Positions 1-64,000 of a DNA stretch of 64,000 nt are shown one piece after another (within the stretch, counting starts at the first letter, position 1; each line of letters starts with the position of its first letter). A program made the translations under genes and the position numbers. Source of the DNA: Clostridia bacterium (GTDB lineage Bacteria; Bacillota; Clostridia; Lachnospirales; JAOARL01); NCBI GenBank assembly GCA_025210555.1, contig JAOARL010000008.1, positions 45,024 through 109,023 on the forward strand. Reading direction: 5' to 3'. The notes below the pieces were generated by a model. That model made no database searches, was not told the DNA's origin, and was given only the letters and a program-made list of their open reading frames with translations.

Positions 1-228
1 TGCTCCTGTATCTCTTTTTCCATATATTCTAGCTGGAAGTACTTTCGTATTATTAAAAACAATACAATCTCCTTCTTCCATATATTCAATTATATCTTCA
101 AAACTTTTGTGTTCAACTTCACCAGTTACTTTATCAAGCGTTAATAATCTTGATTTAGATCTTTCCTTTAACGGAACTTGAGCTATTAGCTCTTCTGGTA
201 AGTGAAAATCAAATTCATTTAAATTCAT
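1..228 (-). CDS. queA: S-adenosylmethionine:tRNA ribosyltransferase-isomerase, N-terminal 76 codons (gene runs off the window start)
   Basis: Translation from ATG at 228-226 gives [76 protein letters not shown], the typical QueA N-terminus. Absent from the ORF track because it is truncated. Confidence 0.85.
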
Positions 229-239
229 TTTGTTCTCCT

Positions 240-1790
240 TTAATATTTCTTTAAAACTGTTCCAGTATAATAATGAGTTAATATCTCATCATATGTATAT
301 CCATTTTTGGCATATGCATTAGCTCCCATTTGACTCATACCAACACCATGCCCAAATCCATTACCTTCAATAACAATTTTATTCTTATCTTTATTATATA
401 CCTCTTGTTTTCTGCTTCCATCTTTTGATAATACGTATACTTCATCTTTTTTTACTTTTCCGCTTCCATTAGCTGAAAGTACAGTTATCTCTCCTATTTT
501 ATCAGCGCCAAATTTATTATCTGCTTGCATATAAAATGAATAATCTCCATTTTGAAGTTTTACATAAAATCTAGTACTTTTACATCTTCTTTTTCCTCTA
601 TCTGTATAATATACTGGAAAGAAACTTCTTATCCTATCTTTTGATACAGTCAGACTACCCTTACTACCATTTATATTTAAAGATGTTATTCTTCCATATC
701 TAGTATATGAAACCGGCTCTAAATTTTTGAAACTTCCTATATTCTTATCATACTTAGAGTCTGCCCTTGATGCTAATTGACTAGATGTGTATTCTCTTGT
801 CCAAACATCATCTTCTTCATATTCATCAACAACTCCAACTAAGTAAGGCTTTACACTCCCCCATACATTAGTTATATCTTCAGTATAACCACCACTGCTA
901 GCTGAATAATATGTTCTTATTACACTGTCTCCATATAATAAAAATTCATCTTCTGTTTCCTTAACTGCCCTATTACCTTTTTCAGTTTCATTAGTATATC
1001 CTTTATACGCTTGACAATGCTCTGAATCACATATGTGATATCCAGCTGATGCATGTTTACTATTTTGCACATTAAGTGCTGCATAATTTCTCGCTGCTAC
1101 TGCTTGCGCTTTAAGAGCCTCTATCTCATAATGACTCTCCATTTCTGAAGAAACTACTCCTTTTAAATACTCATCTAGATCAATATAGTTAATAGGAATT
1201 AATCCTGCACCATTGTATCTTTTAAGTATTAACTTACCTCTGTATGAATTCTTATCTAAATTTATTCTGTCTTCTGTTTCAAAAAAGACATCTTCAGTAG
1301 TATCAATCATAAGCTTAGTTTTTCCACTTACATAACAAGCAACTCTAACTGTATTAGGATTAATAACTTTATGAGAAGCGCTTTTATCTCTACTTCCTGC
1401 TAATTCTAATAAACTGTTAGCCTTGTCTTTAGTATCATATCCACCTACATAAACTTTCCATTTACCATTACCAACATAAGCTGGAATTCCAGTATTGTAT
1501 AATTCAACTTTTTTCATTACATCTTTAAATGAACTAAATGTATCATTTGTTCCTATGTAATAAAGTTTGCTTGGTACAAACTTAAAGTTTGAACTTGAAT
1601 CAAAATCCGCTATTTCTTTTTCATTCTTATCAAACATAACTAAATCATTATTTTTAACAACAATTTCATTTGTATCTGGATATTGACTTGTAAGTCCTAC
1701 CTTAATCTTATTTGGAGCATTAAATGCACTTACAGTTATTGCTGTAAAAATAATTAATGCCGATGTAACTATAAATACTTTATTATTCAT
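240..1790 (-). CDS. SpoIID/LytB-domain protein with N-terminal signal/anchor and SPOR-like segment
   Basis: 516-aa ORF with hydrophobic N-terminus. Motifs [34 protein letters not shown] and [18 protein letters not shown]. Start overlaps the stop of the upstream paralog. Confidence 0.8.
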
Positions 1791-3228
1791 CTATAGCCTC
1801 CCCTTTAACTATTGATCCTGTATAATAATGACTCAATATTTGTTTGTATGTATAATTTCTTTTTGCATATTCGTTGGCTCCCATTTGACTCATACCAACT
1901 CCATGACCATATCCTATACCTTCAATTATTAACCCATCTGTTCCACTTTCATAATCTATTTCTTTTATATTTTCATCTACTCCTAATATATAAACTTTTT
2001 TAAGCTTTTTATCATTTGAAAAAATATTAATATCTTCATATGGCCTATTGTTATTACTCATCCCTAATATATTGGCATATACCTTACCTTCAAATGATTT
2101 AATTCTATATTTATTACTTCTTAGTCCAAGAAAGTATCTACCATTAGCTTTTTTATACTCTTTTTTATTTATATATATACTAGCAACACTTCCACTATTA
2201 TAATAATCTTTTATTTCAATGCTTGATATTTCTTTGTCTGGATTTATGAGCCAAATCTCATCTTGCTCAAATTCATCTTCCACACTTCTTAGATAATCGA
2301 CCTCTTTACTCCATACATTTTCTGAGTCTTCTGTTGCCCCACCACTTCTTGCAAAGAAGTAAGTTTCAACTAAGTTATCACCATAATAAAGTAAGTCCCC
2401 TTCTGTTTCCATAACAGCTTCTGATGAATTTTTATGTTCTGTCATTACACCTTTATATACCTGACAGTGAACAGTGTCACAAAGATTATATCCTTCTTCT
2501 ATATGCTTACTCATATTTAAATATGTATAATTTCTAGCTGCCACAGCTTGAGCTTTTAGCGCTTCTTTTTCCCATAAAGCTGGCATTTCTGATGGCACAA
2601 CTGATTTTAAATAATTATTTATATCTATTCTATTTATTAAAATTAAATCATTATCATTTTTTCTAACAAAACCAAATTTGCCTCTATATTTATCTTCTAG
2701 AAATTCAAACTTGTAGTTTGAATCAAAGAAGAGATTGTCATCTCTACTGTCTATTATAAATTCTTCTCCATCACCAGACATTATACTTATTCTTCTATAA
2801 TTATTTCTTAAAACTTCATGATCCATATCTGGATTAATTTCATAAACTAAATCAAAATCTTCTCTTGCTTCTTTGTCACTACTATATTCTCCTATATATA
2901 CTTTCCATTCTTCATTACCAATATATACTGGCTTTGCATTCTTATAAAGATCCACCACTTCTTTAGCATCTTCATATGAATCAAATACTTTACTCACCAT
3001 TAGATAATATTTATTTGATACAACTGCATATATATCGCCTTCTACTTTGAAAACTCTTTCTCCACTCTCATATTCGACCTTAAACTCTTTTCCACTAATC
3101 TCAATAAAACCTTCATTTGAAAGTTTTGATTCAAGTCCAATGTTTAAATTTGTAAGATTTTCAGCACTAACAAAAAGCGATGTAAAAACACTTAATGATA
3201 ATACTAAAAAAAGAGTTCTAATACGCAT
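1783..3228 (-). CDS. SpoIID/LytB-domain protein, tandem paralog of 240..1790
   Basis: Motifs [34 protein letters not shown] and RSGGATED. I place the start at ATG 3228 (MRIRTLFLVLSL signal-like N-terminus, AGAGGTG RBS) rather than the track start 3246. Confidence 0.8.
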   Translation of the reverse strand: MRIRTLFLVLSLSVFTSLFVSAENLTNLNIGLESKLSNEGFIEISGKEFKVEYESGERVFKVEGDIYAVVSNKYYLMVSKVFDSYEDAKEVVDLYKNAKPVYIGNEEWKVYIGEYSSDKEAREDFDLVYEINPDMDHEVLRNNYRRISIMSGDGEEFIIDSRDDNLFFDSNYKFEFLEDKYRGKFGFVRKNDNDLILINRIDINNYLKSVVPSEMPALWEKEALKAQAVAARNYTYLNMSKHIEEGYNLCDTVHCQVYKGVMTEHKNSSEAVMETEGDLLYYGDNLVETYFFARSGGATEDSENVWSKEVDYLRSVEDEFEQDEIWLINPDKEISSIEIKDYYNSGSVASIYINKKEYKKANGRYFLGLRSNKYRIKSFEGKVYANILGMSNNNRPYEDINIFSNDKKLKKVYILGVDENIKEIDYESGTDGLIIEGIGYGHGVGMSQMGANEYAKRNYTYKQILSHYYTGSIVKGEAIDE

Positions 3229-3294
3229 AATATCACCTCTTAACATTATACATTAAAACTCCTTTATTTTCTATTACAAAAAGTTTAAAAAAAC

Positions 3295-4638
3295 TTATTT
3301 TGAATCTTTAATTTTCCAGTATCCTGTCTTATCCGAACCTTCTCTTTCGATAATATTATCTTCTTTCAACTTAGCTATATATCTTTTAGTTGTAGAAAGG
3401 CTATACCCTGTTTGCTCTGAAATTTCATTTGCAGTAATATTAGGGTTCTTTTTTAATTTATCTAATATATCTTCTTTCTTGTTTACAGTGTCATTTACAG
3501 TGTCATTTACAGTGTCATTTACAGTGTCATTTCTAACTCCTCTATTTATAGCTTCTTCGGAAAATTTAAAAACTACTCTTATAAAGTTCTCTGATATTTT
3601 ATATATAGATTTATCATATTCTTTAAGTATCCTTCCAATACCAGATCCTAAGTGTTCTACATATTCTAAATCTTTAAACACTCTCATAAGTTCTTTATTC
3701 CTTGGAGCAGATACACCCTCAAACATATCATTTTCAGACATCCCTGGAACTAACCCTCCTGCTGAAGTAATTTCAATTCTATCCGAAAAAATTTCAAATT
3801 TAGGTGGTATTTCATTAGTCCAATCATTGTGTATGATTGCGTTAATAACAGCTTCTCTAAGAGCCGTTTCTTCTACTAATTTTTTCTCAAATCTTCTTGC
3901 AGCACCTGTTACTTTCGCCATAGTTTTATTTTCAATATCTAATTTATCTAACACTTTCTCTGTGGCCTTTAACAAACAACAATACCCGTACTCATAATTT
4001 TCTATAAGATCAACTCTATCTTCTCCGCTATATTTAGCAACTTTTATAGATGCACCATTTTCATCAGCTAACAAATATGCAGAATAATTATATTTACCTT
4101 CTTCTGTCTTAAGTGCAAGACTATCTAAAAACCTATCATTAACATCATATCCTGCACTATCATAATATATTCTTAATTGCCTAAAAGTCAGGTCTTGCTT
4201 ATTAGATTCTATTTTTCTTAGTGAATTTCTAACTCTTTTTGAATATAAACGATCTATTTCATTAACAGTTAATGGTTCTGTTGCACTTCCTACTCTTAAA
4301 TAACAACCTTTAGGAGTCATCCCAACTTTTTTTATATAATAAGGCTTGTCTGGACCACTAGCAATTATTACCTTAATAATCTGCTTCCCATCTATGTTTT
4401 CAAGCTCTATATCAAACAAGCCCAAAGTTGCTGGTAGTATATTATTTTTAATTCTTTCAGATATTTTAAGCTGAAGTTTATCAGCATCTTCTACACCTGT
4501 TATTATACCAGCATCTTCTACTCCGATATATATCTTTCCACCTTCTTTATAATTAAAAAAACCTACTACTTCCTTTTCAAATTTATCATTAAGTTCCCTC
4601 TTATATTCAACTCTATTACTCTCTGGTTCTAAACTCAT
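3295..4638 (-). CDS. AlbA_2/Schlafen-like putative DNA-binding domain + ATPase-like domain + C-terminal winged-helix protein
   Basis: N-terminus ESNRVEYKRELNDKFEKEVVGFFNYKEGGKIYIGVED is typical of the AlbA_2 domain. C-terminal wHTH-like ITANEISEQTGYSLSTTKRYIAKLKEDNII. Paralog of 39795..41132. Confidence 0.7.
   Translation of the reverse strand: MSLEPESNRVEYKRELNDKFEKEVVGFFNYKEGGKIYIGVEDAGIITGVEDADKLQLKISERIKNNILPATLGLFDIELENIDGKQIIKVIIASGPDKPYYIKKVGMTPKGCYLRVGSATEPLTVNEIDRLYSKRVRNSLRKIESNKQDLTFRQLRIYYDSAGYDVNDRFLDSLALKTEEGKYNYSAYLLADENGASIKVAKYSGEDRVDLIENYEYGYCCLLKATEKVLDKLDIENKTMAKVTGAARRFEKKLVEETALREAVINAIIHNDWTNEIPPKFEIFSDRIEITSAGGLVPGMSENDMFEGVSAPRNKELMRVFKDLEYVEHLGSGIGRILKEYDKSIYKISENFIRVVFKFSEEAINRGVRNDTVNDTVNDTVNDTVNKKEDILDKLKKNPNITANEISEQTGYSLSTTKRYIAKLKEDNIIEREGSDKTGYWKIKDSK
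3482..3529 (-). repeat. Perfect 12-bp tandem repeat x4 inside the CDS, encoding (VNDT)4
   Basis: tttacagtgtca repeated four times head-to-tail. In frame, in the linker before the wHTH. Confidence 0.95.
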
Positions 4639-4687
4639 AATCTCACCACCTTATTACTATTAATTATAACACTATTTTATTTAGTAA

Positions 4688-5584
4688 TCACAACTCTTTA
4701 GACGAAAGAAACTCTTTCCCATCTATATAGTCAAACATAGTATCTTTTGTATTAAACATCAGCCTATATGCATGAAGAATTTGACCCTTCTTAACTTTAA
4801 CTTTACTTCCATATTTAGCATCCCCTAATATCGGATGTCCTATCGATGAAAGATGAACTCTTATTTGATGACTTCTACCTGTTATTAAGTTTATCTCAAG
4901 CATAGTATTTCCATTTTTTACACTTAAAGGTTTTACAATGGTTTTTATATATTTACCTTCATCTGATATTTTAGAAGTATTACTTTTCTCATCTTTCTCA
5001 ATACTACCTTCTAACGTTAATTCTTTTTCAATAACACCTTCAACTACAGTCTTATAATACTTTTCAATTTTCTTTTCTTTAATTAATTCATTTAACACAC
5101 TTAATGATTTTAAATTCTTACCTACTATAACCAAACCTGATGTGTTTCTATCCAGTCTATTAGCAGTAGCTGGCTTAAACATATCATCCGCTTTAACCCC
5201 TAAGTAAGTATATATACTATCTATTAATGTACCATCTACATTATCAATATCAGGATGCATAAGTACTCCTGCTGGCTTATCAACTATTAAAATATTTTCA
5301 TCTTCATATACTACTTCAAATAGCATTTCAGTTTCTTTTATTTCTTCTTTAACACCTCTAAATTTATTATAGGTTTCATCTGAAAAGTAAAAAGTTATCT
5401 CATCTCCTGAAACTAACGTTTCCTTACCTTCTATTCTTCCACCATTTAGTTTTATTCTTTTTTTACGAATCATTTTATATAAAAAAGTTCTACCTGCTTC
5501 AGGTAGTATTTTAAATAAAAACTTTTCTATTTTTTGTCCTTCACTATTTTTATCTATTGTTATTTTAATCATATATTCCTCCAT
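4688..5584 (-). CDS. RluA-family 23S rRNA/tRNA pseudouridine synthase with N-terminal S4-like domain
   Basis: 298 aa. Motifs NRLDRNTSGLVIVGKN and GRSHQIRVHLSSIGHPILGD. Confidence 0.85.
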   Translation of the reverse strand: MEEYMIKITIDKNSEGQKIEKFLFKILPEAGRTFLYKMIRKKRIKLNGGRIEGKETLVSGDEITFYFSDETYNKFRGVKEEIKETEMLFEVVYEDENILIVDKPAGVLMHPDIDNVDGTLIDSIYTYLGVKADDMFKPATANRLDRNTSGLVIVGKNLKSLSVLNELIKEKKIEKYYKTVVEGVIEKELTLEGSIEKDEKSNTSKISDEGKYIKTIVKPLSVKNGNTMLEINLITGRSHQIRVHLSSIGHPILGDAKYGSKVKVKKGQILHAYRLMFNTKDTMFDYIDGKEFLSSKEL

Positions 5585-5585
5585 T

Positions 5586-5620
5586 TAAAAACTCTTACAT
5601 GCATTTTAACATGTAAGAGC
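5586..5620 (-). terminator. Rho-independent terminator after the Tmk-like gene
   Basis: 10-bp stem ctcttacatg/catgtaagag with an 8-nt loop, followed by TTTTT on the minus strand. Confidence 0.7.
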
Positions 5621-5673
5621 TTTTATAACAATTCATTTTATTTTTAAAGTTTAGACTTGTAACACTCAAAGCA

Positions 5674-6828
5674 CTATCTATTAACCCTAGCTTTTTCTTT
5701 ATAAACCTCATTTGTATATTCTTTTAAAAGTTCTTCAAAACTCTTGTCAGTTTCTGCACTTTCTAGGAACATATCTTCAAAAGTTGGTGATTTTTCACCT
5801 CTTCTAAACATCTTACTATCTGTTTTTATATAGCCATTTTCATCTTTACTAAATGCTATGCATTCTATATTTTCAAGATTAACAAACTGATACACTTCAC
5901 CACTTGAATTTTCAATCATATAATCACACATGTCTTCATGACAATCAAATATATCAACTGTGAAATCATATTTTCCTTCAGCTTTAATCACTTCAACTTT
6001 TATAACTTTATTTTTTTCTTCAAGTATGTTTATAATTTCATAGTTTCCATCTTTATTTTTGATTATTATATTCTTGTTCTTATCAATTCGTGTATGCTTC
6101 TTTTTACTGTATGTAACCATCTCATACATATTCTTTGAGTTCTTACTTTCATCAATACACTCATCTACTATATCTTTAATTTCTTCTCCTATGCTCTCAA
6201 TAGTTCTTAATCTAAATTTATTATCACATTTAATTATGTTCCAATCATATTTGTCTGCTACAAAGTAGGCATTATCAAAAGCTCTTTCTAAATGCTCTAT
6301 ACTTCTTTCATGTATATCTTTACGTCTACTTCCTGTGAATTCATTTCTTCTTTCTTTCATAAGAATTTTTGTTGTTTCTGGTTTTACAGACAAGAATATA
6401 ACCTTATCCGGTCTTGGAAGTCCTAAAAAATCATATTCAAAGTGTGCTATCCAATCAATCATCTCGTTTTTGTTAGCTACTCCATTTATCTTTGAAACTT
6501 GATGGACCATATTTGCAGTTGTGTACCTATCAAGAATTATAATGGCATCACCTGCTTTATATAAATTCTCAATATGCTTCTTATAACTTCTGTATCTATC
6601 AATACCATAAAAAACAGAAACATTTTTCCCATCAATATCATTAGCTTTTTTACCAAATACTCCTTCTAAATATAATTTAGTAAGAAAACTAGATTCACTT
6701 GTGTATTCTGGATAACTAAGAAGTAAGGCTCTTTTACCTTCTTTTTCAAACTTCATCTTTAGTAATTTAGATTGAGTTGCCTTACCGCTTCCATCAGTTC
6801 CTTCTATAACCACTACAATAGATTTCAT
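5674..6828 (-). CDS. Thymidylate-kinase-like domain (about aa 1-215) fused to an uncharacterised ~170-aa C-terminal domain
   Basis: P-loop IEGTDGSGKATQ and the DRY motif (ILDRYTTAN). The C-terminal half has no motif I recognise. Confidence 0.7.
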   Translation of the reverse strand: MKSIVVVIEGTDGSGKATQSKLLKMKFEKEGKRALLLSYPEYTSESSFLTKLYLEGVFGKKANDIDGKNVSVFYGIDRYRSYKKHIENLYKAGDAIIILDRYTTANMVHQVSKINGVANKNEMIDWIAHFEYDFLGLPRPDKVIFLSVKPETTKILMKERRNEFTGSRRKDIHERSIEHLERAFDNAYFVADKYDWNIIKCDNKFRLRTIESIGEEIKDIVDECIDESKNSKNMYEMVTYSKKKHTRIDKNKNIIIKNKDGNYEIINILEEKNKVIKVEVIKAEGKYDFTVDIFDCHEDMCDYMIENSSGEVYQFVNLENIECIAFSKDENGYIKTDSKMFRRGEKSPTFEDMFLESAETDKSFEELLKEYTNEVYKEKARVNR

Positions 6829-6923
6829 ATAATCCCTCCGATAAACTTCATACTAAAATTCTATCATACTGCCAAATAAAAAAATACTAATTTTGAAATC
6901 TAATCTCAAAAAAAGTATTTTTA

Positions 6924-7496
6924 TTAAATATAGTCAAGAATGTCATCTTCAAATTCTATACTAGTTAAATTCCCACCCTCATCTTTACTTGCTATAAATC
7001 TTTCATTATCACTATTTTTTTCACCACTATTTATGATACTACCTTCAAGGTTCCCATTTTTATCACAGGAAACTACTTGAGCTATACCATCAAATGATAC
7101 AGGATTCAATAATGTAAATCCACCTGTTGGATTAAGTTCTTTTGCACTTAACATCTCTCTTACTAACAACTGTTTAAACACTATATTTTTAGATGCCGCT
7201 TCATCAAATTCCCTTTCATATTTTTCAATTTCATCCTTTGTTTCTTCAACACTATATAATAATGCAAATGAAATACCACTTGTAGCTATAGCTACAGACG
7301 AAAGAGTTATATTTCCAGTAGCTGCACCTGCTATTGCTCCACAAAAGCATCCAATGCTTAGTCCTCTGCTAGTATTTATATTCTTTTTCTTTTTAACTTC
7401 AGCAACATTCCTAGAGTTATTAATATTATTAAGCTTTTCTATATTATTGGCTAACTTTTCACCAATTCTATTTATTCTATTCCAAGTTTTTTTCAC
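6924..7496 (-). CDS. Glycine-zipper membrane protein, paralog family member G3
   Basis: GTG start with AAGGATGG RBS. Coiled-coil N-terminus, Gly/Ala-rich hydrophobic hairpin GLSIGCFCGAIAGAATGNITLSSVAIATSGISFALL, then NPTGGFTLLNPVSFD. Confidence 0.6.
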   Translation of the reverse strand: MKKTWNRINRIGEKLANNIEKLNNINNSRNVAEVKKKKNINTSRGLSIGCFCGAIAGAATGNITLSSVAIATSGISFALLYSVEETKDEIEKYEREFDEAASKNIVFKQLLVREMLSAKELNPTGGFTLLNPVSFDGIAQVVSCDKNGNLEGSIINSGEKNSDNERFIASKDEGGNLTSIEFEDDILDYI

Positions 7497-7570
7497 AAAA
7501 CACCATCCTTACAATTTATAACTATATTATCATAACCAACTTATATTATTAAGTATTATTATTTATTATA

Positions 7571-8110
7571 TTAAGGCAATTCTTCTTCAAAGGTAAAATC
7601 ATTTTCTTCATATTTAAATGCAATACCTGAATCTGTTATACCTTTCATATATGCTGCTTTTCCTTCTTCATCATTTTCAACATAGTATATGCTACCCAAC
7701 TCTTCAAACTTTAAAAAATCATATAGCGTAGCTGGACCTGTTGGAAGCTCTTCTTCCTTTTCAATGCTTGCTTTTATATAATCTGCTTCAAAATTTTTCA
7801 ACATCTCTCCTGATTCTTCTGCTTTTGTTCTCAGTGTGGGCCTTCCGTTTTCACTTACAAGCTTACCTACATAAGCTCCAAGTCCATTTAATGTTAATAT
7901 TGTTGAAATTCCACATATAAGAGTTGATCCAAAAAAAGTCCCTGCACCAAAAGAAACTATACCAGCTTTAAGGAAATTCATAGCAATTTTATCAAATAGT
8001 TCAATTCCTTCATCCCTCTTATTAAGTGCTTCTTTATCTCTATTATTTATATTCTTTGCTGCTCTATATTTATTTTTTGAAACTCTGTACTCACTCTTCT
8101 CAACTAGCAT
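7571..8110 (-). CDS. Glycine-zipper membrane protein, paralog family member G2
   Basis: Same architecture (GIVSFGAGTFFGSTLICGISTILTLNGLGAYVG, then LPTGPATLYDFLKFE). Its ATG overlaps the TAG of the upstream gene (ACATGCTAG). Confidence 0.6.
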   Translation of the reverse strand: MLVEKSEYRVSKNKYRAAKNINNRDKEALNKRDEGIELFDKIAMNFLKAGIVSFGAGTFFGSTLICGISTILTLNGLGAYVGKLVSENGRPTLRTKAEESGEMLKNFEADYIKASIEKEEELPTGPATLYDFLKFEELGSIYYVENDEEGKAAYMKGITDSGIAFKYEENDFTFEEELP

Positions 8111-8778
8111 GTTAATTCATTCGCTTCATCTACTAACTCAAATCCATTTTTTGCAAAACCAAGATCATATAATCGCCCTTTATCTTCACCTTCTGAAGAT
8201 TTTACTGCTTCAAATCCAGGTTCATAGTAGCCATCATACCACACCAATCCTTCTATTGAGTTTTCTCCATCTTTTTCCCTCACATCATGTATCACTCCAA
8301 CTTTGTCAAACGTAATTGGATTTAAAAGAGTCATCCCACCAGTTGGACTAAACTCTGGATTTTTGAGTGCAGAACGCATTAAACTCTGTAAACTTAATGC
8401 ATGGTTAGCAGTTTCTTTGTTAAGCAAGTCAATCTCTTGATCATGTTCTTTTTCTAATTTGCTTTTCGCTAAATTTGTCTTAATTGTCTTAGCACCATTC
8501 ACTGCTGCTAAACCTAATACACCTATTGACGCTAATGACAATCCTAATCCTCCTGTTAGTAGACCTGCTCCCGCAGCTAAGCCACCAACTAAAGCAGTTC
8601 CCACTGTAGATCTTGTAAGCTTTCTACCTTTTTCTTTTAATTTCTCTATATTTTCACTTAATTTTTTTGCATTGTTAAGATTTTTTTCCATATTTTCTTT
8701 ATGCATACCCATTTTAGTTGCAAATATTATATTTTCTTCATACACACCCATTTTAGTTGAAGTTCTTGTATTTTCCAT
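8104..8778 (-). CDS. Glycine-zipper membrane protein, paralog family member G1
   Basis: Start moved to ATG 8778 (GGGAGG RBS 7 nt upstream). Hydrophobic segment VGTALVGGLAAGAGLLTGGLGLSLASIGVLGLAAVNGA, then SPTGGMTLLNPITFD. Confidence 0.65.
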   Translation of the reverse strand: MENTRTSTKMGVYEENIIFATKMGMHKENMEKNLNNAKKLSENIEKLKEKGRKLTRSTVGTALVGGLAAGAGLLTGGLGLSLASIGVLGLAAVNGAKTIKTNLAKSKLEKEHDQEIDLLNKETANHALSLQSLMRSALKNPEFSPTGGMTLLNPITFDKVGVIHDVREKDGENSIEGLVWYDGYYEPGFEAVKSSEGEDKGRLYDLGFAKNGFELVDEANELTC

Positions 8779-8814
8779 ATTATCGCCTCCCACTTTTTTC
8801 AAAACACTAATAAC

Positions 8815-8854
8815 ATTGTACCAATCTCAATTGCAATTGTCAAGAATTTTCAGA
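8815..8854 (-). promoter_or_regulatory. Sigma-A-type promoter TTGACA-17-TACAAT with upstream TCTGAAAATT element
   Basis: -10 at 8815-8820 and -35 at 8838-8843. TCTGAAAATT at 8845-8854, one nt upstream of the -35. AAAAAGCCAA at 8866-8875. Confidence 0.6.
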
Positions 8855-8884
8855 CAATTTGCTTTTTGGCTTTTTCTCATAAAA

Positions 8885-8908
8885 ATAGCGGATATTTTAT
8901 ATCCGCTA
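8885..8908 (-). terminator. Rho-independent terminator after the acidic-protein gene
   Basis: tagcggata/tatccgcta stem followed by TTTTTAT on the minus strand. Confidence 0.7.
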
Positions 8909-8914
8909 CTTTCT

Positions 8915-10420
8915 TTATTCTTCATCTTCTTCCAAATCATCATCATCTATTGTAATCATTCTAGTTTCATCATCCCAACCAACTTTTGCATCTAGATTTT
9001 CAGATATAAATCTTAACGGTACAAAAGTTCTAGACTTTTCAATAGCTGCTGCTACTTCCGTTTCTTTCTCTTCTCCGTTAACTCTGATTTTTCTCTTATT
9101 TATAGGCAATACAATTTCTTTCTCACCTTTTTTTATTATTACACTTTCAGTCTCTGCATCCCATTTAACTTCTGCATCAAGCATTTCTGAAATCGCTCTT
9201 ACAGGTACTAAAGTTCTTCCCTCTTTAACAATTGGATCTGCATCAAATGATGGTCTTCTATTCTTTACAAATATTTTAAGCTTATCTTTTTCAGTTTTAT
9301 TAAGTGCCAGACCAATTTTCTTATAAGCTTCTTTTTTATCTGATGCTTTATCTATTAATTCTTCATATAATTCTTCTCTTTCTTCATCTTCTATCTCAGA
9401 TAACCTTTCAAGTCTCTCTTCCAAAGCTTCAACTCTATCTTCAAAAAACTCTTTTTTTATCTCCATTATTTTTTCTCTTACTTCTCTATCTTTTTCCATT
9501 AACTCTTCAAAAGATTCTTTTAGGTCTTCTGTCATATTCTTACGTGCAGCATTTCTAATTCTTTTCATTGTAGATATTGATCTTGCATGTACTTTTCTAT
9601 AAGCTTTTTCTACATTTAAAAACTCTTCTTTATTTTCAAAGTCTTCATCTAACATTTCTAATATTCTTTCTCTTGCTTCTTTTTGTTCTTCTAGATACAT
9701 CATAGCTTTTTCTTCAAAATTATCAGCTTTTAACACATCAATCTCTTTTATTTTTCTATTTTTATCAATGTTCTGTCTATAATTTCTTATATTAACATCT
9801 TCCATTAGTTCCTTTATTTCCTCTTTAACTTCCAATAATTCTTCTAATATTTCTTCTCTTTCTTCGCCTTTAGCAGTCTTTAAAGTTTTAGATAGTTCTG
9901 CCTGCTTAACTCTTAATTCTTTTAGTTCTTCTAAATCTTCTTTGTTTTCTTCTTCTTTTTCCTCTTTATCTTCTCTCATATCTTTCATTAATTCTTTTAT
10001 TTCTTTATTAACTTCTAATAGTTCTTTCATTATTTCTTTTCTGTCTTCACCTTTAGAACTTCTTAATTTCTTAATTAATTCCATTTGCATAGCTTTAAGT
10101 TCTTCAAGCTCTTCCCTATCATCATTATCTGAATCCATATCATCGTCATCTAAATCCATGTCATCATCATCTTCTTCCTCGTCTTCATCATCTGAGTCCA
10201 TGTCATCATCATCTTCTTCCTCGTCTTCATCATCTGAGTCCATGTCATCATCATCTTCTTCCGATTCCATCTCCTCTTTTTCTTCTGTCTCTTCATCTTC
10301 TTTGTCATCATCTACTGTCTCTTCTATTTTAGTATCAGTATCCTCTTCCGCTAAAGACTTAAGTGGAACATTTGTAAACATTAGCATAATTGCTAAAAAT
10401 ACAATCAATAAATTCTTCAT
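8915..10420 (-). CDS. Secreted hyper-acidic coiled-coil protein with two C-terminal copper-amine-oxidase-N-terminal-like (stalk) repeats
   Basis: Signal-like MKNLLIVFLAIMLMFTNVPLKSLA. D/E tracts. C-terminal RTLVPVRAISEMLDAEVKWD and RTFVPLRFISENLDAKVGWD repeats. Confidence 0.7.
   Translation of the reverse strand: MKNLLIVFLAIMLMFTNVPLKSLAEEDTDTKIEETVDDDKEDEETEEKEEMESEEDDDDMDSDDEDEEEDDDDMDSDDEDEEEDDDDMDLDDDDMDSDNDDREELEELKAMQMELIKKLRSSKGEDRKEIMKELLEVNKEIKELMKDMREDKEEKEEENKEDLEELKELRVKQAELSKTLKTAKGEEREEILEELLEVKEEIKELMEDVNIRNYRQNIDKNRKIKEIDVLKADNFEEKAMMYLEEQKEARERILEMLDEDFENKEEFLNVEKAYRKVHARSISTMKRIRNAARKNMTEDLKESFEELMEKDREVREKIMEIKKEFFEDRVEALEERLERLSEIEDEEREELYEELIDKASDKKEAYKKIGLALNKTEKDKLKIFVKNRRPSFDADPIVKEGRTLVPVRAISEMLDAEVKWDAETESVIIKKGEKEIVLPINKRKIRVNGEEKETEVAAAIEKSRTFVPLRFISENLDAKVGWDDETRMITIDDDDLEEDEE
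10156..10265 (-). repeat. 42-bp tandem repeat (about 2.6 copies) encoding MDSDDEDEEEDDDD units
   Basis: ccatgtcatcatcatcttcttcctcgtcttcatcatctgagt recurs with starts at 10156, 10198 and 10240. Confidence 0.9.
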
Positions 10421-10530
10421 ATAAACACCCCTTGTTTTTTATATTTTTGAACTTCGTTCACTTTAAGTTTAACATAATCTATGATTATGGTCTACTTCAT
10501 CCAAATAAAAAAAGAGCTTTTTTATAGCCC

Positions 10531-11103
10531 TTAGTTAATTATTTCTAAAGAAGTAAATGCATATCCTTTATTTTCTATAACTCTCATTTTTGTTTTTAGA
10601 GTTTCATCTATTGTTTCAACTTTTCCACTCATAACAGTTTCACCCTTATTAAGTTCTTCAAAGCAATCTATTGTTGCTATATTGCTTCCATCGTATGAAT
10701 TAAAAATAGTACTTGGATGCTCTGGAAATCTATAACTCTGAATAACTTCACCTAAATATTCTTCTTTTAATTTCACTTGTTTTTTTAATGTATCTTCAAA
10801 GTCATCTTCAAACATCTTTTTAATATTTTTTAATTTTTCCTTTGTTTCTTTATCTTTAATATCAGAATATACAGCTCCAACTATGCACCCCTCAAGAGCA
10901 GCAACTATAATCTGAGGTTTTATAATCGGAATATATAATTTATTAATAACTGCTAGTATTCCAGATCCAATAACTCCTAATGAAAATATTTTCTTATTTC
11001 TATTATATTTTTTGTTATTATATTCCAACTGACCAATTAATTCTTTCTTTTGATTATATTCATTTTCTAATGATGATATTTTCATTCCTAAGTTGTCTAC
11101 CAT
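10531..11103 (-). CDS. Glycine-zipper-type membrane protein, distant family member G4
   Basis: Start moved to ATG 11103 (AAGGAG RBS). Coiled-coil N-terminus, hydrophobic FSLGVIGSGILAVINKLYIPIIKPQIIVAALEGCIVGAV, then FPEHPSTIFNSYDG. Confidence 0.5.
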   Translation of the reverse strand: MVDNLGMKISSLENEYNQKKELIGQLEYNNKKYNRNKKIFSLGVIGSGILAVINKLYIPIIKPQIIVAALEGCIVGAVYSDIKDKETKEKLKNIKKMFEDDFEDTLKKQVKLKEEYLGEVIQSYRFPEHPSTIFNSYDGSNIATIDCFEELNKGETVMSGKVETIDETLKTKMRVIENKGYAFTSLEIIN

Positions 11104-11132
11104 TTGAAGTCTCCTTTGCAAGTTTTATATGT

Positions 11133-11160
11133 AAAAAAAGAACTAGCAACTAACTAGTTC
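11133..11160 (-). terminator. Rho-independent terminator overlapping the trmL stop codon
   Basis: gaactag/ctagttc stem followed by a T7 run on the minus strand. Confidence 0.7.
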
Positions 11161-11645
11161 CATTCATATTTAGTTAAATGTCCTTCTGTTTGAAAACCCT
11201 TAAAATCTTGTTGTCTTAAGGCTTCATAAAGAATTATATTAACAGAATTTGATAAATTCAATGATCTAATATCATTAAGCATAGGTATTCTAATACTTTC
11301 ATTTTTATGTGTTTTAAGTATTTCCTCTGGAATACCTCCACTTTCTTTTCCAAACATTATATATGAATCATCATCATATGTAACATCTGTATATTTATTT
11401 AAAGCTTTTGTTGTTGCCATAAATATTTTCACATCTTTATTTTTCTCCACAAACTCTTCAAAATTTTCATATACATGAAGATCAAGTTTGTCCCAGTAAT
11501 CAAGTCCAGCTCTTTTAAGGTACTTATCTTCAATAGAAAATCCTAACGGTTTAATTAAATGTAAAGAAGAACCTGTTGCTGCACAAGTTCTTGCTATATT
11601 TCCTGTATTTTGTGGTATTTCTGGTTCATGTAATATTATATGCAT
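11154..11645 (-). CDS. trmL: tRNA (cytidine/uridine-34 2'-O)-methyltransferase, SpoU/TrmL family
   Basis: MHIILHEPEIPQNTGNIARTCAATGSSLHLIKPLGFSIEDKYLKRAGLDYW is near-canonical TrmL. Confidence 0.85.
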   Translation of the reverse strand: MHIILHEPEIPQNTGNIARTCAATGSSLHLIKPLGFSIEDKYLKRAGLDYWDKLDLHVYENFEEFVEKNKDVKIFMATTKALNKYTDVTYDDDSYIMFGKESGGIPEEILKTHKNESIRIPMLNDIRSLNLSNSVNIILYEALRQQDFKGFQTEGHLTKYEWN

Positions 11646-11658
11646 ATAATAACCTCTT

Positions 11659-12141
11659 TTACTCTACATTCTCCGCAAGAGCCATATCTATTTCAAATTT
11701 AGCTCCTATCTCTGTAATTTCTAATGGAATAGAAACATTTTCTATTTTATTAGTAGTAATTTGCATACTCTCACCTAATAATAATGAAGGTGGTGTTATA
11801 TCAATTTTTATACCTTTGTTATAGAAAATTGTTGCTGTTGTTCCAAGTATCATATTTGTAAGCTCTGAAATAGCTGACTTTGACATCTCATCTAATTCAG
11901 TAACTGGCATTCCCATCATCATCTTTGATGCTATTGCTTTTGCTGATTCAATTGGCATATTAAAGATAACTTGTCCTTTAATATCTCCTGTAACTCCTAA
12001 AATAATAGCTACCGTATTACTAGCAAACGGTGATGCTTTTAAATATGGCTTGCCCAGTGCCACATCTACATTACAAGTATTTTTTATTATGTTAGTTGCC
12101 CCTTCAACAAAAGGATTAATGTATTCAACGTTTATGCTCAT
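11659..12141 (-). CDS. cheX: CheX-type chemotaxis phosphatase
   Basis: Start at ATG 12141 (AAAGGAG RBS). MSINVEYINPFVEGATNIIKNT...VTGDIKGQVIFNM...SAISELTNMILG...DITPPS matches the CheX pattern. Confidence 0.8.
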   Translation of the reverse strand: MSINVEYINPFVEGATNIIKNTCNVDVALGKPYLKASPFASNTVAIILGVTGDIKGQVIFNMPIESAKAIASKMMMGMPVTELDEMSKSAISELTNMILGTTATIFYNKGIKIDITPPSLLLGESMQITTNKIENVSIPLEITEIGAKFEIDMALAENVE

Positions 12142-12209
12142 CTTATTCTCCTTTTTCATTCCTTTGGTTTTTGAATTCATGTTCACAATATACGATAACA
12201 TATCTTACT

Positions 12210-12752
12210 TTAAAGTTCAATCTTAATTGTATTCCAAATAAGCTTAAAAACTTCCCCTCTTGTTATGTTATCATTCATATTCTTAATTAGTTCCTCGTTT
12301 ATTATACCTATTTCTAAAGATTTGTCAAAGTAATTATATGGCCAAGTTTCTTCAGACAAATTATTGTCTTTTCCTACTAATCTAACTAAGATAGTTAAAA
12401 CTTCTCCATATGTAATATTTTTTCCAGGTTTAAATGTGTTATCTGGAAAACCTGTCATTATATGACTATTATTTACTATGTATATATATTTATTTCCCCA
12501 AAACTCCGGTTTTAAATCATCAAACTTAAGTTCACTAGCGCTTTCATTAATACCTTTGCTTTCCATTATCCTAACAACAATGGCAGCAATCTCTGCTCTT
12601 GTTATATAGTTATTAAACCTTAAATCTCCATCTTCATAACCATTAACAATCTCAAGTTTCTTAAGGTTCTCTCCTATTTCATCTATTGTTAAAGCATTTA
12701 CGCTTATAAATAACATTACAAAGGATATAACACTAATTAATATCTTTTTCAT
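12210..12752 (-). CDS. Secreted protein with two S-layer-homology (SLH) domains
   Basis: Signal peptide. VNGYEDGDLRFNNYITRAEIAAIVVRI and MTGFPDNTFKPGKNITYGEVLTILVRL. Confidence 0.7.
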   Translation of the reverse strand: MKKILISVISFVMLFISVNALTIDEIGENLKKLEIVNGYEDGDLRFNNYITRAEIAAIVVRIMESKGINESASELKFDDLKPEFWGNKYIYIVNNSHIMTGFPDNTFKPGKNITYGEVLTILVRLVGKDNNLSEETWPYNYFDKSLEIGIINEELIKNMNDNITRGEVFKLIWNTIKIEL

Positions 12753-14707
12753 TCACTACCTACTTTCTGTATTAAATCATTCTCAACACAATAATCTATA
12801 TTTAAAGGTCTTTTAAGAAATAATCTATCAAATACTACATAAACTGTTTCACCATCAACTTCTTTTACAGTACCTTCTCCAAACTTTTTATGCTTTATTT
12901 TTTCATTAATACTAAACTTTGGTTTTAATTTAAGTTCAAGTATGAATCTACTTTTCTTCATTTTTTTATCAAATTTTTCATTTAAATATGATATATGTAA
13001 ATTTCTTTTAGCTCTAGTTATACTTACATAGAAAAGCCTTCTTTCTTCCTCTATATCATCATATGACTTTTCATGTGGCACTATGTCTTCATTTGTACTA
13101 ATAACAAATACATGTTCAAATTCCAATCCTTTAGCGCTATGCATAGTTGTTAGAGTAACTCCTTGTTTATCTTTTGAACTTTCTTTTATTTGTTTTTCAT
13201 ATTTAATAATATAATCCTCTATCTCTGCTATAGTTTCAAATGACTTAACAAGTTCTGTTAACTCGTCTAATATATTTATTAAAGGATCACTATTAATACT
13301 TTTTTCTAAGCAATAAGTCTTAATGTGATTATCATATCCTATATCTTTCCTTATATACTTAAAGGCATCATACATATTCATTTTTTTTAGTTTATTTAAG
13401 TTATATGTAAGTTCATCTATTCTATCTAGTTGCCATGTCTTAAGTCCTTGCACTTCATATATTCTTTTCAAGTTATAATCAGCCTTCATAATAACTGATT
13501 TACTCATATATCTATTTGGCTTGTTTATTATCCTTTTAAAGCTTTCTACATCGTCTTTGTCATTAGCAAGCTTAACATAACTTATAATATCTTTAAAAAC
13601 CCAATGATTAAATATATTAGCTATATCATCCCTAGTATTAAACCTTATATTATGATCTAGTAAATGTTCTATTAAAACATTTGCTTGAACATTGTTTCTA
13701 TATATAACTGCAACATCTGATAAACTTTTAATTTTTTTAATCTTGCTAACTATGCTTTCAGCTTCCTCATTTGCATCAGAATATTTTTTGAGATTTATTT
13801 CTGTATCTGATTCAAAATTTGCATTTAACTCTTTTTCATATCTGAGCTCATTATTTAATATTAAATTATTAGCTGCTTCGATTATTTTATCACTTGATCT
13901 ATAGTTATTTATAAGATTAACCTTTTTTATATTTTCATATATTTTAGGTAATCTTAAAAATATTTCCGGTCTTGCTCCTCTGAATGCATATATGCTTTGG
14001 TCATCATCTCCAACAACAAATAAATTTTTATATTTACCTGCCATCATCTTTATAATTTCAAACTGTACTATATTTATATCTTGAAACTCATCTATAATAA
14101 TGTATTTGTATTTTTCTCTATACTTTTCAAGTATATATTCATTTCCCTTAAACATTTCATAACACATCACTAATATGTCATCAAAGTCAATTTTCCGTAT
14201 TTCTTCCTTAACACCTTCATAGGCATTATATATAGTTTCAAAATCTGATTTCGAAAAATTTATAGAATTAAAGTTTTCTACAGCTATTAAAGAATTCTTT
14301 AACAATCCTAAATCTTTCAAAAATAAATTTGTTATTTCATCTATATCTTCGTATTCTAATCCATTTTTGTTAATAATCTGCTTAACTATTTCATATTTCT
14401 CATATTCAAGTAAAATATTATAACCTATAAGCTTTCTTTCCCATTTAAGCATCCTATAAAATATTGAATGAAATGTAGCAAACTCTATTTTTTCATCTGA
14501 TATTTTACTAAATCTCTCTTTCATTTCAGTAGCTGATGCTTTTGAGAAAGTTATTCCTAATATTTCACTACTATCTATATTATTTAATATTAGCCATTTA
14601 ATTCTTTCTAGTATAAGAGTAGTCTTACCAGTTCCAGGTCCTGCTAAAACCATCATAGGTCCTGAAATATGTTTAACTGCTAATTCTTGTTCTTTATTTA
14701 AATTCAT
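12749..14707 (-). CDS. UvrD/PcrA-family ATP-dependent DNA helicase
   Basis: Walker A AGPGTGKTT, IIIDEFQDIN, VGDDDQSIYAFRGA and TMHSAKGLEF. Stop overlaps the downstream SLH gene start. Confidence 0.85.
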   Translation of the reverse strand: MNLNKEQELAVKHISGPMMVLAGPGTGKTTLILERIKWLILNNIDSSEILGITFSKASATEMKERFSKISDEKIEFATFHSIFYRMLKWERKLIGYNILLEYEKYEIVKQIINKNGLEYEDIDEITNLFLKDLGLLKNSLIAVENFNSINFSKSDFETIYNAYEGVKEEIRKIDFDDILVMCYEMFKGNEYILEKYREKYKYIIIDEFQDINIVQFEIIKMMAGKYKNLFVVGDDDQSIYAFRGARPEIFLRLPKIYENIKKVNLINNYRSSDKIIEAANNLILNNELRYEKELNANFESDTEINLKKYSDANEEAESIVSKIKKIKSLSDVAVIYRNNVQANVLIEHLLDHNIRFNTRDDIANIFNHWVFKDIISYVKLANDKDDVESFKRIINKPNRYMSKSVIMKADYNLKRIYEVQGLKTWQLDRIDELTYNLNKLKKMNMYDAFKYIRKDIGYDNHIKTYCLEKSINSDPLINILDELTELVKSFETIAEIEDYIIKYEKQIKESSKDKQGVTLTTMHSAKGLEFEHVFVISTNEDIVPHEKSYDDIEEERRLFYVSITRAKRNLHISYLNEKFDKKMKKSRFILELKLKPKFSINEKIKHKKFGEGTVKEVDGETVYVVFDRLFLKRPLNIDYCVENDLIQKVGSE

Positions 14708-14718
14708 CTTGCCTCCTG

Positions 14719-15663
14719 CTATAACGTAAGTTCTCTTATGTTTTTTATTAAATCTTTCATACTCTTATATTCTTCAATCCCTTTTTCATATTGATTTCTT
14801 CTAACCCTTTTTGCGAAAGAATTGAAGAAACAAAGTAAAACTGTAAATCTAAACATCTCATTAAAACCTTCAGGTCTACTAAAGTTATATAAACCGTCAA
14901 AATAACCTCTAACAAAGGCTTTTTCTTTCTCTCTTAATATTCCCCATATTATCTGATACCTAAAATTCAGCACATCATAATCAAGTCCTATTGATTCACA
15001 ATCTACAGTGTATATATTATCTTCATTGTCTTTCATGAAATTTGATCTTTTTATGTCACCATGAATAAGACACTTTACAGAGTTTTTAAAAGCTTTGCCA
15101 TATTCATCTGCTAGTGACCTTATATTTTCTATTTCATCTACCGAGAAATCTTTCTTAAAGAGATTACCCAGCTTATTATCCTTAGTTAATACATCAATTG
15201 AATCATTTATTAATTCTATATGATCCATTATTGTTTCTCTTCTACATATACTCTCATTATATCCTTTAAACTCTTTAAGTTTTGCGTATGCCTCACCAAT
15301 ATTTACACCTAGTTCATAGTTATCCTTAAGAGAATACTCATCTTTGTTATATTCATCTTTTAAATTAACACCATCTACATACTCATATGCTATATAGTGC
15401 ATTTCCTCATCTTTTACTAATCCTATGTCTATAAGTTCTATAGCCTTAAGTGGCATCTCTTTATAATACATAAGTCTATCTTTTAATTCCATTACTTTCT
15501 TTTGACTAAAACCTTTACTTGCAACCTTTAAAAAGAATGTATCATCATCTCTTACTACTTTATATGTATGAGCTCCTGAATGGCCTCCAGTTACTTCAAT
15601 TAATTCATCAGTTTCTATTAAAAAATCTATATTTTTATTACTATACATTTTTACCTCCAACAT
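14719..15663 (-). CDS. APH/choline-kinase-like phosphotransferase family protein
   Basis: Catalytic loop LIHGDIKRSNFM and a downstream DCES Mg-binding-like motif. Confidence 0.65.
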   Translation of the reverse strand: MLEVKMYSNKNIDFLIETDELIEVTGGHSGAHTYKVVRDDDTFFLKVASKGFSQKKVMELKDRLMYYKEMPLKAIELIDIGLVKDEEMHYIAYEYVDGVNLKDEYNKDEYSLKDNYELGVNIGEAYAKLKEFKGYNESICRRETIMDHIELINDSIDVLTKDNKLGNLFKKDFSVDEIENIRSLADEYGKAFKNSVKCLIHGDIKRSNFMKDNEDNIYTVDCESIGLDYDVLNFRYQIIWGILREKEKAFVRGYFDGLYNFSRPEGFNEMFRFTVLLCFFNSFAKRVRRNQYEKGIEEYKSMKDLIKNIRELTL

Positions 15664-15764
15664 AACTTTTGCATTTTAAATTATAACATACTTCCACTCA
15701 AATATATGTTCTTTTATTTTAATATATGCTATAATTACCATAAAAAAATATAAGGGGGCTTATT

Positions 15765-16388
15765 ATGCCATTTAGTTACGATGTATTCTTCGTTTTTTTC
15801 TTTTTTATGCTTGGATTTGTTATATATATTTATGCATCAAAAAAAGATGCTAATCACGAATTTAAAGATATATTAAAGAAAGAAGAAGAATTAAATAAAA
15901 TTATTAAAGATGACGTAAATATCAATTACATAAGACCATCAATATCAAACTTTCCTTTAATGCAGGAATTTGAAGTAAAAACTGATAGAGAATCTATTGC
16001 ATTTAAAAAACAAGAATCAGTTGAAGACTTAATAAATCTTCCAATGGTATCTTCTATAAAAGGTCTATCTAATGAAGAAATTAAAATAAAATTTGGAAGC
16101 AATAACTTTGATAAGATAACAGCTTATGAACAAAATTATTATACATTCTTACATGCACTTAATGATTGGGCTCTTCTTCTTAAGAAAGCTGATCACTTCC
16201 AAGAAGCTATAATAATTTTAGAAGAAGCATTAATATTAAAATCAGATATAATCAAGACTTACATACTATTATCTGATTTATACAAAGAAACGGGACAACA
16301 AGAAGCACTTGAAGGGTTAAAAGAATATTTAACTACTAACAATGTAATTGATAATAATAAGATTAAAGAATACATAAACAATCTATAA
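15765..16388 (+). CDS. N-terminally membrane-anchored protein with TPR-like C-terminal helices
   Basis: GGGGG RBS. FFVFFFFMLGFVIYIYA TM segment. One of only two plus-strand genes. Confidence 0.5.
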   Translation: MPFSYDVFFVFFFFMLGFVIYIYASKKDANHEFKDILKKEEELNKIIKDDVNINYIRPSISNFPLMQEFEVKTDRESIAFKKQESVEDLINLPMVSSIKGLSNEEIKIKFGSNNFDKITAYEQNYYTFLHALNDWALLLKKADHFQEAIIILEEALILKSDIIKTYILLSDLYKETGQQEALEGLKEYLTTNNVIDNNKIKEYINNL

Positions 16389-16404
16389 AATAAGACACAA
16401 AAAA

Positions 16405-16430
16405 ATAGACTTCAAAGGGGTGAAGTCTAT
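16405..16430. terminator. Bidirectional Rho-independent terminator
   Basis: atagacttca/tgaagtctat 10-bp stem with loop aagggg. An A-run lies upstream and a T-run downstream. It sits between convergent genes. Confidence 0.75.
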
Positions 16431-16487
16431 TTTAATGCTTCTATTATCAATATTCTTATTAGCGCGTCCTTTTTGGTAAAAAACTTT

Positions 16488-16706
16488 TTATATAAGTTGA
16501 CCATAAGTTCTTACCTCTACTTTCTTTTCTGTTACATCTATCTTTTGTTCTTTAGTTTTATTTATTTTTACAAATGTATCAATTGCATTTTCCATTGCTG
16601 CTTCTGCAGTTTTAGCTTTAGATGAACTATTTCTCATTTGAGCAAGTACTTCTCCAAATGCTATAGTTCTTCTAAGTGCATCCTCTTTTCTTTGATCTGT
16701 ACTCAT
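16488..16706 (-). CDS. Hypothetical small protein (72 aa)
   Basis: GGAGGTG RBS upstream of the ATG. No recognisable motif. Confidence 0.45.
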   Translation of the reverse strand: MSTDQRKEDALRRTIAFGEVLAQMRNSSSKAKTAEAAMENAIDTFVKINKTKEQKIDVTEKKVEVRTYGQLI

Positions 16707-16850
16707 AATAATTCACCTCCAAAATATTTTTTTCAAAAACGTATTACCATTATATTATAATTTTCTGACAATTGCAATAGTTTTCTGAAAATTTATTTCA
16801 AAAGTTTTTTTACATACAAAAAGCCATATATTTATATGGCTTTTACTTAA

Positions 16851-17327
16851 TTAATCTTCACCAAGTTCTTCAGATTTTCCATTAATATTATTAAAAACAA
16901 CCGTCTCTACATCGGTTTCACCATTAATAATTTGATCTATTATACCATCATCCATTGCCCTTAAACTAAGATGCTGCTCTACACTTATCTTTCCTTCTAA
17001 AAACAATTCATATCCAAAATTATCTATCAGAGATAATGTTTTTCTTCTATCATATCCCTGAGGGTCTGTAATTCTTCTTCTTTGTTCGCTATACTCTTCA
17101 TATCCTATCTCTTCTCCATTAAAAACATATCCTGACTTTGTTTCCCCTTGTACTCCATCTATTTCGACAAATCCACAATAGTCTCCTGTTTCCATATTTT
17201 GAACCATGCTTGTTCCATCTGCATAGTCAAACCTATATGTTTCACTTCTAGCAATTTTTTTAACGTCAGTTATTTTAGCATTTAAATTTTTAATACTAAC
17301 TCCTTCGTTTGTATTCACACTTACCAC
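16851..17327 (-). CDS. Hypothetical protein (about 155-158 aa)
   Basis: GTG-initiated ORF. The GTG at 17318 has better AGGGAG spacing. Followed by the terminator hairpin aagccatata/tatatggctt at about 16821-16846. Confidence 0.45.
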   Translation of the reverse strand: MVSVNTNEGVSIKNLNAKITDVKKIARSETYRFDYADGTSMVQNMETGDYCGFVEIDGVQGETKSGYVFNGEEIGYEEYSEQRRRITDPQGYDRRKTLSLIDNFGYELFLEGKISVEQHLSLRAMDDGIIDQIINGETDVETVVFNNINGKSEELGED

Positions 17328-17406
17328 TCCCTAGACTTTTTTTAAGTCTATCACTCTTGTCAGAATTCGTCAAATATTCTAACATTTTTTGTGCTTAACA
17401 AAAAAA

Positions 17407-17628
17407 CTATCTGCTATATCCTTGCAAATACTCTCTTATGTCTTTATTTTCAAAATTTGGACTTGTACTTTTAACATTTTTGATTTCTCCTGTTTTTAAG
17501 TTCTCATACATATCTTTAGTAACAATTCTTTTTTCATTTATATCATAAGATGATATTACCCACGATAAATCATCAAAACTCTTTAACATTTCTTCATAAA
17601 CTTCATTAGATTTATTTATATTATCCAT
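17407..17628 (-). CDS. Hypothetical small protein (73 aa)
   Basis: ORF with an AGGGAG RBS. No recognisable motif. Confidence 0.4.
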   Translation of the reverse strand: MDNINKSNEVYEEMLKSFDDLSWVISSYDINEKRIVTKDMYENLKTGEIKNVKSTSPNFENKDIREYLQGYSR

Positions 17629-17652
17629 TTAATTCTCCCTTTAAATTTAGTA

Positions 17653-17679
17653 AGAAAAAAACCACTCCTAAGAGTGGTT
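17653..17679 (-). terminator. Rho-independent terminator after the cold-shock gene
   Basis: aaccactc/gagtggtt stem with loop ctaa, followed by a T8 run on the minus strand. Confidence 0.8.
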
Positions 17680-17706
17680 CAAAATCTTAATTATCTATAT
17701 TGACAA

Positions 17707-17907
17707 TTAGTTTTTTGTAACGTTTGCAGCTTGAGGTCCTTTTGGTCCTTCAACGATTTCAAAAGAAACTGATTGTCCTTCATCTAAAGTCTTGAATCCG
17801 TCTCCTGTGATTGCTGAGAAATGTACGAATACATCGCTTCCGTCTTCACAAGTAATGAATCCGAATCCTTTTTCTGCGTTAAACCATTTTACTACACCAT
17901 TTTTCAT
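17707..17907 (-). CDS. csp: Cold-shock protein (CspA family)
   Basis: [33 protein letters not shown] carries the RNP1/RNP2 motifs. Confidence 0.95.
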
Positions 17908-17954
17908 TTTGTTTCCTCCAAAAAATTATATTCCGTCAGTTTCCTAACATCCTT

Positions 17955-17983
17955 AGAATAACATAGATAACACCTAGTGTCAA
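17955..17983 (-). promoter_or_regulatory. Promoter of the cold-shock gene (TTGACA-17-TATTCT)
   Basis: -35 at 17978-17983 and -10 at 17955-17960, giving a ~45-nt 5'UTR. Confidence 0.55.
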
Positions 17984-17986
17984 TTG

Positions 17987-18730
17987 TTATTTAACTTCTA
18001 CTTTATACTTTCCTTTAAGTTCTTCAACTCTAGCGTCATATACTTCTTTTTGCTTAACATATACAAGTTGCGTTTTAATATTTTCTTTAACTGTATCAAA
18101 GCTCTTTTGCTCTTTTTCAGTCTTTCCAGTAAGTTTAATTAGGTGGTAACCAAATTGTGTTTTAACTACGTCACTTACTGCTCCAACTTCCATAGCGAAT
18201 GCAGCCTCTTCAAATTCTGGAACCATTTGTCCTCTACCGAATTCTCCTAAGTCTCCACCTCTCTCTTTTGATGGACAGCTAGAATATTCTGTAGCTAAAT
18301 CTTCAAAAGACTTACTATCAAGCTCTTCTTTAACTTTATTAATTTCTTCTTCGCTATCAACTAATATATGACTAGCTGATACTTTTTCATCAGCAATAAA
18401 TTGCTCTTTATTATTATTATAGAAATCTTCAGCATCTTCATCAGAAACTTCTAAAGCTCCTAACATTTTATCTAAAGCATATTGCTTAAGTAATGTTTCT
18501 TCCATTTCTTTAACTAACATTTTAAATGCAGACTCATCTCTTAAATTACTCTCATCAGCATCTAAGAATATTAATTCTTGATTTATTAATTCATCTAAAA
18601 GTCTCTTTTGACCATCTTCTGAGTAGAATTGCATTGCTCTTTCTGGCCCCATATTTTGCATTAACTCTGCTAAATGACTTTCTTTGATTTCTTTACCGTT
18701 TACTGTTGCTAAAACTTTATTTTCTCTCAT
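17987..18730 (-). CDS. PpiC/parvulin-type peptidyl-prolyl cis-trans isomerase
   Basis: SASHILV...CPSKERGGDLGEFGRGQMVPEFEEAAF...FGYHLIKL. Confidence 0.8.
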   Translation of the reverse strand: MRENKVLATVNGKEIKESHLAELMQNMGPERAMQFYSEDGQKRLLDELINQELIFLDADESNLRDESAFKMLVKEMEETLLKQYALDKMLGALEVSDEDAEDFYNNNKEQFIADEKVSASHILVDSEEEINKVKEELDSKSFEDLATEYSSCPSKERGGDLGEFGRGQMVPEFEEAAFAMEVGAVSDVVKTQFGYHLIKLTGKTEKEQKSFDTVKENIKTQLVYVKQKEVYDARVEELKGKYKVEVK

Positions 18731-18840
18731 CTTAACATCTCCTTTTGTTTAGTCCTTGTATATAATACCACTTTTCTTATTCTTTTAAAAGGCCTTTAAA
18801 TATTTTTAATACTAGATACTAAATACAATCATTACTTCCA

Positions 18841-18869
18841 TTGACATTATACTGTTGAACCCTTATAAT
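18841..18869 (+). promoter_or_regulatory. Perfect consensus promoter P1 (TTGACA-17-TATAAT)
   Basis: TTGACA at 18841-18846, an exact 17-nt spacer, and TATAAT at 18864-18869. Confidence 0.7.
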
Positions 18870-18898
18870 TGACATAGTCAATTATAAGGGTTCAACAG
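18852..18898. promoter_or_regulatory. Perfect palindrome (22-bp arms, 3-nt centre) overlapping the P1 spacer and -10; candidate operator
   Basis: ctgttgaacccttataattgac-ata-gtcaattataagggttcaacag. The two arms are exact reverse complements. Confidence 0.8.
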
Positions 18899-18913
18899 GC
18901 AGATTTATGCAAT

Positions 18914-18942
18914 TTGACAATACCTTTATATGCAACTATAAT
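18914..18942 (+). promoter_or_regulatory. Perfect consensus promoter P2 (TTGACA-17-TATAAT)
   Basis: TTGACA at 18914-18919, a 17-nt spacer, and TATAAT at 18937-18942. Confidence 0.7.
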
Positions 18943-18949
18943 ATTGTTA

Positions 18950-19095
18950 TAAAGAGTGGCCTGACACTACAATAATAAAATCCGAAATATTTGCTAGACA
19001 TGAGTGCTAGTATGTTGGTGAGCAACGGTAAAACTCAAAAGATTTGTCGAACATGAGTGTCGATATGTTGGCGGACAACAGAAAAATCAGGCTCT
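18950..19095 (+). ncRNA. Candidate structured repeat RNA (two 53-nt units, 18977-19029 and 19030-19082) closed by a long-range stem
   Basis: GC content is clearly above the flanks. Each unit folds into an 11/14-nt bulged hairpin, with three fully compensatory pair swaps between the units. GCCTGA (18959-18964) pairs with TCAGGC (19087-19092). Confidence 0.65.
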
Positions 19096-19140
19096 AAAGG
19101 TCATCTTTGATACTGCGGTATCCGAGATGACCTTTTAAAT
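19096..19140 (+). terminator. Intrinsic terminator-like hairpin between the repeat RNA and the ORF
   Basis: aaaggtcatct (19096-19106) pairs with agatgaccttt (19125-19135). Inner stem gatac-tgcg-gtatc. Followed by an interrupted T tract (TTTTAAATTTTATT). Confidence 0.7.
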
Positions 19141-19162
19141 TTTATTAAGGATAGGTATTTAA

Positions 19163-19888
19163 ATGAAATTAAAGAGATTAACTAAAAATGAAGTTTTACC
19201 AAAAGTAATTGAGTGTGCAAATTTATATAAATCAAATCTATTAAATAAAAATATGTTAATAATTTGCTATGATAATAAAAACAAGAAATACTCATACATG
19301 GAAACAGCTTTTCTTGATAAACATTTTGTACATTTAACTGGCATTAAAATTAGGCCCTCAAAAGGTGCTACAACATATAATCCTAATGTTAAAAGCGAGA
19401 AAAATTTTTTCCATAATTGCATTAATCACCGTACACAAATATCAGACTTTGAACTACCAACTGATGGTACTGTTGAGCTCAAAATGCAAGTACTTTCAAA
19501 AGTCATTAACTTTATTAACTCAAATAATATGATGGGATCTTTCGGCCATAGACAAAATCATCTAATTACAGAAAAGCTAGTCGGCAATATTTATGGTTGC
19601 ATGGGCTTTGTAAAAGATACCACTATAGATTACTATATACCTAACACAGTTTTGAAGAAGGACATCCGTGATATTACTAATGAATCCAATTCTATTATTT
19701 GTATTTTCGAAAGAAACATCAGCGAAAACTGCTATGGAGCATTATGTTATTTAAAAGCTCAAAAAAGCAAAAAAGTAAAAGACAAAAAAACAGGGTTAAA
19801 AACAATAATTCAACCTATTAACCATTATAAATATATACGAGAACTTGATTTTGTAATAAATAAAGTTTCAAGCGACTTATTAAATTAA
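19163..19888 (+). CDS. Uncharacterised 241-aa protein; candidate toxin/effector of the repeat-RNA module
   Basis: ATG 22 nt after the terminator, with a weak AAGGA RBS. Basic C-terminal tail. FVHLTGI, NFFHNC and GSFGHRQNH histidine motifs. No ToxN/AbiQ-like or RT motifs recognised. Confidence 0.7.
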   Translation: MKLKRLTKNEVLPKVIECANLYKSNLLNKNMLIICYDNKNKKYSYMETAFLDKHFVHLTGIKIRPSKGATTYNPNVKSEKNFFHNCINHRTQISDFELPTDGTVELKMQVLSKVINFINSNNMMGSFGHRQNHLITEKLVGNIYGCMGFVKDTTIDYYIPNTVLKKDIRDITNESNSIICIFERNISENCYGALCYLKAQKSKKVKDKKTGLKTIIQPINHYKYIRELDFVINKVSSDLLN

Positions 19889-19892
19889 TAAT

Positions 19893-19926
19893 AAAAGACT
19901 TGTCCATAAAATTGGACAAGTCTTTT
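19893..19926. terminator. Bidirectional terminator between convergent genes
   Basis: aaaagacttgtcca/tggacaagtctttt 14-bp stem with loop taaaat. Confidence 0.85.
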
Positions 19927-21160
19927 AATTTTTAAAATCTGCTTTATATTTTTTGTTACTATTTAATGAAACGTCCTCAGGTTTATATACTATGTTAATG
20001 CCTTCTAAGCCTTCTCCTGTAACAAGATATTCTGTCTCATTACTAGAAATCTTAGTAACCACTATCTCTTCAAACATACCTTCTTCATTTAACTTAATAA
20101 TCTTATCTTCATCATATATAGATATTTTAGGTATAACAATACCCTCTTCTTCAACTAACTTAAATACTAAATCTACCTCATAACCTGGTCTAAGTACAAT
20201 ACCTTGTTTCTCATCTGGAACTACTAAAACTTTAACCTTTTGTTCTTTAAGTCCTAAACTTGATACCATCTCTTCAGCAGCTGGCGCTATGTATGTAATT
20301 ACACCTGTAAAAGTTTCTTTATGATCACTTCTCTCTTGGATAATATCTACGTCATCACCAAGTTCTACATCTATAGCCTTATCTGTTAAGATATATGTTT
20401 CTATTTCATATCCATCTTTACTATAAACTTTAAATACTGGTGATACTGTATTTAAGTTCTCACCCTTTTTAGCATAAATTTTACTAACCACTCCAGTTAT
20501 AGGAGACTTTATGTGACTACTGTTAATCTTTTCTTCTAGATTCTTTATTTCTGCTCTTAGAGACTCTTTAAGTCCCTCATAATGTTCCTTATCTCCCACA
20601 GTTGGCTTTGTTCTTTCTTCAAGTAAAGCCAATGCCTCCTTCTGTTGAAGAAGGTTGTTTTCAAGTTTAGCTAAATTATTCTTAATAGTTTCAAATTCTT
20701 CTTTGCTAATTCCACCATTATTATAAATAGTTTGATTCTTATCAAAATCATCCTTTGCTTCTTTTATATCTTTCTCAATTTGCTCAATTTCAAGTTTTTT
20801 ACCATTTATCTCTGACTCTAACGGACTCTTAAAAGCAGCTTTTTCTTGTCCTTCAACACTCTTAAGCTGCCCTTTAAGTGCATCAACTGAATTCTTAAGC
20901 TCTTTTGTATCAAGTTCTATTATCTTATCACCCTTACTAACTTCTACACCTTCTTTTACTAAAACTTTTAATGCTTTAGCATTAATCTTTGAGTAAACAT
21001 CTATTGAATCTACAGATTTAATCTTACCTTCTTCTACAAAAGTTTTCTTATAAAGCTTACTCTCAAGTTTAATCACTTCAACAGAAGGCTTAGAAGTTAA
21101 ACTAAAACCTAATGCCGCTGCTATTAATAATACTACTGCAATAATTACTTTCTTTTTCAT
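19925..21160 (-). CDS. HlyD/MacA-family efflux adaptor (membrane-fusion) protein
   Basis: N-terminal TM segment, a lipoyl-like segment (KVLVKEGVEVSKGDKIIELD), a long coiled coil and a beta-barrel C-terminus. Confidence 0.8.
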   Translation of the reverse strand: MKKKVIIAVVLLIAAALGFSLTSKPSVEVIKLESKLYKKTFVEEGKIKSVDSIDVYSKINAKALKVLVKEGVEVSKGDKIIELDTKELKNSVDALKGQLKSVEGQEKAAFKSPLESEINGKKLEIEQIEKDIKEAKDDFDKNQTIYNNGGISKEEFETIKNNLAKLENNLLQQKEALALLEERTKPTVGDKEHYEGLKESLRAEIKNLEEKINSSHIKSPITGVVSKIYAKKGENLNTVSPVFKVYSKDGYEIETYILTDKAIDVELGDDVDIIQERSDHKETFTGVITYIAPAAEEMVSSLGLKEQKVKVLVVPDEKQGIVLRPGYEVDLVFKLVEEEGIVIPKISIYDEDKIIKLNEEGMFEEIVVTKISSNETEYLVTGEGLEGINIVYKPEDVSLNSNKKYKADFKN

Positions 21161-21217
21161 TATTTTCTCTCCTTATTAATTTATATTAAATAATCTAATA
21201 CTACTAATCTAAATTTA

Positions 21218-21310
21218 CTACATCATTCTAGCACTAAAAAAGCTCACCCCTAATATTAGTATTACTCCTAACAATATCAACAATATCTCTATTTTTCTTC
21301 TTTTACTCAT
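21218..21310 (-). CDS. Possible 30-aa single-TM micro-protein coupled to the permease gene
   Basis: ATG overlaps the permease stop (TAATG). Peptide is MSKRRKIEILLILLGVILILGVSFFSARMM. Below the ORF-track size cutoff. Confidence 0.35.
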   Translation of the reverse strand: MSKRRKIEILLILLGVILILGVSFFSARMM

Positions 21311-23646
21311 TATTCTCTCTCCTTTAAAACTTCTACTAAATCAAAGTTCTTTACTTTTTTATAAATAGTATATTGAGCTATAACAATAGATAATATACTA
21401 AATACAAATGCCATACTTACAGCTAGAGCTGTTATATCACTTGGCATAGCATAAAGATCACTCTCTATACTTGCTGCCATAGACTCTTGCATAGACTTAA
21501 GCAGAGGTACTCCTAAGACAAATCCAAATATGGCAATAAACCACTGCTCAACTGATATTATCTTAACTACTTCCTTAACTCTAAGACCTACAAGTCTAAG
21601 TGATGCTAGTTCTCTTTTTCTCTCTGACAGACTTACAAGTGATGAACTATAAATAACTGAAAAGGCTATTATAATTCCAAATAGAACCATAATCCCTATT
21701 GATGCATTTGTAGACTGCATCATAGTCTCAAACTTTGCCATAGACTCTTTTACTGATTCCATATTTGATATCACTTCTGAGTCTTCATACTTATCTCTAT
21801 AATAAGCTATCTTATCATCATCAGCTTTCATAACTACTGAAGTAATAAGCTTATCTTTTTCAAGCAACTGACTTAAACTATCTATATCCATATATGCATT
21901 AAGCCCTAAGTACTGCGGAATTATATTTTCTACAATAACTTCTTTATCATCAATGCTAGAATTCATATAGAAACTTTCCAGCTTAATCTTATCTCCAATT
22001 TCTGCCTCAAGTATTTTGGCTAGTCTTGTAGATAGAATTATTCCTCTACCTGTTAATTTAACTTTATTATAATCTTTATCAAGTATATTGTACATCTTAG
22101 CATTTTTCTCTATTCCTAAAACAACAATATCTTTTTCTTTGTTTTTATTCATAAGTTTAGCTGGTATTTCAGCTATACCTTCTATATAATCTCTTCCTGA
22201 AAACTCCGGCTTAACTTCATCATACTTAAGTGCACTCTTAAATGCTATCTTAAAATCATGAGTCTGTACATTCTCAAACTGGTCCACTATCATAACGTCC
22301 ATTGCCTGCTTCATTGAGAATGGAGTTCCTAATATAGCAAAGCTCACTGCTATCCCTATAAGAGTGAAGAAACTTCTTCCTTTATTTCTAAATACATTTC
22401 TAAGAGCCATCTTAGAAATAGAATTAATGTTATTCCATATAATACCAATCTTCTCTATTAGGTATTTACTATTAAACTTAACTGCCTTAGGTCTCATAGC
22501 TTCAGCTGGTCTAAGTTTCATTACCTTCCTACATGCTATAAATGCAGCTCCCATACTTATAAATACCGATAAGGCTATTCCATAAAAGAAATATGCAATA
22601 TTAAAATCATTTCTTATACCTGGTATAGCAAAATATACTTTGTATAAGTCTATCATTGGATTACCAAGATAATATCCTAATATTCCACCTACGATACCAC
22701 CAAACAGCCCTACCGCAAGTCCATAAGACATGTAATGGAATATAACTTCAAAATTTGAATATCCAAATGATTTAAGTATACCTATCTGCATTCTTTCGTT
22801 CTCAATAAGTCTCTTAAGTACTATCATCAGTATAAATGATGATATACACAAAAATAGTATTGGTAATGAAGTAGCAGAAGCTTCAAGTTGAGTTAACTCT
22901 TGAGTAAGAATATAATTACTCATTTGATCATCTTGATCTACTATAAAGTTAATACCGTACTTCTTTACATTCTCTTCTAACTCCTTTTTAACTACATCAA
23001 ATTCTGTGTCTTTATTCATCTCGAAAGTAAAATCATTTACTACTCCATTTTCTGAGAATAGTACATCCATTACCTCTGAATCAGCAAAAGCTATTCCAAA
23101 TTTCTCTGGATCTGGATAAAGCTCCGCTGCATCTTTAAGTGCATATACAAACTCTGGACTATATGCTTTACCTACTACTGTGAGTTCTTTCTCTTCTCCA
23201 TTTATAATTACTTTAAACTTATCATTTACCTTTAGCTTGTTAGCATCATAGTATTTAGCATCAAGCCATACTGTTGGCTCTGATGACGAAAGCTCTATCC
23301 CTTCGGATAACAACGGTTTGTTTAAGGTATCTGTAACTCCTACCATCTTTATAAACCTGTTATCCTTTGTTCTTACATCCTTAACTTTTCTTGCTTCAAC
23401 TTTCTTAATACCTTTTAAAAGTTCTACCTTCTTAACTTCACTTTCAGGCATGTTCTTAACACTAACGAAACCATCTGCAAAGTTTGATTCTGTGTAGAAA
23501 TTATCTTTACCAGTATTTAAACTTATCATCATAGTTGAGAAAAGTGTAAATATAAGAATTGATACTATTATTATAAAGGTACATGCTATATATACACCTT
23601 TATTTCTATTCATATTCCTTAGCATCTTCTTAAAGAGCATTACCAC
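21310..23646 (-). CDS. ABC transporter permease with two FtsX-type domains (MacB-like)
   Basis: 778 aa with two 4-TM FtsX-like blocks separated by a large extracytoplasmic domain. Overlaps the ATPase gene. Confidence 0.85.
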   Translation of the reverse strand: MVMLFKKMLRNMNRNKGVYIACTFIIIVSILIFTLFSTMMISLNTGKDNFYTESNFADGFVSVKNMPESEVKKVELLKGIKKVEARKVKDVRTKDNRFIKMVGVTDTLNKPLLSEGIELSSSEPTVWLDAKYYDANKLKVNDKFKVIINGEEKELTVVGKAYSPEFVYALKDAAELYPDPEKFGIAFADSEVMDVLFSENGVVNDFTFEMNKDTEFDVVKKELEENVKKYGINFIVDQDDQMSNYILTQELTQLEASATSLPILFLCISSFILMIVLKRLIENERMQIGILKSFGYSNFEVIFHYMSYGLAVGLFGGIVGGILGYYLGNPMIDLYKVYFAIPGIRNDFNIAYFFYGIALSVFISMGAAFIACRKVMKLRPAEAMRPKAVKFNSKYLIEKIGIIWNNINSISKMALRNVFRNKGRSFFTLIGIAVSFAILGTPFSMKQAMDVMIVDQFENVQTHDFKIAFKSALKYDEVKPEFSGRDYIEGIAEIPAKLMNKNKEKDIVVLGIEKNAKMYNILDKDYNKVKLTGRGIILSTRLAKILEAEIGDKIKLESFYMNSSIDDKEVIVENIIPQYLGLNAYMDIDSLSQLLEKDKLITSVVMKADDDKIAYYRDKYEDSEVISNMESVKESMAKFETMMQSTNASIGIMVLFGIIIAFSVIYSSSLVSLSERKRELASLRLVGLRVKEVVKIISVEQWFIAIFGFVLGVPLLKSMQESMAASIESDLYAMPSDITALAVSMAFVFSILSIVIAQYTIYKKVKNFDLVEVLKERE

Positions 23647-24344
23647 TTCACCTCTTCTGGTGATACTTTATGCTCATTTACTACTATGTTATCTAGTACA
23701 CCATCTTTTATGTTAAATACTCTATCCGCTATATCTGCTATTGATGCATTATGTGTAATTATTATTACTGTCTTTTTGTATTTCTCATTCATGTCTTTTA
23801 GTAATCTTAATACACCTATTCCACTTTCAAAATCTAAGGCTCCTGTTGGTTCATCGCAAAGCAGAACCTCTGGATTTTTAGATATAGCTCTGGCTATTGC
23901 AATTCTCTGCTGCTCCCCACCAGATAACTGTGATGGAAAGTGATCTTTTCTATCATATAAACCAACATCACTAAGTACATCTTCTGGTTTAAATGGGTTC
24001 TTAGATATCTCTGTTACAAGCTTAATGTTTTCATAAGCTGTAAGATTAGGAATAAGATTATAAAACTGGAATACAAATCCTATCTTATCTCTTCTATACT
24101 CTGTAAGTTGCTTTTCACTATATTTATGAACTAATTCATTCTTATAAACAACTTCTCCACTTGTAGCTGCATCCATTCCACCTATAATATTTAGGAGTGT
24201 TGATTTACCTGATCCACTTTGACCTAGTATTACAATAAATTCTCCATCATATATATCAAAGGTAGCATCTTTAAGCGCTTTAACTACTACTTCTCCTGTA
24301 TGATACTCTTTAACTACCTTCTTACCTTGCATTATAAGATCCAT
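23640..24344 (-). CDS. ABC transporter ATP-binding protein (MacB/LolD-type)
   Basis: Walker A GQSGSGKST, signature LSGGEQQR, Walker B LLCDEPTGALD. Confidence 0.9.
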   Translation of the reverse strand: MDLIMQGKKVVKEYHTGEVVVKALKDATFDIYDGEFIVILGQSGSGKSTLLNIIGGMDAATSGEVVYKNELVHKYSEKQLTEYRRDKIGFVFQFYNLIPNLTAYENIKLVTEISKNPFKPEDVLSDVGLYDRKDHFPSQLSGGEQQRIAIARAISKNPEVLLCDEPTGALDFESGIGVLRLLKDMNEKYKKTVIIITHNASIADIADRVFNIKDGVLDNIVVNEHKVSPEEVKW

Positions 24345-24354
24345 AAATAACCTC

Positions 24355-24927
24355 CTATTTATATATACTTTCTAATTGCTTAATAATAACTTCTTCATTT
24401 AACTCATTATCATTTATCATTAAGGTTCTATTTAACTTTATCCCTTGTGTCACATTAATCAGTGCCATTGTTACTATATCTGCATCAAGACCTTCCCGCG
24501 TATTGCCATTAGCAATAGCTTCTTCTACTTTAGATTTAAACAACCTATACACCGAACTATAATGTCCCCCAAGTAAAACTCTACAAGTATCAAATCTAAA
24601 TGCATCAAATATTAATTTAAACTGATTTGGAACTTCTCCAGATATAATTAACTCATTTGTCATGTATTGACTAATAAGTTTAGCTGTTACTTCAACTACT
24701 CCATCTAAGTCTAAATCCTTATTAAATAATGGTGATGAATTTTCATTGTTATTTGCATAGTAATATTCAACTGCTGAGACAAATAAATCATCTTTATTCT
24801 TAAAATGATGATATAATGCAGCCTTTGTTATACCACATGCACTTGCTATATCACTTAAAGATGTCCCATCGTATCCCTTATTCATAAACTGTTTCAGCGA
24901 TTCTCCTATTATTTCTGTTTTTCTCAT
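24355..24927 (-). CDS. TetR/AcrR-family transcriptional regulator
   Basis: Start at ATG 24927 (AAGGAGG RBS). HTH TSLSDIASACGITKAALYHHFKNKDDLF. Confidence 0.85.
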   Translation of the reverse strand: MRKTEIIGESLKQFMNKGYDGTSLSDIASACGITKAALYHHFKNKDDLFVSAVEYYYANNNENSSPLFNKDLDLDGVVEVTAKLISQYMTNELIISGEVPNQFKLIFDAFRFDTCRVLLGGHYSSVYRLFKSKVEEAIANGNTREGLDADIVTMALINVTQGIKLNRTLMINDNELNEEVIIKQLESIYK

Positions 24928-24955
24928 ATTTACCTCCTTACCTACCGTTAAGTTA

Positions 24956-24984
24956 ATTCTATCATTAGGTGAAAAGGAATGCAA
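24956..24984 (-). promoter_or_regulatory. Putative promoter of the TetR-ABC operon (TTGCAT-17-TAGAAT)
   Basis: -35 at 24979-24984 and -10 at 24956-24961. Confidence 0.45.
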
Positions 24985-25018
24985 ATAAAAAGAACAAGAT
25001 TAATTAATCTTGTTCTTT
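24985..25018 (-). terminator. Rho-independent terminator after hsdR
   Basis: agaacaagat/atcttgttct stem followed by TTTTTATTT on the minus strand. Confidence 0.75.
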
Positions 25019-25034
25019 AAAATGATTTTTATTT

Positions 25035-28000
25035 CTATAAACTCCCACCTACACCTTTAAATTTGTCTACCAAAGCGGAAATCTTTTCAAATACATTCTG
25101 CTTCTTTGCTAAATATTTGGGGTTAAGTGGACTCATTTTAGGTAGAATTTCATTAAGTTCTGTTCCGTTGTCACTTGCATATTCTTTTTTTAGTGAACTT
25201 AATATATATCTTTTTGCAGCGTCTTCATTAAGACACTCGGCATTAATTAGTGATTCTACCTCTCTTTTTTGCTCTTTTTGTGCAAATGAAAAGAACGAAT
25301 CTATAATACTAACTTTATCTTTAATGTTATCTAAATCTGTAGTATTAATGAAATCTACAACTAATCCTTCTTTTGCTCTATTACCAACACTAGAACGAAT
25401 TAAACGTCTTACTTCATCAACTAAAGCTTCCTTATCTTTTACTTTTTTATTTTTTTCAAAAATAAGCTCCAATATATAATCTAAATTTATTTCCTGTGAC
25501 TTTAAAAGATCAACTTCAAAAACAACATCATCCCAGTCGATATCAGATTCTTCTTCCGCATCTCCATTTCTTTCTTTTCTAATCCAGTCACTAATATCAT
25601 TATAAGTTGATCTATAGTCCTGAATTGTTCTTTCATCTAACATATCAATATTCTGCATTACTTCAATATCTTCGTCTGTTAAATAATATTTCATTTTAAA
25701 TTCTTCTACAGCTTTATCATCTGTGATATCTGTTGACTGCAAGGCTTTTAATCCTGAAAATTCATCATAGTTTTGTAAAATATTTTCAATACGTAAATAC
25801 TCTCCAAAAAGTTTTACAAATTCTTTCTTATCTTTTTTTGTAACAATCTCATCAACATCCGGAAACCCTTCCTTTAATTCTTTTACTACATCTACATATC
25901 CCCTTTTAGTTTCTCCTGTTACTAAATCGGTAAATCCTTCCATATACTCTTTATAGCTTTTTTCTAAAACTACATTTTTAGTATTTTTATCTCCAAAAAG
26001 AGTTATAGCATCAATGGTAGATTTTTCTAAATCTCTAAATGTTATAATATTCCCAAAAGTTTTAGTCGAATCATAAATACGATTAGTACGCGAAAATGCT
26101 TGAATTAATCCATGATAACGAAGATTTTTATCAACGAACAATGTATTTAATGTAGGTGCATCAAATCCTGTTAAAAACATTCCTACAACTATTAATAGAT
26201 CTATTTCTTTATTCTTTACACGCTTTGCAAGATCTCTATAATAGTTTTGAAATCCTTTACTATCTACTCCATAATTTGTTTTAAACATCACGTTATAGTC
26301 ATTAATTGCTAATGTTAAAAATTCTTTAGCACTACTATCCATTGCAGAAGGCTCAAAATTCTCATCAGGTATCTCACCTATAGCATTTTGTTCCTCATTT
26401 GCTGCAAAAGAAAATATCGTAGCAATTTTAAGTGGTTTATCACTATCTTTTTGTAATTTATTTAACGTATCATAGTAAAGTTTTGCTGCATCAACACTAG
26501 TCACAGCAAACATAGCATTAAATCCCTTGTTGTTATTCTTTTGTCTATGTGTCTTAACTTTAAAGTTTTTAAGAATATATTCCGAAATTTCATTTATTCT
26601 ATCTGGATGCAATAAAGCTACTTTATTTTCCGCAGATAATAATTTTTTCTCATCTTGTTCTTGTTCTATCGACTTAAATTTAGGTCTTACATCATTATAA
26701 TCAACTTTAAATTTAAGTACTTTCTCATCCCTGATTGCATCCGTTATTACATATGAATGAAGTTCTCTTCCAAATACACTTGAAGTTGTTTCTGACCCCA
26801 ATGCGTTTTCTGGAAAAATAGGTGTTCCTGTAAATCCGAATTGGTAGAATTTTTTAAACTTCTTTTTGATATTTTTTTGTGCTTCACCAAATTGTGATCT
26901 ATGCGCTTCATCAAAGATAATTACTACTTGTTTATCATATATAGATAAATCAGTTTCATTTTTTATAAGATTATTCAACTTTTGAATAGTAGTAACTATA
27001 ATTTTATTATCATCTTTTTCTATATTACGTTTTAATCCGGCTGTACTTTCCGAACCATTTACACTGTCAGGTGAAAAACGCTGATACTCTTTCATAGTTT
27101 GATAATCCAAATCTTTTCTATCTACAACAAAAAACACCTTGTCAATAAAATCTAATTCTGTTGCTAAACGAGCTGCTTTAAAACTAGTAAGCGTTTTTCC
27201 TGAACCAGTGGTATGCCAAATATATCCACCACTTTCATTTGTTCTCCACTTTTTAGCTTCGTATGAACTTTGAACCTTCCATAATATTCTCTCTGTTGCC
27301 GCAATTTGATACGGTCTCATAACAAGCAAAGTATCACTTACATCAAAAACTGAATACTTAAGCAATATATTTAACAACGTATTTTTTTGAAAAAATGTAG
27401 CAGTAAAATCTTTCAAGTCTTTTATTAATTTATTGTCTGATTTTGCCCAGTTCATTGTGAAATCATAACTGTTTTTATTCCTTTTAGTAGTATTTGCAAA
27501 ATAACGGCTATCTGTACCGTTAGAAATTACAAATATCTGCAAATACTTAAATAACGAGTTTTCCGAATTAAAACTCTCTTTGCTATATCTATGTACTTGA
27601 TTAAACGCTTCTCTAATAGCAACTCCTCGCTTTTTAAGTTCAACTTGAACCAAAGGCAACCCATTTATCAAAATTGTCACATCGTATCTGTTAGCATGAG
27701 TTCCCTTTTGCTCAAATTGTGAAATTACTTGTACTTTATTTCTTGCAATATTCTTTTTATCTACTAAATATATATTTTGAATATGTCCATCATCAAATAC
27801 AAAATCATATATATAATCATCATGAATTTTACGTGTCTTATCTACATGATTATCACTCGGTTTATCTAGGTACCGTTCACAAAATCTAAGCCATTCTGAA
27901 TCAGAAAACTTAACCTTATTAAGCTCTTCTAATTGTACTCTAATGTTAACTAGCATCTTATCGTTACTTGTTATTTCTTTTGTATATTCATACCCTTGAT

Positions 28001-28133
28001 TTATTAAATCTTGAATTAATTCACGTTCTAAATCTGCTTCAGTTTGGTAACCTGGATCTTTCTTGTCTATTTTATTATATTTATCTAATACTATAAATTT
28101 ATCTAATTCTGCAATAGTTTTATAATTACTCAT
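25035..28133 (-). CDS. hsdR: Type I restriction enzyme R subunit
   Basis: 1032 aa. Helicase motifs [20 protein letters not shown] and FTGTPIF. Start overlaps the prrC-like stop. Confidence 0.9.
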
Positions 28134-37236: not shown

Positions 37237-39141
37237 CTAACTTGTTTTTTCAATATCCCTTTGAACTTGTTTATTTCCACTATATCTTCTTTCAACATTT
37301 AATTCAATCTCATTTATTTTATCTGTTATTTCATGCTGCAATGGAGATATACCTTGTGACTTTACACATACATTATCTCCCTTAACTTTTATATCTCCTG
37401 TTATACTACTAAGATATATTACCTTTTCAATTGTAGCATCTGCTCTATTAATTAATTCAGCATTTTTTTCTTCTAAATCTTGTAATTCTTCACTACTATA
37501 GACATAAGTATTATCTTTTAAAATATCTGTTTTAATTATTTTAGCTACTTTACTTACGTAGATATTTTCATTTAGCCCTCTATAAATTTTGTTTTTTATT
37601 GAGCTTTGCTCTTCTATAACCTTATCATTTTTACCTTTTTCTTCTAAATTTGCATTTTTTTCAGCTTCTAAGCCTTTAATAATATGTCCTATTGATTTTA
37701 TATATTCGCACTTTATAAATTTATTCATTTCATCTTTATAAATATACAATTGACCATATATTCCAAGAGGTGATCTTTCTTCAGCTCTATCTCTTAACTC
37801 TGTTAGTATTTCTTCTCTTCTAATTTCATAAATTCCTATTATATGCTGATTATTTTCATCAACATAATCTGTTATATAATCCCCCAATATATTTTCTTGC
37901 ATCTTATTTATAACCTTACTAAATTCTTCTTTTTCTGTTTCATATATCCCCAAGCACACTTTAATTTCTAGAGCTCTATCACTAGGACTATATGAATTTG
38001 TTCCACACTTTTCTTTATATAGAAGAGCTAAATATTTTAATCTTCTCTCCTTTTCTTCTTTGCTTATATCATCTAAGTAATAATCTATACACGAATTAAC
38101 AAACTCTTTTGAAATAGGTAGATTCCCCATAAGTTCTATGTCATTTATTTCTTCCTCTGATAACTCTTTTCCCGTTTCTTTATTTAAAAATCTCAGTTTA
38201 TCCTTACCTATTTCTAACGTATACTTTTCCAGATGTACCATATCGCCATCTACTTCTAAAAGCTCTCTTTTCAAATTTTCTCTTTTTTGAACGAAAATCT
38301 CTCCCTGCTTTGTTTTAATAACATTATACTTTCCATTCACATATTCATTTTCTATATCTAGAAAATTAACTTCTTTGTTTATATAATGTCTCTTATATGA
38401 CTTCATATGTTGACTTAACTTTTGTCTTTCAACGCCTCTAACATCAATCAATAAATGCTTCATTATATCATCTATTTCATCCGTATACAGCATAAGATTT
38501 GATGATTGATTAAACAGATCTGTTATTTGCTTTGCACTTTCCATTCCTAGATCATTTGTTAAATATTCTCTTAGTTCATCTGAACTCATATTATTTTCAA
38601 CGATATCTTTTGCTATATTCTTGCCTGTTATACATTCTAATCCATATAAAAAACGTCCTCCTACGCTCTCTCCATTCTCATTATTTTTACCGTATTCTTG
38701 AGCTGCTAGTAAATTAATCGCCGACTTAATTACTAAATCATTTCTTTTAACCGACCCTATTCCTCCACTTAATCTTCCACGTATTATATTCATCTCATCT
38801 TTGTAACATTTAACTTTTAAATATGCATGAATTAATTCACCAAATATCTCATTATCTGAAACATCAATTCCCTTTTGAGACAAAGTTACTACAATTTTAT
38901 TTTCTGTATTTAAAAAAGTGGCCCAAGGATTATCTCTTGTATAATAACTACCTGCACTTATTTTCAAACTTCTCATAATTTCTAGTGTTTTTTCATCTTT
39001 TATATCAAACATGTTTATAAGTTTTTCTGTTGCAGAGTTTTTCTTGTTATTTACTGTATTTATATTCCTTATTGTTTCTTCTTTTTTGAATTTCGCTTTA
39101 AACTCTGCACTTAATATATGTCTTATATATTCTTTATCCAT
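37237..39141 (-). CDS. Large cytoplasmic paralog P1 of an HExxH family; the motif is degenerate here (GELIH)
   Basis: Start moved to ATG 39141 (AAGGAGG RBS). Shares FLYGLECITGKNIAKDIVEN, YINKEVNFLD and C-terminal IYRGL...VSKVAKIIKTDIL blocks with P2 and P3. Confidence 0.7.
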   Translation of the reverse strand: MDKEYIRHILSAEFKAKFKKEETIRNINTVNNKKNSATEKLINMFDIKDEKTLEIMRSLKISAGSYYTRDNPWATFLNTENKIVVTLSQKGIDVSDNEIFGELIHAYLKVKCYKDEMNIIRGRLSGGIGSVKRNDLVIKSAINLLAAQEYGKNNENGESVGGRFLYGLECITGKNIAKDIVENNMSSDELREYLTNDLGMESAKQITDLFNQSSNLMLYTDEIDDIMKHLLIDVRGVERQKLSQHMKSYKRHYINKEVNFLDIENEYVNGKYNVIKTKQGEIFVQKRENLKRELLEVDGDMVHLEKYTLEIGKDKLRFLNKETGKELSEEEINDIELMGNLPISKEFVNSCIDYYLDDISKEEKERRLKYLALLYKEKCGTNSYSPSDRALEIKVCLGIYETEKEEFSKVINKMQENILGDYITDYVDENNQHIIGIYEIRREEILTELRDRAEERSPLGIYGQLYIYKDEMNKFIKCEYIKSIGHIIKGLEAEKNANLEEKGKNDKVIEEQSSIKNKIYRGLNENIYVSKVAKIIKTDILKDNTYVYSSEELQDLEEKNAELINRADATIEKVIYLSSITGDIKVKGDNVCVKSQGISPLQHEITDKINEIELNVERRYSGNKQVQRDIEKTS

Positions 39142-39175
39142 AACAACCTCCTTATTTTTTAAAAAAGTTATTAAA

Positions 39176-39215
39176 ATTATATCAAATTCCAAAGATATTC
39201 GCAAGAATTTTCAGA
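39176..39215 (-). promoter_or_regulatory. Promoter TTGCGA-17-TATAAT with upstream TCTGAAAATT element
   Basis: -10 at 39176-39181, -35 at 39199-39204, TCTGAAAATT at 39206-39215 and AAAAAGCCAA at 39225-39234. Confidence 0.6.
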
Positions 39216-39294
39216 ATATTTAACTTGGCTTTTTATCCATACAAAAAGCACATCTAAAAACTAGTTTTAAAATGTACTTTTATATAAATTCATT

Positions 39295-39645
39295 TTATTT
39301 TCTTAGAATTTTATCCATTTCTTTTCCTTTAGCTAGTTCATCTATTAACTTATCAAGGTATCTTATCTCTCTCATTATAGAATCTTCTACTTCCTGAACT
39401 TTAACGCCACAAACTGATCCTGCTATTAAAGTTCTATTAGGGTTAGGATTTGGTGCTTCACTTATGAAGGTCTCAAAATCAACTTCTTTATCAAGCTGTG
39501 ATTTAAACTCCTCATTGCTATATCCTGTTAACCATAATATTATTTCATCAACTTCTGCTTTAGTTCTTCCCTTCTTTTCAGCTTTTGCTACATAGTTAGG
39601 ATAAACACTTACAAAACTCATTTTGTAGATTCTATTCACTGCCAT
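39295..39645 (-). CDS. DUF2200-family protein
   Basis: [35 protein letters not shown] matches my recollection of DUF2200. Confidence 0.6.
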
Positions 39646-39684
39646 AATAACACCTCCTATTTATATAATTATAACATAGGCGTA

Positions 39685-39717
39685 TAATAAATAAACTCTA
39701 CAAAAATGTAGAGTTTA
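39685..39717 (-). terminator. Rho-independent terminator after AlbA_2 paralog 2
   Basis: taaactctaca/tgtagagttta 11-bp stem with loop aaaa, followed by a T-rich tail. Confidence 0.65.
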
Positions 39718-39753
39718 CTTGTTTTTAGTCTTATTAGTTATATGTTTCGAGTA

Positions 39754-39797
39754 TTTTGCTTGCAGTTTGAGGTCACTTTGCGGTCATTTTGCGGTCA
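39754..39797 (-). repeat. Four tandem 11-bp repeats (consensus TGACCGCAAAN in gene orientation) starting at the stop codon
   Basis: tgaccgcaaaa/tgaccgcaaag/tgacctcaaac/tgcaagcaaaa. GC-rich for this genome. The first TGA is the stop of 39795..41132. Confidence 0.85.
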
Positions 39798-41132
39798 CCT
39801 CAAGCTATCTATTACATATTTAATACTTTTATTAACCCCAACTTTTACTATTATTTGCTTATCCATCAAACTTTTTAATATATTTTTTGCTCTAGTATTT
39901 TTTACGTCTAATAAACTTTCTACCTCTTTCCTAGTTATGCTTTCATGCTCTATTATATACTTATATATAATAACTTCTTGATCTGTTAACCCCTTAGGTA
40001 TATCAAATACATTAGTAATAGTTATTGTTTCTTCTCTTTTTACTGGTTGATAGTAATTGGTATTATAAAGAGTGGCTCTAACATAGTTTTTTCCTGTATC
40101 AAATTCTGGTTTATTATCAAACTTATCGTATGCTTCTTTTATTCTTAAGATCCCGGTTCCATAATGCTCTATATACTCTAGTATATGAAGTATTCTCATT
40201 ATTATAGGATTTCTATAAGAAGTTATACCATTTAACATATCATCTTTTGTCATACCTTTCTTAAGACCACCCATCGACGTTATTTCAACCCTATCATCAA
40301 AGAACTCTAATCTAGTGGATCCATTCATATAATAATCTTTATGTATAACTCCATTTATTAAAGCTTCCCTAATAGAATCACCTGGATAATCTTGTTGGTC
40401 TATTCTCTGAGGATTGCTTGTTATAACTCCACGAGTCATATTGTGATATTTAGCATACAATAGTGCCTTATCTAAGCTTTCTAAAAGACTACCTTCACAT
40501 ATTTCTCTGTCTCTGAATATTACCTTAGTTAAGCCTTCATATGTAGCACATTTTAAGTCATATGTATTTTGATCTGAGAACAAATATCCCGCAAAGTTGT
40601 ATTCTCCATCATCATTTTTTAGTCCTAATACATCAAACTTATAATCCATGTTTTTATCCCTAAATTTTTTCTCAAGATAGTTAAATGTAAGCTTTTGCTC
40701 TCTGGATTTTATACTTTCATAACTAATGCCACTACTATCAAATATCATCCTTCTTATTAATTCTCTAGATGCTTGTTTCTTAGTTGTTCCTATCCTCACG
40801 TATACACCATCTGAAGATAGACCTTTACTTCTAATAGCATAAGGTTTATCTTCACCTTCAAGTATTTTAATAACTATTATCTCTTTACCTTCTATTCTTA
40901 AGTTTTCAATATTTATACTACTCATTAAATCCGGATCAATAGAATCTGTTATTATATTAGAAACTTTCTGTGAAACTAAGTCTGGTTTACTAACACCTAT
41001 TACTTTCCCGTTATCATCTATACCAATGTAAATTTTGCCACCATTAGTATTAGCAAAAGCTATTATTTCTTTTGCTAAATCATCAGTCACTTCTCTTTTA
41101 AGCTCTAAATATTCACTTTCCTTAAACTCCAT
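39795..41132 (-). CDS. AlbA_2/Schlafen-like + ATPase-like + wHTH protein (paralog 2)
   Basis: MEFKESEYLELKREVTDDLAKEIIAFANTNGGKIYIGIDDNGKVIG. Collinear with 3295..4638. Confidence 0.7.
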   Translation of the reverse strand: MEFKESEYLELKREVTDDLAKEIIAFANTNGGKIYIGIDDNGKVIGVSKPDLVSQKVSNIITDSIDPDLMSSINIENLRIEGKEIIVIKILEGEDKPYAIRSKGLSSDGVYVRIGTTKKQASRELIRRMIFDSSGISYESIKSREQKLTFNYLEKKFRDKNMDYKFDVLGLKNDDGEYNFAGYLFSDQNTYDLKCATYEGLTKVIFRDREICEGSLLESLDKALLYAKYHNMTRGVITSNPQRIDQQDYPGDSIREALINGVIHKDYYMNGSTRLEFFDDRVEITSMGGLKKGMTKDDMLNGITSYRNPIIMRILHILEYIEHYGTGILRIKEAYDKFDNKPEFDTGKNYVRATLYNTNYYQPVKREETITITNVFDIPKGLTDQEVIIYKYIIEHESITRKEVESLLDVKNTRAKNILKSLMDKQIIVKVGVNKSIKYVIDSLR

Positions 41133-41299
41133 ATTAAACTCCCTTATTTTATTAGTAGCTACTAAGGTAATTATACATAGAGAGATAACTTATACCTAAT
41201 TTTCACAAATATTTTTTCTTAAGTGTCTTATTTTTATAATAATGTAAAAAAAGAAAGCGTTTTATTATTAAATATAACACTTTCAATATTTGCATATTT

Positions 41300-42022
41300 T
41301 TATGCATCTTGCATAGTATCTGTTATTATAATTTCTCTCAGTGATACTGCTTGTGGTAAATCATACGCATACTTAATTGTCTTAGCTATGTCATTAGCTT
41401 TGATGTTTGTAGCGCCAATTGATTCTTTCCACTCATTGTATCCATCAATTATGCTTTGATTAGTAGTATGTCCAAGAAGTCCTGTGCTAACTGCACCTGG
41501 ACATATAGATAACACTCTCACGTTATATGATGATAACTCTCCTCTTACAACTTCAGTAAGTCCTGTTACTCCATACTTGCTTGCACAATATGCTGCATGA
41601 TTAGGGAATGCCTTTAGTCCTGCTATAGATGAAAGGTTTATAATTGTTCCTGTTCTTCTCTCTTTCATATCTTCCATAACAATTTGCATACCATTCATAA
41701 CACCTAATACATTAACATCTAACATCTTTTTCCATTCTACTGGATCTTGGTTAGCTAAATCTCCTAAAAGCATTATTCCAGCGTTATTAACAATTAAATC
41801 AGCCTTACCATACTTCTCCTCTGCTTCCCTAACTGCACTTTCAAATTCTTCCCTATTTGTTACATCAACTTTTTTACAAATAGCACTCTCAATATTTAAA
41901 GCTTCCATAGGTTCTACTTCTCTTGCAAGAAGAAGCATAGGATATCCTTCTTTCCCAAATTCTTTTGCAAGTTCCATTCCAAACCCTGAACTTGCTCCTG
42001 TTATTACTATTAATTTTTTCAT
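41300..42022 (-). CDS. Short-chain dehydrogenase/reductase (SDR)
   Basis: TGASSGFG, NNAG and the YCASK (Y-x3-K) motif. Confidence 0.85.
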   Translation of the reverse strand: MKKLIVITGASSGFGMELAKEFGKEGYPMLLLAREVEPMEALNIESAICKKVDVTNREEFESAVREAEEKYGKADLIVNNAGIMLLGDLANQDPVEWKKMLDVNVLGVMNGMQIVMEDMKERRTGTIINLSSIAGLKAFPNHAAYCASKYGVTGLTEVVRGELSSYNVRVLSICPGAVSTGLLGHTTNQSIIDGYNEWKESIGATNIKANDIAKTIKYAYDLPQAVSLREIIITDTMQDA

Positions 42023-42053
42023 ATTAATTCCTCCCTTTTTTTAATTCTTTTAT

Positions 42054-42084
42054 ACTATAAACCCTAGAGTTAACTCTAAGTCAA
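42054..42084 (-). promoter_or_regulatory. MerR-type promoter (TTGACT-19-TATAGT) with palindromic operator TAGAGTTAACTCTA
   Basis: -35 at 42079-42084, a 19-nt spacer containing the perfect palindrome 42065-42078, and -10 at 42054-42059. Confidence 0.7.
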
Positions 42085-42112
42085 ATTTATTTAATAAAAA
42101 AACAGGAAAGTT

Positions 42113-42478
42113 TTAACACTCTCCTGTTCCCTCATAAAAATCAATCTTTTTATCTATCTTCTTAAGACTATTTTTAAGTTCTTTTATTTGATTTTCTATT
42201 GTTTTTCTATGTCCTTTTAGTATCTCTTTTCTTTCCTCAATAGTAGCATCACCAATCTGACTTAATCTTACTATCTCTTTTATATCTTTAACTGGCATAT
42301 CTGTATTTTTAAAACATGTAACTAGATCTAACCAATAAAGGTTATCGTCATTAAACATTCTCACACCATTTTCATCTCTATCTATTGGTGGTAATATTCC
42401 TTCCTTTTCATAATACCTTATGGTATAAGCACTAATACCTGTTATTTTTTCTACTTCTTTAATTTTATATTTCATCAT
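42113..42478 (-). CDS. MerR-family transcriptional regulator (121 aa)
   Basis: HTH IKEVEKITGISAYTIRYYEKEGIL followed by a C-terminal coiled coil. Confidence 0.85.
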   Translation of the reverse strand: MMKYKIKEVEKITGISAYTIRYYEKEGILPPIDRDENGVRMFNDDNLYWLDLVTCFKNTDMPVKDIKEIVRLSQIGDATIEERKEILKGHRKTIENQIKELKNSLKKIDKKIDFYEGTGEC

Positions 42479-43291
42479 TTACCTCCTTAGCTATCTCATA
42501 GTCAACTAACTTCACGAATCCATCCTTAGCTGCAATAATCATCTTATTAAGATCTACTATAGACCCTATCTTATGACTATGATTTTCTTTCCAAGTTTTG
42601 ACTTCTCTTATCCAAATTTCCTTACCCTCTATATAAGCAACTGTTTCAAAATTACCAAAAGCTCTAACTACCTTATCAATATCTTTAACACTCATGTTAA
42701 AATTTATAGTCCAATCTTCATCTGTTAAACTTGGCCAATAACTTCCTTTCCCTTGAGGAATCCTTACAACATTTTCCGCACCCATATCTATTACTTCTTT
42801 AAGCAACTCCAATGCTTCTTTTCTTATCTTAGTTGTTAGAGTTTGTATAGTCTCGTCTCTACTAACAGTAAATTTATTTCTTACTAGTATATCACCTGTG
42901 TCAAATTCTTTATCTAACTTATGTATTGTAACACCTGATTCTTTTAATTCTTTTAATATTATGTGTGGAAGTGGCCATACTCCTCTGCCTTCTGGTAAAT
43001 ATGTAGGATGAATGTTTATTCCTTCTACATATCCAACTGGTATCCTATATGGATATGCAGCTGATATAATAATGTCACATCCGCTATCTTTAAGACCTTG
43101 ATATCTTCTTCTGTAACTTTCCTCTTTACTATTTCAATATTATTTTCATTAGCTAGTTCTATAACTCTAGTATTAAAGTTATACTCATTATCGCAATCAA
43201 AAGTGAATAGCCACTTAATCTCATGCTCTGTGCCTATTAAATATTCTAAACAATTATCAAAAAAGTCATATCCAAAGTATGCAATCTTCAT
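42465..43291 (-). pseudogene. Formyltransferase-family (Fmt-like) gene interrupted by a -1 frameshift
   Basis: The N-terminal ORF 43025..43291 (MKIAYFGYDFF...) and frame-shifted SGCDIIISAAYPYRIPVGYVEGINIHPTYLPEGRGVWPLPH...MELLKEV (to 42465) join if one base is restored in the A/T run at 43089-43091. Confidence 0.7.
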
Positions 43292-43334
43292 TCTCTTCCT
43301 CCATATTAAATACTATAGTAATTTTAACATAAAA

Positions 43335-43356
43335 ATAGCTTGCATATGCAAGCTAT
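43335..43356 (-). terminator. Rho-independent terminator after P2
   Basis: Perfect palindrome atagcttgcatatgcaagctat followed by a T-run on the minus strand. Confidence 0.75.
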
Positions 43357-43382
43357 TTAATAATTATATATTTACTTTAATA

Positions 43383-45203
43383 TTAACTTACTAAAGAGTC
43401 TTCAAATAATTTTTCCTCTTCTTCTATCATGAATCTGCCTTCCTCTTCTATCTCAATGTTATAAGCCGTTTGTGGTAAGTTAACATTAGTTGTTTCCAAT
43501 TTTTCTAACATAAGTTCCATACAGACTTCTGCATCCTTATTTATACTTAAAATTAATCTACTCTCATTATATTTTCTCTCAACTTCATTGATTTCATCTA
43601 CTGATAGAGGTTTATCGTTTTTCATTATTTTTCCACTCACAAATCCAAGCATTTTACCCAATATAGGAACCTCTAATATTTTTCTATAGACAAATCCACT
43701 AGGTGACCAGTAATTGTCTATAATTGGCTTTAACTCTTCTCTTTCTTTTTGTTTTCTATCATTTTCAATTTTCATACGTTCTCTTTTATCACATACTTCG
43801 GTAGTTATATTATTTTTTAATAATTTAATAACTCTCTCTTCTTCATATTTCATATAACTTAAAGTATCCATCCCCAAAGTTCTTGCATTTTTTATAATTA
43901 TATCTACAACTTTTTCATTTTCACTTAATATTTCACTGTATATTAATGAATCTGCAAACTCCATATCATCCATTAGTTCATACCCAGTAAGTTGATGTGC
44001 TATATCTGTTACATTTTTTCTAACTTTTACTTCTTCACATTTTATACCTCTAAGCTTAGTATCTATTTTCTTATATATATTCTCATTTAATAATGCCTCT
44101 GCTGATTCAGTATCTAAAATGCTTATTAATTGATTTCTATATTCCCTATCTGACTCATCTTTGTTTTCTAAATATTTTTCTACTAAAGTCTCGCTAATTT
44201 TATATCTATCTGTTTTGCTTTTTATTTCTAAAATTTGCTTTTCTAAAACCTCAGTAGATGTAAGTTGCTTTCCTGTTTCTTTAAAATAATAGCACCAATC
44301 CCCATCTTTAAAACTAATTAAATAATCTCCATCTACAATCTTGCCTTCATTAATTTCTAATTTAATATTTTTTGTTGAATTAGATTTATAATATACAACT
44401 TTGCCCTCTGCGTCTTCAACAGCGGTTAAGCCATCCTCAGATTTTGACAAAACTTTAGATGTCAAAAAGTTCTGCTCCTTGTCAAAGTATGTATTTTCAA
44501 GTACATCTAATTTACCTTCAATCTCTTCATCCTTAATTCCTTTGTCCTTTAACATATTCACAAGAATTTTTGTTGATTCTTTCATATACTTTTCACTATC
44601 ATTATATCCCATACCTAAAACTGCTGTAGCTTTTTCAGCTATTGATTCGCCCAGTTTTTTACTCAAAATGACTCTAATGTCATCTAACTCTAAGCTATTT
44701 TTAATAATATCTCTTGATATATTATAACCAGTAATACATTCTAATCCTCTTAAAAATTTAACACCCGGTCTATATTTAACTAATTGCATATCCGTTGATA
44801 ACAATTTTGATGCTCCAAGTTCTACTGCTGCTTCTACCATATTATTTTTTTCAAAAGAATATGGTTTTCTTTTACCTAAAGAAACTTCTATATAGTCCAT
44901 GTATCCATGTAATGTCTCATGAGCTACACTTTCTTTTTCTACTGAATATATTCCTTTCATCTGCTCTAATACAATTTCTTTGTTAAGATAATACATTTCT
45001 GTTCCTGCAAACTTTAATGATGGAAACTTTGAAACTATACATTTTATATCTCTTAAAAATTTTATAGCAAATTCATCATCTATATCATATTCATCAATAA
45101 TTTTTTCTACGCTAGTATCTTTAAATGTCTTCAGCTCTTTTTCTGCTTCAGATTTCATTTTCTCAACATAATCTTTACTAAGAATATATTTTATATCAGT
45201 CAT
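43383..45203 (-). CDS. Large cytoplasmic HExxH paralog P2 (putative Zn-metallopeptidase-like)
   Basis: ATG 45203 is preferred (AAGGGG 8 nt upstream); the track uses GTG 45212. HETLH is encoded at 44921-44907. FLRGLECITGYNISRDIIKN. Confidence 0.7.
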   Translation of the reverse strand: MTDIKYILSKDYVEKMKSEAEKELKTFKDTSVEKIIDEYDIDDEFAIKFLRDIKCIVSKFPSLKFAGTEMYYLNKEIVLEQMKGIYSVEKESVAHETLHGYMDYIEVSLGKRKPYSFEKNNMVEAAVELGASKLLSTDMQLVKYRPGVKFLRGLECITGYNISRDIIKNSLELDDIRVILSKKLGESIAEKATAVLGMGYNDSEKYMKESTKILVNMLKDKGIKDEEIEGKLDVLENTYFDKEQNFLTSKVLSKSEDGLTAVEDAEGKVVYYKSNSTKNIKLEINEGKIVDGDYLISFKDGDWCYYFKETGKQLTSTEVLEKQILEIKSKTDRYKISETLVEKYLENKDESDREYRNQLISILDTESAEALLNENIYKKIDTKLRGIKCEEVKVRKNVTDIAHQLTGYELMDDMEFADSLIYSEILSENEKVVDIIIKNARTLGMDTLSYMKYEEERVIKLLKNNITTEVCDKRERMKIENDRKQKEREELKPIIDNYWSPSGFVYRKILEVPILGKMLGFVSGKIMKNDKPLSVDEINEVERKYNESRLILSINKDAEVCMELMLEKLETTNVNLPQTAYNIEIEEEGRFMIEEEEKLFEDSLVS

Positions 45204-45241
45204 TAGCTCCACCCCTTACTTTATTATCTTCAATAACAATG

Positions 45242-45281
45242 ATTATATCAAATTTTAGATTGTTTTTCAATAATTTTCAGA
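45242..45281 (-). promoter_or_regulatory. Promoter TTGAAA-17-TATAAT with upstream TCTGAAAATT element
   Basis: -10 at 45242-45247, -35 at 45265-45270 and TCTGAAAATT at 45272-45281. Confidence 0.6.
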
Positions 45282-45295
45282 TAATTCGCACATTT

Positions 45296-45691
45296 TTATC
45301 GATGGTTCCAAATACGAAGATTTCCTTTTGCCTCTATTGGATTTTTAAGCACCTCTATATTCGCTAATACCCATGCATATCTGCCTTCACTATAACCACC
45401 ACATAAATACTCTTGTTCATTCTTTTTAATTTCTTCAATAAATTTTTCATCCATATATACACAATCAACTAAATTACATTTGCAAATTATCTTGCCATAT
45501 CCCATTTCATCATTAGGTATGAGCTCTAGCAACTTATCCATTGCAGGATATTTCATATCTATTTTCTTTTTACTTGCGTGTATATATAACTCTCCTCTAT
45601 ATGATGTCTTCCAACTTCTAGTCTCTATAAACTTCTTCTTTTTAGCTATAAGTGTTGCCCATGGTTCTATTATTGTTAATACCTTCAACAT
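45296..45691 (-). CDS. ASCH-domain protein
   Basis: LTIIEPWATLIAKKKKFIETRSW...GELYIHASKK is a typical ASCH/PUA-like N-terminus. Confidence 0.65.
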   Translation of the reverse strand: MLKVLTIIEPWATLIAKKKKFIETRSWKTSYRGELYIHASKKKIDMKYPAMDKLLELIPNDEMGYGKIICKCNLVDCVYMDEKFIEEIKKNEQEYLCGGYSEGRYAWVLANIEVLKNPIEAKGNLRIWNHR

Positions 45692-45936
45692 TCATACTCC
45701 CTTAACAAATTTATAGTATTTCTCACTTGTCGCCTATCACTCTCTTTTTCTTTCTCAGTTAGTTCATTATAACTAGTTTCTATTTGTCTTTCCCATCTTT
45801 CTACTAGTTCTTTTGGAATTGTCAAACTTCCATCTTCATTCTTAACACACTTGCTATGTAGATATTTTTGCCATTTGGACCATCTTGAATGTTCTAAATC
45901 TGCAAGTTTTTCTAAGATTAAATCATCAAACTTCAT
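45685..45936 (-). CDS. Hypothetical 83-aa protein
   Basis: Overlaps both neighbouring genes. LADLEHSRWSKWQKYL motif. No confident family. Confidence 0.5.
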   Translation of the reverse strand: MKFDDLILEKLADLEHSRWSKWQKYLHSKCVKNEDGSLTIPKELVERWERQIETSYNELTEKEKESDRRQVRNTINLLREYEC

Positions 45937-46864
45937 TTGATACCTCTTTTATTTTTTCAAATATGGCAACATTTCCACTGTAACTAACTGGTGATATAGG
46001 TGACGGATGATATATAGGTATAACCTTGTATTTAATATCATTTATATTCAGTTCATGTTCTACTCCTACGACTTCTCCAAACTTTTTATATTTTACGTCT
46101 TTAAGTAAACTCTTAGTTGCAGTATCTCCAAGCGGAACTATAACTTTAGGCTTCAATATCTTTATTTGATCTAATAAATAATCATAACAGTTGTCTTTAC
46201 ACCTTTTAAGATTACTCCTATTAGGTGGAAAGCACTTTATAGCTTCTACAAATGAAATATCCTCTAAGTTTCTATTAATGTCATTAAGAAGTTTCTCTAA
46301 AATTCTTCCTGTACCAGTTATTTTTCCATTATCCCCATACCAACACTTACCACTCTTTCTCCATCCATTATTAGCTGGTGCCTCTCCAACTAACAATATG
46401 TCTGTATCTCTCCCATAATATATAGTCGTATGATGTGTAAAGTTTTCTACCATACTTCCGCATCTGTTACAATTCATAACACCTTTATCTACTTTATCCA
46501 TCTTATTTAAAAATAGTTTTACTCTTTCACTTAGAATTTCATATCTCTTCTTAGTATTTTCATTTTTTAATAAGTCAGCTTTAGTCTTGATTTTAGTAAG
46601 TTCATATATAGGACTATAATTATACTGCTCAATAGTTAAGTCAATTATATTCTCATCTACTTCATTAAAATAATGAGCATCTTCTTCATCTTTAACTACT
46701 GCTTTTATAATATTTCCACCTATATAATCATTTACTACCATACTAGTTATAGCACAGTGTCCCAATTCTTTATTATTTTCATTCCATCTATCTAATACTC
46801 CGTCATAACACGTTTTTTCATCCCAAGAGTTATAACAAGCACATCTTAATTTGTTTATATCCAT
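45926..46864 (-). CDS. Fusion: N-terminal YunG-like(?) domain + C-terminal uracil-DNA-glycosylase-superfamily (family-4-like) domain
   Basis: LLVGEAPANNG (GEAP motif), FVEAIKCFPPNRSNLKRC and IYHPSPISP (HPS motif). The N-terminal assignment (GHCAITSMVVNDYIGG...HYFN...IDLTIEQY) is from memory only. Confidence 0.65.
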   Translation of the reverse strand: MDINKLRCACYNSWDEKTCYDGVLDRWNENNKELGHCAITSMVVNDYIGGNIIKAVVKDEEDAHYFNEVDENIIDLTIEQYNYSPIYELTKIKTKADLLKNENTKKRYEILSERVKLFLNKMDKVDKGVMNCNRCGSMVENFTHHTTIYYGRDTDILLVGEAPANNGWRKSGKCWYGDNGKITGTGRILEKLLNDINRNLEDISFVEAIKCFPPNRSNLKRCKDNCYDYLLDQIKILKPKVIVPLGDTATKSLLKDVKYKKFGEVVGVEHELNINDIKYKVIPIYHPSPISPVSYSGNVAIFEKIKEVSNEV

Positions 46865-46873
46865 ATTCTCTCC

Positions 46874-47503
46874 CTAATACTTATATTCTATTCTAACATC
46901 TTTACCCAAGTGTTTACTTAAAATATCTATAGCTTTATTGACTTTAATATATATCTTATGATCTTCAATTGCTTCAACATCATCTTTATTACTTATAAAA
47001 ACACCAACTATTATTCCCTCATCTATTTTATCTATTACTACATCATCTATCTTTTCATATATTTTATTACTATATCTCTTTGTATAATCATCAATTAACC
47101 TTTTCTTTGAAAAATCCATCTTATCTGCAAATATTAATAACTTTGACAAAAAATCCTTGCTATCATTCTCTTCATTAACTCCATGGTTAGCTATTATTCT
47201 AACAATCTCATCAATACGATTATTATCTAATGAATCTCCTAAAAGCTCTCTTATTAACGCCTCTCCAGCAACTGCATGATTATCTCTATCAGTTAATCTC
47301 CCAACATCATGAAGAACTGATGCAATTAGTAGATTTTCTTTGTCTACTTCCTCTAACTCAAACATTTTTACGAGTTTTTCCACGTTACTTACTACTGTAT
47401 TTATATGCTTCATCCCATGGCTTATAGGATAAGGGTTATCCTCGTCTATAGTTTTATAGATCTCTATAACCCTTTCATCATTTAACAAATCTATATAATT
47501 CAT
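46874..47503 (-). CDS. HD-domain phosphohydrolase
   Basis: HGMKHI...LHDVGR...DNHAVAG. Confidence 0.7.
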   Translation of the reverse strand: MNYIDLLNDERVIEIYKTIDEDNPYPISHGMKHINTVVSNVEKLVKMFELEEVDKENLLIASVLHDVGRLTDRDNHAVAGEALIRELLGDSLDNNRIDEIVRIIANHGVNEENDSKDFLSKLLIFADKMDFSKKRLIDDYTKRYSNKIYEKIDDVVIDKIDEGIIVGVFISNKDDVEAIEDHKIYIKVNKAIDILSKHLGKDVRIEYKY

Positions 47504-47515
47504 TTAATCACCTAC

Positions 47516-48589
47516 TTAATATTCTATGTTCCATTCTTTATTATTCATATATACTTTAAAAGACTTACATATACTACTTGAAAATGCTTCAATAGCTCTA
47601 AATAATTTTGGCATAAAATAATAGTTACCTAAGGATACTAAATCTATATTTTTATCTGCATCTATTTCAACTATTACATCATCCATATTTATATGTATGT
47701 TTATATCATTTATAAATCTTGTCTCCTTAAGTCCTTCTATCTCTAAACCTTTTTCTGATAACCTATCTTTCTTTATATCTAGTTTATCCGCAAAGATAAG
47801 AGCTATTCTCATTGGATTTTCTGTCTCAAATCCATCACTGTGATTTTTTATAGCATCTAATACATCTGCTTCATATTTTAAATTTATATTATTATCAATC
47901 AGATACTTCTTAGCAAGTTCAGCGCTTCTTACAGCATGATCTTCTTTACCTGTTACGCACCCTAGATCATGAAGTAGAGAGGCTACCTTTGCTTCTTCTA
48001 TATACTCTTTCCTATACCCCTGTTCTTCTAATATTTCTTCAACTAGCTTAACTACATTTAATATATGACTTAAATCATGATAAGCCCATCCGTTTGGATC
48101 TTTACTCTCAAAACTTTTAACATCTTCATAAAGGTCTAGTATATATTTATCATTTAGTATTTTATTGTATAAATCACTATTATAATCCATCTCTACTTCT
48201 TCATATTTATTTTCTTCTATAAACCTTTCTATAACTTTTATATCTCTTAAATCTTTTTCTCTTCCCATTCCTCTTTTGAATTCTATAATAGCTTCTGGAG
48301 TAGCAACTGCTATACCATCTATAATTACTGCTTTTTCTTCTATCCATTCTTCATATATTTCTATTCCATCTTCTATTTCTATTCTATAGTCTTCTGTCAT
48401 AAATTCTGGTTCTACATTATATTTCTCAACTAATTCTCTAAAGTAACTTTTTGTAGCTCCCATATCAATGTCATTTGTACTTTCTTTAATCCCTAGCATT
48501 ACCATTGCAGTGCCTGCTCTTAACATGTACTGACTGGTGTCTAGGTTTAATCCTTTGAGCTTTTTTACTATCATTTCTTTTGTTAGCAT
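47516..48589 (-). CDS. Minimal nucleotidyltransferase-like N-terminal domain fused to an HD domain
   Basis: The N-terminal GTAMVMLGIKESTNDIDMG and GREKDLRDI patterns resemble MNT/KNTase-fold proteins. The HD part is HDLSHI...LHDLGC...DHAVRS. Confidence 0.6.
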   Translation of the reverse strand: MLTKEMIVKKLKGLNLDTSQYMLRAGTAMVMLGIKESTNDIDMGATKSYFRELVEKYNVEPEFMTEDYRIEIEDGIEIYEEWIEEKAVIIDGIAVATPEAIIEFKRGMGREKDLRDIKVIERFIEENKYEEVEMDYNSDLYNKILNDKYILDLYEDVKSFESKDPNGWAYHDLSHILNVVKLVEEILEEQGYRKEYIEEAKVASLLHDLGCVTGKEDHAVRSAELAKKYLIDNNINLKYEADVLDAIKNHSDGFETENPMRIALIFADKLDIKKDRLSEKGLEIEGLKETRFINDINIHINMDDVIVEIDADKNIDLVSLGNYYFMPKLFRAIEAFSSSICKSFKVYMNNKEWNIEY

Positions 48590-48865
48590 TTTATCACCTC
48601 AAATTTTATTTTTATATATAAAAATAGAAAAGCTCTTTACATTGCCTTTCTATTATTAATATTTTTATGCACTTAATTATGTTATTTCCCATTTCTATTA
48701 TTTTACCTCAACATTTATATATATACAATATTATTTTAAAATTATATCATCCAACATTTTTTATCTCTAAATCTAAAATAAGTTCATACTTCTTCATATT
48801 AATACCTCGTTTTCGTACTTACATTTCATCAAAAACTGTGCACGAAATCAAATTTGTGTTTAATA

Positions 48866-49692
48866 TTAGTCTAATCTCACTTTATCTTTTCTCTCAAGTT
48901 CCTTAATACTATCTTTAGGGATTTCTAGATCTTCTGGCATATCTCCACCTATATTTTTTATTGCATCTCTAACTTTAGCTCCTACTTCAAAATGAGCATC
49001 ATTTGCTTCTTTCTTTCCTTTTATATTTTCTCTTCTTATTTTGTCTTCTGTTTGAGTAGCTCTAAATAGGTTTGCTGCTAATTCCGTACTACCCATATGA
49101 TCAAGTATTCTCTCTGACTTTTTTAGTCCCTTTAATTTATGTATGTCTTTTGCATCTAAACCCCATAAAGACCTCTATATCCAAAGTTTTGAAAAGTCCC
49201 ATATTCAAACCTTGTTTCTATTCCTGCACTTTTAGCAGCTGCTACTAATCTTTTGTTATGTTCTTTAAGCTCATTTCTAATAGCTATTCTTTTTCTATCT
49301 TCCTCAAGCTCTAACTCCTTATCTAGTAGCTCTATTTTTCTTGTCTGCATAGCAAAGTATGTTTGTCCTAATGCTATAACTTCTTTTCTTGGATCAGAGT
49401 TTTGAACTATCAAATAACATGCATATCTTGTTAGCATAATATCTCTTATTTTTCTCTTTGTTTCTGATCCTATTTGAACCATTTTGTTGACGTCAACAAA
49501 ATGGTCACCCTCTTTATTTCCACTACCTCTACAAGCTGACTTAGATTTTTCAATAACTTTTTCTAAATTCCTCCATTCCCCATATTCCAATACCTTTTGT
49601 AACTCTCTTGCATACCAAAACTCAATACCATATTCATTGACATGCTTAATACTTTCAAAAATCTCTTCACCATACTTCGTAACATCTTTCAT
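48866..49692 (-). pseudogene. dinD: DNA-damage-inducible protein D homolog interrupted by a -1 frameshift
   Basis: 49156..49692 (start ATG 49692, AGGGGTG RBS) ends ...FGYRGLYGV*. Shifting one base at the C4 run 49161-49164 continues GLDAKDIHKLKGLKKSERILDHMGSTELAANLFRATQTE into ORF 48866..49096. Confidence 0.8.
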
Positions 49693-49860
49693 TTTATTCA
49701 CCCCTATAATAAATTTAGAATGACAAAGAGTCATTCCCTTCTCATATTATTATTAATGAATAAATCCTTCTACATAACTTACTTATACTGTATTATTTCC
49801 ATATTATATTATTTTAATAGAGCATTTCATTATAAAAAAATAACACCATATGTAATGATG

Positions 49861-50223
49861 TTAAATTAATTTAAATTTAATTGCTAATCCTCCATACTTA
49901 AGAATATCTTCTTCTTTGTATATCTCTTTCATAGATTCAGCTACTTCTTCAGATGACTTATACATATTATTATATTTACCTTTAAAGTGTCTTTCATATA
50001 GGTCATCAAACATATCAAAGAAATTCTCATATTTGAGTAGTCCCACCACTCTAACTTCAAATGTATCTTCTAGATTCTTAGAGTTCTTGAATATTATTAC
50101 ATCTCCTAATTCTAACTTTCTTCTCTTCTCATCATTTAGTCTATACTCTAGATCTCTTTCTCCAGATTTAATTTCATTGAAGTATTCTGGATGAAGTTTC
50201 ATATTATGCTTCATAAACTTCAC
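49861..50223 (-). CDS. ASCH-domain protein (second copy)
   Basis: HPEYFNEIKSGERDLEYRLNDEKRRKLELGDVIIFKN. Followed by a terminator hairpin at about 49839-49861. Confidence 0.6.
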   Translation of the reverse strand: MKFMKHNMKLHPEYFNEIKSGERDLEYRLNDEKRRKLELGDVIIFKNSKNLEDTFEVRVVGLLKYENFFDMFDDLYERHFKGKYNNMYKSSEEVAESMKEIYKEEDILKYGGLAIKFKLI

Positions 50224-50845
50224 CAGTACTTAGTGCTTTATAATTAATATTTTCTCTTTCAAATGTTTCTTCGATATCCTTAGCATTAACTGGATGTTTA
50301 GGACTTTCCATATGTATAGGAATAACAATTTCAGCACCTACTGCTTTAGCAAACTCTGAAGCTTCAAACGCCGTTGTTGTTACTCTTCCTGAAACACCTA
50401 TAAGAAGTATGTCAGCCTTATAATCATTTTCAAAGCATATTGTGTCTCCTGTATGATAAAGTCTTTTGTTCCCATCATCTATAATATAACCAACTGCTTC
50501 TTTAGGATATCTCCCCTTCATAACTGGAAGGTATCCATGCTGTGCATCTACTACTTCTACTTTCACATTACCAATATGAATTGTATCTCCCAATTTTGCT
50601 ATATCTATATTAAGTTCAGTAGCACTATCTGCTACTTCCTTAGTAGAATATATCTTTACATCTAATTCTTTTAATATTTCCTTATGACAATGGTCCCCAT
50701 GCTTATGCGTTACTAAAATAACATCTACATTATTCCACTCATCAAAATACTCATCTTTATACCCTATGTTACCTGGATCTATTAATATTCTTTTACCTTT
50801 AGTTTCTATCATTACACATGAATGTGGGTACTTAATTATTTTCAC
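50204..50845 (-). CDS. Metallo-beta-lactamase-fold hydrolase
   Basis: THKHGDH (HxHxDH) motif. Overlaps the ASCH gene. Confidence 0.8.
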   Translation of the reverse strand: MKIIKYPHSCVMIETKGKRILIDPGNIGYKDEYFDEWNNVDVILVTHKHGDHCHKEILKELDVKIYSTKEVADSATELNIDIAKLGDTIHIGNVKVEVVDAQHGYLPVMKGRYPKEAVGYIIDDGNKRLYHTGDTICFENDYKADILLIGVSGRVTTTAFEASEFAKAVGAEIVIPIHMESPKHPVNAKDIEETFERENINYKALSTGEVYEA

Positions 50846-50882
50846 TTAAATCACCTCTATTTTTTTATTCATATTTCTTTTA

Positions 50883-52454
50883 CTACATAATCATAAGCAA
50901 ATCACTTAATAATACATATAATCCTGATGTTAACCATGTAATTACTATTAACCAGAATAATATTGGGTTTTCTCTTTTTTCTATATTCTCTATAACATAT
51001 GCGTTTCCAGTCTTTATATCAAGAATCGCCCACAATACATATAATATTCCAAATATAAAATTGATGTTAAATATTATTCCACTGAATATCATAACTAATG
51101 CCATTATGGTTTTCCACTTAATATTCTTAGGAACTTTATTCTTTTTTTTACCTACCCCACCTAAGTTATATCCCTCAGTTGACTTTTCATAACTAAAATC
51201 TTTGTTATCCCATCTTTTGTGCCACTTAAATTCTCTTTTTATATGTCTTTTGTTAAATTCTTCCTCATACCACATTATTCCTTCATATATACTATTTACT
51301 GTAAAGTTATCATGCTTAAATACTAGCCAAGACCCATCATATTTAGACCAGTCTTTTGTTGTTAATCTACCACTTTCGTCCATCTTTTTATATAGCTCTG
51401 TTCCTGGAAATGGTATTGGTACAACTCCATGTGTAATATCTATATTTATATCTAATGCAAACTCTAATGTTTCTTTAAATATATCTTTATCATGTCCATC
51501 AAATCCAAATAACATAGCAGAATCTATTTCAATATCAAATGAATGTAAAAAATCAATATTTTCCTTTAACTTTGTTAAATCTAAGAAACCTTTATTGTTA
51601 TCCTTAAGAACTTCTCTAGATGGTGTTTCTATACCTAAAAGTATATTTCTTAATCCACTTTTTGCAGCAGCTTCTACAAGTTCCTTATCTTCTGCAAAGC
51701 CTGCCTCTAATGCTGTCATCCATACTATATTTAAAGGTTCTAATGCCTTAAACAATTCTAAACAATAATTTCTATCTACCGTAAGATTATCAGCCTTTAA
51801 TTCTATAAAATCTGTAGGAGCATTTTTAATTTCCTCCACAATATCTTCTATTGGTCTTTTTCTATACGTAGGGAAAAATTTATGTACCGTACAGTATGCA
51901 CATTTATTTGGGCAACCTCTTGATACGGATACAGTCCAAGAATGCTCATATAACTCAGTAGGTAATATATCTGTCGGATAAGGCTTAAGTTCACTTAGAT
52001 TAAGCAAACTATCTCTTTTATATGTTCGTTTTAACTTTCCCTTTTCGTAATCTTCTAATAGCTCTTCCCATATTCCTTCACTTTCACCAATAATAACAGT
52101 ATCGGCATGCTCAAGAGCTTCTTCTACTAAGAACGATGGATGAAGTCCGCCTAGTATAACTGTTTTACCTTTTTCTCTAAATTTATCAGCTATTTCATAT
52201 CCTCTTATAGCATCTGGTGTATGAAACATTACAACTACTATATCAGCACCTGTATTCCAGTCTACTTTAACTCCCACAGTCTCATCTACCATTTGTATAC
52301 TAACATCATCTGGTGTACATGCAGCAACTGAAAATATGTTCTGCGGTAATCCTAACATAGCTTTCTTATACTCGCTGAATCCACTTTTTGCACTTGCCTT
52401 TATAAGACAAACTCTAAGTCTTTCATTTTTTTCTTCTCTAATATATTTTTTCAT
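50883..52454 (-). CDS. B12-binding-domain radical SAM enzyme with C-terminal two-TM tail
   Basis: Cluster motif CPNKCAYC (Cx3Cx2C) after an N-terminal B12-like domain. The last ~70 aa are hydrophobic (WKTIMALVMIFSGIIFNINFIFGILYVLWAIL...ILFWLIVITWLTSGLYVLL). Confidence 0.8.
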   Translation of the reverse strand: MKKYIREEKNERLRVCLIKASAKSGFSEYKKAMLGLPQNIFSVAACTPDDVSIQMVDETVGVKVDWNTGADIVVVMFHTPDAIRGYEIADKFREKGKTVILGGLHPSFLVEEALEHADTVIIGESEGIWEELLEDYEKGKLKRTYKRDSLLNLSELKPYPTDILPTELYEHSWTVSVSRGCPNKCAYCTVHKFFPTYRKRPIEDIVEEIKNAPTDFIELKADNLTVDRNYCLELFKALEPLNIVWMTALEAGFAEDKELVEAAAKSGLRNILLGIETPSREVLKDNNKGFLDLTKLKENIDFLHSFDIEIDSAMLFGFDGHDKDIFKETLEFALDINIDITHGVVPIPFPGTELYKKMDESGRLTTKDWSKYDGSWLVFKHDNFTVNSIYEGIMWYEEEFNKRHIKREFKWHKRWDNKDFSYEKSTEGYNLGGVGKKKNKVPKNIKWKTIMALVMIFSGIIFNINFIFGILYVLWAILDIKTGNAYVIENIEKRENPILFWLIVITWLTSGLYVLLSDLLMIM

Positions 52455-52482
52455 AGCATCCTCCTAATGTCATAATAATTAT

Positions 52483-52513
52483 ACTCTACACCTTAGAGTT
52501 ACTCTAATGTCAA
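52483..52513 (-). promoter_or_regulatory. MerR-type promoter (TTGACA-19-TAGAGT) with operator TTAGAGTAACTCTAA
   Basis: -35 at 52508-52513 overlaps the MerR stop codon, and -10 is at 52483-52488. A consensus TATAAT lies 5 bp further downstream (52478-52483). Confidence 0.6.
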
Positions 52514-53265
52514 CTTTTTATCTTAGAGAAGAGTCTAATATAATACCCTCCATCTGCTGATAACATAGCATGGGGATCAATTGTCATCCATAAATCATTA
52601 TTTATGGGTATTTCATTTCCCTTTGCATAATTATAATACTCTCCAATAGCAGTATCTATTTCAGCCTCATCTAAAACTCTTTTCGTATATTCTAAATAAC
52701 TCCCTGAATCTATTGAATAATCTGTTTCAATGTTTGCCACTATTAAGACTTCCATATCTTCATCTTTTAATTTATACAATATTTCCTTATATTTTATATC
52801 TTTTATTCCTTTTTCTAATGCTATATCATAAAACTCTCTTGAGCTAAGGTTTTCATCATATTTACAGCTTTTTATGAAGTCATAATGTGATTTGTCTCGT
52901 TCTACAATTTTAAATTCATCACTTTTTCCTTTTAATAGCCCTATTGTATTTTCAACTATTTGTTTCTTAGCTTTAATTTTCATAAGCTCCATATCTAATT
53001 TTTCATTTGCTGATTTTAATAACCTTTCATATTCATCACTTGAATAGTTTTGTGTTAATGATTTTATATCTCTAATAGATATTTCACTTTCTCTTAAGAT
53101 TATTACATTAAGTAAATTTATTATATCATTCATATCAAACTCTCTATATCCAGATCTTTCATTTAGCTTAAGCTTGATTAACCCTTCTTTGTCATAATAC
53201 CTTATTGTATGACTTGATATTCCAAGTAATTTAGACACTTCATTAACTAATAAATTCTTATTCAT
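52510..53265 (-). CDS. MerR-family regulator with extended C-terminal (effector-binding-like) domain
   Basis: HTH VNEVSKLLGISSHTIRYYDKEGLI. 251 aa. Confidence 0.8.
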   Translation of the reverse strand: MNKNLLVNEVSKLLGISSHTIRYYDKEGLIKLKLNERSGYREFDMNDIINLLNVIILRESEISIRDIKSLTQNYSSDEYERLLKSANEKLDMELMKIKAKKQIVENTIGLLKGKSDEFKIVERDKSHYDFIKSCKYDENLSSREFYDIALEKGIKDIKYKEILYKLKDEDMEVLIVANIETDYSIDSGSYLEYTKRVLDEAEIDTAIGEYYNYAKGNEIPINNDLWMTIDPHAMLSADGGYYIRLFSKIKS

Positions 53266-53354
53266 AATCCTAACTCCTATATTCTAATCTTATTTTCTTT
53301 CTCTTCTGCTTCATTATCACTATCTACCTACAAATATTTCTATTTATTTTATAC

Positions 53355-53993
53355 CTATTTATCATATTCACTACATATAATTACTTCATTTGCAAAACCA
53401 TAACCATCATAACCTAAAAGATATCTAAATTCATTTCCATCTTCATCTTCCCATATAATAGCTTCATTTGGTATTCCCTCTGCTAATATTGAATTAAATA
53501 CTACATCTGTATTTGTTACCTCTTCTATCTTAAATATATTATCCGCTTCTTCAAATTCTTTAAAAGTCTTATAATTTTCATCCCATTTTATATTACTTAA
53601 TCTCAAGTTATATAAGGTTCCAAAAACTCTTAACTTAACATTTGCTGGCTTTTCTCCTGAATAATCAACTACTTTATATTGGTCATCATAAAATTCTGTA
53701 TTATAACCAACTAATGTTAGTGTTTGATAATCATCTTCTTTTTCTGATTCTATAAACTTAATAATACCATTTGAATAATCTACAACTCTCTGGTTATGCA
53801 TCCTTTCATCCGCATGCAAGTGACCACAAGATTCATCATGCTCATGATCTTCAAGCATTGCTGCAATTTGTTTAGTTTCTAGTGCCCAAACAACTTCTTC
53901 TAATTCTTTTGCCTTAAATATTGTATATACATTAGTTATCACTAATATTATTACAAATATTAGACATATTCCCATTTTATTCATATATAACAC
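53355..53993 (-). CDS. Membrane-anchored hypothetical protein with a His-rich segment
   Basis: N-terminal TM segment. EDHEHDESCGHLHADERMH. Confidence 0.5.
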   Translation of the reverse strand: MLYMNKMGICLIFVIILVITNVYTIFKAKELEEVVWALETKQIAAMLEDHEHDESCGHLHADERMHNQRVVDYSNGIIKFIESEKEDDYQTLTLVGYNTEFYDDQYKVVDYSGEKPANVKLRVFGTLYNLRLSNIKWDENYKTFKEFEEADNIFKIEEVTNTDVVFNSILAEGIPNEAIIWEDEDGNEFRYLLGYDGYGFANEVIICSEYDK

Positions 53994-53997
53994 TCCT

Positions 53998-54711
53998 CTA
54001 CTTACTCTTATAATTTATATTTTTCTCTCTTGCTACTTTCATTAATTCTCTCACACTCAACTTAGTCATCTTATCATCTTCAATAAAATATGTTCCTGCT
54101 TGTCTAAATTCAAATTCAACATTTTTATTAATACATTGCTTTCTGATATTTAATACCCAGTCATAATTAAGTGGTCTTGCATTATAATCTGATTCTCCGC
54201 CTACAACTACAATCTCTATATCATCCAAATACTTTTCTATATTAATATTTTCTAATAATGGTTGTGCTGTTATGCACTTATGTCTAATAGGTAACTTAGA
54301 AAAAAATGATAATCTTTCATCTGCATTTTTTTGGTTTTCAACCGTAGTGCATATGACTACATTATCATAACCTTCATTCCAATCTTCAGGAATACAATCA
54401 TAAAATCTAGTTATTCTCTTTGTTAAAAACAAAAATGTTAAATCAGACCTTTCTTTTATCATTTTCCAGCACTCTTTTCTCCACTCATCTGCTTCCTCAA
54501 TAAAGAAATCACTTGAGAAGCAAACATAGACTATTCCTTTTTTAATTTTATAACTTCCATTTTTAAGTTTCTCAATTGGCTTATAGAAATCATCTGTTTT
54601 AATAATATTCTCAGTATTTATTCCTTTTTTATAATCACCTTTATGTATATAGCAATATTTACACCCTTCACTTACTCTTTTACACCCTCTCCAAGGATTC
54701 CACATAGGCAT
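53998..54711 (-). CDS. DUF5131 (phage Gp37/Gp68-like) protein
   Basis: Start at ATG 54711 (GGGAGG RBS). MPMWNPWRGCKRVSEGCKYCY matches the WNPxxGCxxxSxGCxxCY N-terminus of this family. Confidence 0.7.
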   Translation of the reverse strand: MPMWNPWRGCKRVSEGCKYCYIHKGDYKKGINTENIIKTDDFYKPIEKLKNGSYKIKKGIVYVCFSSDFFIEEADEWRKECWKMIKERSDLTFLFLTKRITRFYDCIPEDWNEGYDNVVICTTVENQKNADERLSFFSKLPIRHKCITAQPLLENINIEKYLDDIEIVVVGGESDYNARPLNYDWVLNIRKQCINKNVEFEFRQAGTYFIEDDKMTKLSVRELMKVAREKNINYKSK

Positions 54712-54725
54712 AGTTATTCCTCCCA

Positions 54726-55256
54726 CTACATTTTTCTATATAGATCTATAAACATTTGAAATTCTTCATAATGTGGAAATATACTTGTATCTTTCTTTTT
54801 CACTAAAGTTTCAAATTCTTCTATTGATATAAATTTAGCATCTGCAACTTCTTCTACTTGCAACTTTAAATTATTACTATCAATATTCTTCTTTATAAAA
54901 AACACATCTAGAAACTCTTTGTTATTTATATCTTCATATATGTGTTCTTCTCTAATTGTGAACAAATATTTCAATTCTTCTTCTTTAACTGAAATACCAA
55001 TCTCTTCTTCAATTTCTCTAATAGCAGAAATAAGCGACGTCTCATCAGCTGATATATGTCCTGCTGCTGATAAATCCCATACATTAGGATAAAAGTCTTT
55101 ATCACTTGCCCTCTTTTGTATAAGTAGTTCATCATTATTATTAACTATAAATATATGAACTGCTTTATGCCATAGACCTAATCTATGTGCTTCCTTCTTA
55201 GGTAATACTTCACCTGTTAAAATCCCATTTTCATTTAAAATATCTACATATTCCAT
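54726..55256 (-). CDS. NUDIX hydrolase
   Basis: Nudix box GHISADETSLISAIREIEEEIGI. Confidence 0.85.
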   Translation of the reverse strand: MEYVDILNENGILTGEVLPKKEAHRLGLWHKAVHIFIVNNNDELLIQKRASDKDFYPNVWDLSAAGHISADETSLISAIREIEEEIGISVKEEELKYLFTIREEHIYEDINNKEFLDVFFIKKNIDSNNLKLQVEEVADAKFISIEEFETLVKKKDTSIFPHYEEFQMFIDLYRKM

Positions 55257-55275
55257 AATTAACTCTCCTCATTTA

Positions 55276-56145
55276 TCAATTTATATTTATCATCACATAT
55301 CCTATAAGAATACATAATATAATCCAATACTCTTTTATACTTATTTTCTTTTTTAAAAATACCTTTGAAAATAACATTATTCCTATAATTACTAAAGAGT
55401 TAGATATTACATACATAACAACTGATTCTTTCAAAACAACCTTAAATAATACTACTGACATTGCACAAAACAATGATTGAAAGAAGTATTCTTTAAACAT
55501 ATCTTTTGTAATCTTAAATCTCACTCCGAAGATTATAAAGTATACTGCAGCTATAGATATATTCTGAATAGCTACTAGTGTTGTTATATTTGTATAATCA
55601 TTTACTAGTATATATCTTTCAATATATGGTAGTGCTACTTTTAAAAGTAGTAAAATCGGTACTAAAATTAATCCAACATTTGATATTTTACATTTAAATT
55701 CTTCTTTGTTTGTAAATAATAATATATATCCTACTATAAATATAATTATACCTAAAACATTGAATATATTAAGTGTAATTGTGTTATTAAAAATTTCTAT
55801 ACATAGTGTAATTAATATAACCAACTTAATAATCAACTTAACTAGGTATATAGATACGCTCTTCTCTATCATTTTATTGTATATAGTAGATGTTATTAGC
55901 ATTATTATTACTGCTAATAATATATATGCAAAGCTATAAATAGTTGGCTCTATATAAAACATATTTAAATAATTTGAACCACTTATAAATTCTTGTATCA
56001 TACTAATTAGCAAACTAAATATCCCTACCATAAAAAATTTAATAACTAAATGTGTATTTGAACCATATTTTCTTATAGTGTGTTCTTGCGATGTTGCTTG
56101 AGCTGATCCTAGCAAAACTGCTAGTATTGTTATATATATAATCAT
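55276..56145 (-). CDS. Polytopic membrane protein (about 10 TM, DMT/EamA-like)
   Basis: 289 aa, almost entirely hydrophobic helices. Confidence 0.55.
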   Translation of the reverse strand: MIIYITILAVLLGSAQATSQEHTIRKYGSNTHLVIKFFMVGIFSLLISMIQEFISGSNYLNMFYIEPTIYSFAYILLAVIIMLITSTIYNKMIEKSVSIYLVKLIIKLVILITLCIEIFNNTITLNIFNVLGIIIFIVGYILLFTNKEEFKCKISNVGLILVPILLLLKVALPYIERYILVNDYTNITTLVAIQNISIAAVYFIIFGVRFKITKDMFKEYFFQSLFCAMSVVLFKVVLKESVVMYVISNSLVIIGIMLFSKVFLKKKISIKEYWIILCILIGYVMININ

Positions 56146-56153
56146 TTAATCTC

Positions 56154-57020
56154 CTATAACCATTTTTTTATATATTCTTTTTTCACTTCAAAATTTAAAT
56201 CTGTTATCATGTGTTTTCTTGCTTCATGATTATGATAATCAGAGCCACCTGATATAAGCATATTGTTACTTAATGCATATTTTTCTAGGTAATTTTGTTC
56301 ATCTTCATTAGCAGACATATGGTAACACTCTATACCATTTATTCCTAGTCTTTTAGCTTCATTCAACAAAGCTTCATTATCTTTTCTCCCATATTCAAAA
56401 GGATGTGCTAAAAAGCTTAACCCACCAGCATCTTTAACTAATTTAACTATATCTTCTACTTTTCTTCTATCTGTATAAGGTTCAAAGAACCAGTCACTAT
56501 CCGGATTTGATAAGTGTTCTCTAAATAGCTTGGGCTTACCTGTTCCAAATTCTCTAGTTAATATTTTCTTGTTTTCTTCATATTTACTTACTTCATCCCA
56601 AAATATATCTGACTCATACATTCCTACAGTTGGATTATCAAATACTTCTTTGTTGTATTTAATATTCTTTTCATCACATTTATTTGATAAAAACTCCATA
56701 ACCATTTGAAGCATATCTATCATTTCATTAGACGTTTCAGTTTTACTTAAAAATTCATCTATTATATCTATATCAATATTATAAGCTAGTATATCTACAC
56801 TTCCACCAAGCAGGGTTGTTTTAAGTTCTACTCCTCTTATGACTTTAACCTTATAATTTTTTTCTTTTTCACTTATCTCCTTATAAGCTTTTACACTATC
56901 ATGATCAGTTATTGATATATGTGTTATTCCAAGTTTATCTGCTTTTTCAAGCATATAATCTATTTCATCTACTCCATCGTTAACTGAGTATTTACTGTGC
57001 ATATGTAAATCTAATATCAT
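56154..57020 (-). CDS. PHP-domain phosphoesterase
   Basis: MILDLHMHSKYS...ISITDHD N-terminal PHP motifs and C-terminal GGSDYH. Confidence 0.8.
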   Translation of the reverse strand: MILDLHMHSKYSVNDGVDEIDYMLEKADKLGITHISITDHDSVKAYKEISEKEKNYKVKVIRGVELKTTLLGGSVDILAYNIDIDIIDEFLSKTETSNEMIDMLQMVMEFLSNKCDEKNIKYNKEVFDNPTVGMYESDIFWDEVSKYEENKKILTREFGTGKPKLFREHLSNPDSDWFFEPYTDRRKVEDIVKLVKDAGGLSFLAHPFEYGRKDNEALLNEAKRLGINGIECYHMSANEDEQNYLEKYALSNNMLISGGSDYHNHEARKHMITDLNFEVKKEYIKKWL

Positions 57021-57057
57021 AATCTACTCCTTAAAATTATTCTAAATATTATTATAT

Positions 57058-57080
57058 CAAAAAAGAACGCATCGCGTTCC
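57058..57080 (-). terminator. Rho-independent terminator after P3
   Basis: gaacgc-atc-gcgttc hairpin followed by T7 on the minus strand. Confidence 0.8.
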
Positions 57081-57103
57081 TTTTATTACATATTTTGAAT
57101 AAA

Positions 57104-64000: not shown

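Follow-up and report, generated by a model that had tools for sequence, protein, structure and literature searches.

The window, i.e., the whole 64,000-nucleotide stretch of DNA analysed here, carries five minus-strand open reading frames, G1 to G4 and a gene for a 501-aa acidic protein, at the coordinates that a sequence-only reading had given, and all five are real coding sequences. At the composition of the window, the chance of an open frame of at least 180 codons is about 7e-9, and codon usage of the five frames correlates with that of 19 other window genes with r = 0.81–0.93 in frame and 0.29–0.55 out of frame. The features of G1, G2 and G3 are as follows:

8815..8843, minus strand: sigma-70-like promoter 5' of G1, TTGACA-17-TACAAT with TG extension, 11/12 matches
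8786..8791, minus strand: ribosome-binding site of G1, GGGAGG
8104..8778, minus strand: G1, 224 aa (MCT4612049.1), gene 1 of the operon, ATG start at 8778
7571..8110, minus strand: G2, 179 aa (MCT4612048.1)
6924..7496, minus strand: G3, 190 aa (MCT4612047.1), GTG start 3' of AAGGATGGTG

The ATG of G2 and the stop codon of G1 overlap (ATGCTAG), as had been claimed, which suggests translational coupling of the two genes, and no terminator was found in the gap between G2 and G3. The promoter is a strong one and looks vegetative in type and constitutive. Because of this promoter (8843–8815), the ribosome-binding sites, the ATGCTAG overlap and zero internal terminators, we read G1-G2-G3 as a single operon. 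Judged by their sequences, the three genes are true paralogs: BLASTP links G1 to G3 at E = 7e-13 and G1 to G2 at E = 4e-5, and identity among the copies is 25–31%. The metagenome copies are all identical and a selection signal is therefore absent. In one assembly G1 carries a frameshift, a 1-nt change in a T-run on a single short contig, which is probably an assembly error.

Four paralogs had been proposed, and while this stands for G1, G2 and G3, it does not for G4:

11139..11161, minus strand: trmL terminator, upstream of G4
10531..11103, minus strand: G4, 190 aa (MCT4612051.1), a stand-alone gene, ATG at 11103 3' of AAAGGAG
10512..10532, minus strand: terminator directly 3' of G4

BLASTP of G4 against G1, G2 and G3 gave no significant match (E = 0.07–0.7), and hhalign against the G1–G3 profile gave a probability of 0.3%. 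The HMM alignment of G4 is colinear and scores 6.8 bits, which exceeds 2000 of 2000 full shuffles and was reached by 50 of 2000 local-composition shuffles; since the known paralog G2 fares no better, this is a weak test. We read G4 as having a layout in common with G1–G3 without demonstrable homology; either it is a fourth copy that has diverged extremely, or it is a small protein that arose by convergence.

The acidic protein is encoded outside the G operon:

8915..10420, minus strand: secreted acidic coiled-coil stalk protein, 501 aa (MCT4612050.1)
10119..10262, minus strand: 21/42-nt tandem repeats coding for the acidic DDDDMDSDDEDEEE repeats of the stalk protein
8948..9268, minus strand: Cu_amine_oxidN1 (stalk) domain, residues 385–491, full-length, E = 1.5e-35, 121.8 bits, internally duplicated
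8886..8908, minus strand: stalk-gene terminator, hairpin and T-run, between the stalk gene and the G1 promoter

Its description as a D/E-rich signal-peptide protein with copper-amine-oxidase-N-like repeats proved accurate (hydrophobic N-terminal leader at residues 1–25, 34.7% D+E, duplicated Cu_amine_oxidN1). The idea of a single unified cluster did not survive: there are three distinct transcription units instead (G1-G2-G3; the stalk gene; G4). Nor is the supposed functional link between the G genes and the acidic protein supported, as the gene of the latter is a separate unit with its own terminator. Other members of the wider stalk-protein family have no G-like neighbours, and the closest stalk relative (L084) is encoded directly upstream of spoIID-queA-hprK-murB-whiA. 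In the present genome, the stalk gene is separated from this backbone by G1-G2-G3, a tmk fusion, rluA, an AlbA_2 regulator and a second spoIID. Since the stalk gene adjoins spoIID in L084, and G1–G3 with four further genes intervene here, the flanking looks like a local accident. The association of the stalk protein with the G genes appears coincidental; the stalk protein is an independent exported envelope protein, whose conserved neighbour is spoIID and not the G genes. Exported envelope proteins encoded nearby are the stalk protein, SpoIID and an SLH protein.

Two elements recur within the products of G1–G3, a Gly-rich segment and a short box:

8488..8610, minus strand: Gly/Ala-rich segment of G1, residues 57–97, 11 Gly and 8 Ala, two (G/A/S)xxxGxxxG motifs
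7865..7987, minus strand: Gly-rich hydrophobic segment of G2, residues 42–82
7251..7364, minus strand: Gly/Ala/Ser-rich segment of G3, residues 45–82, GxxxGxxxGxxxG
8318..8346, minus strand: box PTGGMTLLNP of G1
7718..7744, minus strand: degenerate box PTGPATLYD of G2
7102..7130, minus strand: box PTGGFTLLNP of G3

In G1 the order is helical N-terminus, Gly/Ala-rich hairpin, helix, PTGGMTLLNP box and acidic β-rich C-terminus. The window holds exactly two matches to back-translated PTGG(F/M)TLLNP, one in G1 and one in G3, where the chance expectation is 0; the box was thus found where it had been described, and it is indeed weaker in G2. The glycine zippers noted earlier are present in G1–G3 as formal (G/A/S)xxxGxxxG motifs. 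Of the coiled-coil N-termini, only that of G1 was upheld, as heptad periodicity above that of shuffles was confined to this N-terminus and to the linker of G3.

The case for membrane proteins is weaker than had been stated. On the Hessa scale, the best 19-residue spans of G1, G2, G3 and G4 give +1.4, +1.9, +2.1 and +4.5 kcal/mol, versus −0.4 to −3.7 kcal/mol for bona fide transmembrane helices encoded in the same window. The first halves of the four hairpins lie at +3.7 to +4.4 on this scale and the second halves are clearly more hydrophobic. Kyte-Doolittle 19-residue means reach 1.5–1.8 across 38–42 uncharged residues in G1–G3, and the G4 segment includes K, P, Q and E residues. As the Gly/Ala-rich segments are only marginally hydrophobic, membrane insertion stays an inference. 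In the AF2 model of G1, helices 27–75 and 78–139 form a long hairpin with the Gly-rich segment at its tip and a predicted turn at TGG 75–77, followed by β strands; the order of elements in the G4 model is the same, both models are of low confidence (pLDDT 47 and 39), and the helical hairpin is only suggestive.

None of the G1–G4 products matched Pfam, NCBIfam, PHROGs, PADLOC or PDB above any threshold, and when 1.84 billion representative proteins were searched exhaustively with a profile, G1, G2 and G3 alone came back, in agreement with their description as an unrecognised family. G-like genes were absent from 80 loci anchored on TrmL homologs of other Clostridia (at most 72% identity), and were not found in viral contigs, metagenome contigs, phages or plasmids. 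Lack of conservation outside the strain had been named beforehand as an outcome that would refute the idea, and no such conservation was found. We regard G1–G3 as real, lineage-specific genes that are unclassifiable. Sub-threshold matches included an XaxA-type toxin (NF033928, E = 0.03, 13.6 bits, cut-off 125), PHROG hemolysin (E = 0.08) and holin (E = 0.15) families, PspM (12.1 bits versus 80), SmhB/AhlB pores by Foldseek with the low-confidence model (E = 0.56–1.9) and, in G3 only, Gly-zipper_Omp PF13488 (10.3 bits versus a cut-off of 25). Neither a secretion signal nor an LXG/WXG domain is present in G1–G4, and the annotated neighbours (240–6828, 11154–15663) include no secretion system, immunity candidate, endolysin, phage gene or Psp/Lia partner. 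The toxin/immunity, holin-like and envelope-stress roles suggested earlier stay conjectural.

Our tentative proposal, which we consider possible and somewhat short of an even chance, is that G1-G2-G3 encode a lineage-restricted set of hairpin-anchored, co-assembling membrane proteins. Three fast-diverged paralogs, expressed from one operon under a vegetative-type promoter, would share, in this order, a basic helical N-terminal part, a helical hairpin of about 40 Gly/Ala/Ser-rich, marginally hydrophobic residues, a helical linker, the P-T-G-G-x-T-L-L-N-P box and a small acidic β-rich domain. Most likely, the hairpin would dip into the cytoplasmic membrane while its two ends stay in the cytoplasm, G1, G2 and G3 would pack via their glycine-zipper faces into a hetero-oligomer, and the C-terminal box and domain would offer a surface for docking or oligomerisation on the cytoplasmic side. 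The complex may perturb or organise the membrane, in a pore-like or scaffold-like manner.

The charge pattern is ambiguous and would also fit a single span with N-in/C-out topology, in which only the second half of each segment crosses the membrane and the acidic C-terminal domain and PTGG box lie outside, where they could touch the wall or the stalk protein. In all four products the N-terminal parts carry a net charge of +2 to +9 and the C-terminal parts −5 to −13, the flanks of the G3 segment (5 K/R versus 1 D/E on the N-side, 3 versus 7 on the C-side) point the same way, as does the greater hydrophobicity of every second half, and the products of neighbouring genes (stalk, SpoIID, SLH) are exported envelope proteins. 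However, the hydrophobic stretch extends over about 40 residues and has a Gly-rich or polar turn at its centre, the G1 segment is basic on both sides (6 K/R versus 3 D/E on the N-flank, 4 versus 2 on the C-flank), the C-flanks of G2 and G4 are net basic too, and linkage to the stalk protein is unconserved and the transcription units separate; we think a single span unlikely. That the Gly/Ala-rich helices form the tightly packed core of a soluble cytoplasmic bundle is less probable again; every Hessa sum is positive and K, P, Q and E occur inside the G4 segment, but the Kyte-Doolittle means of G1–G3 over 38–42 uncharged residues and the formal glycine-zipper pattern, typical of membrane helix packing, argue against it.

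The products could instead be conditional pore-formers, soluble helical proteins whose zipper hairpin inserts upon a trigger or hetero-oligomerisation and depolarises the cell's own membrane (abortive or lysis) or that of a target. Marginal hydrophobicity resembles that of post-translationally inserting segments, one operon holds three paralogs, in the G1 model a long helical hairpin carries the hydrophobic one at its tip, and matches to the XaxA-type toxin, hemolysin, holin and SmhB/AhlB recur below threshold. Toxicity of TelE and EsxX is reported to require their glycine zippers (10.1101/2022.09.07.506920; PMC12744356). Yet all toxin-like matches are non-significant and could all stem from composition and from a helical hairpin of generic type, the fold search used a low-confidence model, G1–G4 have neither a signal peptide nor LXG/WXG, ClyA-family toxins are twice as large as G1–G3, the annotated neighbours (240–6828, 11154–15663) lack a secretion system, immunity candidate, endolysin or phage gene, and a constitutive, vegetative-looking promoter is odd for an unguarded toxin. 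We consider pore formation of this kind improbable, and the view of the three as a small-scale functional counterpart of the tripartite alpha-pore-forming toxins or of TelE/EsxX equally doubtful. It is very unlikely that these are evolutionarily young or decaying orphan genes without selected function, as the lack of homologs among 1.84e9 representatives, the location in a lineage-specific block and the G1 frameshift in one assembly might suggest, since the layout is kept across three copies at 25–31% identity with the box identical at 8/10, frames of 179–224 codons stay intact in a 29% GC genome, codon usage is host-like, ribosome-binding sites are good, the promoter is near-consensus, and the frameshift is probably an assembly error (1 nt, T-run, one short contig).

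Among known systems, the 501-aa protein resembles the exported Cu_amine_oxidN1 'stalk domain' proteins of Clostridia and Bacilli, having the full-length domain (121.8 bits), and shares with P0006, P0007 and P0009 a signal peptide, acidic stretch, coiled coil, stalk domain and acidic tail; it is longer, and its N-terminal region is exceptionally acidic and tandemly repeated. For the G proteins, TelE (Streptococcus gallolyticus) and EsxX (Staphylococcus aureus), T7SSb membrane-depolarising toxins, are comparable: they too come from Firmicutes and start with a helical portion, and their Gly-rich zipper of the GxxxG type acts in the membrane. In these toxins the LXG domain is N-terminal and the zipper C-terminal, and they come with a T7SS, partner genes and dedicated immunity proteins, whereas G1–G3 show no LXG/WXG match, a central zipper with about 100 further residues and no T7SS or immunity context. 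The ClyA superfamily of tripartite or binary alpha-pore-forming toxins (AhlABC, SmhABC, Hbl, Nhe, XaxAB) likewise has three paralogous genes per operon and, going by models and weak matches, a similar long helical hairpin with hydrophobic tip; but its members are secreted proteins of 330–450 aa with a helical tail bundle, while G1–G3 have 179–224 aa and a β-rich acidic C-terminal domain, and the scores are low (NF033928 13.6 bits, cut-off 125; Foldseek E at least 0.56, low-confidence model). The glycine-zipper families of Pfam (Gly-zipper_Omp PF13488 and its relatives) share (G/A/S)xxxGxxxG within a short hydrophobic hairpin, but consist of short lipoprotein or outer-membrane-associated peptides that lack both the helices on either side and the C-terminal domain of G1–G3. 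Unlike class II holins and the LiaI/PspM envelope-stress anchors, G1–G3 have no endolysin, phage, PspA or LiaH neighbour, are larger and have a structured C-terminal domain, and the matches are non-significant (PHROG holin E = 0.15; PspM 12.1 bits versus 80); what the proposed G1–G3 arrangement would have in common with them is a two-helix hairpin, N-in/C-in, with charged cytoplasmic tails.

All five minus-strand open reading frames recognised by the sequence-only reading are genuine coding sequences, and frame length and codon usage support them at the coordinates listed here, together with the transcription signals around them:

6924-7496, minus strand: G3, 190 aa
7571-8110, minus strand: G2, 179 aa
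8104-8778, minus strand: G1, 224 aa (NCBI MCT4612049.1)
8843-8815, minus strand: sigma-70-type promoter of G1 (TTGACA, 17 nt, TACAAT, with a TG extension), near-consensus with 11/12 matches
8908-8886, minus strand: terminator ending the acidic gene (TTTTTAT after a hairpin), just upstream of the G1 promoter
8915-10420, minus strand: acidic (stalk) protein, 501 aa
10532-10512, minus strand: terminator closing the G4 unit
10531-11103, minus strand: G4, 190 aa
11161-11139, minus strand: trmL terminator, upstream of G4

At a base composition of about 29% GC a stop codon is expected roughly once per ten codons, so that an open frame of 180 codons has a chance probability of about 7e-9. In-frame codon usage correlates with that of 19 other window genes (r = 0.81-0.93); the shifted frames reach 0.29-0.55. 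G1 starts at ATG 8778, with GGGAGG eight bases ahead, which is also the start called by NCBI, and G4 at ATG 11103, preceded by AAAGGAG. G1 carries a 39-nt tandem duplication (82% identity) at 8690-8767, where its N-terminal part is encoded; the resulting repeated 13-aa unit (TKMGVYEENIIFA / TKMGMHKENMEKN) is missing from G2 and G3.

G1, G2 and G3 are paralogs. BLASTP aligns G1 with G3 at E = 7e-13 (31% identity across 138 residues) and with G2 at E = 4e-5; the pairwise BLASTP similarity of G2 and G3 alone is not significant, and G1 thus bridges the family. The back-translated P-T-G-G-(F/M)-T-L-L-N-P box matches the 64-kb window exactly twice, once in G1 and once in G3, where 0 are expected by chance, and G2 carries the degenerate form PTGPATLYD at the equivalent position. 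G4 had been counted as a fourth paralog sharing this box, but here homology could not be demonstrated: BLASTP of G4 against the other three gives E = 0.07-0.7, and hhalign against the G1-G3 profile a probability of 0.3%. Without filtering, the HMM aligns G4 colinearly along nearly its whole length, but at a score of only 6.8 bits. This score exceeds 2000/2000 full shuffles of G4, but it is reached by 50 of 2000 shuffles that keep composition in 15-residue blocks and by 239 of 2000 with 8-residue blocks, in a test that is weak, as the known paralog G2 does no better in it. Because block shuffles reach the score, the likeness of G4 lies in the order of compositional segments and not in demonstrable residue-level homology. 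A very distant relationship to G1-G3 is possible; G4 is better not counted as a member of their family.

The genes do not form a single cluster with the acidic gene, as had been supposed. The placement of the promoter and the terminators divides them into three separate transcription units, namely G4, the acidic gene and a G1-G2-G3 operon. Within the operon the stop codon of G1 overlaps the start codon of G2 (ATGCTAG), and the 74-nt gap between G2 and G3 contains a ribosome-binding site and no terminator.

In each of G1-G3 a net basic N-terminal part (+3 to +9) is followed by an uncharged segment of 38-41 residues rich in Gly, Ala, Ser and Thr (in G1, 11 Gly and 8 Ala per 41 residues). A helical linker with charged residues comes next, then the PTGG box and, at the C-terminus, a part with a net negative charge (-10 to -13). 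The proposed glycine-zipper motifs, (G/A/S)xxxGxxxG or GxxxGxxx(G/S/T), are formally present in the hydrophobic segments: two in G1, 1+1 in G2 and three consecutive ones in G3 (GxxxGxxxGxxxG). G4 likewise has 1+1 (AALEGCIVG, GCIVGAVYS); the segment that holds them is much poorer in Gly, of which it contains only 5, is rich in Ile and Val, and is broken by K, P, Q and E. Heptad periodicity rises above shuffles only in the N-terminus of G1 (6/500) and the linker of G3 (15/500), so that a coiled coil is only weakly indicated; at the N-terminus, where it had been ascribed to every paralog, the signal is seen for G1 only.

An AlphaFold2 model of G1, built from the three-sequence alignment, is of low confidence (pLDDT 47.5). 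It predicts one long helical hairpin (helices 27-75 and 78-139) with a turn at T-G-G 75-77, the Gly-rich segment at the tip and four putative beta strands after it. In a model of G4 alone (pLDDT 39.4) the predicted elements follow in the same order; both models are too poor for fold assignment.

That the segments are membrane hairpins is less well supported than had been claimed. They are hydrophobic on the Kyte-Doolittle scale, on which 19-residue means reach 1.5-1.8. On the Hessa translocon scale, however, the best 19-residue windows give +1.4 (G1), +1.9 (G2), +2.1 (G3) and +4.5 kcal/mol (G4), and the first half of each hairpin +3.7 to +4.4, whereas bona fide TM helices of other window proteins lie at -0.4 to -3.7. 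Since their sums sit above those of real TM helices, the segments are marginally hydrophobic. Constitutive membrane insertion of G1-G3 is thus something we infer, along with their topology, hetero-oligomerisation and any membrane effect.

The family had not been recognised from the sequence, and it stayed unrecognisable in the searches. Pfam, NCBIfam, PHROGs and PADLOC returned nothing near threshold for G1-G4, and no curated family was assigned to them. The C-terminal domains alone had no match in a Pfam scan, and profile searches of the PDB, both with whole proteins and with the C-terminal domain, turned up nothing beyond noise (E of at least 0.17). Gly-zipper_Omp (PF13488) reached 10.3 bits in G3 against a gathering threshold of 25 and did not match G1, G2 or G4. 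No LXG or WXG100 model in Pfam or NCBIfam matched G1-G4 at E <= 1; the XaxA-type model NF033928 scored 13.6 bits against a cut-off of 125, PspM 12.1 bits against 80, and a PHROG holin gave E = 0.15 only. Foldseek of the G1 model (pLDDT 47) against the PDB found no match at E <= 1e-3, SmhB/AhlB reaching E = 0.56 at best, and its top list consists of generic long helical hairpins (chemoreceptors, ESCRT-III/Vipp1, SmhB/AhlB pores, colicin stalks). At the sequence level the G1-G3 family is new; it truly defies classification and offers no comparative or functional handle.

Three other identities were considered and rejected. The public name of G1, "selenium-binding family protein", should be disregarded, because it rests, at most, on an SBP56 (PF05694) match of 10.5 bits where 34 are required (E = 0.26), in which 78 residues align to a model of 453 positions. 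The (L/N/S)PTG(G/P) box could be taken for a sortase signal, but no C-terminal TM segment with a basic tail follows it and the LPxTG spacing is absent. A chemoreceptor, suggested by the Foldseek top matches and the nearby cheX, is contradicted by the hydrophobic hairpin tip and by the lack of any MCP signalling-domain profile match.

We then consider distribution, for which conservation beyond this strain had been left open; none was found. With G1 and G4 as queries, word-indexed searches of 5.8 billion clusters found no protein other than the queries, and an exhaustive hmmsearch of 1.84 billion representatives with the G1-G3 profile recovered exactly three proteins, G1, G2 and G3. Every public copy traces to a single NCBI MAG ("Clostridia bacterium", locus tags N4A47_016xx), to one IMG metagenome or to a handful of runs (SRR214186xx); in DNA the copies are identical (100%) bar one 1-nt deletion in a T-run of a single short contig. 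Because all copies are identical, there is no strain variation for a selection test. The deletion, at about position 1793 of the 3.7-kb contig SRR21418665_69400 (L091; about 8390 in the window), splits G1 into ORFs of 132 and 91 aa, the remainder of the contig being identical to the window; it is probably an assembly error, or possibly a rare frameshift variant. The best relatives of TrmL, which is encoded beside G4, come from Lachnospirales-type Clostridia and share only 72% identity with it, and 80 TrmL-anchored loci (10-kb flanks) contained no G-like ORF by HMM, phmmer or architecture filter. The Tmk fusion, used as another anchor, had no relative in the genome collection. Neither the G1-G3 alignment against viral and JGI metagenome contigs, nor a viral scan with G4, nor a scan of metagenome DNA for the back-translated box, nor tblastn of G1 against phage and plasmid records gave a match. 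The genome_contigs and metagenome_contigs collections apparently lack the source genome and IMG contig, as the box, with its two matches in the window, gives zero there, and their negatives therefore bear on other organisms only. The cluster fails as a conserved system, and G1-G3 are a lineage-specific orphan family of one uncultured lineage. Orphans of this kind are common in sparsely sampled Clostridia.

The acidic protein answers to its first description, with a signal-like leader, a D/E-rich composition (34.7% D+E) and Cu-amine-oxidase-type repeats at its end. The hydrophobic leader MKNLLIVFLAIMLMFTNVPLKSLA (Kyte-Doolittle 1.95, 17-residue Hessa sum -0.5) is a predicted N-terminal export signal by heuristic hydrophobicity criteria. 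The acidic region holds 21/42-nt tandem repeats encoding DDDDMDSDDEDEEE and is followed by a K/E-rich helical region, and the Cu_amine_oxidN1 domain (PF07833) at residues 385-491 is complete and internally duplicated (121.8 bits against 24.2, model positions 2-108 of 108, E = 1.5e-35). The protein belongs to a wider family of shared layout. P0006 matches it at 57% identity across the final 155 residues, and P0007 and P0009 come from Thermosediminibacterales MAGs. The loci of these three hold no G-like gene.

In the closest relative, L084 (27% GC), the gene order is dnaE-pfk-pyk-stalk-spoIID-queA-hprK-murB-whiA, and in this genome trmL-G4-stalk-[G1-G2-G3-tmk fusion-rluA-AlbA_2 regulator-spoIID(487)]-spoIID(516)-queA-hprK-murB-whiA; the 516-aa SpoIID is 43% identical to that of L084. 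Because stalk and spoIID are adjacent in L084, G1-G3 belong to a lineage-specific block that here separates the stalk gene from the gene conserved next to it. The GC content of the block is unremarkable, and no flanking repeats marking a mobile element were found around it. Judging from this one informative relative, a local accident is the best interpretation of the position of G1-G3 beside the acidic protein. The suggested functional link was not upheld, given the separate transcription unit, the relatives' loci without G-like genes and the stalk-spoIID adjacency; the stalk protein belongs with spoIID-type envelope genes and not with the G genes.

Stalk-domain proteins at 10001-11308 of L084, 1333-2463 of L086 and 8001-9230 of L087 carry the motif (A/D)YKxxGKxxxKxxxxxLK(I/V)FVN directly before Cu_amine_oxidN1 and share a layout of signal peptide, acidic stretch, coiled coil, stalk domain and acidic tail, which suggests an undescribed envelope-protein subfamily. 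The two spoIID genes of the window (240-1790 and 1783-3246, minus strand) are tandem and overlapping, with a mutual identity of only 36%; L084 has a single copy at the equivalent place, directly after the stalk-domain gene.

The neighbours were annotated by Pfam at 240-6828, 11154-12752 and 14719-15663, and by precomputed Pfam and PADLOC for the UvrD-type helicase at 12749-14707. They comprise two SpoIID proteins, the AlbA_2 regulator, RluA, the Tmk fusion, the stalk protein, TrmL, CheX, an SLH protein, UvrD and APH. Among them we saw no T7SS machinery, Lap/partner or immunity gene, no phage or endolysin gene adjoining G1-G3, and no PspA/LiaH-family neighbour. The tmk fusion (5674-6828, minus strand) joins a thymidylate-kinase domain (residues 8-191) to an unassigned region of about 190 residues, and a pattern scan of GTDB species representatives found no relative of it. 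The protein at 3295-4638 (minus strand) combines SLFN/AlbA_2, HATPase_c_4 and a winged HTH; a perfect 12-nt x4 repeat at 3482-3529 encodes (NDTV)4 between its ATPase-like part and the HTH. The UvrD/PcrA-type helicase (minus strand) overlaps by 4 nt the start of the small SLH-domain signal-peptide gene 12210-12752, an odd coupling. It matches the PADLOC GajB models (2e-89), which match any UvrD-type helicase, and no GajA-like partner was seen next to it.

Our tentative reading is that G1, G2 and G3 are co-expressed, hairpin-anchored proteins whose weakly hydrophobic glycine-zipper helices would be stabilised in the membrane by packing on each other. Both termini would remain cytoplasmic, and the PTGG box with the acidic beta domain would serve as a cytoplasmic interaction surface. 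The marginal hydrophobicity is compatible with hairpins that need packing in an oligomer in order to insert, and also with post-translational insertion or the buried core of a soluble bundle; that G1-G3 are such a bundle seems quite improbable to us. Flanking charges favour N-in/C-in for G1 and are ambiguous for G3, with its acidic C-flank, and we regard a single span with N-in/C-out topology as unlikely. A conditional pore-former would draw on the same marginal hydrophobicity and on the three-paralog operon, but lacks any secretion, immunity or lysis context, and is a doubtful candidate. That these orphans are functionless young genes is hardly likely.

If G1-G3 do assemble into a membrane-active complex, they would illustrate how an orphan gene family can grow through tandem duplication within one lineage. 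A bolder proposal, which we hold to be a long shot, is a previously undescribed three-component system, restricted to this uncultured lineage, in which the glycine zippers of three miniature helical-hairpin proteins assemble a pore or membrane-remodelling complex and the PTGGxTLLNP domain acts as a cytoplasmic gating or docking module.

The toxin, holin-like and envelope-stress roles first suggested can be set against known systems. T7SSb toxins of the TelE/EsxX type have an N-terminal LXG domain and T7SS, partner and immunity genes, whereas G1-G4 have neither an LXG match nor such annotated neighbours. Class II holins are small two-TM proteins next to an endolysin in a lysis cassette; G1-G3 have no such neighbour and no match in phage records. 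Unlike Psp/Lia partners (PspM, LiaI), G1-G4 have no passing profile match and no PspA neighbour. The ClyA-superfamily alpha-PFTs have three paralogous components in one operon, as G1-G3 do. They place a hydrophobic hairpin at the tip of a long coiled coil, and a hairpin with a hydrophobic tip is predicted for G1, at low confidence; however, they have a helical tail bundle and about 330-450 aa, whereas G1-G3 have 179-224 aa and a putative beta-rich C-terminus. The proposed complex would be mechanistically analogous to the tripartite alpha-pore-forming toxins, evolutionarily unrelated to them and half their size; if G1-G3 do form a membrane-active assembly, it would show in minimal form how a multi-component glycine-zipper pore or scaffold can evolve independently.
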